64,000 bases of DNA from Gekko japonicus. Lineage: Eukaryota. Shown in pieces: positions 1 to 64,000 of this stretch. The translations under genes were made by a program, and so were the position numbers. Position 1 is the first letter of the stretch, and each line of letters begins with the position of its first letter. Location: assembly GCF_001447785.1 (NCBI RefSeq), contig NW_015162558.1:124001-188000 (forward strand), read 5' to 3'. The notes beneath the pieces were generated by a model. That model searched no databases, was not told the origin of the DNA, and saw nothing but the letters and a program-made list of their open reading frames with translations.

Positions 1-440
1 AGAAAGAGGTACTTTTCTCCCTTTCTCACAATACAGGAACTCATGGGCACTCCATGAAACTGCTGAGCGGTCGGGTTAGAACGGATAAAAGGAAGTACTT
101 CTTCACCCAAAGAGTGATTAACACTTGGAATTCACTCCCACAGGAAGTGGTGGCGGCTACAAGCATGGACGGCTTCAAAAGGGAATTAGATAAGCATATG
201 GAGCAGAGGTCCATCAGTGGCTATTAGCCACAAGGTATAGATAGGGACTCTGGGGCAAGTGATGCTCTGTCTTCTTGGTGCTTGGGGGGGCAACAGTGGG
301 AGGGCTTCTAATGTCTTGGCCCCACTAGTGGACCTCCTGATGGCACCTGGTATTTCTGGCCACTGTGTGACACAGAGTGTTGGACTGGATGGGCCTTTGG
401 CCTGATCCAACATTGCCGTCTCTTATGTTTTTATGTTCTC
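1..440 (+). mobile_element. CR1 LINE 3' end
   Basis: ORF2 C-terminus ([23 protein letters not shown]), 3'UTR and TTATGTT-type tail; near-identical to 41480-41905. Confidence 0.85.
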
Positions 441-1375
441 CCCCCCTCCTGCCTGTTCACTGCCAAGAGACACAAACTTTTTTAAAATTCAAAGTGAAAA
501 ATATATTTCTTCCCAGCACCACTGAGCTTATCAGAAAGTGGACAGAGCCACTATAAGGCAGGGCTGATTATTTAGCTGCCCTCATTCAAATGAAACGGTT
601 TCCCATGACTGGAATAACAGACAGCCGCTGGAGGATCAGGAGGACGGGTAAGCACCTGGGTTTTCCTTTGCCAGTGTGTGGTTCCCACTTCAGGATTTCC
701 TCCTTCCCAGATGGTGTGAGGAGGGAGTTATTCTGTTTGGTTCCACTTCCTGCGGCAGCCATTCTGGAGTGGCACTCGCCAACCCCTCTCAAGATTCCCA
801 AGTTGCCCGCAAAAGTTGCTCTCACCACCACTAACATAGCGCAGCCTGAAATGGCTGCTCCCAGGGGACAGGAAATTCCCTGGGAACAGCATGAGGAACT
901 TATTGTCATCTCTAGTGGGAGACCAGAATCAGTAAAAATCCCTCCTCTTTAATTAGTATTAATCTACTGCTGGATAAGAGACCAGGAACAGGTCCAGCTC
1001 CTCCTTTGTTGCTAGATTTGAATCCAGTACCACCTCAGAGACCAATGAGATTTTGGGGGTATAAGCGTTCAAGAGACAAAGCTCCTTCCTTTGCTGTTTC
1101 CCAAGCCTCAGCTTCCACTTCTAGAGGAAGTACAAACTACAGCGGCAGGACACGGAGATTCTGTTCCTCAGTCCAGCGTGAGACCACAGCTGCCTCCACA
1201 TGGAGCTCTCGGCTCCTCGTTCCTCTCCAAACTGCAGTGGTTTTAAAAGGGGCTTCCGTACGTTGCTTTGCGGTCATCTACCTCCTTGGTTTTCTTTGGC
1301 TCCCTTCCTGTTTCCCACACCTGAAAGACTGCCCCTGAAGCAGGCAATGCTGTGTGTTAAGATCACTTCGCCGGG

Positions 1376-1567
1376 GAAGGGGGAAGGGCTCAGTGGCAGA
1401 GCATCTGCTTGGCAGGCAGAAGGTCCCAGCTCCAGTGCCCAGCTGAAAGGACCAGGCGGTCGGTGATGTGAAAGACCTGTATCCGGAGACCCTGAAGAGC
1501 TACTGCCAGTCTAAGGAGATAGTATTGACCATGGATGGGCCAACGGTCTGATTAGGCAGCTTCATGT
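1376..1567 (+). mobile_element. tRNA-derived SINE (Squam3-like); related pieces near 9360-9555(-), 14150-14230(-), 28870-28945(+), 56510-56590(+)
   Basis: GCTCAGTGGCAGAGCATCTGCTTGGC...GAAGGTCCCAG head and ...GGCAGCTTCATGT tail. Confidence 0.65.
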
Positions 1568-1750
1568 CTCCATTTTATATTTCGATTTCTTTTTTACAAG
1601 TACTGTCCTTTGATATTTTCCAAACCTTCATGTCTATACCGATAACATTTCTCTTGTTTCACAAGCCATGGACAGCACATATTGCAAGCTTTAAACCACT
1701 AGTGAACATGCGTACAGTAGGATCTCAAATACCGCTAGCCTAAGAGCGTA

Positions 1751-2097
1751 GGAGCTGCGGTGGCTCAAGTGGTTAAGACGCTGAACTGCAGGCTGTGGAA
1801 GGTCGGTAGTTCAGCAGTTCGAGACCCGGGTGCCGCATGATGCAGTGAGCTCCCATCTCTAGTTCCAGCTCCTGCCAACCTAGCAGTTCGAAAGCAAGAA
1901 ATTGCAAGGAGATAAATAGGTACCACTTCAGTGGGAAGGTAACAGCGTTCCGTGCGCCTTGGTGTTTAGTCACGCCGGCCACACGACCACGGAAACGTCT
2001 TCGGACAGCGCTGGCTCTTCGGCTTGGAAACAGAGATGAGCACCGCAACCCTAGAGTCGGATTCGACTGGCTTTCGAGCAAGGGAACCTTTACCTTT
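1751..2097 (+). mobile_element. Sauria SINE, full length
   Basis: tRNA-like head (TGGCTCAAGTGG, GTTCGAGACCC), conserved body, ACCTTT tail; imperfect TSD aagag(c/a)gta. Confidence 0.88.
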
Positions 2098-2716
2098 AAG
2101 AGAGTAGGTGGCTAACAGATCATTATCATGAGAGAAGACTGGGAAAGGGGGGGGGCCTCCAAAGAATTTGGCCAAAGATGGGCTTGCCTCAGGATCCCAT
2201 TCTGTGGCTGCTTCCTGCACCTGGGAGCAGCATTTGACAGTGAAAAGGAGGGGAACGGGACTCTTTGGAGGTACAGCCTAAGGGAATAATCTGTGTAATG
2301 GGGGCTGGAGGCAGCCCCCTCCCCCCGATAAGCTCTCTTCTCTGCATGCAAAAGCAGGTCTACAAATCTGAAGCACCGTAAATCTGAAGTCAGAATTCCT
2401 CTGCCCCACACTGCAGAAGATGGTCGAACAGTCAGTCACTTGCTTGTGCTGCCAATTCCGCGACTAGTTCTGCCACGAAGCTACTGGGTCTGCTGGAAGG
2501 GCAAACCTGTACTCCCACACACACACGCACGCTTCTCTCTTGCTCTCTCCTCCACGTGCCAAGGAAGATTATGCTGGAAGTAGGAGGGAGAAGAAGAGAA
2601 GCAGCTACTGAATGTCATACATCGCAGCCAGGGAACACAAGTAGCCACCGATATCCTATTTTCAGTACAGCTCACAGGCAGGGAAATGGCAGATGCGAAT
2701 GACCCATCGAGCACAA

Positions 2717-2739
2717 TTTAATGTTGGGGTTCTTTTATT
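2717..2739 (-). terminator. Probable CD2BP2 polyadenylation signals
   Basis: AATAAA (2739-2734) and ATTAAA (2722-2717) on the minus strand, about 180-200 nt after the stop. Confidence 0.55.
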
Positions 2740-2915
2740 TTTCACAAAACTGGAGACAGATGAGAAGTCAAACCTCGTCCCCCCTCCAGAAACATACCAT
2801 CACGCACACGCACACACCCCTTTCCCCACCCCCCAAAAGTTCAGCAAGTTCTTCCCGGCTGCTGCCGTGCTGAGTTACACCCCTCACGCTCCTTGGGGCG
2901 GGACTCGGATTCCAA

Positions 2916-3026
2916 TCACGTGTAGAGGTCAAAATCAACGCGTTTGGAATTGTAGAACTGACCACCAGCGTTCTCCACCTTCCGGCAGTAGACGCCATCG
3001 GGGAAATAGCCCTGGGACACCCAGTC
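2916..3026 (-). CDS. CD2BP2: CD2BP2 last coding exon (GYF motif)
   Basis: [36 protein letters not shown]; polypyrimidine-cag acceptor; TGA at 2918-2916. Confidence 0.95.
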
Positions 3027-6000
3027 CTGGAGGAATGTACAACAGAAGAATATTCAATGGAAATGGTGGCGGGGAGGGGAGAAATGATGAAAGAATTTGG
3101 GGGTGGGGTTTAAAAAGTGTTAAAGATGGGGATTAATTCAACCATTACTAGGACTCACACCTCTGGCTTGTAAACCAAGGTCCTTTCCGCATTAGACCTT
3201 ACATCCTGGGTCAACCTTGTCCCCGAACTTACATCTTACACTACACTTGAGCTCACCCCTGTAATTATCTCAGGGTATTTTTTGTTTCCACATTACATTG
3301 AGGTCGCCCCGGTTTCACCCGCCCACTTGTCCCGGGATAAACGGATGCTGTTATAACCAGGGATAAATGCAAGGTATTGTGTCGCGAGTTGAACTCTGAT
3401 AAAAACCAGGGATGAGATCCAACTGCAGAAAGGACCCAAGAATGACAGCCACAAATATACACACACACACACACAAGTGAAAAGCTAAAGCCAGTAAAAG
3501 ATACTAACATATATAAGAAGCTAACCAAACAATGAACATTAAAACTGAACAATAATTCGAAATCAGTAGCTTCCTGGGAAAATCACTCTAGAAAGAGACA
3601 CAGACTAAACTTGCAATAAAATCAAAAGTCACTATTGGCCACAATTCTTTATGGCATAGAGCAGTACCCAGTCATCCCTATGATGAAAGTCAGAGTGGAA
3701 AACCAGTTCAATCTTAGCCAACAAGGGCTTCATTTCTGTGTGACACTCTAGTCTTTTCCTCTCTATGTTTCAAACTTGAGATACAATTTGTCTTGTTAAA
3801 TCCTGCCCCACTGTCCACCTTTGCAACTGCAGTGGAAGCCGAGTAAGAGACTAGCTCTATGGGGGGTGTTGCATGTTTGATGCTGCTAAGAAGTGTTTTT
3901 CCCCGACTTCTCACAGCATTGCAGTGTGTTTGTGCACCTCCTGGAGTTTCACCATCTTTGCCCTGATCTTTCCTAAGCCTGCTTTGTTCCAAAATTTTGG
4001 GAAAGATCACAGAAAAGCCTAGATGGGTGCCAAAATCCATGTCCAAAAGTCTGGATTTTACTGGTCTTGCCCTTAACAGCAGCCATTTTGCCCAAACAGC
4101 CATTTCCTCTCCCTGTCACCAAGGCCTTTTACTTTCACAACGGAATAGCATTACACTGATATATATGTATATCAGGTTCCCTGAATTCTCAGCTTTCATT
4201 TTAAAGTCAGCCTCCAGCCCCTTTTGTTGAGGAGCTATAAGGGGGGGGGAGGCATACTCCACAAGGAAAGAAGCTAAAGACTTTTTAATGACAGTTGGTA
4301 ATTCAAAGAACCTGATTCGTATATTAATGTAATGGTTTATCGGTAGAACGCTGTTCACTCTCTGCCTTAAACTATGGGGGAAGCCTGCTGTGCTGAAACA
4401 GTATGGCCACTGTGCATTATTGCCACTGCAACAGGAGAAGTACACACGCCTGTCCTTTTGTGAAAAACATCTAAGATACACACAGTCCAAGTCATCTAGG
4501 GAAGCCAGTGAGGACAGTGGCAATACCCATCAAAAGCCTTCAGTGCCAAAAACCCCAGTTACTCCTGGGGCAATGGATCGTATTACTGTTAAAGAATCTT
4601 TGGCGCCAACTGGCAAGTGGCCACTGCGAGGAGGGCTGTGGCAGGCCATGAAGGCATGTGCCACCCCCATAAACTGTGCAATGACAGCATCACATGAGGC
4701 GAAATACCAGGGCCCAAATGTGACTATGGCGTAGCCTGCCAAACTATTTTCCGTCTGTCACAGGAATGTGAGCATCGTGCTTTCCAGGGTGTTGTGACGG
4801 AGTTCTTTGAACTGTCCCCAGCTGCGATTGAGTGGATCGAAAATTTTAGATATTAGTATTTAGAAGGACTGCCCAATTGGTCTGCACACCCATCGCATCC
4901 TTTTGGTTATACTATACGCTTCCTGTGTGTAACTCTGCCATACAATAAATAAAATACAGCATCACACCAACAACAACAACAAACAGATAAAAGGGATCAC
5001 AGGGGATGAGAGGCATGAATGCACATAAAGGTGGCAAATTAGACAGAACAAGCAAGAGCAGAATAAACAGCCGGCCAAAGGGTGGAGGAGCAAAAGGGGA
5101 AGAGGACTGACAGAATGGCAAAAGTGGAGGGGCGGGAGGGAGCGTAAGGACACACAGGAAGATCATTGAAGCAACTGGGACCATAAATATAACACGAGAG
5201 AGGGGAAGAGGCAAAGCGCAAGAGAACTCATAGCGGCTCATCTGCCCCTTTCAGCGCTTACCTGCATCTGGGAACTGCTAAAGGGGCCATAGAGTTCAGA
5301 TGTGTTTGTGTTCTCCCATTTATATTCCCACATCACCTCAGAGATAACGTCGTCACTGCCCGGCTGCTGCGCCTCACGTCCCGCTGCTGAAGAACATTAT
5401 CATGTCAGGTTGCCGACTGCACTGAAAACCCAACGACAAAGAGCTGGAACATTCCATCGGGAGAATCGCAGTTGCTGGGCCGAACTACTTCAGACAACAT
5501 GGGGGGGGAGGGGTTGGTGGACAGGTCCCGGTGTCTTCCTCCAGCCTCTTTACACAGAGAGACACAGCCTATTGGGGAGAATGCCACACCTGAATTCTTC
5601 TCCCCAACCTCCTCCTCTTCTAGGTGCTGCAAAAAACATTCCAGCTTGACTCCCCCGCCAGCAGTCTGAAGTGGTACGGGCTCAGCAAGGAGCTTCCCCA
5701 TGCGGTTCTCCCGATCACATGTTTCAGCTCTAAGGCTCCCCCATTCCTCCCCCTCCCCATAACCAGGCAAGCCATCAGCCTTCCCGCCCTGTCCTCTCAC
5801 CCACTGCTGTCTTCTCCCCCAGCTTTGTTTCATCGATATCCTCCGCAAACATGTCTAGTTCGGGTTCGGGAGCAGAAGGTGCCACCGGAGGATGATCCAG
5901 TGCCCGGAGCCTCAGAGCCAGCTTCTCCCGGGTCTCCTGGTAGATCTCGTAGACCCCTCGTGCCACCATCTGGTCAGCTAGCCCCGACAAGCGCTCCAGC

Positions 6001-8502
6001 TGCTCTTTCCGCTCGGGGGACCCCAGCTTCTGGGGATCGCCCTCCTCCACCGGTTCCGCCTCCTCTGCCTTCAGGCGGCTCCAGGGCCTCCGCTGGCGGC
6101 CGGTGCTCTTGGTCCCACCCTTGTCGCCAAGCCTCTGGATGGCTCTTGCCACCGTCTCGCCGGGCTGCACTAAATCCACCATCCCTTCAAGCAGCTGCCT
6201 CTTGTCCAAAGGGGTCTGGCCAACCTCGAGGCTGTCATCATCATCATCCTCTTCCTCGTCATCCTCCGCAGAATCTCGAGGTGCCTTCTTCCGACCAGGA
6301 GGCTGTTCCTTTATTTTGACCTGGTGGGAAAAAAAGAGCAACGAATTAAAGGTGTGTGTGTGGGGAAGGAAGCAAGATACTTTTCAAAACTTACAGAATG
6401 CGGATCTGGACCTACTGATGCAGCTATGCTCGTCTACGCAAACACCAGGTGCTCCTGTCCTGCAGCAAATGCAAATCCCTGCACTTACATGCTGCAATCT
6501 GGGAATCCACACAGCCTCATTTGCAACATCTTCTCTACGTGATGAGCACAGGAAATTTCAAGGGCCTTGGGGTAGCAGAGATCCTTCATTCCAACAGGCC
6601 TCCACACAGGCTAGACAGGAGGTCTTACCCAATCGATGTTGTCCAGCCAGTTGTCCCGAATCATGGCCTCCTTATTCAAGAAGTAGTTGCCCTCTGAGTC
6701 AAAATGGCCTTCTTCCATCTCCTCCTGCAAATTGAACGGGGTGATCCGGACGCCGTCTTCGTAGTCGATGGTGGCGGATTCCTGTCCTGCAAGGGCAGGT
6801 GAGAAGGGAAATTTTTTACCACTTTCCTATAACTCAACAGTTCCGCACGTTTAGCATTTTAATCAATGAGCTAGGAGGAATGTGTGACGATGAATCCTTT
6901 CGCACCACCAAGTGTCACACCCAGGCATCTCCTTACATAAAAAGTGTGCAGTGGACTACTTTTCAAGGATTTGGGGAAAGGGTTTGCCCACAGTTGTTTT
7001 CTAAGTATCACAACAGCCCTTAAATTGCTCTCTTCCCCCCTCAAGCAACCATACCCACACTGCTGGCATCCCAAACACAAGCCCCACTCTTCACAACTGG
7101 TCTAGGGACTGTAACAATAAACCGAAACGGAACCCCCACTCTTACTTTAACAGCCATAAGGGTCAGAAACATGATGATTTAAGTGAGAATTAAAAAAAAA
7201 AAGGCAAGGATCTCAGAATGTTGAATTCTGACACCAAAACTTGCAATTCTAGCCCTCAGTCCCAAACCTGCACTTACCCTCCACGTCGTCTGATGCAAGA
7301 ATATCATATTTACTGCCTCGCCCTTCATCGTCATCCTCATCATCATCATCTTCCTCATCGCTGTCCAATGAGTGCTTGCCCTTAAAGCGGCTGCCCGGCC
7401 CTCCAACTGCAGGTTCCACTAGCTACATAGGAGACAAAGGTGCAGAAACATCAGTAGTTTCTGGCTTCTTTAGCCGTTACTCTGCTGGTAAGCTGCCCTA
7501 AGTCAAAAATGTATATGTTGCATCTCCAGAGGTAGCTTACAAAGTAAAACACAACAAGACAGCATCAAAATTGTTTTTTTAAAATAACAAGCCATTAAAA
7601 CCCTGCCAGAGTATACAGACAGCATAAAACACTTCGCAGCTCAAGACAATTCTCATAAAACAGTCCTCAGGATAAAACTGTAAAACCAATTTTTAAAACA
7701 TCAAACCCCTTCAATAAAAGCCTTGGTGAAATGTTTTGGCCTGGCACCCAAAAGAGAGCAGGGTAGGTGGTGAGCAAACCTCAAAGGGAAGAGTGCATTT
7801 CACAGGCAAGGTGCCACCACTGAAAAAGCCCTGTCTGTGGTCACCACAAACCTCCCCTTTTGCAAGGAGCATCTTAAGTAGCAGACTAGAAAGTACCGAA
7901 GAACAAAGTCCTTCAAGTATAGACTCAAATAAATAGTCTTCCAGGTTTTGTATAACAAAAATGGTATGACTTGTTCCATGCCAACTTTGTCTCCTGGGGA
8001 CCAAGGTCAGGGAGAGGGAGGAACGAAAGAGGTGTTAAGAACATAAGGGATGCCAATGTTGGATCAGGCCAAAGGCCCATCCAGTCCAACACTCTGTATC
8101 ACACAGTGGCCAGAAATACCAGTGCCATCAGGAGGTCCACCAGTGGGGCCAGGACATTAAAAGCCCTCCCACTGTTGACCCCCCCAAGCACCAAGATGAC
8201 AGAGCATCACTTGCCCCAGAGTCCCTATCTATACCTTGTGGCTAATAGCCACTGATGGACCTCTGCTCCATATGCTTATCTAATTCCCTTTTGAAGCCGT
8301 CCATGCTTGTAGCCGCCACCACTTCCTGTGGCAGTGAATTCCAAGTGTTAATCACTAACACTTGGAGTTAGTTTCCCAAGTGTTTCCCTCTTTCACGCGC
8401 ACACAGTTTCTGAAACTCATCTCTCACCTTCTTCTTTGACAAACTCATTTCCTCTTCATCTTCATTGCCTTGATCCTCAAAGGTCACCTTACGTTTGGAC
8501 AT
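2916..8502 (-). CDS. CD2BP2: CD2 antigen cytoplasmic tail-binding protein 2 (U5-52K, GYF domain), spliced CDS, 377 aa
   Basis: Coding exons 8428-8502, 7278-7422, 6629-6786, 5801-6320, 5262-5386, 2916-3026, all GT-AG with consistent phases (1134 nt). Translation: MSKRKVTF...[12 protein letters not shown]...[16 protein letters not shown]...[12 protein letters not shown]...MWEYKWEN...YGPF...[15 protein letters not shown]...KRVDFDLYT*. Confidence 0.97.
5262..5386 (-). CDS. CD2BP2: CD2BP2 coding exon 5 (start of GYF domain)
   Basis: [26 protein letters not shown]; tandem CAGCAG acceptor; donor CAG|GTAAGC. Confidence 0.93.
5801..6320 (-). CDS. CD2BP2: CD2BP2 coding exon 4
   Basis: Within ORF 5775-6341: VKIKEQPP...[22 protein letters not shown]...[24 protein letters not shown]...LDMFAED; cag| and G|GTGAGA. 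Confidence 0.95.
6629..6786 (-). CDS. CD2BP2: CD2BP2 coding exon 3
   Basis: [52 protein letters not shown]; cag| and |GTAAGA. Confidence 0.95.
7278..7422 (-). CDS. CD2BP2: CD2BP2 coding exon 2
   Basis: [24 protein letters not shown]...[11 protein letters not shown]; tag| acceptor and |GTAAGT donor. Confidence 0.93.
7480..7900 (-). mobile_element. Degenerate L2-like LINE 3' fragment; relative at 34330-34478
   Basis: Shared GGTGCCACCACTGAAAA(A/G)GCCCT core (minus strand RAFSVVAP-like). Confidence 0.55.
8037..8355 (-). mobile_element. CR1 LINE 3' end
   Basis: Reverse complement of the same CR1 3' region. Confidence 0.85.
8428..8502 (-). CDS. CD2BP2: CD2BP2 first coding exon ([25 protein letters not shown])
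   Basis: Acceptor cccag before 8509, ATG at 8502, donor AAG|GTGAGA. KVTF is an RVxF-type PP1-docking motif. Confidence 0.93.
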
Positions 8503-9899
8503 TCTAGCCCTGGGAGAATCAACACAGATTAACAGGTGGATAGGAGGACAGCCTATAGACTCATCTCCAGAATGCACAACACTCAGGAGCCAGCTATCAA
8601 GATGGCTTTTGACCGTCTGCAGACTTCAGCTGAAGTCTGGCTCTGCAACTGATAACGCCCTTATCTCTGCTCTGCACATGTTAAGAGAAAGTTTGTAAAC
8701 ACACTGCTGCTCACTCCATCTTTACAGATCACAGTGGCAAACAGGAGAGGTGTATCGGCGTCACTTAACTGTCTTGTATACCAGAAGTTCCAACACAACT
8801 GAACTGGTTACTGATCACTTTTAAAAAATGATTTCTGTTCCCCCCTTCTACCCAAGATGGAACCCAATCAAATTTAAATCACTGTAATGACTGTGCACCA
8901 GCTATGGCAAATGGTTGCCGTGTTCTAGATGTTTCTGCACTGAAGCTGGCTCATTCAGTGCCTACGAAGGTCTGTTCCTTCTTTACAGTGGCTCCCACCT
9001 TGTGGAAGGGGCCCCTGAAGAGGTGAATTGGGAAGTGTCTATGGCAGGTGCTTTGAGGTCATCTTACTTAACTGGGTTGAAGCTGCAGGCTTTTGGGAGG
9101 GTTGTAGATGGGGCTTGACAGTATTTTGTATGTTTCAATCTTTGAAATTGTAGATTATTTTACTAAAGGAACAAATAACGAAAGGCTACCCAAACAGAAT
9201 GACAAAACATAAGACTGATCCTGCTGCTGCACCTTTTGACAGCTGCTTGGCAGGCAGAAATTAATCAGCTACAGAAGAACCATCAGTGTTACTTATCTCC
9301 TGCTGAAAACCTGCCAACAGGGAGAATGAAAGGAAGTTAAGAACTGGACTGCCGAGACATACACATGAAACTGCCTTATACAGACCATAGGTCCAGCAAG
9401 GTCAGTCTTGTCTACTCAGGGTCTTTCACGTCACCTACTGCCTGATCCTATTATTATTAATGATAGTTATTGTTATTATTACTTGGGAGATGCGAGGGAT
9501 TGAACCTGGGGACCTTCTGCATGCAAAGGAGGGGGTCCTTCACTGAGCCACAGCTCTTCCTCTAAAACAAAGTAGCTACAGGAGAGAACCAGCAGCCCCC
9601 TACTATCACGCCTCCCCTTATCAAAACCCAGGCAAGCTTTCCAGCTTTCCTTCACCCGCATAAGGACTCAACAGTCTTGTACATCGAGCCGTCTCGTTTA
9701 CATATGCAAATCAACTCTAACGCACACCCACCAATCGCTATCAAACCCGTCCCTCTTCCTAGAAAGCTCCCCAAGGCTCCAGCCTTTCTCACAGAGGAGT
9801 CCAAGATGGGAACGAGCCTGAGGGCACAGCTCAGCAGTTCCAAGGAACATTAAGAGTCCCCATTTTCTCCCCTCCAAGTGGGCTCTCCGTGATCCCCAC

Positions 9900-10250
9900 A
9901 GGCCATGCACAGCACGCAATCCCAATATGCAGTTACCCCCACACGCGCAGACACACGCGGGCGGTCAAAACGATGCCCACCACCCCACCGAAATCCTTAC
10001 GCCGACACTCTTGCAGCTACCCGAGCTCCCGAAGCACCACCGTGAAGGCATCAACATCCGGGGTCTACGGAAGACCAAACCGGATACGACGGAAAGAGAG
10101 CAGAGACATTCCCCCTCCGTAGAGGAAATGACATAAACTTCTGGCAGCCGCTGGCTTCGTTGACGCTGATTAGCACCGCTGGAAGGAGTGCGGGCAAATT
10201 TTAAAGGCGCAGCGTGCCTTTCGCTTGCTCCTCTCTCCAGGGGTTACGAA
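9900..10250 (-). promoter_or_regulatory. CpG-rich CD2BP2 promoter and probable non-coding exon 1
   Basis: Local CpG enrichment; candidate donor GGC|GTAAGG at 10001/10000 on the minus strand, upstream of the ATG exon. Confidence 0.55.
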
Positions 10251-11399
10251 CCTTCACAGCTAAAAAAGAGAATAAACTAATAATAACAATTGGATCGTAC
10301 AATTGTGTAGGAGTTCTGTGGTCTTTTTTTATATACTAATGCCCCCTATCCTTTAGAAACTTCGATCCCACTCCTGTAGGCTCCAGCCCGCTGCTACAGA
10401 TAAGGACACGCAGAAGGGTAGCCCCGTTACTCTGTTGCAGTAAAAGCTGCTAGGACTCCCCACATTTTACCGTAGCAGCCTTTTTTTGTGGACTGAATCC
10501 CACGAAAGTCTGTCACAATGAAGTAGAGATCTAAACCTTGCTACTAAGAAGTAAATCCCATGTTAAATCCCTGGCTTACTCCCAGGAAAGTGTCTTTGGG
10601 ACTGTAGCCTAAATCCACTAGCCTTTAAAGGGAGCCAAAAACAAGATTCTTGTTCGTAATCCTACACTGGCGTTAGAAAAAGTGTACTCTTCCAATGTTT
10701 CCAATTATTTTCTTGCTGTAATCTATATCTCCCTGTTATGGCTATGTTTTATTGAGCTTTGTGCACTGTAAAAAAGTATAAAAATAAAATTTTTAAAAAG
10801 GGGGGAAAAAGAAAAATTCTTTGAGCGCCTCATAAAACCAGCATAGAGAACTACCACCAAAACATCATAGCCTCTACCAAGAGCTCCCTCTCTTAAAAAT
10901 CGGCCTAGCCTAAGGCAACGATAGAAATACAGTCACCACAACACGTTCACGGAGGATCAATCAGGGTGTTTTGCCGGGAGGCAACGAAGTCCATTCCATT
11001 CCTGCCAATCCGGATCCTCTCTCTTCCTGGGACTTTGCAGGGGCCTGAAACTTCTCAGCCTTCGACTTGATCCATAAATGTAGTGGCAGCCTGGAATTCA
11101 ACAGGTGGCGATGCATCTGCCTGTCAGGAAGCTATCTGGTTCTCCGGGAGCTCTGATTCTGGATGTGCTATGGAAGGGCCTGTAACTGTCCATTGATGCA
11201 TCAATATATGACCTATCAATACGGAGGGGAAGCGAACTCATAAAAATGGACACTTTATAGGAATCACTGTTAACTTGGACATATTTTAAATAAACTTGAT
11301 CCAGAGCCACCACCGCCCGCCACCCCGGGGGAAAACAACCCCTTCCTTTTCTGCAGTAGCTTCTTCCTCTGATGAACACAGTCTCTCTTAAAAAAACCA

Positions 11400-11785
11400 A
11401 TCCCTTTCGGACTAGAAATAACTTTTCAGCTTGTGGTTAACATCCCCGGCACACTGCGGCTTCCCTTAGTTCCCCTTTGCAGCTGGCTGGCCTCTCTGCT
11501 CTTGGAGAGGCGAGGGGAGCCGGGGCCTGCCCAGTCAAGTGGATGCGAGTCTCTTCGCCCACTCCACCGAAACTCTTCCTGGGAGGTGGGATCGAGTGAC
11601 TTTCCAGGCACTGGGATGGAGCCCGCCAGGTGAGACCGACAGCCACGCCCACCCCGCACCTGGGAAACCACTGCCCCCCGCCCTTTGGGGGGGGGGGGGA
11701 GGCAGAGAGGGAGGAGAAACTTGCCCGGCCCAAGAAACTCTCATCTCAAAGGGGCAGCTCGATGATTTGGCGCCAAGGTGAGGAA
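11400..11785 (+). promoter_or_regulatory. GC-rich probable promoter and 5'UTR exon of the PHETA-like gene
   Basis: GC-rich segment with two strong donors, CAG|GTGAGA (GT at 11630) and AAG|GTGAGG (GT at 11778), upstream of the 12904 acceptor. Confidence 0.5.
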
Positions 11786-12555
11786 ATCTAGGTCGGGTGG
11801 GAGTCTGTCCCCCCTGCTCCCAGTTGCCTTCTTAGTGTGGCCTTGGAAAGGTCCTCCAGGAGGAAGCTCTTGGGCCTGCAAACGCAGCCAGGCCTTCGTT
11901 CCTGTAGAGGCAGCCGCGCCCCTCTCCAAGGCAGAGCTGTGCTGCTCTCTCCACCGCTCCTTTTCCATTCCCTCCTTCTTTTGCTGCCTTCCATTAGTCG
12001 TTTCTCCATTTTCTCTGGCTTTTCATTTCCCTTTTCTCTGGCTTTTCATTTTCCGCCGCCCAGTTCTTAAAATTTAGTTCTCGCCTTATTCCTTTCTTTT
12101 GTTCTGGCCTTCCCTCGGGCTTCGTTTAGTCATCCTCTCCTCCCCGGATTCCTCTGCGCCCTGGCGTGTCCACCACTCCCTTTTCGATGCTGGTTCACAC
12201 TTTCCCCGTCTTACTCCACCTTTGCTTCATGCTTTCCCCTCAGTTCCATCTCTGACTGGACAGCAAAAAAGCCAATCCGAAATGGAGGCGTTAAACTGTG
12301 ACTTGTATGGGTTTTTAAATTGTCGGTTTTGTTGTGGTTTTATACAGTTTTATTTATATTGTAAGCCACCCTGAGTTCCACAAGGGAGAAAGGCAGCTAA
12401 TAAGTGTTTTACATAAATACATATTGATTTCTCTTCTCTGGAACCTGGCTCCTTTGAATTTTTTTCATCCCCTTCAGAATCTCCTTTCCCTTAATTCCTA
12501 CACTGGTTTTATTCCTTATTCTCTGCTTTTGCTTTCCATCTCACTATCCCTGCAT

Positions 12556-12761
12556 CAATGTTCCCTCTAAGCTGTGGAGTCTTGTGAGCAAAAATTCTAC
12601 TTTGTGAGATACTGGCATTAAAGTTGTGAGCGAGTAATTTGGCTACTGTATAAATTAGTTTGTTCTGGAGCCATCCCTCCTGAGCTAAGACAAAAATCTG
12701 TGAGCCAGAGGCTAAAAACCTGTGAGCTAGCTCACACTAACTCAGCTTAGAGGGAACACTG
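12556..12761. mobile_element. ~206-bp non-autonomous hAT MITE (family A)
   Basis: TIR CA(A/G)TGTTCCCTCTAAGCTG; 8-bp TSD ccctgcat. Confidence 0.88.
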
Positions 12762-12915
12762 CCCTGCATTCTTTTATTCCTTTCTACCTTTCCCCCAGCC
12801 CCATGCTCATATTCATAACCCTTACAACTTTCTATTGTTTCCTTAGATTCTGATGCTCCCCCCCCCCCATCCTCATCTTCCATTATCATCTCTACACTTT
12901 CAGGGTCTGACCACC

Positions 12916-13536
12916 ATGAAACTCCACATCTCCAGCGCTTTGGTCTCTTCCCGCCTGGAACGCGCCCCAGATCGGCAGGGGTTGCTGTATAAAAAGAGCA
13001 GTCGCAGTTCCTCCTACCACCCGTGTTGGTGCACGCTCTGGGGTAATGTTCTGTTCCGTCGAGAGCGAGCTGGAGACCGGGATCCTCCTAAACTCATCAT
13101 CTTGGAAGGCTGCACCGTGGAGCTGCTAGACTCCACATCTGAACCATATGCCTTTGAAATTTCTTACCCCTGTGGGTTACCTGGTAGCCGGGCATACCAG
13201 ATGGCAGCTGAGAATCAAGAAACTCTGGAGGGCTGGGTGCGAGCGCTCAGCACCGCAGGGTTTGGATACCTCCGAGCCTTGGCTGCCGAGCTGGAAGGGC
13301 AGTTTCGAATGCTGAAGAACCAACCGCCTCTCAAATTGGATGGAGCCCCGGTAGCCTCAAAGAACTGCAAGCTACTCCTTCCAAAACTGGTGGCTGAAAT
13401 GGAATCCAAAGGGACAAATTTCTCACAGCTCCACCAAGAATTTGGTGAGGACATTGTGAGGTTAAGGTATATGTGGCAAGAAAAGAAAGCTGGCAAGAAG
13501 CAACCTACAAAAGAGAGTTTGATAGATCTGGGGTAG
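12916..13536 (+). CDS. Sesquipedalian/PHETA (FAM109, IPIP27) family PH-domain endocytic adaptor, 206 aa; candidate third paralogue
   Basis: Kozak ccaccATG just after acceptor tttcag|G (12904). Family hallmarks: MKL start, GLLYKK, W-x-x-L-x-GN-x-LF, IILEGCTVEL, AAENQETLEGWVRALS, YLRALAAELE coiled coil, and F&H motif FSQLHQEFGEDIVRLR. Single coding exon as in PHETA1/2. AATAAA at 13704-13709. Confidence 0.92.
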   Translation: MKLHISSALVSSRLERAPDRQGLLYKKSSRSSSYHPCWCTLWGNVLFRRERAGDRDPPKLIILEGCTVELLDSTSEPYAFEISYPCGLPGSRAYQMAAENQETLEGWVRALSTAGFGYLRALAAELEGQFRMLKNQPPLKLDGAPVASKNCKLLLPKLVAEMESKGTNFSQLHQEFGEDIVRLRYMWQEKKAGKKQPTKESLIDLG

Positions 13537-13703
13537 GAAAAAATCGGCAATACCAGACACTTGACTACAACGAGCAAGTCCAGAGAATTGGAGTCTATTC
13601 TGGGGAAGGGAAAGACACTGCTAGGAATAACTTCCTGAATCAACTGTTTGATCTGCATCTGTGAAACAGACACCTTAGGTATTTTTTTAAAAGAGAAGAT
13701 TTT

Positions 13704-13709
13704 AATAAA
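13704..13709 (+). terminator. Polyadenylation signal of the PHETA-like gene
   Basis: AATAAA about 170 nt after the TAG. Confidence 0.6.
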
Positions 13710-14270
13710 TTAAAGAAAAACAGTGAGCAATGTGTAATTTACTGCAATTTTACCCTCAAGGAAAAATTGCTCAGCATGAGGAAGGGAATGCTAGTTATGT
13801 TGATATCTGGGCCTAGCAAAGGGATACCTCAGGGAGTGCTTGCAGAGGGAGAGGGGAAGCTTTTTGGCAACGCAAATCCTTCACAATCTGCTATACATCT
13901 CCACCAAAAGACAAGGTTAAAGTTCTTTTTATAATTTGATCCTAATAACCTATCAGTCGTGATCACAGAGTCCTAACCCAGTATCAGTAGGCCAGCTATG
14001 TTTAACAGGATGCCCTTTTAATCAGCACAGCCAATCGGAAACCCTGCTGGGCAAAAGCCCCACCCACTTTCTAAAAGCACTTGGCAGGCACCAGGAAAAG
14101 TGTGGGTGGGCACTATGGGGCACATGGGGACCCTGGCCTTTGAGGTCTTCCTCAGTCCTCTCTGCAGTCCTTTAACAGGGATTGAATCCAGGACCTTCTA
14201 GGTACAAGGCAGTACTCTACTACTGAGGCATCATGTCCATTCTATCATATGTAATTTGCGTCCTCCTTAA

Positions 14271-14600
14271 TGGTTAAGACGCTGAACTGCAGGCTGTGGA
14301 AGGTCGGTAGTTCAGCAGTTCGAGACCCAGGTGCCGCATGGTGGAGTGAGCTCCCGTCTCTAGTTCCAGCTCCTGCCAACTTAGCAGTTCAAAAGCAAGA
14401 AATTGCAAGTAGATAAATAGGTACCACTTCGGTGGGAAGGTAACAGCGTTCCATGCGCCTTGGTGTTTTAGTCATGTCGGCCACATGACCATGGAAATGT
14501 CTTCGGACAGCGCTGGCTCTTCGGCTTTGAAACGGAGATGAGCACCGCAACCCTAGAGTCTGATTCGACTGGCTTTCGAGCAAGGGAACCTTTACCTTTA
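14271..14600 (+). mobile_element. Sauria SINE, slightly 5'-truncated
   Basis: Near-identical to 1751-2097. Confidence 0.88.
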
Positions 14601-15779
14601 CTTTTTTAATCCTACTATGTAATTCTCGTCACACATTTATCCAGCTCAGGCTTAATTCTCATAACGTATTTATCCAGCTCAGGACACTAACTGTGAACTT
14701 ATGCACCATCTGTAAATTGTTGCTTTTTAACTAGTGAATGTTTTATCATAAATGCTGTTCACCGCTCTGAGCCCTGTGTAGAGGGGAGGGCGGTTTACAA
14801 GCCGAATAAATAAATCTAAGAAGAATGTTTGTTTCCAGCAACCAGAAAGCACACCTCAGACTTTGATCCTTCCAGTGATTTGAAGGCAAATTCTGATCAC
14901 TGGCCTAAATGTTACGCCTGGCTCCTTTGAGTCCACATTCCTCTGCACAGTAGCCTTCCCGTCACCCAAGTTTTTGATAGACTATCAATAAATTTGTCAA
15001 AATGGGTCTAACAGCCCAGAGTGGTGGTGTCAAACTGAGACCTGGCTTCAAATACTCAGTTGCTGTGAACAGAGGTCATTTTGGGGGGGGACCGCGGGGG
15101 ATCGCAGTTCCCCCGGGTGAGGTGCGGGGGGCGGGGCACATGATGAAGCCCCGCCCCCTGCTTCCAGCCGCCGCACTTCCAGCCCTCATTCAGCCAGGAG
15201 GAGGCAGGAGAAGAGGGAGGGTAAGTTGCTTCCTCCCCGCCTCTCCCCACCCCTGCTTATGACACACTTCCGGTGATGTCAGGGGGTGTGGCCTTATGAC
15301 ACACTTCCGGTGATGTCAGGGGGTGTGGCATATGCTAATGAGTTATGCTAATGAGTTCCCCTAGCTCTTTTTCTACGAAACGAAGCCTGGCTGTGAAGCT
15401 TATTGAGTGACCTTGGGCCAGTGTCACCCTCAGCTTCCCCTACATTTCAGGGTTGTTGTGAGGATGAAACAGAGGCGGGAAGGGCCATGCACAGCACGCT
15501 GAACTCCTTGAAGGAAGGGCAGGATAAAAATGCACCAAGCAAAATAGAAATAAATTTGAGAATCAGAGTGGGGTCATGGGTAGAGTGTTCGGCTTGGACT
15601 AGGGAGACGGAGTTCAGGCACGAAGCCTATTAGGTGACCTTGGGACCAGTCTCTCAAGCTTTACCTACTTGGCAGGGTTGTTGTGATAAAGCGGATCCAA
15701 CTCCGATGGGTAAAGCGATCTAGTGGCCCTCGAGATGGATGACTCGACCCCAGTTCATAACCACAAACAAATGCCTGTT

Positions 15780-16310
15780 AGTTGTTGTATATCTTCTGGG
15801 CTGTATGGCCGTGGTCTTGTGGCACCTGGCGTTTCGCCAGCAGCTGTGACTGGCATCCTCAGAGGTATAACACAGAAAGATGGAGTACTCTCTGTGTCAA
15901 GGTGAGAAGACAAATGATAGGCAGGTCGTTTATATCTACTCAGGAAGGTGAAGTCGGGCTGAGTCATTATTTTGTAGGCGTTTCCCAGGCTGATGTGCTA
16001 ATGCAGGAGCTTTCCTGAGGAGGTTCTTTTGCACATGGATTGGCTGTTGAAATTCTAATCTTATCTGTAGTGCTGTTGTAAGATGTAGAGCATTTTGTGT
16101 TTTTCAGTACAGGAAACCATGCCCTGTTTATTTTTAAACTCCCTTCTTTCCTGTTGAAATTGTGTTTATGTTTATGAATTTTAATGGCTTCCCTGTGTAA
16201 TTTGACATGGTAATTGGATGTTTTCCAGCCTTTCAGTGTCTTGGGATGAGATACTGTGTCCTGTTTGAGTTAGCCTGTGTTCAGCCACTGCTGATTTTTC
16301 AGGTTGCCTC
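15780..16310 (-). mobile_element. Penelope-like element fragment (GIY-YIG C-terminus plus terminal repeat)
   Basis: Minus strand encodes degenerate QPEKSAVAEH..TGHSI...HREAIKIHKHKHNFNRKE, followed by a hammerhead-bearing terminal region. Confidence 0.82.
15825..15865 (-). ncRNA. Minimal type I hammerhead ribozyme fold of the Penelope element, mutated at the cleavage triplet
   Basis: CCU-CUGAGGA-U-GCCAG(ucacagcug)CUGGC-GAAA-C-GCC-AGG; GCC replaces GUC. Confidence 0.7.
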
Positions 16311-16453
16311 ATTAATGATCTAACTTGATCAATTATCTACTTCACTGATACCCACTTTTCTCCCCAATGGTGACCCAACGCAGCTCACAACATCTTTGTC
16401 TGCTCGTCCACTTTATCCTCATAACAGACCCGCAAGGTAGGTTAGGCTGTGAG

Positions 16454-16921
16454 CAATGTTCCCGCTAAACTGTGGGGTCTTGTGAGCAAAAATTCTACTT
16501 TGTGAGCTACTGGCATTAAAGTTGTGAGCAAGCAATATGGCTAGTGCATAAATTAGCTTGCTCTGGAGCCACCCTTCCTGAGCTGAGACAAAAAATGTGT
16601 GAGCCGGAGGCTGAAAAACGGAGCTAACTCAGAGCTAGCTCACGCTAACTCAGGGAACACTGGCTGTGAGAGCGTGACTGACCCAAGGTCACCCTGGCAT
16701 AGTGGAGGTCTAAACCAATGCTCCCTCTCAGCTGTGGCATCTTGTGAGCAGAAATTCTACTTTGTGAGCTACTGGCATTAAAGTTGTGAGTGACTGATTT
16801 GGCTACTGCATAAGTTACTTTGCTCTGGAGCCGTCCTTCCTGAACTAAGACAAAAATGTGTGAGCTGGAGGCTAAAATACTAAGAGCTGGCTCACACTAA
16901 CTCAGCTTAGAGGGAACACTG
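16454..16921. mobile_element. Two family-A hAT MITEs (16454-16662, 16716-16921)
   Basis: Same TIRs; first copy has TSD gctgtgag. Confidence 0.85.
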
Positions 16922-19534
16922 GGTCCAAACCTGGGTCTCCCGGATTCTAGTCCGACATGCTAGAATGAAGTCCAACCACTGCTTTCCCCCCAATCTGACT
17001 ACCACGCAGCTCTCCAAAGTCTTCACGAAGTGACCAGATACCTGAGGTGCCGATCCTGAGCTACGGGCCCTGCCGCATCTCTTTCCACAGACGAAAGCTT
17101 CCTCCTCTCCCCAACCACGGACACAACAACAATCCTATGCAACGCATCCCACCGCACCCCCAATCAACGGAGACACTCCAAGAGCTTGAATGTTGTTTCT
17201 TTTGTTAACATTTTTAAACAAAGCAATGGAGAAAAAAATCAATGAAAACGAGGCACAAACGACAAAAAAAGTTATTAACAGGGTGGACAGCAAGGAGTTG
17301 TCGGCTGTAAACTTCCAGTTTTTCTGCTCTTCCTGATTAGGCGGGTGGAAAGCTAAAAAAAAATTATAGAAGGCGAGGGGTAGATTTGGATGAATCCCTA
17401 ATTTCCAGTGTCTGTCCCATTAAATAAGAACACAAGGTCAAAAAAAAAATCAAAAATCTCAAGTACCTGTATACATAATTACAATACTGAAAACATATAT
17501 ATAATATATGTGTTATAGGAAGAAGTTATGTACAGAGATGAGGATGTGCTAACAGGGGCTCTACCCCCCCTGGGGTCATTGGAGTGGGGGAGATGGCGGA
17601 CTTTGGGAGAAGCTGTCATTTGACAGCAAGTAAATTTGGGGAAGCAAGGACTTAAAAGAGGTTCCTGGCTCCGGCTACACTGACGACTGCAGAGACTGTG
17701 ACCCAGAGGAAAGGGGAGGATGCCTCTGCAGAAGCTGAAAGGGGGGGGGAGAAGACAAGCCATGAAAGGGGCACCCCAAGTCCCAGGGGGCCAAGTTGTG
17801 GCCCCGCCTCCTTCCCGGAACCCCTTTTCCGACAGACTGCCAACAGTGCCGGCTCCCGACTCCTGCTCGGTCTGCTGCTACCGCTGGGGCAGCAGGCCCC
17901 TCCAGACTGCAGGGCACCAGAAATGTCTCACGACCACCAAGGGTTCAGCAAGCCCCCCCCCCCATGGTGACAAGAAGGGGGACTGGGGCTGGGGGGGGAA
18001 TGACACACAATGCTCTTTTGAGGCCACACAGCAGACCACAAAGACGGTGCGTTCCAATTATTTTCTAGGGTAATGTTCACTTCCCATTGAGGAAGAAGGT
18101 GAGATGGAGGATGTACCAGTTGGGCATGTCTGCACGACATGTGGCAGACATTTTAAAACTGCTTTCAATCAACATGACACCTGCCCCAAAAGCTCTGTTG
18201 TTCACTGAAGAGACACAGGAGCTCTAATTTTTTTTTTTTTTAAGCCTTCTCAGCCATTTCTCAGAACTTTAATTCTTTGTTGACTTGGTTTAAACCAATC
18301 ATGGAAATGCGTCCTCAGTCTCCGGCAACTGAAGCCGGGGGCTGGATTTATCCTAATAGTCGAGGACAATGTTTCTAACTGGGAAGGGGAGGGGGGCAGA
18401 TATAAATTTGCAATAAAAAAAAGAAATCTTCCTGGGGTGGCAGAAGTTCCTATGAAGCTTTGGCTGACTACAAGCCAGAGAATCACTGCCAACAAAGCAG
18501 GTTTCCCCACCTTGCTCATACAGGAATGCAGGAGCTGGAAGGCAGAACTCCTGGGTCGGGAATGAATTAACTTTCCTTCCTCACTGAAGGATTCTGATTC
18601 ACCCAGGAATCCGGACAACCATACCTAAGCACCCAACTGCATCTCCCCCGGCCGCCGGCACAAACGTAATTTTAACAGCAGATGAATGGCTAAGCCGCCA
18701 CACCCATCCTGACGGAGACCCTCGACCTAGAATGGTTGACCCAGCAGGCAAAAACCCCATTCGGCCCACCTTTCAGACTTCTGCCTGCCAGGTGACACCT
18801 AAAAGAACAAGCAAATGGCAGCAATCCTAAGCCATAAGTAACCATGCAAGGGGCCAGGAGCAAGAGGAAGAAGAGAAGACGGCTTTAAGGGGATTTCTCT
18901 TATTAGCCTACCAAGAGCTCATCAGGTTTAGGCTGGAGCAGCGAAATGCCCAGCAACAATTTAAGGAATGGAAGAAGAGTTAGAAGACCAAAGGGTAGCG
19001 CTGGGAGGACCGGACGCTGCTTTTAAAACTAGCCTCTCTGGAGGGGGGGGGTGGCCTACGCAGCCTGCAGTGGTTAAAGAGCTGTAAACAGGGAAGATTC
19101 TATATACAGTACTTGAGAGGGAGGATGCTGGAGTTATTAATACCAGTACCGCCTTGGTTATGTCTCCAAGCTGGGAGCAGGGAAGGTACCGCTGCACTGG
19201 TTGGCCGTGGTGAAAAACCTGCAGTGGCGCGCCCACTGGGAGAAGAGCGGCCATCTTGCTTTGGCCCTATTCCGTAACAAAGATGAAGGGTCGGAGGAGG
19301 GAGGGGGTTCAGTCCACCTCAAATCAGGCACGCGAAGAGAGAGGCGAGCACACGGACACTCAATAAAACACCGCTCTGGCCCCACACTGGGTGGTTCCCC
19401 TCGGCACTCCTCCTCCTCCTCCTGTCCTCCGGGTCCCCCTACCACAATGAGAGTGTCCCTGGTGTTGGCCACCATCTTGGTCCTTGGCTGAAGGGAGGGA
19501 GTTCCTGGGGCACGTGCTGCCCCCCCAGCCCCCC

Positions 19535-20257
19535 TCAAAAGTACGTGTCTTGCAGCACAGACGCCGTCGGAGCATCCCCGTCTTTTCCTTCCTCACTGGG
19601 TGGCGGAGGGGCCGATTTGGGTTCCTTTTTCCTCAGCGACAGTTTTTGGTCCTTCTTCAGCCGGGCTTCCTCTTTGGCGCGTTCCTTCTGCTGCTTCTTC
19701 TCCCGCTCTTTTTCCTGCCTCTCCCGCTCTTTTTCCTTCTTCTCCCGCTCCTTCTGCAGCTTCCGCTCCCGCTCCCGCTCCCTCTCCTGCTTCTCCTTCT
19801 CCAGCCTCTCCTGCCTTTCCCGCTCCTTCTCTTTCCGCTTCTCCTCTTTGCTGCTGCCCCCGGTCGGCTTGGGGCCACCGAGGGGCATGTTGTTCCCTGT
19901 CGGGGAGGGCAAGGCGGGGTGGAGCCCTTCGGACACCACCACCTGGCTCTGGGCGGCGGGAGGGGCCGGAGGGGGAGCCACGGAGGCAGCCAAGGTGCCC
20001 ACGGAGTGTGCTGGGGAGAAGGAGGGACCGCTCAGGCTGCCGTGAGTAACCCTCTGCTTCAGGCCCGTGAGACTCAAGAGGCTGGCGCTGGCCGTGAGGG
20101 GCGGGTTCATGCGGTGGCGCTCCTCGTGGATGGCTCGCGAGCCGTGGAGCCGCCGGGAGGGCTTGTACTGGAGCTCACCCCGCGTCTCTCGCCACTTCTT
20201 CAGCTGGGTGGCGTTCTCTCGTTCTATGAGGGCTTCGGTCACTGGGAGAGTCATCAC
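19535..20257 (-). CDS. TBC1D10B: TBC1D10B last exon
   Basis: [47 protein letters not shown]...[13 protein letters not shown], an E/K/R coiled coil, then KLSLRKK...QDTYF*. Confidence 0.95.
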   Translation of the reverse strand: MMTLPVTEALIERENATQLKKWRETRGELQYKPSRRLHGSRAIHEERHRMNPPLTASASLLSLTGLKQRVTHGSLSGPSFSPAHSVGTLAASVAPPPAPPAAQSQVVVSEGLHPALPSPTGNNMPLGGPKPTGGSSKEEKRKEKERERQERLEKEKQERERERERKLQKEREKKEKERERQEKEREKKQQKERAKEEARLKKDQKLSLRKKEPKSAPPPPSEEGKDGDAPTASVLQDTYF

Positions 20258-23200
20258 CTGAACAAGGAGGGGGAGGGAAACGGAGGTGAGAAGAAGAGTC
20301 CCGGTGGCATCTCCTCTCTCACCACAGCCCCTCTGGCCTACCACACATACCTTGACCTGGCACCACCCCACAGAGACACTGGGAAACGTGCACATTCAAG
20401 ACTATGGCAGGACCTCCCCTTCCCCACCCACAGAAGCCCACCAGGCAGTTGACACTCAAGTTGCATTTCCCCCCTTGTCTCGTTTTCCTTTTTGTTTTGT
20501 TTTTTAATTCTCTGTCTTATTTTGAACTTGTTCAGTACGTCCATTAAACAGAACTTTGTCTTCTCGGAGACAAAAAAAAATCTACCGCTTGGCAAGACGC
20601 AAGCTGGAAGAGAGGAACCCCCCGCTTAATCTTTTCCTCCTATATATGCCGTGTTTCCCCGAAAATAAGACACTGTCTTATATTTATTTTACACACTAGG
20701 GCGTATACCACAAATGCATAGAAAACCTGCTAGGGCTTATTTTGGGGGTAGGTCTTATTTTCAGGATGTTCTTGTACTTCGCATCTCTGTGGTCCGGTTG
20801 TATTTAGTGAATATTATTTTCCTCCTGGCTGTGCTCCAGCTCAAACGCACCCTTCCCAAGGGCAACCCGTATGTCCCCCCCCAAAAAAAGAGAGACAGAT
20901 TTGCAGCTTCGGGAAGACCAGAGTAGAGAACGTCAGAACACAAGAAGAGCCCTGCTGGGTGAGACCAAAGGCTCGTCAGGTCCAGCATTCTGTTCACGCA
21001 CTGGCTGACCACTCGGGAGCCCCCGAGCGGGATGACTGCAACAGCAGCCTCCAGTCCGTGCTCCCCTGCAACTGCCTCTGGTGCTGGAAGGAGGAGATAA
21101 CAGTCGTGACTAGCAGCCATCGGCAGCCCTGTCCTCCATTAATTTGTCCACTCTCCTTTTAAAGTCTCCCAAACGGCCTTAAACATTTCCTTCTGGACCC
21201 ACCTTTCTTTCACTCCAGCTTACACCCCTCACTCTGACTGACGCTGGGCTTTTAAGAAATGCAGAGGGAAAGAACAATGCCGCCTTCTCCTTAATATCTA
21301 CTTCGACCCGGAGATCAGTGACGTTCCTTAAACCACCACCTCCCCCGCCCCCGAATCATAGGGAATTATGGGAAGCAACACCAAACATTTCTATTGACAT
21401 CCAGGTAACAGCCCTCTTTTATGGGCATGAGATTCACTTGAAAGAAAGCAACAACAGGATTTTGAGTGCATTCGACTCAGGTTTAAAATTAACGTGTCCT
21501 TATATCTGACCATGTAAATGTTGTGTCTGATATCTGAAGGTGCTAAAGTTCTGTTGTGAACAGACAAGGTCGAAATCTAGTAAATTCTTACAAGGGGCCA
21601 TGTGCCTGGCTGCTTACTCTACAAGTGTGGAATCTAATGTATCGAAAGGATGCACACAGAATTAAACTCTGTTGGTCTTCAAGGTGCCGCTGGACTCAAA
21701 CTTTGTTCTGCATCCTTCCAAGACAGGTTCCTAGTCCTCATGGCTGCCAACAGAAATCTAGAAATTCGAACTGATGATGACCCAGAAACTAGAGCAATCA
21801 CCTACCACAAATGGACTCTGCCAAGACGGAAATGACCAACGCGGGCACCATACGGGACCAAGCCCCTTTGTGTAAATGTGGTGTTTCTTAGGAATACATG
21901 CCTCATCTGTAAACCCTTAGCCACGTCCTGCCAGAACTTCTGCATGTGCCATCGTGTTTTCAGCCCAGGATCCAACTTTCTCCCCTCCAGCTTCACCCCA
22001 CTTGCTTCTCTGTTTAGCACATCGTCCCCAGGCCGGAGCTCTCACCTCATGGACCAAGTTGTCCTCTTGCATAGTCTGGAATGGCAGGTTTCGCAGCTTC
22101 TCCATCGTCTCGTACATGCCCTGGCACGAGCGCAGCTTGTCGACTGAGCCCAGGGTGTTCCGCAGCAGCACCAGGCCCACCCGGAAAACTATCTTCACCC
22201 CTGTGTGGATCACAAGCCGAGAGAGAGAGAAGAGTGTAACAGGCTGTATACTGGGGGGAGGCGGGAAGCGCAGCCTTCCTCTCTGTGAGATGCTGAGATG
22301 CAGGGAAGGAAAGAGAGGCGGGGGACTGTGCAGGGGGCACCTGGGGATTTCATCAGATGAATGGACAAAGCAGATCCCAGGTGCTCTTTATAGCACTTTA
22401 GGATAACCATGTCAAGCCTGGGATTGGGTAGAGGGTAGCCGGGGAACCCAGGCGCTCTTATCATTTTCGTCAAACATGTTCCTAGGCCTCAGACTACAAC
22501 CAGGTCAGCCAGTGGCTTGGGAATCCTCCTCCTGTTCAATAATGGAAGTTGAGTTTCTAGAAAAAAGAGCAGTTCTGTCTCTGGGGAGGCCGCTTTCCCT
22601 GTCAACTGGGAGGGAAAGGACACCAAGTGGCCAAACGCGCAAGGCTTTACGGGGACGGGAGGCCGAGTCTCACCTTCGCAGAAGAACATGTCCCAAACAC
22701 GCAGCACGGAGCACCAGGGCAAGGTCCGGGAGAAGATGCACATAAACCACTCGGTCATGTACAGGATGGGGTCGATCTTGTACCTCTTCAGGTGGCGGTA
22801 GGCAATGGGGGACACCCGCCGCAGGAGAGCAAAGAAGATCTCCCCGTCCAGCTGGATTGCCTCCTGCACGAGACACATTTTGGGGTGAAGAGGAAGTTGG
22901 AGACCCTGCAAACAGCGCCCTCTTTCTGTTCCCCCCGCCTGCTCCCGCTTTCCCTCCCATCACTGCCCTCCACTGAGAAAAGAGGAGCCAGAGGTTCAAA
23001 AGGTCACACAGTCTGGACATGCATGCACTGTACGCATCTACCCAAACGGTTAAGTATCTACAGCTTCTGCAGGAGGGCAGGGGAAAGATGTGGTCTAACT
23101 GTTATGAGATGGGGAAGGAGGCAGAAACTCTGCAGCCCAGTAGCAGCCCCAGAAAGGCAGGAGGGTAGTCTTTTTTATGCAGCTGTTCAAGGCAGTGTAA

Positions 23201-26200
23201 AAAGGCAAGGGGAACACAGAGGTGAACCTTTTCCTGGAGTGGGCATACGGCGATGCTGGGGGAAAGTGTCACCTGATCCCTGCCTGCTCCGCAAGCTGTT
23301 AAAGGCACAGAGCCTTCAGTTGTACAGAACCCTCGAGGGCCGGAATCAAACAGCCAGCCAGCCAACCCTCTCTCTCCCTCCCCGGCTTATATGAAAAGTT
23401 TTTGGTTTAATTAACGACACAACTTCACTTGTGACCAGCGACTCCATTGCAGTTCTCAAACAGGGCTGTCTCCCCCATTCAAGAAACCAATGAAATCGAC
23501 GTATGTGCTTGCACAGGAAGGGTTCTACTGATGGAAGCAACCAGTTACCTTTTTAGTCAATTAAGCAACCTGATTACTGAGTAAATGTTGCAGCTCCTTT
23601 CTCAAACTAGGTTAATCTTTAGGAAACGGAGGTCAGATTTGCCTGCCAGCTGCTGCACACAAGACATTACAAAACCGGCACCAGGAATCTGAGCACACCG
23701 TGTGTCTGTTCTCTACCAGGAGATTTCAAGTTGACTGGTATGTGTGTGTGTGTGGGGGGGGTGTACACGAGAGAAAGAAAATCAGGCTGCAAACAGAATG
23801 ATAATTTTTTTAGACCTCAGTCATGTGAATTGGTTTTGGCAGAAAAACAAGAGGTAAAATACACGTATGTGTGCTCTTTTTAAAAGCACATGTTTGCACT
23901 GCTGAATATTTCTAATCTAGAGGCTTCCTGACCCCTCCCAGGGGCCTCTGCCCTCTGGAAAGGCTCCCCTTTCTCTAGAAAGCGGAGTGCAAGGGAATTC
24001 CAGGATACCGCCCTCTAGGCACAGCCAGCTCCAGGAGGACAAAGCGGGGAAACTCCTGTCCAAGAAGGGTTTTAGGGCGGCACAGAGGGCATCTCCTTTA
24101 TGAAATACTGAAAGCCACTAATCCCCCCTTTCCTTCCAGGAATATGTGGTCACACTCACCAGTCCCGCACTGTAGTACCCAGGGAGATATTTGTCACAGA
24201 TCTGCACCAGGCACCAGAAAGCTTGCTGGGGAGAGACCAAGACAGACAGACCCTTAGCAGGAGCCCCCTGATCAGCCACACCCTCCCCGCCTACAGTCTC
24301 CATCCGAGAATCCCGGCTTGCTCCCCCACCAAAGGCGATCAAGTGCTATTAAGGTCAAGCCGGTGAGCCTTCTATCCCGGGGCCATCCTCTCTCCTCTCC
24401 TGGCTGCGACGTTTCTTCCTCAAACCACGGGCAGATGGGTGCTGACCGTCCCCCCAGAAGAAATTAACACAGGACTACTTAACATAAAAAACCCGGATGC
24501 CAGTCGTGAACAATGTTCCCTCTAAGCTGTGGAGAACTTCTGCATGTGCCATCGTGTTTTCAGCCCAGGATCCAACTTTCTCCCCTCCAGCTTCACCCCA
24601 CTTGCTTCTCTGTTTAGCACACCGTCCCCGGGCCGGAGCTCTCACCTCATGGACCAGGTTGTCCTCTTGCATAGTCTGGAATGGCAGGTTTCGCAGCTTC
24701 TCCATCGTCTCGTACATGCCCTGGCACGAGCGCAGCTTGTCGACTGAGCCCAGGGTGTTCCGCAGCAGCACCAGGCCCACCCGGAAAACTATCTTCACCC
24801 CTGTGTGGATCACAAGCCGAGAGAGAGAGAAGAGTGTAACAGGCTGTATACTGGGGGGAGGCGGGAAGAGCAGCCTTCCTCTCTGTGAGATGCTGAGATG
24901 CAGGGAAGGAAAGGGAGGCGGGGGACTGTGCAGGGGGCACCTGGGGATTTCATCAGATGAATGGACAAAGCAGATCCCAGGTGCTCTTTATAGCACTTTA
25001 GGATAACCATGTCAAGCCTGGGATTGGGTAGAGGGTAGCCGGGGAACCCAGGCGCTCTTATCTTTTTCGTCAAACATGTTCCTAGGCCTCAGACTACAAC
25101 CAGGTCAGCCAGTGGCTTGGGAATCCTCCTCCTGTTCAATAATGGAAGTTGAGTTTCTAGAAAAAAGAGCAGTTCTGTCTCTGGGGAGGCCGCTTTCCCT
25201 GTCAACTGGGAGGGAAAGGACACCAAGTGGCCAAACGCGCAAGGCTTTACGGGGACGGGAGGCCGAGTCTCACCTTCGCAGAAGAACATGTCCCAAACAC
25301 GCAGCACGGAGCACCAGGGCAAGGTCCGGGAGAAGATGCACATAAACCACTCGGTCATGTACAGGATGGGGTCGATCTTGTACCTCTTCAGGTGGCGGTA
25401 GGCAATGGGGGACACCCGCCGCAGGAGAGCAAAGAAGATCTCCCCGTCCAGCTGGATTGCCTCCTGCACGAGACACATTTTGGGGTGAAGAGGAAGTTGG
25501 AGACCCTGCAAACAGCGCCCTCTTTCTGTTCCCCCCGCCTGCTCCCGCTTTCCCTCCCATCACTGCCCTCCGCTGAGAAAAGAGGAGCCGGAGGTTCAAA
25601 AGGTCACACAGTCTGGACATGCATGCACTGTACGCATCTACCCAAACGGTTAAGTATCTACAGCTTCTGCAGGAGGGCAGGGGAAAGATGTGGTCTAACT
25701 GTTATGAGATGGGGAAGGAGGCAGAAACTCTGCAGCCCAGTAGCAGCCCCAGAAAGGCAGGAGGGTAGTCTTTTTTATGCAGCTGTTCAAGGCAGTGTAA
25801 AAAGGCAAGGGGAACACAGAGGTGAACCTTTTCCTGGAGTGGGCATACGGCGATGCTGGGGGAAAGTGTCACCTGATCCCTGCCTGCTCCGCAAGCTGTT
25901 AAAGGCACAGAGCCTTCAGTTGTACAGAACCCTCGAGGGCCGGAATCAAACAGCCAGCCAGCCAACCCTCTCTCCCTCCCCGGCTTATATGAAAAGTTTT
26001 TGGTTTAATTAACGACACAACTTCACTCGTGACCAGCGACTCCATTTCAGTTCTCAAACAGGGCTGCCCCCCACATTCAAGAAACCATTGAAATCGACGT
26101 ATGTGCTTGCACACAGGAAGTGTTCTACTGATGGAAGCATCCTTTGTTTCTAGATGCGGACATAAAGGAGGAGAGGGAGATAACCCCTTAGGGAAAAGGT

Positions 26201-29200
26201 AAGCAGTGGCAGATGCTACCTGTAAAACAAAGTCTGGGGAACCCCCCCCCCCCCAAAAAAAAACCAGTTACCTTTTTAGTCAATTAAGCAACCTGATTAC
26301 TGAGTAAATGTTGCAGCTCCTTTCTCAAACTAGGTTAATCTTTAGGAAACGGAGGTCAGATTTGCCTGCCAGCTGCTGCACACAAGACATTACAAAACCG
26401 GCACCAGGAATCTGAGCACACCGTGTGTCTGTTCTCTACCAGGAGATTTCAAGTTGACTGGTATGTGTGTGTGTGTGGGGGGGGTGTACACGAGAGAAAG
26501 AAAATCAGGCTGCAAACAGAATGATAATTTTTTTAGACCTCAGTCATGTGAATTGGTTTTGGCAGAAAAACAAGAGGTAAAATACACGTATGTGTGCTCT
26601 TTTTAAAAGCACATGTTTGCACTGCTGAATGTTTCTAATCTAGAGGCTTCCTGACCCCTCCCAGGGGCCTCTGCCCTCTGGAAAGGCTCCCCTTTCTCTA
26701 GAAAGCGGAGTGCAAGGGAATTCTAGGATACCGCCCTCTAGGCACAGACATCTCCAGGAGGACGAAGCGGGGAAACTCCTGTCCAAGAAGGATTTTAGGG
26801 CGGCACAGAGGGCATCTCCTTTATGAAATACTAAAAGCCACTAATTCCCCCTTTCCTTCCAGGAATATGTGGTCACACTCACCAGTCCCGCACTGTAGTA
26901 CCCAGGGAGATATTTGTCACAGATCTGCACCAGGCACCAGAAAGCTTGCTGGGGAGAGACCAAGACAGACAGACCCTTAGCAGGAGCCCCCTGAGCAGCC
27001 ACACCCTCCCCGCCTACAGTCTCCATCCGAGAATCCCGGCTNNNNNNNNNNNNNNNNNNNNNNNNNNNNNNNNNNNNNNNNNNNNNNNNNNNNNNNNNNN
27101 NNNNNNNNNNNNNNNNNNNNNNNNNNNNNNNNNNNNNNNNNNNNNNNNNNNNNNNNNNNNNNNNNNNNNNNNNNNNNNNNNNNNNNNNNNNNNNNNNNNN
27201 NNNNNNNNNNNNNNNNNNNNNNNNNNNNNNNNNNNNNNNNNNNNNNNNNNNNNNNNNNNNNNNNNNNNNNNNNNNNNNNNNNNNNNNNNNNNNNNNNNNN
27301 NNNNNNNNNNNNCGTCCCCCCAGAAGAAATTAACACAGGACTACTTAACATAAAAAACCCGGATGCCAGTCGTGAACAATGTTCCCTCTAAGCTGTGGAG
27401 TCTTGTGAGCAAACATTCTACTTTGTGAGCTACCGGCATGAAAGTTGCGAGCAAGCGATTTGGCTGCTGCATACATTAGTTTGCTCTGGCGCCCTCCTTC
27501 CTGAGCTGAGACAACAATGTGTGAGCCAGAGGCTAAAAAACAGTGAGCTAGCTCACGCTAACTCAGCTTAGTGGGAACCCTGGTCGTGAATAGGTGTGGG
27601 CCTTGTTTGACTAGAATGGCCGCGCTCTGCCATTCAGCGGCAGGCTGCCAGTGCTCTGGTTCAGCTAGGAGGGAGCAGGATGCTGACCACACACGGGAGA
27701 GCTTCAAGAGGCAAAGGCTCTGCGGAGAAGGAGCCACTGGGCAGGCCTGGTGCCACGCCCGAGGAGCCCAGAACTTCTGGATCTGGCGCTGCCACCCCTC
27801 GCCCAAAGAAAAGGGGGGGGGGGACTAAACCAACCAAGCAAAAACCTCCAAGGTAAGTTTAGAAAACTTATTATTGAGGGCCAAAAGTTAAAACCATAAA
27901 TAAAAGAATGTTTATTTCAAAGACACATAAAACCATTGTAGGGGCCCAAATAAAACCTCCTAAAGTGTTCGAAGGGACAAATGCACAAGTAAGAACAATG
28001 TAGGACCCGACACATTTCAGCTCACAAGAGCCTTCTTCCGAGGTCAAATAGTACAAAGAACAAAATATACCGAGCAACAAAGTCCCTGTAACACATGTAA
28101 GGCAATAAACAATAATATAGGACCAAAAATGGAATGTTCCAATCTGGAATTGAATGACGCACCAAAAGATTTTTATTTGGGGCCACAAATATACCTTGCC
28201 TTGTGTCAGAAGTAGTTGCATATACTGGAAACAACATCAGGACCAATATGTACCTTCCAGTTTAGGTCCTAAGAGTGCAAGTAAAATTGCCTTATCAGGG
28301 ACCGTGTGACATCAATGTTTCCTTTGGAGGCTGCTGCCGTCGCTCACACAGATTTCAGACTGAGGCCATGCAACAGATACATTGACCAGCCAAGGATCTC
28401 AGGCTCCTTTCTACACTTCCCCACTATGCCCCACACCTTTCAGAGAGCACCTGAACCTGACAATGCAGTGGAACAGTTCCTCACCTCTGCGGGCATATTC
28501 ATCAGCAGAACCGCAGCAACAGGCGCCTGGGCTTGGCAGTACCCTTCCTCTGGCCGGTAGATGGTGTAGGCTTTCAGGATGCGGTAGAGGTCCTGCTGCC
28601 TGTGTGAGAGAGACAGAGGGGAGGATGAGAGCCAGGAACCTAGAACTTTTCTCCAGGCTCAAGATGGCGTCTAATCCAGGTATAGACCAAGAGGCTCAGA
28701 GGAGCATTTGAAGAGGGTATATAGCGCTTTGGCCTCTTGGAGACACCATTTCCAACCCAGGGCCCACCTAGCGATGCAGAGCTGCACACCAGTCTTGGGT
28801 GTGGGGCTGTAGGTTTAAGCCTGGACTCTGCCAAGTACCTAGAAGGGGCGTCTTTGCAAAGGCTCCTTAGGGGAGGGGCTGTGGCTCAGTGATGGAGCCT
28901 CCGCTTTGCACACAGAAAAACCCAGATCCAATCCCTGGCATTTCTTCTGAACAGTTCAAATAGACAAGCTTAGCCCAAGCTCGTCAGAAGCTTGGAAGCT
29001 AAGCAAGGTTGGCCACAGACAGTACTTAGATGGGAGACTTCCGAAGAAGTCCAGGGTTGCTACCCAGAGGAAGGCAATGGCAAAACACCTCTGCTCGTTT
29101 CTGGCTGGGAACACGGCATGGATGGGGGTTGCCATGAGTCGGTTCTGACTTGAAAGTGGGCTGCTGTTAGTAACTGGGCCTATGATACAAAGTAAGTCAA

Positions 29201-32200
29201 TGCATTTCCCAGTTCATGGGTCAAAGCACCACTGGGAATGCTGAAAGAGAGATGGGTTTTGTTTTGTTTTTTGTCAACAGTGCCTTACTTACTATGGGTC
29301 CAGTGTCCTCAGGTACAGGGAGAAAAGAGAGGAGCAAGAGCCACGGTGGGAAGGTGGAACAGGTGAACAGTGTACACATGCGTGTAGGAGTTCGGCAGCC
29401 AGGGAGGAATCTAGTATGTGGCTGATGCCTGCCTGACCTCGTGTAGCGACACTCTTCCCCTCTGCCGTCCACTCACCCATGGCCTCCCCGATCAACAAAT
29501 ATCTCGTGCAACGGGAACTGCCTGTGCAGGTCTTTCTCAATCACATCAAGCCACTTGGGATCTCCAGCTTGGCGCTCCAGTTCCTAATAAGACAGGCAGA
29601 CAGAGAGAGTAAAGAGAGTATGCTTGCATATTGTAGGCATTACAATACCAATAGCCCATGGTAGGCTCCATTAGATACTACAGCTATTATGAACATTGAA
29701 AATCTTCATTGATATCTTTGAAACGTCACCAGAGGAAATGAATTACTGAGAGACAGTATTTGTCTCACATCTCTGTTCGGAAGAAGAGCTACCTTCGAAA
29801 CGGCAAGACATTCTGGAGATCACCGTCAATTTTTCGTTATTATGTATATTATTACTGTTCACTTTTTGTGTAATTTATTCTTTGAAGAGATTTATTAAGC
29901 GTCACTTGTTCAGAGTTCTTCCTGGTTGAGGACAGCCAGATTTCTCTCGGGCCGGGGACCCCCAGGAAGTTCTTGTTTCCTGAGCACAGTCCTCTTCCAA
30001 GGGCATACTGGGAGAGGCGGTCCTGAAGGTACGTGGTTAAGATTATTATTATTATTATTATTACAATATTAGATTTATATCCTGCTGTCCCCCACTAATG
30101 TGGGGCTCACACCGGGTTCCGACATATAATAAATAGAACACATATCAGATTAAAACATATCAATTAAAAACAAGTCCAGCAATACAATTCCTAAGATGGN
30201 NNNNNNNNNNNNNNNNNNNNNNNNNNNNNNNNNNNNNNNNNNNNNNNNNNNNNNNNNNNNNNNNNNNNNNNNNNNNNNNNNNNNNNNNNNNNNNNNNNNN
30301 NNNNNNNNNNNNNNNNNNNNNNNNNNNNNNNNNNNNNNNNNNNNNNNNNNNNNNNNNNNNNNNNNNNNNNNNNNNNNNNNNNNNNNNNNNNNNNNNNNNN
30401 NNNNNNNNNNNNNNNNNNNNNNNNNNNNNNNNNNNNNNNNNNNNNNNNNNNNNNNNNNNNNNNNNNNNNNNNNNNNNNNNNNNNNNNNNNNNNNNNNNNN
30501 NNNNNNNNNNNNNNNNNNNNNNNNNNNNNNNNNNNNNNNNNNNNNNNNNNNNNNNNNNNNNNNNNNNNNNNNNNNNNNNNNNNNNNNNNNNNNNNNNNNN
30601 NNNNNNNNNNNNNNNNNNNNNNNNNNNNNNNNNNNNNNNNNNNNNNNNNNNNNNNNNNNNNNNNNNNNNNNNNNNNNNCGCCCCGACCCGGGCCGGTCGC
30701 CTCTGCGTGCGCTCCCTACTCCCCCACCACCACCCGGCAGCCTGAAGAGGCAGAGAAGCGCCCAACAGCTGGCGGGCCATGGAGGAGGAGGCGGCGGTAG
30801 CAGGAGGAGAGCCCGCAGGAGGAGGAGGGAGGCGGCGATCGCCCAGTTAGGGTGGGGCGCAGTTTGGCGCCCCTGAGGGCCAGCGCGCCCTAGGCGAGCG
30901 CCTACTTTGCCTAGCGGGCGAGCCGGCCCTTAATGTAATGGTAGGAGACTCCTGCCCAATGAGCACCTTTATTTTTGTTTATTACAGAAACTGAGATTTC
31001 TACTTTCAACTTTTATTTTTCCAGCTTTTCAGATGACAAAAACTGAGGGGGTGGGGTGTTAAAGCGGCACACAGTGCAGCCATTAGCAGCTCTCTCTCTC
31101 TCCACAGTGTTGGGTATACTCACAATTCTGTTCACAGAAAACTTTGACGTTAATACTTCTAATTTTCATAAATGTGCCAAACAGTGCAATTTTCTTTGAC
31201 AGCTAAATTATAAATGACGCATTTTAAAACAGTAAAATAAGTTTAGGCTTGAAAAGTAACTAAATATTGCATCTATTTCAACCTTTCCCAAAATGTCTTT
31301 CAAAAAAGTTCCACGGCTTTAAAATGTCCAGAAATTTAACATCTCGAGTATGAAAGTAAAACAAAAAAAGACACTCCAGAATACCTCAAACTTCCCCTGA
31401 TTTTGATCCAGGAGTTCCTTGCTGTTTGAGAGAAGCTGCCACGCTTTGCCACGGAGGGAAGACGGAATCCCCTTCCGGCAACGCAGTTTCACCTACAAAG
31501 AGATGGGGAAGCGATTAAACAAATACAGCAAGCAAATGAGCAAGCAAGGTAATCAGAAGACCGCTTGGAATCTTTGCCTCATAGCACCCAAGAATGCAGT
31601 CTGGATCTCTGCTCACCTTCTGGAATCTGCGCGACAGCCATTTGTCCCAGTGGGCAAACATATCCAGCCACTTCAGTTCCCGTTGTCTGCCCACATCCAC
31701 AGGGATAGCGCTCTCGCTGCAGAAAGAAAATAAGCAAAAGAGGACGTCCTGAGCTGGGAAGAGGAGGGCTGTGAGCGCTACCCTGAGCGGAACATCCACA
31801 TCAGACACGTAAGACACGTGGATGCACGTGCTTATTTGGCACCATTTACGCTCTTTCTGCTATTTGTGGCAAGGGACATGCAGCGCACTCAAACTGCTCC
31901 CCCCCCCCCAAGACCTTCTTAGCCTGTCCTCCAACCCCTGAGGGACATGGCTACAAGCCCGTTACAGCCAGTTATTCAGCCACGCTTTGCGGAGTGGGCT
32001 TGTATAGCAAAGAGGCTATGGGACATGCGGCAGACTTTTCTCAAGACCCTGCTTGCTCGCTACACGGGTATCCTCTGAAACTGCCTTCTCACGCCACAGC
32101 TTCACAGTCTCCACGATCCTCACCCCCATCCCCCGTCAAAGGCGCAAGAGAACCTAGCAGACCGGGCCACCCCCCTGAGCCAGCATACGTTTGGCTGCTG

Positions 32201-35200
32201 CCCCTCCAAGACAGACCTCCTCTTAACTTCCATTTCCCCCCATCAAGTGGGTAAATCCTTCCACTGCTGCCACCCCCAATACAGTATACAGAACCTTGGC
32301 CAAACTCTGTCCTGGTTTTGCTGCTTCAAGAGGACACTTTAGGAAGAGCAACCACACCAAGGGGAATGAATATCGCATGGGTCTCCTGTGGTCTGCTGGA
32401 GACAGTGTTCCTGCAAGGCCCTTACATCACAAGCAACGCTCCCTCTCTAAGCTGTGGAGTCTTTTGAGCAAAAATTCTACTTTGTGAGCTACTGACATTA
32501 AAGTGGTGAGCGAGCGATTTGGCTACTGCATCAATGAGTTTGCTCTGGAGCCATCCTTCCCGAGCTAAGGCAAAAATGTGTGGGGCAGAGGCTAAAAAAC
32601 TGTGAGCTAGCTCACACTCACTCAGCTTAGAGGGAACATTGGTCACAAGCAATGTTCCCTCTAAGCTGTGGAGTCTTGTGAGAAAACAATTCTACTTTGT
32701 GAGCGGCTGGCATTAAAGCTGCGAGCGAGCGAGTTGGCTATGGCATAAATTAGTTTGCTCTGGAGCCGTCTTTCCTGAGCTGAGATAAAAATGTGTGAGC
32801 TGGAGGCTAAAAAACTGTGAGCTAGCTCACCCTGACTCAGCTTAGAGGGAACACTGGGTCACAAGATTTGCGGCTTCTCACTGCCCACTCTGACCGTGAC
32901 ACTTGCTGGTTTCTGTGACTGTGATCTCTCTCTCTCTCTCTCTCAATCTCTCTCTCTCACTCAAACACACACACACACACCACAACATTAAAGCACCCAG
33001 CTTCCAAAACACACCAAAGCGTGATGACCAAGCTAAAGTGGAGGGTGGTGAATTTAACCGAGGCGCTGCTTAACTAGCTATGACTCAGGATTAGCTGGGT
33101 CACGGGTGGCGCGTGGGGGAAAGCAAAGCAAATAAAACCAGACCTCCTTGTATGGGGAGAAAATGTGAGAGGCGTACAGCGTCATATGCCCCGCATCAGC
33201 TTCAGTCAAGAAGCCTTGAGGAACATGATTGCACAGACCGTGCTGGGCAGGGCTTTTCACAAAAAAATGGCAAGAAACAGGAAGTGTGGCTTGCCGAACA
33301 GGAAGTTGTGGGACAGCTTTACTGAAGAAAAAAAAGACGAGCCAGGGAAGGAAGCAAAAATCGGGGAAGAAGACGGCTACGGTGTGTAGGGTGGGGACGT
33401 GTTCCTTTCCCACAGCTAGGCCTAAGGAAGGAAGTTTGTGGCCGGCACTCCCAAGAGCACTTATGCGCTGCTGCTTCTATGCCCTGCTTCCCAGTAAAGA
33501 CAACTAGAGCCCTTTGTTTGGGCATTACTTCTGTGTCAAGTTTGTTTACGTAGAAAACGTTATAGGCTGAGGTGGCTGAAAAAGTAAAACACAATGAAAT
33601 CTTAACACAGCATAAAAATTATTAACATTTGGGAACTATTAACAACCCGGCCGTTCATAAACCAAAGGTAAAGGTTCCCTTGCTCGAAAGCCAGTCGAAT
33701 CCGACTCTAGCGCTGCGGTGCTCATCTCCGTTTCAAAGCCGAAGAGCCAGCGCTGTCCGAAGACGTTTCCGTGGTCATGTGGCCGGCATGACTAAACACC
33801 AAGGTGCACGGAACGCTGCTACCTTCCCACCGAAGTGGTACCTATTTATCTCCTTGCAATTTCTTGCTTTCGAACTGCTAGGTTGGCAGGAGCTGGAACT
33901 AGAGACGGGAGCTAACTCCGTCATGCGGCAACCCGGGTCTCGAACTGCTGAACTACTGACCTTCCACAGCCTGCAGTTCAGCACCTTAACCACTTGAGCC
34001 ACCGCAGCTCTTCATAAACCAAGGCAAGCACAAAAAAACAGCACTGCACGTTTGGTGGTGGAAAGTATGTCAAGTCGCACCTGACTTACAGTGACCCCCG
34101 TAGGGTTTTTGAGGCAAGAGACGTTCCAGAGGTGGCTCACTATTGCCTGCCTCTGCGTAGCAGCCCTGGGCTTCCTCGGTGGTCTCCCATCCCAAACACC
34201 AACCAAGGCTGACCCTGCCTAGCATCCGGTTATCTGACGAGATCGGCCTAGCCCGGGCTACCCAGGTCAGGGCGCAACACATCGAGCAGCCTAAAATTAT
34301 CCTCATAAAGAAGCAGACTGCAAAAACAATTTTAAAAGATCAAACCAGTCAGTTAAAAGCACAGGTAAAGACGTCTTAGCCCAGAGCTCGGAGACAGCCA
34401 GATGGACACTCGGCAGGCCTCAAGAGGAAGGTCATTCCACAAGTGAGGTGCCACCACTGAAAAAGGCCCTGTCTCTGGNNNNNNNNNNNNNNNNNNNNNN
34501 NNNNNNNNNNNNNNNNNNNNNNNNNNNNNNNNNNNNNNNNNNNNNNNNNNNNNNNNNNNNNNNNNNNNNNNNNNNNNNNNNNNNNNNNNNNNNNNNNNNN
34601 NNNNNNNNNNNNNNNNNNNNNNNNNNNNNNNNNNNNNNNNNNNNNNNNNNNNNNNNNNNNNNNNNNNNNNNNNNNNNNNNNNNNNNNNNNNNNNNNNNNN
34701 NNNNNNNNNNNNNNNNNNNNNNNNNNNNNNNNNNNNNNNNNNNNNNNNNNNNNNNNNNNNNNNNNNNNNNNNNNNNNNNNNNNNNNNNNNNNNNNNNNNN
34801 NNNNNNNNNNNNNNNNNNNNNNNNNNNNNNNNNNNNNNNNNNNNNNNNNNNNNNNNNNNNNNNNNNNNNNNNNNNNNNNNNNNNNNNNNNNNNNNNNNNN
34901 NNNNNNNNNNNNTGGCCCAAAGGCTTCCGTGGGGATTCAAACCAGGGTCTCCCAGATAGTCACCCAACTTTCTAACCACCACACTGTGCTGGCTCTTTAA
35001 CCACTTCCCCATCAAACGGACCCAACACGCGAGCCGAACACTGGGGCTTCCCTCGCCAAAACCCATCGGTCTAGCCACAGATCAGACATCCAAGCCTAGT
35101 CACGAAGATCAGTAGAGAGACACTGCCCCCCATTGTAATGTATTCCATTTTTTATTTTTTGACTTCCGGTCACAGCCAACGTAGGATGATCAGTGTTCCC

Positions 35201-38200
35201 TCTAAGCTGAGTTGGTGTGAGCTAGCTCACAGTTTTTTAGCCTCTGGCTCACACATTTTTGTCTTAGCTCAGGAAGGAGGGCTCCAGAGCAAACTAATTT
35301 ATGCAGGAGCCAAATCGTTCGCTCACAACTTTCATACCAGCAGCTCACAAAGTAGAATTTTTGCTCACAGGGCTCTACAGCTTAGAGGGAACTTTGATGA
35401 TGATCCCTTGTGGGGTTTTCAAGGTGACAGACGTTCAGCGGTGGTTTGCTGTTGCCTACCTGCGCACAGTGACCCTGGCCTGCCTTGGTCTCCCATCCAA
35501 ATACTGACCAGGCCCGACCCTGCTTAGCTTCCGAGACCTGACAAGATTGGGCGAGCCTGGGCTATTTAGGTCAAGGCGGGTATTTCAAAGTCGAAGATAA
35601 ACTAGGTAAGGCACATTCTGACCACTGCTGAGGTGCTGGGATAACGTGGAGGGGAAAGACAAATGCCTAGTGTGGTGGGCTTGACCTCTGATCTGCGGAT
35701 CAGTCTGCCTTGCGTGACAAATAGAACAGGAATGTTTCTTAATGGCTGGAGGCGTCTTCTTGACTCCCGAGCGTCAAGAAATTAGTTGGGCCAAGTGCAC
35801 AGCAAGACCCAGAAGAGCAAGCGGGAGGGAGGAGACAGAGGCGGGTCTGAGAGAGAAGAAAAGGGCAGTCAGTTATGCTGGCGAGATGGGGAGAGGGGCA
35901 GGCAGGTGCCACGGACGTGGGGCAACGGATCTGCTGCCCTGCAAGAGTGCCCCCACCTGCGCTCTCCTGTCTGTAAATAAAACAAATAACTAGAAAAATA
36001 ACCCTCTGAGGCTCCTGCGCTTTGTTCTCCAAAGGGAACCAGCTCAGGTAACGCACGGCCCCTGGAACTCCTCATCATTCGGGAAGCAAGAGGCTCCTAA
36101 CACCACCGCCACTTCAAACCTGGCTTCACACCCCAAACGATCAAGGAATCCTTTCTCTACTTCCCTATCTGAGAGTCCCTGCTGAAGCCTCCTATGGCCG
36201 GGAGGCACACAGTGTAGAACGGGGGTCCCCAAGATGGTGCCTCTGGGCGCCACGGAGCCTGCTGACACCTTTCCTGGTACCCAGGAAAGTTTTTTCTTAA
36301 ATGGGTGGGGCCACATGGGACTCTTGGCCAGCAGGACTTCTGATTGGCTGTACAGGTCGAAATAACATTGTGCTAGCAGCAACTAGGAGCTGCGGTGGCT
36401 CAAGTGGTTAAGACGCTGAACTGCAGGCTGTGGAAGGTCGGTAGTTCAGCAGTTCGAGACCCGAGTCTGCCGCATGACGGAGTGAGCTCCCGTCTCTAGT
36501 TCCAGCTCCTGCCATCCTAGCAGTTTGAAAGCAAGAAATTGCAAGTAGATAAATAGGTACCGCTTCGGTGGGAAGGTAACAGCGTTCCGTGCACCTTGGT
36601 GTTTAGTCATGCCGGCCACGTGACCACGGAAACGTCTTCGGACAGCGCTGGCTCTTCGGCTTTGAAACGGAGATGAGCACCGCAACCCTAGAGTCGGACT
36701 CGACTGGGTTTCGAGCAAGGGAAACTTTACCTTTACTAGCAGCAACTGCCATCACAGTGCTAGCTTTACTTTCCCACTCTCCCCTTCCCCAATGTCACCT
36801 CTCTTTTCCCTTGCCCTCGGACTTCCTCCGCGTGTCGGTCTCTGCCTCCTGCAGCAGCCATGTCATGGTGGTGCCCATTACCTTGCGTTAGAATTCTAAA
36901 GGCGTCCACAGGCTCAAAAAGGTAGGGGACTCCTGATGCAGAACCCCGCTGAAGCTACACTGACTTGGACTTGATCTGCTTGCCGTCTCTGCCAGCTTTC
37001 CGGATGGCCAAAAGGGGAAGAGGGGCCAGTTTTGACCATGAGAAAGTGACGCCATGGAATGCAGATCCCACACCGATGAAAGCCACACAGGACAAAAGAC
37101 TGGTGGCAGCGATGGGGGGTGGGTGGGGACCAGTGTTCCCTCTAAGCTGAGATAGTGTGAGCTAGCTCAGTTTTTAAGCCTCCAGCTCACACATTTTTGT
37201 CTTAGCTCAGGAAGGATGGCTCCAGAGCAAACTGATTTATGCAGCAGCCGAATCGTTCGCTCACAACTTTAATGTCAGTAGCTAACAAAGTAGAATTTTT
37301 GTTCACAAGACTCCACAGCTTAGAGGGAACATTGGTGGGGACTCAGCTGAGGCTGAGAAGAGAAGCTGGCAGGATCCAACCCCTGCATCTAAATGGGGGG
37401 CCTACGTAGACCATCTTGTGTCCTGCAAAAAACAAAAGCTGGGAAACAGACGTAACAAGCAAACTTCAGCAAGCGAGCGGCGGAGAGTGGCTAAAGCCTT
37501 CCCCAGGTGGTTTCCTCTTTCTTGCTCCTAATCCTATTGGCTACTGGCACACCCAGCTCCACTTCTTCATCTTCTCTGGCCATTGTCCGTTCCCAGCAAC
37601 TGGTTTTCTTCATGGGCTCCTGCTCCATAAGCAGGCACCAAATCCCCTTCCGGCAAAAGAATGTCCAAACAATTGGTCCCACCAGCCAATGTTCCCTCTA
37701 AGCTGTGGAGTCCTGTGAGCAAAAATTCTCCTTTGTGAGCTACCGGCATTAAAGTTGCGAGCGAGCGATTTGGCTGCGGCACAAATCAGTTGTCTCTAGA
37801 GCCATCCTTCCTGAGCTAAGACAAAAAGGCGCGAGCCGGAGGCTAAAAAACTGTGAGCTAGCTCACACCAGCTCGGCTTTGAGGGAACACTGCCACCAAC
37901 TCCCCTCCCCCCCCCAGCAAAGAAAACCACACCCCTTGCCCCGTCAGCTGGGGGGGGGGATCCCTAATCCCAACACAAACACGCTTTATTACTCTCCACT
38001 ACTCTGCGACTGAACGAACACAGCAGACTGTGCAAAACCACCAAGAATCTGTTCTCGTCAGATTAGCGACCGAAAGCAAATTCCATGCTGGAAATAAACG
38101 ACACAGATTAGGGCTGTCTGCATGAATGCGGTGGTATTTAAAAGGGTTGCGCTGGCGGGACTGAGAATGATTGATTCAGAACAGAAAAAGAGCCATCGTA

Positions 38201-41200
38201 AGCGCTGCCAACAGAATGTGTCTGCCCTCCTTCTACAATTGATACGCTAATGGCTATTAGCCCATCATGCGGTGGCAAGACTCCATCAGTTAGTTCTGTG
38301 CTGCGTGAAGAAGAAGATCTTTATGCACTGGAACTGATCCGAAGAATGGACTACACAGATTCACGGAGGAGAGGCCTACCTACAGCCAAAGCGACAAGAG
38401 CTGCCCATGTTCAGAACGTGAATAACTCTAATTACTGGCCACCGAGACGACAGAGGTGGGCTACTGTGCCTCAGCCTGGCTTTGAGCCTCCCCGAGGCAT
38501 CCAACTGGCCACTGTGGGAGACAGAGTGCTGTGGCCTACGCAGATTTCAGACCTGAGCCAGCAAAGCCGCTCTTACAATCGTAGTTATTACATCATTTGC
38601 TGGGGTGGGGGGGAGAGTCGGGATCAAACAAGGTTAAGAAACTCCCAGCAGTTAGGAGATTTACTTGAGCATATGGGTAATTTCCCCCTCATGGATCACT
38701 GCCTTGTCGTGGCGAGGGGGCTTGCGCAGTTCAATGAAGCTGTGGGCTATGCCGTGAAGGGCCACCCAAGACGGACAGGCCACAGCAGAGAACTCAGACC
38801 AAGCGTGATCCACCTGGAGAAGGAAATGGCAACCCACTCCAGTATTTTTGCCAAGAAAACCCCATGGACAGTATCAAAAGGCTAAAAGATATGACGCCGG
38901 AAGATGAGCCCCTCAGGTCGGAAGGTGTCCAATATGCTACTGAGGAAGAGCAGAGGGCAAGTACAAGTAACNNNNNNNNNNNNNNNNNNNNNNNNNNNNN
39001 NNNNNNNNNNNNNNNNNNNNNNNNNNNNNNNNNNNNNNNNNNNNNNNNNNNNNNNNNNNNNNNNNNNNNNNNNNNNNNNNNNNNNNNNNNNNNNNNNNNN
39101 NNNNNNNNNNNNNNNNNNNNNNNNNNNNNNNNNNNNNNNNNNNNNNNNNNNNNNNNNNNNNNNNNNNNNNNNNNNNNNNNNNNNNNNNNNNNNNNNNNNN
39201 NNTTCCCTCTAAGCTGAGTTAGTGTGAGCTGGCTCACAGGGTTTTAGCCCCCAGCTCACACATTTTTTTCTTAGCTCAGGAAAGATGGCTCCAGAGCAAA
39301 CTAATTTATACAGCAGCCAAATGGCTTGCTCACAACTTTAATGCCAGTAGCTCACAAATTTTTTGCTCACAAGACTCCAAAGCTTAGAGGGAGCATTGAT
39401 CACAAGTGCAGCAACCTTGCTTTCTGGACACCCAATGGCAGGCCGAGCCCTGACACTGCAGGAGTCGAGGCAGATGTCCCCCCTCGGGCCATTAAAGCCG
39501 AGGCTCTTAAGTAACCAGGCAAGTTAAAAGGCATCCCTTCCACTGGCCAGCAAGGCCCAGCGGTTCCACACTCAGGAATCCAGGGAAGCCGGGCAAAACA
39601 GAACACCCGGCTGGAAGGCCACAGGCACGTGCAGGCAGGGAAGTTTCTGAATCTACCTACCATGTCCTGGGAAACTGGGCTAGCCTGGCAAAATGACAGG
39701 GAAGGGGAGGAGCCGGAGCACATGCCTCCTGGCAGAGATCAAAAACTCCTTGCTAGCAAAGACACGCTTCTCCTCCCCAGCTGCACCTTCGTCGATGCAA
39801 AAAACACATCCACTTTGACACATTCGATCTTGCAGTCCACTCCCAGCCGCTTTTAAAGCTAGGAGGGGCTTCAGATGTTGCTGGCAACTGAGGGGTTGGG
39901 GGGGCAGGGAGGGGAGGTGGTACTGCTCAAAAGAAGCAGGAGCCAAGCGGCATGTCCATGTCCAAAGGCCCGCTTGAGGCCAAGAGCCTACTCCCTGGGA
40001 AACGCCTTCCCGTAACGCTTCTGCGAGAGCAGGGGCAGATGGAGAGGGCAAAACAAGACCTGGGAAGTGCTCCACCCCTCCCTCTGCCATGCCCCTGAGG
40101 CAGGGAGGGCGCCTGAGCCTGGCGGCGGCCACCCCACGGCTTGCCCTCTGGCAGCCACCACACAAATTGCCTGGGCTGGGCCCGGTGACTCCTATCGCAC
40201 AACGTTCCTGCCGGCTACCACAACTTACCCAATTGTTGCCTGGGGTGGGGGGGCCTGCCCAGGCTGAGCCCGGTGCCTGCTGTCACGTGACTCGCCTGGG
40301 CACTGTGGCCTCCCTCTGCTCAGCCTCTGCTTGTGCTGAGCCAGGTCCAAAACTACCAAATCCACTTTTGTTCTAGGGCAGTGATGGCGAACCTTTTAGA
40401 GACCGAGTGCCCAAACTGTGACCCAAAACCCACTTATTTATTGCAAAGTGCCAACACGGCAATTTAACCTGAATACTGAGGTTTTACTTTAGAAAAAACA
40501 ACTTAAATTAACTTAAGATGATCCAAACAAAGTAAGAAAAGCAATCCCAAGTGCTTTCATTTACTTAAAATTATTTGGCAGAGAATTCGACACTTTAATG
40601 ATGGTCTGGGCCTGGCTGGGGCGATGGCACGCGTGCCCACAGAGAGGGCTCTGAGTGCCACCTCTGGCCCCCGTGCCATAGGTTTGCCACCACTGTTCTA
40701 GGGAGAGCTCGAAGGCCATTCAAGCAGCCAGGCTGGGATGCACAGACCATGACCATCCACCCATCTATCCCATCAGCGAGGGAGACCAGGAAGTAACCAA
40801 GTTGCTCATTCTCTCAGACCCTTCTAGCCACTGGGAGACTTGAGCATTTCATGTTAACAGCTGGAGATGCAGAGAGCCGGTGTGGGTGTGCTTAATCCTT
40901 GGCCAGCTCCATGTTGTGAGAGAGGGAATTCCCTGCTCATGCTTTTCTCCACTTGCCAACTCCACCAAACAGATGACGTTCACCGGGGCGACGTGGGAGG
41001 TAAAGCGGTGGACACGGAGACATCCTGCTCTACTCTACCCGTCTGAAGAGTTCAGGGTGGTGAAAACCAGTGAGGATTGTGAGGCACTCCTAAGGGATCT
41101 GTCAAGGATGGGCAAGTGGGCGTCAACATGGCAAATGGGGTTCAATGTGGCCAAGTGCAAGGTGATGCACATTGGAGCCAAAAATCCTAACTATAAATAC

Positions 41201-44200
41201 ATGTTGATGGGGTCTGAACTGGCAGAGACTGATCAAGAGAGAGATCTTGGAGTTGTAGTAGATAACTCACTGAAAATGTTGAGACAGTGTGTGACTGCAA
41301 TAAAGAAGGCCAATGCTATGCTGGGGATTATTAGGAAGGGTATTGAAAACAGATCAGCCCCTATATAAATCAATGGTGAGACCTCATTTGGAATACTGTG
41401 TGCAGTTCTGGTCACCACACCTTAAAAAGGATATTATAGCTTTGGAAAAAAAGTGCCGAAAAGGGCAACTCGAATACTCGGTACTTTTCTCCCTCTCTCA
41501 CAATACAAGAACTTGTGGACACTCCATGAAATTGCTGAGCGGTCGGGTTAGAACGGATAAAAGGAAGTACTTCTTCACCCAAAGAGTGATTAATACTTGG
41601 AATTCACTGCCACAGGAAGTGGTGGCGGCTACAAGCATGGACGGCTTCAAAAGGGAATTAGATAGGCATATGGAGCAAAGGTCCATCAGTGGCTATTAGT
41701 CACAAGGTATAGATAGGGGCTCTGGGGCAAGTGATGCTCTGTCTTCTTGGTGTTTGGGGGGGGTCAACAGTGGGAGGGCTTCTAATGTCCTGGCCCCACT
41801 GGTGGACCTCCTGATGGCACTGGTATTTCTGGCCACTGTGTAATACAAAGTGTTGGACTGGATGGGCCTTTGGCCTGATCCAACATTGGCGTCTCTTATG
41901 TTCTTAAGAGTCACCCAAATGACAGCCTGGATCCAGAAAGCTGTTAGGAAATGCCAGTTCTCTCACCCACCCCGAAAACTCAGAGGAGTTTGGGGCAAGC
42001 CTTAGTTTGCGAGAAATACAAGAGCTCTCTGCCACAATGACTAATACAAAAGAACAGCCAGCGCCCTTCCAGTGAAGCCCTACATCCGAAAAGATTATTT
42101 TGATTTCAGGCCAATGAGGGCAGCATCCAAGCAGAAGGGGAAAAAAAGAGTTATGGAAAAAAAGGGGGGGAAAACCCACAGACAGCAACGAGATCACAGT
42201 CATATTTTGATGGAGAAACGAGTCATACAGCAAAGCATAAGAACATAAGAGAAGCCAATGTTGGATCAGGCCAATGGCCCATCTAGTCCAACACTCTGTC
42301 ACACAGTGGCCAGAAATACCAGGTGCCATCAGGAGGTCCAGCAGTGGGGCCAGGACACTAGGAGCCCTCCCACTGTTGCCCCCCCACAGCACCAAGAATA
42401 CCAAGCATCACTTGCTCCAGCCCACCAAAGCTTTTAAAGTTTGGAGTACACATTTGGAGATGTCGCCCCAAACAAAGAGGAGGTCAGCAGTTCCTGCCTA
42501 ACTTGTATGATCCCTTCGAGAACACCAGGGAGGTTTGCATCGTCACATAAATAAGTTTCCATCCTGGAGGAAACCAAGTTCTGGCCCCGGTCACACGGCA
42601 AAGTTGCCGCGGGAGAGGCACGGATGGTGGGCGGATTATCCGGGCGCGATCACACCCCAACATCTGGGAAGTGGAGCGCACCCGTGGCTTACCGCTGACA
42701 ATGTGCCTTAAAAAACTAGTACCTCCAAGGTACTAGTAAATGTTTGCCACGAGCTGCCTCCAGACGCCCGTGGTGTGATCGCGCCGGCGCACAGCATTCC
42801 CCTCCGGTTCCTCGTTTACCTGCCGGCGCTGAGGGAAGGACCCATGGTGTGCCGCCGGTGCATCTGATTGCGTAATTGCGCATCAAAGTGCGCCGGGGCA
42901 ATTAGCCACGCCTCCCCCCCGCAATATCTGGCCTGTGTGACCAGGGCCACAGTTTGTTAAAGCTTCTTGTATGCTGAGTACATGATGCTCAAATAAATTC
43001 CAAAGGGAAAAAGTCATTTTGAACTTGTCCCTCAATGCCAATTAAACAACAATAAAAAAACTGTCACTCCCGAAACTTGAATGACACCTTTCAGAAAATG
43101 AAAGCACAAAGCACCTGTGGATGAGGCCTTAGGCAATGACCTTCCTGTCATGGTAATAATGTGGCCAAGGGTGTTTCCCAACTTTGTGGCCCTCCTCTAC
43201 AGAATGATAACTAATACCCCACCCTAGGAAGAAAGGCTACATATTGCATTCCCAGTTCCCTAACCTTGGTTGGAGCAGACATCTTGCCAAGCTCATCTGC
43301 TCCCAGATAAAGGACTCTCGCATCCCCTAGAGGAGTGCTATCATTTTGGTGCCAATACTTACATCACTTCAGAGAACTGGCTGCCCCCAAGGAAACCATA
43401 TCTGTCAGTCTTACGGCCTGCCACTCCATTGATTTCAGAATCTGAACCCAGAGAGCTAGCATCATCAGGAAATCCAGGGCCGGTCAAGGACTCCATGGTG
43501 CCTGACATAAGACTGACAGACTCCAAGTAGCTCATGGTGTCAGGAGCCGGAGGAGCCTTGGGCCCCGGAGTGCCATGGCTGGGCTGGGAACCCAGGCCTT
43601 GGAGTGGTTGTGAAGAGGGTAGATCATGAGGTTCCAAGCCGCCTGGGCCAGTGGGCGAAGTCTTTTCTGGTGGCGAGCCAGGGCTAGGCGCTACCACCAC
43701 CACTGTCGGCGACATTGGTGGAACTGGGAGGGGCTTCATTGTGGCCTCTGTGGGCAAAGTCAGAGGCGATGGCATCATTCTGTCCTGCGGTGATGATGTC
43801 ACTGACGTTCCATTGACCGCTGCCACAGTGGACACGGGAGCCGCTGAATTCACCACAGGCACCGTCGCGGTAGCAGATGCATTCCCCCCCGGAGTCCCAT
43901 CCACAGCGATCTCTCCAGCATCAGATGCCACCTGTACAAGAGAGGCCACATCTCCATTATTCCTGGACACCAGAGACATCTCTATGGTCATCACGGTTGA
44001 TGTCGTTTCTGTAGCAACACAGGATGCTTCCATCTCTGCGACGGTGGGAGCAGTTGCTTCCGCAGGCTCCACTGCTACCAAGTTGCCTGTTGCCATGGTT
44101 GAAGCCAACCTACTGTCCACAGGCTCCACTGAAGCCACAGGATCTGGGCCCAGCCCCTTCAGAGCATGGAGCATGGAGCGGGGGGAATTGTACCGAGGAG

Positions 44201-44234
44201 GGGGTGATGGAGGGTCCCCAGAGCCAGTCTCCAT
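19535..44234 (-). CDS. TBC1D10B: TBC1 domain family member 10B (EPI64B, Rab GAP), spliced CDS; 811 aa with one copy of exons 6-8, 948 aa with both
   Basis: Exons 43363-44234, 31617-31716, 31385-31492, 29477-29583, 28485-28599, [26883-26948, 25274-25463, 24646-24800], duplicate [24160-24225, 22674-22863, 22046-22200], 19535-20257. All GT-AG. Catalytic IEKDLHR (Arg finger) and YCQ (Gln finger) intact; EK-rich coiled tail; ends QDTYF*. Confidence 0.96.
22046..22200 (-). CDS. TBC1D10B: TBC1D10B exon 8, copy B (duplicate)
   Basis: Same peptide; one synonymous change (Leu TTG vs CTG). Confidence 0.75.
22674..22863 (-). CDS. TBC1D10B: TBC1D10B exon 7, copy B (duplicate)
   Basis: Same peptide and splice sites as copy A, offset 2600 nt. 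Confidence 0.75.
24160..24225 (-). CDS. TBC1D10B: TBC1D10B exon 6, copy B (duplicate)
   Basis: Same peptide and splice sites as copy A. Confidence 0.75.
24646..24800 (-). CDS. TBC1D10B: TBC1D10B exon 8, copy A
   Basis: [52 protein letters not shown]. Confidence 0.88.
25274..25463 (-). CDS. TBC1D10B: TBC1D10B exon 7, copy A
   Basis: [63 protein letters not shown]. Confidence 0.88.
26883..26948 (-). CDS. TBC1D10B: TBC1D10B exon 6, copy A
   Basis: [22 protein letters not shown]; cag| and |GTGAGT. Confidence 0.88.
27042..27311. other. Assembly gap; others at 30200-30678, 34479-34912, 38972-39202, 62531-62924
   Basis: Runs of N. Confidence 0.99.
27377..27582. mobile_element. Family-A hAT MITE; its first 24 bp are also duplicated at 24511-24534
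   Basis: TSD gtcgtgaa. Confidence 0.88.
28485..28599 (-). CDS. TBC1D10B: TBC1D10B exon 5 (Gln finger)
   Basis: [38 protein letters not shown]. Confidence 0.95.
28965..29152 (+). mobile_element. 5S rRNA-derived SINE with RTE-type tail; other copies near 34065-34270(-), 35400-35575(-), 52125-52275(+)
   Basis: Degenerate 5S internal control region (GGAAGCTAAGCA...AGTACTTAGATGGGAGAC) fused to a GGCAATGGCAAA..CCTCTG Bov-B-like tail. Confidence 0.75.
29477..29583 (-). CDS. TBC1D10B: TBC1D10B exon 4 (Arg finger)
   Basis: [36 protein letters not shown]. Confidence 0.95.
31385..31492 (-). CDS. TBC1D10B: TBC1D10B exon 3
   Basis: [36 protein letters not shown]. Confidence 0.95.
31617..31716 (-). CDS. 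TBC1D10B: TBC1D10B exon 2
   Basis: [33 protein letters not shown]; cag| and |GTGAGC. Confidence 0.95.
32434..32856. mobile_element. Two head-to-tail family-A hAT MITEs (32434-32641, 32650-32856)
   Basis: Separated only by the 8-bp target gtcacaag, which occurs three times. Confidence 0.88.
33664..34010 (-). mobile_element. Sauria SINE, full length
   Basis: Reverse complement copy; TSD ttcataaacc. Confidence 0.88.
35191..35396. mobile_element. Family-A hAT MITE, opposite orientation
   Basis: TSD a(g/t)gatgat. Confidence 0.85.
36386..36735 (+). mobile_element. Sauria SINE, full length
   Basis: TSD ctagcagcaact. Confidence 0.88.
37131..37892. mobile_element. Two family-A hAT MITEs in opposite orientation (37131-37334, 37687-37892)
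   Basis: TSDs gtggggac and ccacca(g/a)c. Confidence 0.87.
38680..38971 (+). mobile_element. Bov-B/RTE LINE 5' region, cut by a gap
   Basis: GCCTTGTCGTGGCGAGGGGG...GGCCACCCAAGACGG...GGAGAAGGAAATGGCAACCCACTCCAGTAT...CCCCATGGACAG...CCAATATGCTACTG, characteristic Bov-B sequence. Confidence 0.82.
39203..39398. mobile_element. Family-A hAT MITE abutting a gap
   Basis: Same body and right TIR. Confidence 0.8.
40379..40695. mobile_element. Non-autonomous hAT (Charlie-type) element
   Basis: TIRs CAGTGATGGCGAACCT / AGGTTTGCCACCACTG; perfect 8-bp TSD ttctaggg with TCTAG core. Confidence 0.88.
41050..41905 (+). mobile_element. 5'-truncated CR1 LINE with degenerate RT C-terminus
   Basis: [66 protein letters not shown]; frameshift and internal deletion. 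Confidence 0.92.
42236..42420 (-). mobile_element. CR1 3'UTR fragment
   Basis: CATAAGAA tail repeats and 3'UTR, inverted relative to the 41050-41905 copy. Confidence 0.8.
42583..42948. mobile_element. Palindromic MITE-like element
   Basis: Imperfect TIRs GGCCCCGGTCACACGGC / GCCTGTGTGACCAGGGCC and internal inverted GGCGCGATCACACC / GGTGTGATCGCGCC. Confidence 0.6.
43363..44234 (-). CDS. TBC1D10B: TBC1D10B coding exon 1
   Basis: [14 protein letters not shown], a low-complexity region, then [21 protein letters not shown]...[28 protein letters not shown]; donor AT|GTAAGT. Confidence 0.92.
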
Positions 44235-44419
44235 GACTACTGGGGGTCCCTCCCCCCCGGAGGGGGAAATGCAGCCTAGCTGCCCAGCCAAGGCCTCAGC
44301 TTGGGGGGAAGGGAGGGAGCCAGCCGCCCCGCGCTCCCCCCCCTTGCCTGGATAGAAGTACCAGCCGTAGGAGAGGCAGCCACCCCAGCCTGCGCGCGCA
44401 TCTCCGGGCTCTGCGGCCC

Positions 44420-45110
44420 CAAACTCAGCCAATGAGCGCCAAAGGAGAAAGTAAGCTCGGCCAATCAGAAAAGAGGAAGGGGAAAGCGGACCAAGAGCCT
44501 CGGGGATGACGCGGGGGACTCATCGAGACGGCTCCAATCGGAAGACCAAACGGAAGAGAGTAGGACGCGGTGCACAGCCAATCGGTAACGCGGCACGGGA
44601 GATGGCGACGAAAAAGAGGAAGGGCGGTGAGAAGGAACTCAGCAAAAAGAGGGGGGGGGGACTAACGACAAGCGCCCGCCAATCGGAAATGGCGTCTCAA
44701 ACCCAGAAATCCGTTTTCTTAACCTAAGGATGGCTTATCCGTTTAGCCTATAAGAAGGAAGAATTTGCAAGAATTCTCCAATCACCTGCAGGGGTGGGGA
44801 ATTAACTCTTCTGTGTGTCAGGAGCGCACGTGATGCTTGCAGGCGGGACAACCGGGAATAAACGTCAACCTCGATGAAGCCGTACCAAAAATGTTGTCAG
44901 AGTCTTTGAGAGGCGTGCTCTTGAACCAATGCAATGCACGGAACGGGTCCAACGGAAGGCCAGAGACGTTTGTTGTGGGCGTGTTGGGAACCTGATGGGC
45001 CAATAGTGATTGGACTGAGTACCTAATTGACATCATCCGTTGCCAATCAAATTAATGTATTTTAAGTCAGGCCGCTTGGGTGCCAAAGTCTGAGACCAAT
45101 AAGAAAACAC
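44420..45110 (-). promoter_or_regulatory. TBC1D10B CpG-rich promoter with a CCAAT-box cluster
   Basis: About ten CCAAT pentamers (44429, 44461, 44534, 44578, 44679, 44778, 44926, 45000, 45043, 45096), YY1-like AAATGGCG near 44687, CACGTG near 44827. Confidence 0.7.
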
Positions 45111-45533
45111 CGCAGGAGGCGGGGGAGGGGGGGAAATTCCCGTTAGGATAGTATTTGGCAGCTGGTTTTTTTTTTTTTAAATATAAGATTTTTATTGATT
45201 TTCAAAGAGATACAGAATAAAGAAAAGGTTAAGGTTAAAGCGTGTTATATTACTAATAACATTTTGCAGTATTGTATAAGTTTCAGTGTTTAATTTGTTA
45301 TTATCTTAACTTTTAAACTAATTGCAACTGGTGATGGAGTTTTGCTAACTTTCTCTAAAAGCAACACATCAACATATCAGCAGCTGGTTTGATGAATGGG
45401 AATTGAAGGGTGGACTCCCGTGGGCACCAGGGCACCCAATGGGAAAAGAGTTCTCGGGACGCGCCTGAAACGTTGCTGCCAAGACATTGGCCAAAGTTCC
45501 AGCATCCTTTGCACTCGTGGCATACCTTTTAAG

Positions 45534-45739
45534 CAATGTTCCCTCCAAGCTGTGGAGTCCTGTGAGCAAAAATTCTACTTTGTGAGCTACTGGCACTGAA
45601 GTTGTGAGCAGGTGATTTGGCTACTGCATAAATTAGTTTGTTCTGGAGCCATCTTTCCTGAGCAAAGACAAAAATGTGTGAGCCGGAGGCTAAAAAACTG
45701 TGAGCTAGCTCACACCAACTCAGCTTAGAGGGAACACTG
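45534..45739. mobile_element. Family-A hAT MITE
   Basis: TSD cttttaag. Confidence 0.88.
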
Positions 45740-45890
45740 CTTTTAAGTCTGATTGGCCGTATTTGCAGTGGGTGAAGGATGGCAGAAGTTGTTCTGCACT
45801 GAGGGGGGGGGGAAGAAAGTTTAAAACGGGTGAAATACCAGGAAATATTTTCCTTCTCCATTCAGTCTGTTTTTGTTTTGTAACGCTGCT

Positions 45891-47146
45891 CGGACATCAC
45901 ACGCGAGAGGTGGAATTTGCCACTAGGCGTCCAAGGCCACCACCCCAGGGCTCAGGGAGGCGGGGGAACGTTTCTCCCCCCCCCGGCGGCCATTGCAGCA
46001 GCCGCTGACAGTGCGGCGGCCATAACTTTTTAAAAAATTCTTAACGAGAGCAGGGGGAGCCAGAATGGCCTCTTGCGTGTGATGTCCGAGCGGCTTGAAC
46101 ATCACACGCAAGAGGTGGAATTTGCCACTAGGAGTCCAAGGCCACCATCCCGGGGCTCAGGGAGGCTGGGGAACGTTCCCCCCCCACGGCCGTTGCAGCT
46201 GTCGCCATAACTTTTTAAAGAGCCCCTAAGAAGCTGGGGGAGCCAGAATGACCTCTCGCCTGTGATGTCTCACGTGATGTGATGTCTCGCATGTCACATC
46301 ACACGTGAGAGGTGGAATTTGTCCCTAGGAGTCCAAGACCACAACCCAGGGTTCAGGAAGGCGGGGGAACGTTTCATCCCCCCGCGGCCGTTGCGCCTGG
46401 GGAACGTCCCCCCCCCCTCCCGCGGCTGTTGCAGCTGCCACTGACAGTGCGGCGGCCATAACTTTTTAAAGAGCCCCTAAGGAGCTGGGGGAGCCAGAAT
46501 GACCTCTCGCCTGTGATGTCTCACGTGATGTGATGTCTCGCATGTCACATCACACGTGAGAGGTGGAATTTGTCCCTAGGAGTCCAAGACCACAACCCAG
46601 GGTTCAGGAAGGCGGGGGAACGTTTCATCCCCCCGCGGCCGTTGCAGGCAGCTATAACTTTTTAAAGAGCCCCTAACGTGAGCTGGGGGAGCCAGAATGA
46701 CCTTTCGCGTGTGATGTCCGAGCGGCGTTGCCATTGGACATCACATGCGAGAGGTCATTCTGGCTCCCCCAGCTCTTGGGAGGGGCTCTTTAAAAAGTTA
46801 TGGCTGCCTCTCGCTGTTCTCGGTGACAGCTGCGATGCCCGCGTGGGGGGAGGGGTGGGGCGAAACATTCCCTTGCCTCGGGGTGGTGGCCATGGACTCC
46901 TAGGGGCAAATCCCACCTCTCGCATGTGATAGCGCCACTCGGACATCACACACGAGAGGTCATTCTGGCTCCCCCAGCTCTCAGGAGGGGCTCTTTAAAA
47001 AGTTATGGGCCCCATCACTGTTCTCGGTGGCAGCTGTGACACCCGCGTGGGGGGGAGGAGTGGGGCGAAATGTTCCTTTGCCTCCCTGAGCCCCGGGGTG
47101 GTGTCCCTGGACTCTTAGGGGCAAATTCCACCTCTCGCATGTGATG
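45891..47146. repeat. Array of six ~170-225-bp units, each with its own terminal inverted repeats; four direct then two inverted
   Basis: Units 45891-46088, 46099-46268, 46296-46519, 46547-46720 (forward) and 46736-46930, 46941-47146 (reverse). Ends ACATCACACGCGAGAGG...CCTCTCGCGTGTGATGT. Confidence 0.85.
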
Positions 47147-47340
47147 GCGCTGTAACACAACCCCAAAACAGCGCAATAGCGACCCCATTGGGATGCCTGG
47201 ACCACTGAGATACATGAGATCACTACATCTGCCACCTGGAAACAAGTGGAAGCTCAGGCACACACAAACACACACTTCTGGATCAGACAATCAAATCGCC
47301 CAATAATCAGAAGCTTTGCTGGGCAAAAGTCCTACCTGGC

Positions 47341-48536
47341 CCCACCTACTTCCCAGGAACACTTGGCAGGTGCCAGAAAAGGCGTCAGCAGGCATCATGG
47401 AGACCACTGCCCTAGAGAGTCACCATAAGTCGGCTGCGACTTCACAGCAGTTTACACCCCCACTACTGGTATCCAAAGTGTCTGTGTTTGCATCGCTCAA
47501 GGGAAGCTTGGTGTGCCTTGAACAACTGTAGTTGGAAGGCATTCAACAGGTCTAGCTTTCCCCCAGCAGTATTCTAGGCAAAGCGTTCCGTGCGCCTTGG
47601 TGTTTAGTCATGCCGGCCACATGACCACGGAAACGTCTTCGGACAGCGCTGGCTCTTTGGCTTTGAAACGGAGATGGGCACCGCAACCCTAGAGTCGGAT
47701 TCGACTGGCTTTCGAGCAAGGGTACCTTTTATTCTAGGCAAAACTGCACCACTGGGATCCTTCCCACGTAGCTGGAGGAGTGTTTGGTATTGTTTGCAGA
47801 GCCTGTTTCATTCCCAACCTGGGAGAAACAGAGGCGCATCTCTGGGCTAACAGAGTATCGTCTTCCATCTTGGGCATGTGCCGGGGAGTAGGATGTGTCA
47901 GCTCAGCGCGGGTGGCTGTAAAAGACCCAGAAGGGGTCCCACCTACTTCCCAAGAACACTTGGCAGGTGCCAGAAAAAGCATCAGCAGGCATCATGGAGA
48001 CCACTGCCCTAGAGAGTCACCATAAGTCGGCTGCAACTTCACAGCAGTTTACACCACCACTACTGGTATCCAAAGTGTCCGTGGTTGCATCGCTCAAGGG
48101 AAGCTTGATGTGCCTTGAACAACTGTAGATGGAAGGCATTCAACAGGTCTAGCTTTCCCCCAGCAGTATTCTAGGCAAAGCATTCCGTGCGCCTTGGTGT
48201 TTAGTCATGCCGGCCACATGACCACGGAAACGTCTTCGGACAGCGCTGGCTCTTTGGCTTTGAAACGGAGATGGGCACCGCAACCCTAGAGTCGGATTCG
48301 ACTGGCTTTCGAGCAAGGGAACCTTTACCTTTTATTCTAGGCAAAACTGCACTACTGGGATCCTTCCCACGTAGCTGAGGAGTGTTTGGTATTGTTTGCA
48401 GAGCCGGTTTCATTCCCAACCTGGGAGAAACAGAGGCGCATCTCTGGGCTAACAGAGTATCATCTTCCATCTTGGGCATGTGCCGGGGAGAAGGATGTGT
48501 CAGCTCAGCGCGGGTGGCTGTAAAAGACCCAGAAGG
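47341..48536 (+). repeat. ~600-bp tandem duplication; each copy holds a 5'-truncated Sauria SINE
   Basis: Units 47341-47934 and 47938-48536; SINE halves near 47583-47730 and 48180-48333 flanked by TSD tattctaggcaaa. Confidence 0.88.
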
Positions 48537-48964
48537 TCAGAGTAGCCTGAGCTGAACTGGCAGTTTCCTTCGGTGCACTTTTCTCTAGCTTAGCAATTTC
48601 TCTCCAGTCTGGGGGGAGAGGTCCGAGTTTTTTCCCTTCACCCTTCTTCACCTCCCCGGCGTTTCCCCCCAGTTGCTGTGTCCTTTCCTATTTTCTCTGT
48701 GCCCTCTTCATGTCTCTCCTTGTTCTTAACAACCCTTTTCTGCTTCACTCTGTTCAGTCTCTCCACTCTGGTTGCCAATAGGCCTGGTGAAAAATATCCT
48801 GGAGCCTTTTCTTTTAAACTGGAGCTTAATGGGCAGGAATGGGCAACTGAAACTTCGCATTACCTGGTAAATAACGCCCCTTTAAGCCTCTGTTAAAGGG
48901 ACAGGACATTTTCGCTCCAGGTAAATTGGCAATCATCACCACCACCACGCCTTTCTCTGGAGCT

Positions 48965-49094
48965 GTGAAGGTGAAGGTCAAGGTTCCCTTGCTCGAAAGC
49001 CAGTCAAATCCGACTCTAGGGTTGCGGTGCTCATCTCCGTTTCAAAGCCAAAGAGCCAGCGCTGTCCGAAGACGTTTCCGTGGTCATGTGGCCG
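48965..49094 (-). mobile_element. 5'-truncated Sauria SINE with 47-bp flanking duplication
   Basis: Direct repeats at 48918-48964 and 49095-49141. Confidence 0.85.
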
Positions 49095-50559
49095 CAGGTA
49101 AATTGGCAATCATCACCACCACCACCCCTTTCTCTGGAGCTAGAAAGCCCTTTAAATATAGGTACATTGAATAGGATTCAGGCTCTCTCCCTTTCCCCTC
49201 CACCCTTCTTCCTGTCTTTCATCACAGTTCGGCTGACATGGAAATAAAATTTTGTCAGTCCTTGGCGTCACAAGTCTTCTCTTTATTTTTACGCCCTGTC
49301 ACGGTATCGCAGCCCAGTTCCACTATTGCTGAATACCACAGTCTTCCTTCCCCTCTTTCAATGCCATCTCTAGACACTGTGTTTGTGACAGGTTAGATGA
49401 TGGGCTGTCCCTGTATCTTTGTGTTCCTCGGAGCCCTACTGACCTTGGTGGCTATTATCCCATCCGTTGTAATGCAGGGACTGCTAAGAAACCTGCCAAG
49501 GAGAACAGTCAGCCAGCAAATTCATTTTCCATAGCCGCAGCCCTCTCCTCACATCTCTCTGGGATGGCCAGCTGGTGGCTTCAGGGGGACTGAAACTCAC
49601 GATGGGTGCCGATCCCTGTAGGGTGCCGATCCCTGTAAGGATGAGAAAGAGGGAACTGTGAAGGCTTGGAGAAGCCTCTGCAGTTTCCCTGCTTCCACAT
49701 TGTCTTCCTGCCCTTAAAGCACCTGGCTACATTTGGGACTTTTTAGAGGGAAATCACCGGGAAGGGGGGACAAAGAAGGAGATGAATGGACTGGGTGTCC
49801 GAGAGCTGTCTGCAGTGGGGTGGGGGAAGAACTTAGATGGCTATCTTTAGGAGCCTCTTGCCTGGGTGCCTCACCAGCGACAGCTGGGGCCAAGCATCCC
49901 AAAAAGGAAATTTTCTCAGGGACACTGGATACCCTTGGCTGGGAGAGAGGGAGGAAGGGTGGAGAGGGGGGATGAAAGAAAGAAGGAATGCGTTCATTCT
50001 GCATCTTGTGCTTTAAACTCTGCTGCGTGAAGCCTTTGAACGTGTTTTGGCATAAGAGTCAGCATCCTTTTCACCTGGCCACACCAAAAAATGATGAGAA
50101 TGCCATCACCCCGCCCAGTGCCTGCCTGTTTGCCTGCAGAAGGACCTCTGGGCCAAATATCCCATCATCCCAATAGGTGGCCCGGCCCTGAGTTCAAGTT
50201 AGCCCTTTATTTTCTGGTGTCCGTGCCACAGAGTGGTAGACCTAGCAATACCCACCAGACAGAAAGAGACAAAGTTTTGATGCTTTGCAGACGCTGGTGT
50301 GTGCAACCTGGCGGATATAACAGAAATGAATTCAAGATCTCGAAGTTTTACACAAGGAGGGCCGATACATGGATGCTTAGTATTTTGACAAACAAACAAG
50401 AAAATCCCTGAATGAGGCTTAAAGAGGGACCGTTCCCAAACTCTGTGAGGGGAAAGGTAAATCTGGGGTGCTGTGGACCCTTCAGATAAAAAACATTGGA
50501 AAAGTCAAACCCAATATACGTCTCCCCTTCTCCAAGAAAGGAGCTGGCCCATTTGCGTT

Positions 50560-50765
50560 CCTCCGCAGTCTATTTCTGGACTCTGGTTACCCCCCACCCC
50601 TGGAGCCAAACTGGAAGACAGGGCTATAGTTAGCTGCCCCGCCTCCCACAGTGGGTGTCTATATAACCCCAAGGGAATTGGCAGCCTGCGCCTAGGCTAC
50701 TCACCCTTCCGGGACATCCCCATCGCACCCACAGCCACTGCTCACTGGCCCACTGAGACAAAATG
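50560..50765 (+). promoter_or_regulatory. MYL11 core promoter and exon 1
   Basis: TATATAA at 50660-50666; near-consensus MEF2-like CTATAGTTAG at 50624-50633; exon 1 ends in ATG|GTAAGT, typical of myosin regulatory light chain genes. Confidence 0.75.
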
Positions 50766-53700
50766 GTAAGTGGAATAGGTATCATAGGGTCCCGAAGGAA
50801 AGGAGGGGCAGTGGAAACTGGCTAATATCCCCTCCTCCTTGCCTGGTCCTTTGGAAATTTACAACCTCAAAGTGGAGAGAAAGTTAAAAAAAGGAATATT
50901 GGTCTCTTGAACAGTTTTCTTCCTTCCTTTCTGAGGGTCTAGGATTTGCAGTTTTTGTCTTGGTTAAAGATGTGATCTAGCTAGAAGATGTTGGACAAAA
51001 GGGGGGGAACCTTATTCTATTTTACTCTGTGAAAGGACTACTGGTGGCATACGAGTCTCTTTATCTGCTTTCCTCTTGTGCTCATCTGGTCCGCCCTCCC
51101 CTTTTCTCTCCTCACACACACACACATCTGGCCTTTTCCTTTTCTTCCCACTTCATATTTCCCTAGCCAGGCGGAAGAAATATTTATGTTCAGTCAGAGG
51201 ATATCTTGGAGCTACCGAAGAATGACTGAGGAGTGATGTTTTAGCGGGGAGGCCATGAAGAGCAGCTGGGGCTTTTTGTAAAGGAAAGAGAATTGGGGAG
51301 GCTGGCAAAACGGGATCCAGAATGGCGTGTGATGGAGCACGATAAAAAATAATCCCACATACCTGGAGCTCTCTCTCCCCTTTAAGATCCTGCCCTGATT
51401 CCCAGTCTTCCACCGTGCACCCAAGAACTTGCTGGTGTATCCTTTCAAGCTCTTAATAACCGCACCGTGGTCTTAATTCTTGAATAACGCAACAAACCCC
51501 TTAACGCAACTGGGTATCAGATGGACCTCTTATGAAATCCAGTGACCGTGCCCCCCCCCCCGCAAAGGCCAGCTGCAAAGGAATCTGTTTTAAGGGGGGG
51601 AATTCAAAGAAGCAAAGGGCAACTAGCAACTGCTGAAGAGACAGGTGCTGCCGAATTCAGTCAAAAGGAGCTGTGATACAGAGTTTAAGAGCCGGTCAGG
51701 ATCTAGGGGTACTGCAACCTCCCTTTTTGTGGGTAATAGGAAACTCGGGGAACGCACATTTTTCTTTTGCCTTTTGAAGCTCTTTGTATCCCCTGAAACA
51801 TGACCAGGTCACGCACCTCGTTTTATGCAACCCGGAGCCCAGTGGGTGCTGACAGCACCCTGCAAAAGGTGCTTACGGAGCAGCTCAGGGGTTACTCATG
51901 AGAGTAAGCCAAGCCCCAATACACTGCAGGCGAAAATTATTCCCATCGTAACCCCCGGCAACAACTTGGGTTACTGACAGTGCAAGCCTATGCTGAGTTA
52001 CTCAAATGGGCTTACATGGGAGTAGCTCTGCAAAGGAATATACTGATTCGTATCCACGGCATGTCTGCTGGTACAAAAAGACACACCCACACACACTGGG
52101 ATGTGTGTCTCAATTTCTTACTTTATGGCCCAGCCTAGCCCGATCCCGTCAGATCTCGGAAGCTAATCAGGGTCAGCCTTGGCTAGTATTTGGAAGGGCA
52201 GCCTCCAAGGAATACCAGGGTCATGACTCAGAGGCAGGAAATGGCAAACCACCTCTGAAATGTCTTTTGCCTTAAAAACAAGTCTAGCTTATCACCTAGT
52301 GGTGCATAACGCTAAACATCTAGAACTCCTGGCTGCCCGACAATCTTAGGATCTCCTGGCTATTCTACACACAATGCCATACGATAATTAATAAATTAAC
52401 TTTATGGTTTCAGGTGGTATATGACAAAGAAAGCTTTGACTCAGGAGAGCTTCCGTCTTGGAAGGTTCTGTTGGTCTCTGTGGTGTTATTTCATGGCATA
52501 GGTGTACCTAAATCTTCAGACTATAGGCCACTTCTTAGACTCTCCCCTCTCCCCTCCAATGCAAACTTCTACCTGGGGAGGGAGTCCACCATTATGCCCT
52601 GCAGTGATCTTACTCTACTTACCTAGCATCGTCTAATCCAGCCTCTATTACCACCTTCCATATTTACGCATCCTTCGCTTAGCCCATTCCTATATTGGCA
52701 GCTGATATAATTGAAAGGGGGCTAAGAAACAGTCATTTCCCCCCTTCAAGCCCTCCTTAGGCCCTTTCCCCCCCCCACCAAACCTCTTTCCCAAGCCTTC
52801 TTTTGGGGGTGAATGTGTGTACTTCAGTGCACCTGGAATATGGAATTGCATCACACCCGTTTGGAAACTTTTGGGACAAGTTGCAAAATATTCTATACAA
52901 AATCAGCAGTAGGCTGTGATTTTGCTTTGACTATATTGACTCCCCCCCCCCAGCTAATTTCTGCACATTGAAGAAACTTTAGAAAAGCTTCTGAGCCAGA
53001 CTTCTGATGTGTCACATTGTATGTGCTTCTGTACTATCATAACAGAAGAACACAGAGATTTGTATTAACTACAGGAGATGTAAACTTAGCCTATATCATT
53101 TACTGAGCTCCTTCCACACATACTTGAAGAAACAATCTTAGTTGTTACAAAACAGAAATATATATATTTGGTGGTACTTCAGGTATTCTTGACTACTTCA
53201 CCTCTGTAACTTGAAGCTGTAATTGCAAGTTCTAAGCCAAGCCTGCCATTTTTTAAAAAAATAACATTTTTCCAGCTTCCGGACAACAGAGTTCCTTGAT
53301 GCATCTTTTTCAGGATTCCAGTATGTTGTCATGACATACATGTTGGAATCTTCTGAAATTTCCTTGCACTCTGGGGGAATATACAAAACCTGGTACCAAC
53401 ATTCTGTTTTGGAGACAAATTGACTTTTTTTTTAAAAAGGGAAGAAAGGTTTCTTTAAATGGGGGAAAATATGTTTTCAGGCATCTTTTTTTCAAAGATT
53501 GAGGAATATGAAAGTATCAGAAATGTTTTTGAATGTTCCGCAAGCCTCTCAATATTTTATTATCTGGAAATGTGTGGAAGGAGCGCCCCCTTCTTGACAC
53601 TTGTTCATGTGCTTTCATGTGCCTCGATGCTATGAATTGGCCTGATTGTTCATTCCCACCTTTACCTGTTCCAGGCACCCAAGAAGGCAAAGAGGAGGGG

Positions 53701-56700
53701 AGCAGCCGAAGGAGGAAGTTCCAATGTTTTCTCCATGTTTGACCAAACACAGATCCAGGAGTTCAAAGAGGTAAGAAACAAGGACAGAAGCGGAGGGAGG
53801 GAATGGATGCCATTTGCTGGAAGCAAGCCTAGACTCAGAGCTGGAGGGGATGCTCAAAACTACCGGCTCTCTATAAAGTTCACATTCTGAAAGAAGTTCC
53901 GAAGATGGTCTCCCCTCTGAGGGCCTCTTTTGTCCTTTCTGCGGCTTTCTCAACAGTGCCTTTAAAAAGGCAGAGGGATGAATGTTATTTCAGGTATGCA
54001 ACAGCGGAACCATAATGTATATTGGGCTGACCCTGCAACCCTCATAGAATCATAGAATGTTAGAGTTGGAAGGGACCTTGCAAGTCATCTAGTCCAACCC
54101 CCTGCACTCTGCAGGAGCATAGCTGAAAGAAAGCCCTACATACCTACAACATACCCGAAAGATGGTCGTCCTCTGCACAGTGAAGCCCATTCGTCTCTAC
54201 TCTTAAGTCAATTGATTTCAATGGGCTTAGATTGGAGTAACTCTGTGTAGGATGATACTGTTAATTTTGCTTGACTGTTTGGTGGAGATTTTGGCCCTGC
54301 TCTCAGAGAAAGAGGTGAACAAACCGGGATGTCTTTAAGGGCAAGAAAGAGCGATTTAAGTGTTTGTGGGGAAGACTAAGTTGCATGGACACAGCCAAGA
54401 GAGTAGATGTTCAGCCAAGAGAGTAGAAAGTCCAAGAAGAGATTTGTAAAGAATTTCCCAGTTATATAGATCACTGCCTTGAAATTGATAGATATTTTCT
54501 TTTTACCCCACTGGTAAATCTAGGTGTACCCCATTATTAAACATGGCAAATAACAGCCCCTTAGGGCTGTTTTAGGTTGGGAAAACAGTGTGTGGGGGCG
54601 TGGGAGGCTGGACTTCTCCTCATACACCATGGCCCGAATCCTAATTGGGCCCACACACCTAGGAATTAAGTTCTCCGCATGGTCTTACATCTGATCATGT
54701 GGCCCTATATGAGGCCCAGGGAAAACAATGTAACATAACAGGCCTTTTTTTTCTGGGGGAACACGCCAGAACAGAGTTCCGGAACCTCTTCGACAAAATT
54801 CTTTTGAAAACGTTTACAAGTTCATCAGTTTTCAGTATACAGATTGAAAACTTAGTTTCCCTCTTGAGCGTTCCGGCACCTCTTTTTCGAAAGAAAGAAG
54901 CCCTGTGTAGGTTGATCTTCAACTTCCTGTCTTATCTTTCTCCCGTCAGATGTAGAGTAGTGCTTGTGTAGTAGACTGGAGGAGGACCTGTGTAATGTTG
55001 TAGTAAAGAGGGTTGGACTAAGTCTGAGGAGTCTTCACTCAGCCATGAAAGCCACCCTGGGCCTGTCCCTATTTCTCAAGTTGGCCAACTTTAAAAGGTT
55101 GAGCTCCTTTGGGCAAGATTAAAAAAAATAAAAATAAATAAAAAATAGAGAACAGGGAACATTCCCAAGTCCTAAAAAGGACAAGGATCCATAGCAACTG
55201 TAATTTGACAAAGTTTTTGAAGTTGTTGTGTCTGTAGGACTTACAGAGCTTAGAAGAACTGATATTGTTGATGCCACTCACTCTTGCATGTTTCTGTCTC
55301 CTACGGCACCTCCATTCTGTTTACGACGGCGTCCTCCCCCATCCTCTCTACCACATGCATACATCCCATTTCAGGACCGTCTCTCCTTTAGTACTAATCC
55401 CAGTTCGTAGCAAGAGGCCCTCATGGAGGACGCCAGTGAAAGAGGCATCTCAGCTCCTGGGTCTCCATTTCCTTGCCCTTATGTGGGTGTTGCCGCCGCC
55501 CCTCAGTAACCCCCACCCCAAGAATGACGGAGGTTCCTTTCCGGGACCCTTGAGACACAGCAGTATCTATTTTGGGAAAGGGATAACTGAGACAGTAGGT
55601 GGCATCTGTGCTCGGACAGAACAAGCGCCAGCTCCTTACAAGGAGATCTTTGGAGACATATTCTGGACGACAGGGCTGGAGAAAGTGGGGTCACAGAAAC
55701 CTATGGGAGTCAAGTCATTGACGGTGGAGACAGTAGAGATGCCAGCCTCCAGGTGGGACCTGGGGATGTCCTGGAATTACAGCTCATCTCCAGGCTACGG
55801 AGATCATTTCTCCTTGAGAAAATGGATGCTTTGGAGGGTAGACTCTTTGGCTTTGTGCCCCACTGCAGTCCCTGTCCTCCCCAGGGTCCAGCTCCAAATC
55901 TCCAGGAGTTTCCCAACCTGGAGCTGGCAACCCTGCCCCCCAATCCCCCACCAGTGACCAGGGGGGACCTAGCAATCCTAGGAGACAGGGTCCACTTTTG
56001 GAAAATCTAAAAAAACCTTAATCTTTAAGTCTCATTCTGAAGATAAAGGGGGGAAATGCTACATTTAAATAGTGGGGTGAGGACTCGCAGTGTTCCCGCT
56101 AAGCTGAGTCAGTGTGAGCCAGCTCACAGTTTTTTACCCTCCAGCTCACACATTTTTGTCTTCGCTCGGGAAGGAGGGCTCCAGAGCAAACTAATTTATG
56201 CAGTGGCCAAATGGCTGGCTCACAACTTTAATGCCAGGAGCTCACAAAGTAGAATTTTTGCTCACAAGACTCCACAGCTTAGAGGGAACATTGGTGAGGA
56301 GAATCCCCCTTTTAATTATAATTCATTCCAGCTCTGTTGGTTTTTAATGACAACCTGTTTTAAAAACTTTGGTGCAGACGCCACATCTCGCCAAGTAGGA
56401 TACTGGAAGAGCAGCTTCAGTTTTTCTTCTAGCATTAACCACTCTTTGGGCATTCTTTTAGTTTTCCCCTTCTGCTTTCCTGACCTCTGTTTTTAGAGAG
56501 AATCTGTCTAGAAAGCCATTGCCAAGTACAGCAGAGAATATTTGGACTTGGTGGACCAACGGTCTTGACTCAGTATATGGTACCTTCATAGGTTCACTAT
56601 TACTCCTTACTTTAAGGAGATTAGTGTCTCATGGAGGTCATCTTTGGGGGACAAGGTTCCAGAATTGCACAGCTTTGGGTTGCTGAGATAAAAATTCCAG

Positions 56701-59700
56701 AAGCATATACTCTCTTGATGTAAAAGTTGCTATATGTAAATTGTAAGCTGCTCAAGGCACAGATCCATCATTTGCCCATGGACACTAAAGGTGCAACATA
56801 ATTAACAACAATCACTGCTACTAGTAGCACAGCCGTCCTCTCTGAATCTGTACAACGGCACTCTGGGGATTTTCCAGTTAGTGTTGTTTTTGTGCATTGG
56901 ATTTTGACCACATGGATTGGAAACAGGGTTGCCAGCTCTGGGTTAGAAAATACCTGCAGATTTGAGGGGTGGAGCCTGAGGAGGACGGGGTTTGGGGAGG
57001 GGAGGGCCTTCCATGGGGTACAGTGCCATACGGTCCACCTTCCAAAGCAGCCATTTCTCCAGGTGAACTCATTTCTCTGTCACCTGGAGATCAGTTGTAA
57101 GCCCAGGAGATCTGGACTTGGAAATTGGCAGCCCTAACTGGAAAGGAAGGATTCGGATGGTGCTTCTGAAATAGGCCCCTCCATTACTGCACTCCAGCCA
57201 CAATGGTGAATTGTTGGGAAGATGCAATTTCTGCCTCCCACCATTCCCAGCAATTGTAATTTACAGTTTTTCAAATGGAGAAAACACTGGCAAATCTTCC
57301 ATTTGTGCATTCCCAGAAGGACAGGAACGGCTGTGCGCACATTGTGGTTGTCTAGCAGTTCCTTTGTAGCAGGAAGGAAACACGCATGGAGTGAAGTGGA
57401 GAAGGAGAAGAATGAGCGAGGCAGCAGATTCTCCCCCCCTCCCCCAGTGGCAGCCTCTGGAGATCTCATCAACAGCTCCTTTGGAATGTACCACCTGTCC
57501 CCCAAGGGAGGGGCTCAGGGTTTAATATGAGACAGAAGAAAATTGTTTCCATTCCTGGTAGAAGCAAAGAGGGATATCGGGTGACAGGTGTCTCCAGGGC
57601 ACAGCTGCAGAGAAACAAGGGAGGGGAGAGTGGGGCCGAACGAGAATCAACCGCAGAAAACTGGGAGACATCAAGAGATGTTTGTTCCAGCCCGGGGCAA
57701 TAGTGCAGGAGCTCTTTAACCTAACCTATCCAGCCAACTTGTTAAAATTCTACAGAAAGATTTGGCAACTTTGCTGAAAAATTACAGTATTTTTCGATTC
57801 TGTCTCCCTACACTGCTACCTAAAGATATCTAAAGTGCTTAACTACAATCCATCCCCGCTATATCTTGGCTATTCCTCATTTGCCCATGTTAATTTTGCT
57901 CCCTCTTGATATTAGGGCTTTTCAGATCGCAAGAAACCACCAATATAACCTGTTCATTTAATTTTCCAGGCCACTTAGTTAAGTGTATCCTATTTCCCCT
58001 CTCTTCTCCTCAATACTACCCTGCAGAACCTATGTTAACTCAATTGCTTTGTGGATGGCCTTCATAAAAGGTGGCGATCTAAGCTGGAAATTGCAGCCAG
58101 CTTTGTTATCGGCCATTACTCAGGTTGGAATGTCTTCCATCTTGTCAGGTAACAGAGCTGAAAGGAGGGAATAATCCAGAGGTCACCTATCAGAGCCCCA
58201 AAGTGTCCTTTCTGTCCACTATTTAATTAACCTTGAAGTCAGAACAGTTTGTTTGATATCCTTCTGAGAGTCAAAATGGACATTAAAAGAAAATTTGTAC
58301 AAAACGGTTCATGTGCCCCCCCTCACAGACATTTACATGCTGACAGAAATGTGTTGGAATGAGCCCGCCAAAAATGCAAATGTGTTATGCAAATCCTGTA
58401 TGCAAACAATGAAGTGGTTGAATTCTTATAGACATTCCATGAGGACAGTTGGAATCCGATATAAGAATCAAAGGCGGTTAGTTGGAAAGAGGAGCTACTG
58501 ACTACCACACACATCGAGCAGGTCTATTGTAGCTTAGGTTGAAGGTGGCGATGCGTTTTCTGCAATCCTGCCATGGTTTCTTCTCTGTCTTTTCCTAGGC
58601 CTTCACTGTCATTGACCAGAACAGAGATGGCATCATTGACAAGGAAGACCTGAGAGACACGTTTGGTGCCATGGGTAAGACAAGAGAGAGTTCTGGAACA
58701 GCAGGACCATATGAAGAAGAGATGGGCAGCCCATGGACCCTACAAACCCAGTCCTCAGTCACCTTTCCTTGTCCCCACAGGGCGCCTAAATGTGAAGAAT
58801 GAGGAGCTGGAGTCCATGATCAAAGAGGCCAGTGGCCCAATCAACTTCACCGTCTTCCTCACCATGTTTGGGGAGAAGCTGAAGGGTGAGTGATTTCCCC
58901 AGAGTTCTGCCCTTTCTTCTCTCCCGAGTTGATAGCCCTTTGGACTGTTAACTCCTCTCATTTGCTCTTTTGCCCCCACCAGGTGCTGATCCCGAGGACG
59001 TAATCATGTCTGCCTTCAAAGTCCTGGACCCCGATGGCAAGGGCACCATCAAGAAGCAATTGTGAGTACCTACCCCTCCCCTGTTAACGACAGGACGTTT
59101 TGGAGGTCATTCATTCATAGGGTCGCCTTAAGTTAGAAGTGGCTTGGTGGTACTTACCCATCAAGTGCCCAGAGGCACTATCTGCCAGAGGCACCGTCTC
59201 CCACATTATAAGCGTACATCCATTTAAGGCTCATTCAGTGACTGGTTTCACTCAGTCCTGGGAACTGTAATTTTTGTATGAATTATGAGAGAACAGGGAA
59301 TGCTGACCAGATTCCAGTGGGTGATAGTTTGGAGAATTCCAATAGAGAGCCCCCCCGTCCTCGCAGAATGGAAGTTCCCAGGATTCCCTAGGAAGGGGAA
59401 CTGATACACCATCGCCTTGAATCTTTGGTGGAGAGGATTAGAAATTCTGACAGTCCTGGACTCCAAAAGGGTGGGATTGTTGCCTGCTGAGAAATGGCCC
59501 CATTAGGGAGCTGAAGAATAAAGCAGGAACAATAGGATATTTTGAGTTTATGTACAATTGCAAGTGCGGGTGGAGGGATTCTCTGGAATTGGAGGCCTCT
59601 CAAGCTGGAGGGCTTGGGGTCAGTTTGATAGTGGGTCCCCAAAATTTGGGAGTCCCTCTCACATGCCCCGTTTTCTTTGGCTTCACACAGCTTGGAAGAA

Positions 59701-61658
59701 CTTCTGAGCACCCAATGTGACCGGTTCACCCCAGAAGAGGTACGGCCGACATTTCTTCTCTTGCCCATATCTTCGTCCCTCTGCCTCTCCTAATCATACT
59801 TCCTCTGCCAGACGCTACTCCTTGTCAATATTTTTTTTTCCAAATCCAAATTTTACAAGGCTTTGAAATACAGTACCAGCCTTATTCAACATTACGAACA
59901 AATCAAGGTTTGTTTGTGATGGAGGCAAGCATAGTTTGTAGCCGGGTTCTCACAGTCTTTTCCCTTCCTCCCTCTCCTTTGTGTGGTCTTCTGCTTTCAA
60001 TAAACATCCATTGACCGTGATGTCCAAATCTGGATACCACCGGAGCTAACTGGTGTTTGTTTCTTCCCCACAACCTGGTTTAATTACAGGCCAGGGCAGT
60101 GCTTTAATCAAGGAATAATTAAGGGCAGAATTCTGAGCATAAGCAGAACCTTTGTGCCCCCGCTGATTAATCACAGCTCATGCTTACCCATGGATTCCAG
60201 CCCAGAGGATCTGAGCAGGAGTGATCTCTACTATTTATCTACTTTTTCTGAGTGTAGGAGTGTAGCTCTGGTGTGAATCCAGAGAAGAGGGGAAAATACT
60301 TGACCAGTGGAATATTAGACATCGCTATTATGAACCTACAAGAAGGAGGACCCGTGATACTTGTGGGGTGGGGGAGGAGAAGCTCCACAGGAGGAGAAGG
60401 AAGCAGCCGCAGGTGAGCCTTCTCCCTGCCCCCCGTCTCCAGCACCCACAGCGAGGCCCGCGCCTTTCCAAGCCTTCTCTCCAAGCCTTCTCCCTCCTCC
60501 CCCCCAGCACCGGCGGCGAGAGGCCTGAACTCAGCCTGCCAAACTTTCTCCCCCGTTCCCCCAGCGGCAGCAGCGGTGGCGGGAGGCCTGAGCTCGCCCG
60601 CCAAACTTTCTCCCCCCCCGGGTGAGGGCTGCTTACAGCCCCTGCCCGCCAAGCCTTCTCCCTCCCCCTCCCTGGTGTCGGTGGCCCAGCCCGAGAGGCT
60701 GGGGCCCTGCCAATCTCTCCCCCCCTTCTTCCCCCTCTGCCGGTCTCTCCCCCCCCCCGTTCCAGCGGCTGATCTCCTCCTCCTCTCTCCCCGCCTCAGC
60801 TCTGGTGGCGAGGCCTGAGCAGCTTCCAACCACCGGCCAACCGCAGAGTCCCCAGAGCGTTCCCTGCGCATGCTCAGGAAACGCTCTTTTACTTTGGGGG
60901 GGGATTTAAATATCCCCCCTATATTTTTTCAACTTTTTAGATTTTTGCACACACCTGGGGACTGCCCCAAGTGTGCAGGAAAATCTCCGTGCCCCCCAGG
61001 TGCCCCCGATGTGCGGATTTAGATATCCGCACACAGGGGGCGCCTTCGCTATTAGATATATAGATTTCCTGTGGTCCAGAGCACTCCAGCTATGCCCCGA
61101 TTGGCCAGTTTAAATGGCAAAGTTCCATCACGGTGGTAAAGTGACAGTTGGTAAGCTTCACAGAGAGGCCGTTAGTGAAGCAAAGGCAGTTTTGTAGAAA
61201 GCTATGTAAAAAAATTGCAAACACCTATTTATTTATTGTCAGATTTATACCCTGCCCTCCGTGCAAAGCAGGCTCAGGGCGGCTTTTAAATTTGTAACGC
61301 ATCCTCTTTGCACCTGAATTTACCACTCTACCCATAACAATAGTTTCAGGTGGGTAGCTGTGCTGGTGTAGAGTAGAAGGGCATAATGTGAGTCCAGGAT
61401 CACCTTAAAGACCAACAACATTTCCAGTGTACAAACCTTCCAAGAGTCGACACTCCCTTTGTCAGATACATCACCCCTACACATCTATATGTAAAAAATG
61501 CCAATAAGTGTATTGAAGGAGAGATGTGCCTAATGCTCTTTTTCTCCGTGCAGGTCAAGAACATGTGGCACGCCTTCCCTCCAGATGTAGCTGGCAACGT
61601 GGACTACAAGAACATTTGCTACGTCATCACACACGGAGAGGACAAGGAAGGGGAATAA
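50763..61658 (+). CDS. MYL11: Myosin regulatory light chain, fast skeletal muscle (MYLPF/MYL11), spliced CDS, 170 aa
   Basis: Exons 50763-50765 (ATG|GTAAGT), 53675-53770, 58599-58674, 58781-58885, 58983-59061, 59691-59739, 61554-61658. Translation: [51 protein letters not shown]...[23 protein letters not shown]...[28 protein letters not shown]. Confidence 0.97.
53675..53770 (+). CDS. MYL11: MYL11 exon 2
   Basis: [32 protein letters not shown]. Confidence 0.95.
56088..56293. mobile_element. Family-A hAT MITE
   Basis: Same TIRs and body; TSD unclear. Confidence 0.85.
56926..57135. mobile_element. hAT-like MITE with AGGGTTGCCA termini; inverted relative near 55735-55935
   Basis: AGGGTTGCCAGC ... 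TGGCAGCCCT ends; body shared with the reverse complement of 55735-55935. Confidence 0.6.
58599..58674 (+). CDS. MYL11: MYL11 exon 3 (EF-hand loop [12 protein letters not shown])
   Basis: tag| acceptor, G|GTAAGA donor. Confidence 0.95.
58781..58885 (+). CDS. MYL11: MYL11 exon 4
   Basis: [34 protein letters not shown]. Confidence 0.95.
58983..59061 (+). CDS. MYL11: MYL11 exon 5
   Basis: [25 protein letters not shown]. Confidence 0.95.
59691..59739 (+). CDS. MYL11: MYL11 exon 6
   Basis: [16 protein letters not shown]. Confidence 0.93.
60339..61064 (-). mobile_element. Probable non-autonomous Helitron in MYL11 intron 6
   Basis: Minus strand starts A|TCTATATATCTAATAG and ends with a CpG-decayed hairpin (60351-60367) about 10 nt before CTTG|T; GC-rich body. 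Confidence 0.5.
61554..61658 (+). CDS. MYL11: MYL11 last exon
   Basis: [34 protein letters not shown]. Confidence 0.95.
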
Positions 61659-61887
61659 ACCCCAAATTTTCCCACCCCTTGTGGGGGAATCCACCCAGAC
61701 ACCCCCAGGCTGGGGAGTTTCCTTGACGCTAGTCCCGGGTGATCCACACATTTTTGTAAACCAACAATATACATGTCAATCAGTTATTTATTATTATTGG
61801 GGGGAGGAAAATTACACCCCTCCAACACCAAACCCTGTGCGCCTCTACCAGTCTTAACTTGACCGGGACCTTCCTCTGAAATGTCTT

Positions 61888-61893
61888 AATAAA
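61888..61893 (+). terminator. MYL11 polyadenylation signal
   Basis: AATAAA 230 nt after the stop. Confidence 0.7.
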
Positions 61894-62434
61894 GATGCGG
61901 ACATCTCTGTTTCTAATGCTCCTGTTGTTACAGTCTTCTCTCAGCCTGAAATGCAGCTATCCTGGAATAAATGTACCTCTAGTAGCAAAATCTGTATCTA
62001 ATGGTAAAGTGACTGACTGATGACAATCACAAAAACAGCAAAACTGGCCCATTCATGGATAAGGTAAAAGTTTCTGCATATTCTGGCGCCTTGTCAAGCA
62101 TCAGAAAAAAGACGATTACACAAAAGAAGCAAAAGCATGCCCTCAAATCCTGCCAAAAGATATGGGCTGTTGAGTTACGAGCATGCTCTATGAGGCACAA
62201 AATGTTGAGAGCAGCTGAAAAACCATTAAAGGCAAAAACCGATGAGGGAAAATAAAGCCTGCTCAAAGCAATGATAGAGTAGTGAATCATGAAGAAGATT
62301 TCAGGATGGGGGTGGAATTTCCAAACACAATTCTTCATGGATCTCTGCCCCCCCCCATTTGTACAAGTTGAATTCCCCCAGATATTGTTTTAATTCATTT
62401 TTTATACATGTGTGCATGTGCACCTGGAAGACAT

Positions 62435-62936
62435 AGGGAACACTTTCCCTATGAAGAAAGGTTAAAACGCTTGGGGCTCTTGACATGATTGAGGTTTATA
62501 AGATTATGCATGGGATAGAGCAGGTAGGGANNNNNNNNNNNNNNNNNNNNNNNNNNNNNNNNNNNNNNNNNNNNNNNNNNNNNNNNNNNNNNNNNNNNNN
62601 NNNNNNNNNNNNNNNNNNNNNNNNNNNNNNNNNNNNNNNNNNNNNNNNNNNNNNNNNNNNNNNNNNNNNNNNNNNNNNNNNNNNNNNNNNNNNNNNNNNN
62701 NNNNNNNNNNNNNNNNNNNNNNNNNNNNNNNNNNNNNNNNNNNNNNNNNNNNNNNNNNNNNNNNNNNNNNNNNNNNNNNNNNNNNNNNNNNNNNNNNNNN
62801 NNNNNNNNNNNNNNNNNNNNNNNNNNNNNNNNNNNNNNNNNNNNNNNNNNNNNNNNNNNNNNNNNNNNNNNNNNNNNNNNNNNNNNNNNNNNNNNNNNNN
62901 NNNNNNNNNNNNNNNNNNNNNNNNTTATGTTCTTAT
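62435..62936 (+). mobile_element. CR1 fragment spanning a gap
   Basis: DMIEVYKIMHGIE motif; TTATGTTCTTATG tail after the gap. Confidence 0.75.
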
Positions 62937-62949
62937 GACCTCTGGTGAC

Positions 62950-63155
62950 CAGCGTTCCCTCTAAGCTGAGTTAGTGTGAGCTAGCTCACAGTTTTTTAGC
63001 CTCTGGCTCACACATTTTTGCCTTAGCTCAGGAACGATGGCTCCAGAGCAAACTAATTCATGCAGTAGCCAGATTGCTTGCTCACAACTTTAACGCCAGT
63101 AGCTCACAAAGGAAAATTTTTGCTCACAAGACTCCAAAGCTTAGAGGGAACATTG
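62950..63155. mobile_element. Family-A hAT MITE
   Basis: TSD ctggtgac. Confidence 0.88.
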
Positions 63156-63656
63156 CTGGTGACCGAACGCTACTGGGGGCCTGGAGGACATTCAAAGAGG
63201 TGGCTGAATAAAGCCTGCCCCCGCCTCCCAACTGCTGGTATCCCAAGGAGATCGGGCTTGCCTGGGCTGTCCAGGTCAGGGCGTTTTAACTCATTTTTAA
63301 TCTGGTTCTCGCATTGCTTCAGATGCAGTTAAAAAATAGACCTTGGATGGGGTGGGGCACAAACTGTTGCTCGAGCACCTTTTAAAAAGATGGCCGTTTT
63401 ATTTGCCTGCCACATGACCTGCCTGCAGCAGAAGTGGAGGAGGCACAAAAGGAAGATATGACAGACATTTCTAGTCTTCTTGCCAGGTGATAACCTGGAG
63501 ACGACGCCTACATCTTGAGGAGGTCTGAAACCCGGACAGCAGATACAGCCACTGTGCCTTTTCCATCGCCGCGCCACTGCTCCCTTCTCCAGCTCTCATC
63601 CCACACCAGGTGGGTCCCTTTTGATCAAACGCTGCTAAAATTATGATGGCAAGCAG

Positions 63657-64000
63657 CAGGGCTCTTTTTGTAGAAGAAGCCCAGCAGGAACTCATTAGGC
63701 CATACCCAACAGCAGGAACTCATTAGCATAATAGGCCATACCCAACAGCAGGAACTCATTAGCATATTAGGCCACACCCCCGACAGCACAGCTCATTGGC
63801 ATATTAGGCCACACCCCCATGCTACCAGAAGTGTGGTCATCCAGCCACACCTACCTTTTGCTTCTTATTCTGTTTACCTTGTTTGTTGTCAAAACCCAGG
63901 GCTTTTTGGGGAGCAAGAATCCCTTTGCATGTTAGGCCACACACCCCAAATGTAGCCAATCCTAATGAGTGTCTGCTGTTGGGTGTGGCCTATTATGCTA
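63657..64000. repeat. Short tandem and inverted repeats of a GAACTCATTAGCATA..TAGGCCACACCC unit (MITE-derived); relative near 15255-15390
   Basis: Four direct variants at 63680-63820; inverted copy at the window end. Confidence 0.6.

Follow-up and report, generated by a model that had tools for sequence, protein, structure and literature searches.

The PHETA/Ses/IPIP27/FAM109 family is treated in the papers on PHETA2 as containing just two vertebrate genes. PHETA1 lies in a 12q24 block with the order MYL2-CUX2-PHETA1-SH2B3-ATXN2, and the 16p block contains ATXN2L-TUFM-SH2B1 (PMC12898128). PHETA2 is found at a 22q13-type locus, SEPTIN3-NAGA-PHETA2-SMDT1, and in cattle it occupies the SEPT3-NAGA-SMDT1 block on BTA5 (PMC6842931). 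In the zebrafish, only two PHETA genes were reported by Ates et al. (2020), who also knocked out pheta2 (PMC7272357). The zebrafish pheta1 contains the PPPxPPRR motif and adjoins sh2b3 on chromosome 5, whereas "pheta2" (zgc:153733), on chromosome 3, has no synteny with the human PHETA1 or PHETA2 loci; its product is devoid of PPPxPPRR, keeps the F&H motif, and diverges further from both human proteins than Pheta1 does (PMC7272357). The zebrafish homologues of the 16p11.2 genes cluster on chromosomes 3 and 12 (PMC3484866), and atxn2l and sh2b1 are located on chromosome 3 (PMC12730607). Peptide arrays of the F&H motif have shown that its positions 2, 6, and 9 are obligatory or preferred for binding to the ASH-RhoGAP of OCRL (PMC6743453).

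In our study, we analyzed a stretch of 64,000 nucleotides from Gekko japonicus (contig NW_015162558.1, positions 124,001 to 188,000), hereafter called the window. It was found to contain what is probably a functional PHETA/Ses/IPIP27/FAM109 gene with a single coding exon, located between CD2BP2 and TBC1D10B at a locus orthologous to 16p11.2. This gene belongs to a third lineage of jawed vertebrates (clade B), sister to the group formed by PHETA1 and PHETA2 (clade A).

Gene structure and neighboring genes

The positions of the gene, its protein modules, and its neighbors are given in Table 1. The start context of the gecko open reading frame was ACCACCATGA, with an A at position -3. The acceptor AG places the beginning of the coding exon at nucleotide 12904. 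An in-frame ATG at 12853 was rejected as the start because it lies upstream of the acceptor and the orthologues open with MKLH. The MKLH sequence formed the N-terminus in all of the lizard and turtle orthologues, so the downstream ATG was taken as the true start. The frame matched an annotated protein (P0001) with 100% identity. Orthologous frames were intact in more than 40 species, and the frame therefore goes far beyond chance. We guess that the CpG-rich stretch between the two genes is a candidate promoter common to CD2BP2 and the clade-B gene.

Table 1. Positions of the gecko clade-B gene, its modules, and the neighboring genes in the window
Feature	Position	Strand	Evidence or remark
CD2BP2	2919..8625	-	Pfam GYF matches on both pieces, motif scans
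CD2BP2 coding exons	8371-8625, 7252-7422, 6614-6826, 5778-6383	-	start MSKRKVTF in 8371-8625
CD2BP2 GYF domain (split)	5241-5396 and 2919-3053	-	
CpG-rich stretch	9751-10500		CpG o/e 0.76-0.81
Polypyrimidine tract and splice acceptor	12857..12903	+	AG at 12902-12903; precedes the coding exon (read directly)
Clade-B coding sequence	12916..13536	+	206 codons plus TAG; single coding exon; ATG at 12916-12918, TAG at 13534-13536 (read directly)
PH domain (aa 20-113)	12973..13254	+	Pfam PF00169, E=6.5e-12
Long helix (aa 101-134)	13216..13317	+	PH C-terminal helix and extension; AlphaFold2 model
Linker (about aa 138-167)	13327..13416	+	predicted disordered, fast-evolving; pLDDT <50
F&H-type motif (aa 168-180)	13417..13455	+	F169, H173, F176; start of helix 169-192
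LIDLG tail (aa 202-206)	13519..13533	+	C-terminal, resembles clathrin box
3' UTR through AATAAA	13537..13709	+	AATAAA at 13704-13709 (read directly)
TBC1D10-type gene	19538..44519	-	Pfam RabGAP-TBC, E=1.3e-9 to 1.5e-17
TBC1D10-type gene, TBC-domain exons	28443-28658, 25092-25559, 22492-22959	-	
TBC1D10-type gene, end exons	43362-44519; 19538-20395	-	putative long first exon; last coding exon
MYL11/MYLPF exon (fast skeletal myosin regulatory light chain)	58599..58799	+	EF-hand Pfam matches; best PDB match skeletal-muscle RLC/MYL11, E=5e-11

To identify the neighboring genes, stop-to-stop frames were scanned for motifs and the candidates were then examined with Pfam and PDB. A Pfam scan of the long start-to-stop frames in the window matched none of them, because their exons are short. 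The clade-B gene is on the forward strand and its two flanking genes are on the reverse strand; CD2BP2 faces it with its 5' side and the TBC1D10-type gene, which is TBC1D10B by position, with its 3' end. Human 16p11.2 and cattle BTA25 show the order CD2BP2, TBC1D10B, MYLPF as well (PMC10683324). The gecko locus is a block of the 16p11.2 type, orthologous to human 16p11.2. The cattle clade-B protein was encoded on a chromosome of 42,904,170 bp, which we take to be BTA25 in UMD3.1.

A preliminary description of this DNA, made from the letters alone, had listed the 206-codon frame, its start context, the splice acceptor, the poly(A) signal, the PH domain, the coiled coil, and the F&H motif, and each of these was recovered by direct reading, Pfam, or the structural model. 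Its exon start at 12904 agreed with the acceptor AG, its placement of F169 at nucleotide 13420 was correct, and the interval between CD2BP2 and TBC1D10B to which it had assigned the gene was confirmed by the Pfam, PDB, and motif evidence, with MYL11 farther along in the block. It had also guessed that automated annotation might use the label sesquipedalian-1-like, and the NCBI records do carry this label for nearly all of the reptile orthologues.

Protein modules, conservation, and proposed role

The PF00169 match of the gecko protein had a score of 46.3 bits (cutoff 25.1), and its PDB sequence matches were the PH domains of cytohesins and PEPP1. The AlphaFold2 model, built on an alignment of 21 orthologues (mean pLDDT 64; PH core 80-90), predicted a PH fold with seven strands within residues 20-98, further helices at 101-134 and 169-192, and a disordered region at 138-167. 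The predicted helix 101-134 corresponds to the "coiled-coil" region of the family. In the opening of helix 169-192, N-F-S-Q-L-H-Q-E-F-G-E-D-I, positions 2, 6, and 9 are occupied by F, H, and F, respectively, and the segment N168-I180 agrees with the 13-residue consensus published for the F&H motif (PMC6743453). In the alignments, the PPPxPPRR motif of pacsin-2 binding was absent from the gecko protein, the linker included. The gecko linker was also devoid of the SPKLWPKR-like motif of the non-amniote clade-B proteins.

A clathrin box has the form L-hydrophobic-x-hydrophobic-[DE], lies in a disordered region, and binds the terminal domain of clathrin. The C-terminal tail was LIDLG in the gecko, LIDLE in turtles, and LIDFD in Podarcis; in the gecko, a glycine occupies the acidic position of the box and is followed by the free C-terminus. 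The L202 and I203 residues were nearly invariant among the reptile orthologues. Tails of the LIDL, LIDF, or LINF type were present in the clade-B proteins of shark, bichir, gar, teleost, coelacanth, lungfish, and amphibian and in some invertebrate Ses proteins, and no LIDL-type tail was found in PHETA1 or PHETA2 in the alignments. Similar tails end some of the invertebrate Ses proteins, which indicates that this tail is probably an ancestral feature that clade A has lost, as judged from the alignments.

More than 30 squamate and turtle species yielded orthologues with 52-92% identity to the gecko protein. The closest named protein among the matches listed was that of Gekko kuhli (P0002; 92% identical), and the geckos as a group gave 92, 88, and 87% with the frame undisrupted. 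Full-length identity was 55-88% across other geckos, lizards, amphisbaenians, and snakes, and 52-56% in turtles; the frame of about 200 codons stays intact through squamates and turtles. By comparison, the PHETA1 proteins of Pogona, Python, Elgaria, Candoia, Anolis, and Pelusios matched the gecko protein solely in the PH domain, at about 45%. Among 21 reptile orthologues, the mean pairwise identity was 74% in the PH domain, 63% in the helix extension (114-135), 55% in the F&H helix, 53% in the tail, and 24% in the linker. Conservation is shown to be concentrated in the modules regarded as functional, and this pattern, with the intact frames, is strong indirect evidence of constraint. The F169 and H173 residues were invariant in these 21 orthologues, as they were in a set of 15 clade-B proteins ranging from shark to cattle. 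Together with L172 and G177, they form an invariant set in the F&H helix, which speaks for this putative OCRL-binding helix as the constrained part of the protein.

By analogy with Ses1 and Ses2, we infer that the gecko protein would serve as an adaptor of OCRL and INPP5B. The PH domain and the helix that follows it would sit on endosomal membranes, as in Ses1/2, and the ASH-RhoGAP-like module of these two 5-phosphatases would accommodate the F&H helix, so that the clade-B protein would be their endosomal adaptor. It would couple the phosphatase to a partner other than pacsin-2, which is probable because PPPxPPRR is absent and the LIDL tail is kept; this partner is possibly clathrin.

The amniote branch of clade B was found to be fast-evolving, with long branches in the tree. 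In squamates, the basic pair RRW in strand beta2 of the PH domain, present in other members, was substituted by PCW. The linker motif resembling SPKLWPKR, which is conserved in clade-B proteins from shark to newt, was gone in amniotes, and the ruminant proteins had lost the LIDL tail as well. The fast evolution of amniotes, the change in beta2, and the shortened linker make a functional shift possible, and squamates, which altered the PH surface and shortened the linker, may have undergone one. A stronger form of this reading is that the gene is a true clade-B member whose amniote form has moved away from the OCRL/INPP5B adaptor role through its PH surface or through new partners. The length of the branch from which frog, ruminants, and sauropsids descend speaks for it along with these losses and substitutions, but F169, L172, H173, and G177 remained invariant despite the fast evolution, and we regard such a departure as unlikely. 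An adaptor of OCRL and INPP5B remains our preferred reading of the gecko protein.

Phylogeny, origin, and loss

All of the significant matches to the gecko protein, among the matches listed, were sesquipedalian proteins. In an exhaustive profile search against 1.84 billion representatives, the reptile group formed one cluster at 343 bits, followed by a drop to 190 bits. Many of the best-scoring representatives after this drop formed a second vertebrate group, whose members typically contained the MKLH/MKIH start, the F&H helix, and mostly a LIDL/LIDF/LINF tail, without PPPxPPRR. A tree of 51 proteins and 239 columns was constructed with IQ-TREE (LG+C20+F+G4) and rooted on seven invertebrate Ses proteins. 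The vertebrate sequences formed one clade (100/100) and the invertebrate sequences an outgroup clade (100/100). Clade A (100/99) contained PHETA1 of fishes, frogs, turtle, crocodile, squamates, and mammals and PHETA2 of platypus, otter, and rattlesnake. Clade B (99/99) contained 28 rows, the gecko protein included. Within it, the gecko grouped with the squamates (100/99), then with the turtles (100/96), and the reptiles grouped with the frog and the ruminants (98/96); the remaining branches were salamanders, a caecilian, sharks, and lobe-finned and ray-finned fishes. When the reptile clade-B proteins were forced into clade A, the AU test rejected the placement (delta lnL 28.9, p=0.031).

The gecko gene differs from PHETA1 in its placement in clade B, in the absence of PPPxPPRR, and in its neighbors CD2BP2, TBC1D10-type, and MYL11. 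PHETA2, for its part, falls in clade A, and its SEPTIN3-NAGA-SMDT1 neighborhood is unlike the locus in the window. In Crotalus adamanteus, PHETA2 (P0171) and the clade-B protein (P0058) were encoded on different chromosomes, and cattle possessed a clade-B protein (P0231) besides PHETA2. Matches of 212-220 residues from rabbit, golden mole, and mouse lemur, obtained with a turtle query, were rejected as orthologues; they contained PPPxPPRR and the ENGCAVW stretch and are PHETA1.

The tree places the duplication after the split from invertebrates and before the split between sharks and bony vertebrates. The window holds MYL11, a paralogue of the PHETA1 neighbor MYL2, in addition to the TBC1D10-type gene. 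This timing and these paralogous neighbors fit an origin of clade B in the early vertebrate genome duplications. Lamprey and hagfish fell outside clades A and B, and the node joining the cyclostomes, clade A, and clade B lacked resolution, so the duplication is not assignable to 1R or 2R. The same basal node leaves room for a small-scale duplication, before or within the early vertebrates, with the paralogous neighbors brought together by coincidence. We consider this improbable, given that the invertebrates formed a single outgroup (100/100) to a single vertebrate clade, that MYL2 and MYL11 adjoin PHETA1 and the clade-B gene, respectively, and that SH2B3/SH2B1 and ATXN2/ATXN2L share the respective chromosome arms. 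An origin by whole-genome duplication is the reading that we retain, and the differential loss of ohnologues is common.

Clade B was found in horn shark, white shark, bichir, reedfish, paddlefish, sturgeons, gar, and bowfin, in many teleosts (often as two copies), in coelacanth and lungfish, and in amphibians (caecilian, newt, axolotl, and frog). It was also present in turtles and squamates and, among mammals, in ruminants (cattle, sheep, goat, deer, and musk deer), as a cluster of 51 members. Non-ruminant mammals could be hidden in the 50% cluster whose representative is the musk deer protein. No clade-B protein of a bird, crocodilian, primate, or rodent was present among the best 120-150 matches listed. 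The 16p11.2-type region is poorly covered in bird assemblies. ATXN2L has likewise been reported missing in chicken (PMC12730607). From the absence of primates among the matches listed and from the published gene order, we infer that clade B was lost in the human lineage.

The intact frame could, at worst, be an unexpressed or decaying relic of clade B heading for the loss seen in most mammals, a view to which the fast amniote branch and the repeated absences among the matches listed (birds, crocodilians, primates, and rodents) lend something. A frame of 206 intact codons with a favorable start context and a poly(A) signal, gecko orthologues 87, 88, and 92% identical without frame disruption, modular conservation, and an invariant F and H make it very improbable. 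A recent lizard-specific retrocopy or translocated copy of PHETA1 or PHETA2, which the intronless coding sequence might recall, is hardly credible, as a single coding exon is the rule for the whole family, a splice acceptor precedes the ATG, the protein groups with sharks, fishes, amphibians, turtles, and ruminants (99/99) and is only about 45% identical to squamate PHETA1 (PH domain only), and its placement with PHETA1/2 was rejected by the AU test.

The assignment of the gene to the PHETA/Ses family, made in the preliminary description, therefore stands on homology, the PH domain, the F&H motif, and the placement within the vertebrate clade. Its view that the gene was neither PHETA1 nor PHETA2 was upheld by the tree and the AU test; in the phylogeny with PHETA1, PHETA2, and invertebrate Ses that it had suggested, the gecko protein was not nested inside PHETA1 or PHETA2. 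It had further proposed a third paralogue of whole-genome duplication, kept in this reptile and lost in human. The third lineage agreed with the tree and the AU test, but a retention peculiar to the reptile did not, since sharks to ruminants hold clade B. The lack of a primate or rodent member was seen among the matches listed.

Zebrafish pheta2 and the known family members

Every recovered teleost protein that was not pheta1 belonged to clade B, including one from a cypriniform and two characiform copies. Three of the teleost clade-B proteins were annotated as mylpfb isoforms, and their recorded Pfam matches were of the PH type only; this label hints at adjacency to mylpf in teleosts. The zebrafish "pheta2" lies on chromosome 3, a counterpart of human chromosome 16, lacks synteny with the human loci, and lacks PPPxPPRR, and the teleost non-pheta1 proteins all fall in clade B. 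For these reasons, it is highly probable that zebrafish pheta2 belongs to clade B and that human PHETA2 is not its orthologue, an assignment drawn from this circumstantial evidence. The preliminary description had called the gecko gene an uncharacterised adaptor. For the lineage this is probably wrong; the zebrafish pheta2 knockout most likely concerns the clade-B gene.

We consider it likely that jawed vertebrates had three ancestral PHETA lineages, of which the third, at the 16p11.2-type locus, keeps a tail resembling a clathrin box, has no pacsin-2 site, was lost in the human lineage, and was kept in fishes, amphibians, reptiles, and ruminants, with zebrafish "pheta2" as its orthologue. To our knowledge, the zebrafish pheta1/pheta2 mutant is the sole in vivo vertebrate model. 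If this reading is true, the phenotypes of zebrafish pheta1/2 double knockouts would not represent a human loss of both PHETA1 and PHETA2. The orthology assumed for the model needs revision if zebrafish pheta2 is a member of the lineage lost in human and fishes are without a true PHETA2.

The clade-B proteins were found under varying labels, namely sesquipedalian-1, -1-like, -2-like, "mylpfb isoform", and "sperm-associated antigen 8". A full-text literature search found no description of a third PHETA lineage. As a lineage, clade B seems to be undescribed in the literature searched, and its gene models are already public under inconsistent names; given these labels, it merits a name of its own. 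The finding is unsurprising in kind, being a new member of a known family that is broadly retained and probably already studied in zebrafish. As a natural adaptor variant, with no pacsin-2 site and with a tail resembling a clathrin box, clade B could help to dissect the routing of OCRL.

PHETA1 (Ses1/IPIP27A/FAM109A) resembles the gecko protein in its N-terminal PH domain, helical extension, and single coding exon, and in a C-terminal F&H helix with F at position 2, H at 6, and a bulky hydrophobic residue at 9. Both genes lie near a myosin regulatory light-chain gene, in blocks that are probably paralogous. However, the two share only about 45% identity, restricted to the PH domain, and fall in different clades. 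The gecko protein contained neither the PPPxPPRR motif nor the ENGC(A)VW stretch of PHETA1, its length was 206 residues as against about 250-280, and it possessed the LIDL tail, which PHETA1 lacks.

PHETA2 (Ses2/IPIP27B/FAM109B) of mammals and squamates has an architecture like that of the gecko protein and is likewise without PPPxPPRR, whereas it falls inside clade A and has no LIDL tail. The zebrafish Pheta2, like the gecko protein, contains the F&H motif and no PPPxPPRR. The teleost clade-B proteins are about 250-290 residues long and keep the SPKLWPKR-like motif, whereas the gecko protein has 206 residues and no such motif. The invertebrate Ses/IPIP27 proteins, like that of the gecko, contain a PH domain plus an F&H helix, and several of them end in LIEL, LINL, or LIDL-like sequences comparable to the gecko LIDLG, but they form the outgroup clade and possess long, variable linkers.

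Neighbouring genes and repeats in the window

The TBC1D10-type gene was found to contain a tandem duplication, in which nucleotides 21933-22232 were paired with 24533-24832 and 23539-23838 with 26262-26561. The exons of the TBC domain scored identically with Pfam in both copies. Because the second copy runs into an N gap (27042-27312), this could equally well be an artefact of assembly or a genuine doubling of exons. Between MYL11 and the putative exon 1 of the TBC1D10-type gene lay about 14 kb (44520-58598); the corresponding human interval is only a few kb. The long ORFs within the gecko interval (55265-55957 and 56056-56496) had no Pfam match. One translated stretch of about 60-80 residues occurred at least seven times on the minus strand of the window; it most probably represents a family of interspersed repeats.

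Features located in the window
Feature	Coordinates	Strand	Remarks
C-terminal LIDL-type tail of the gecko PHETA-family protein	13519-13533	+	alignments A2/A3
Tandem duplicate in the TBC1D10-type gene	21933-27400	-	~2.6 kb, two copies, 99-100% identity
Copies of the recurrent translated stretch	16422-16896, 27348-27557, 32425-32858, 37613-37963, 45532-45861	-	

Start codon and linker of the clade-B proteins

In the third PHETA lineage (clade B), two snake proteins (P0025 and P0052) contained TKLH or IKLH in place of MKLH, the methionine being substituted, and began 12-18 residues farther upstream. The position of the start codon has thus shifted in the snake lineage. In protein alignment A3, the linkers of the non-amniote clade-B proteins (shark, paddlefish, gar, teleosts, coelacanth, lungfish and newt) had a basic motif resembling SPKLWPKR in common; the gecko, turtle, frog and cattle proteins were devoid of it.

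C-terminal tail

A C-terminal LIDL, LIDF or LINF tail was conserved across clade B from shark to gecko in the family alignments A2 and A3, and was absent from the ruminant proteins. The tail is probably an ancestral clathrin-box-like motif which was lost from clade A. PHETA1 and PHETA2, which form clade A, lacked a tail of this type; several invertebrate Ses proteins contained similar C-terminal ends.
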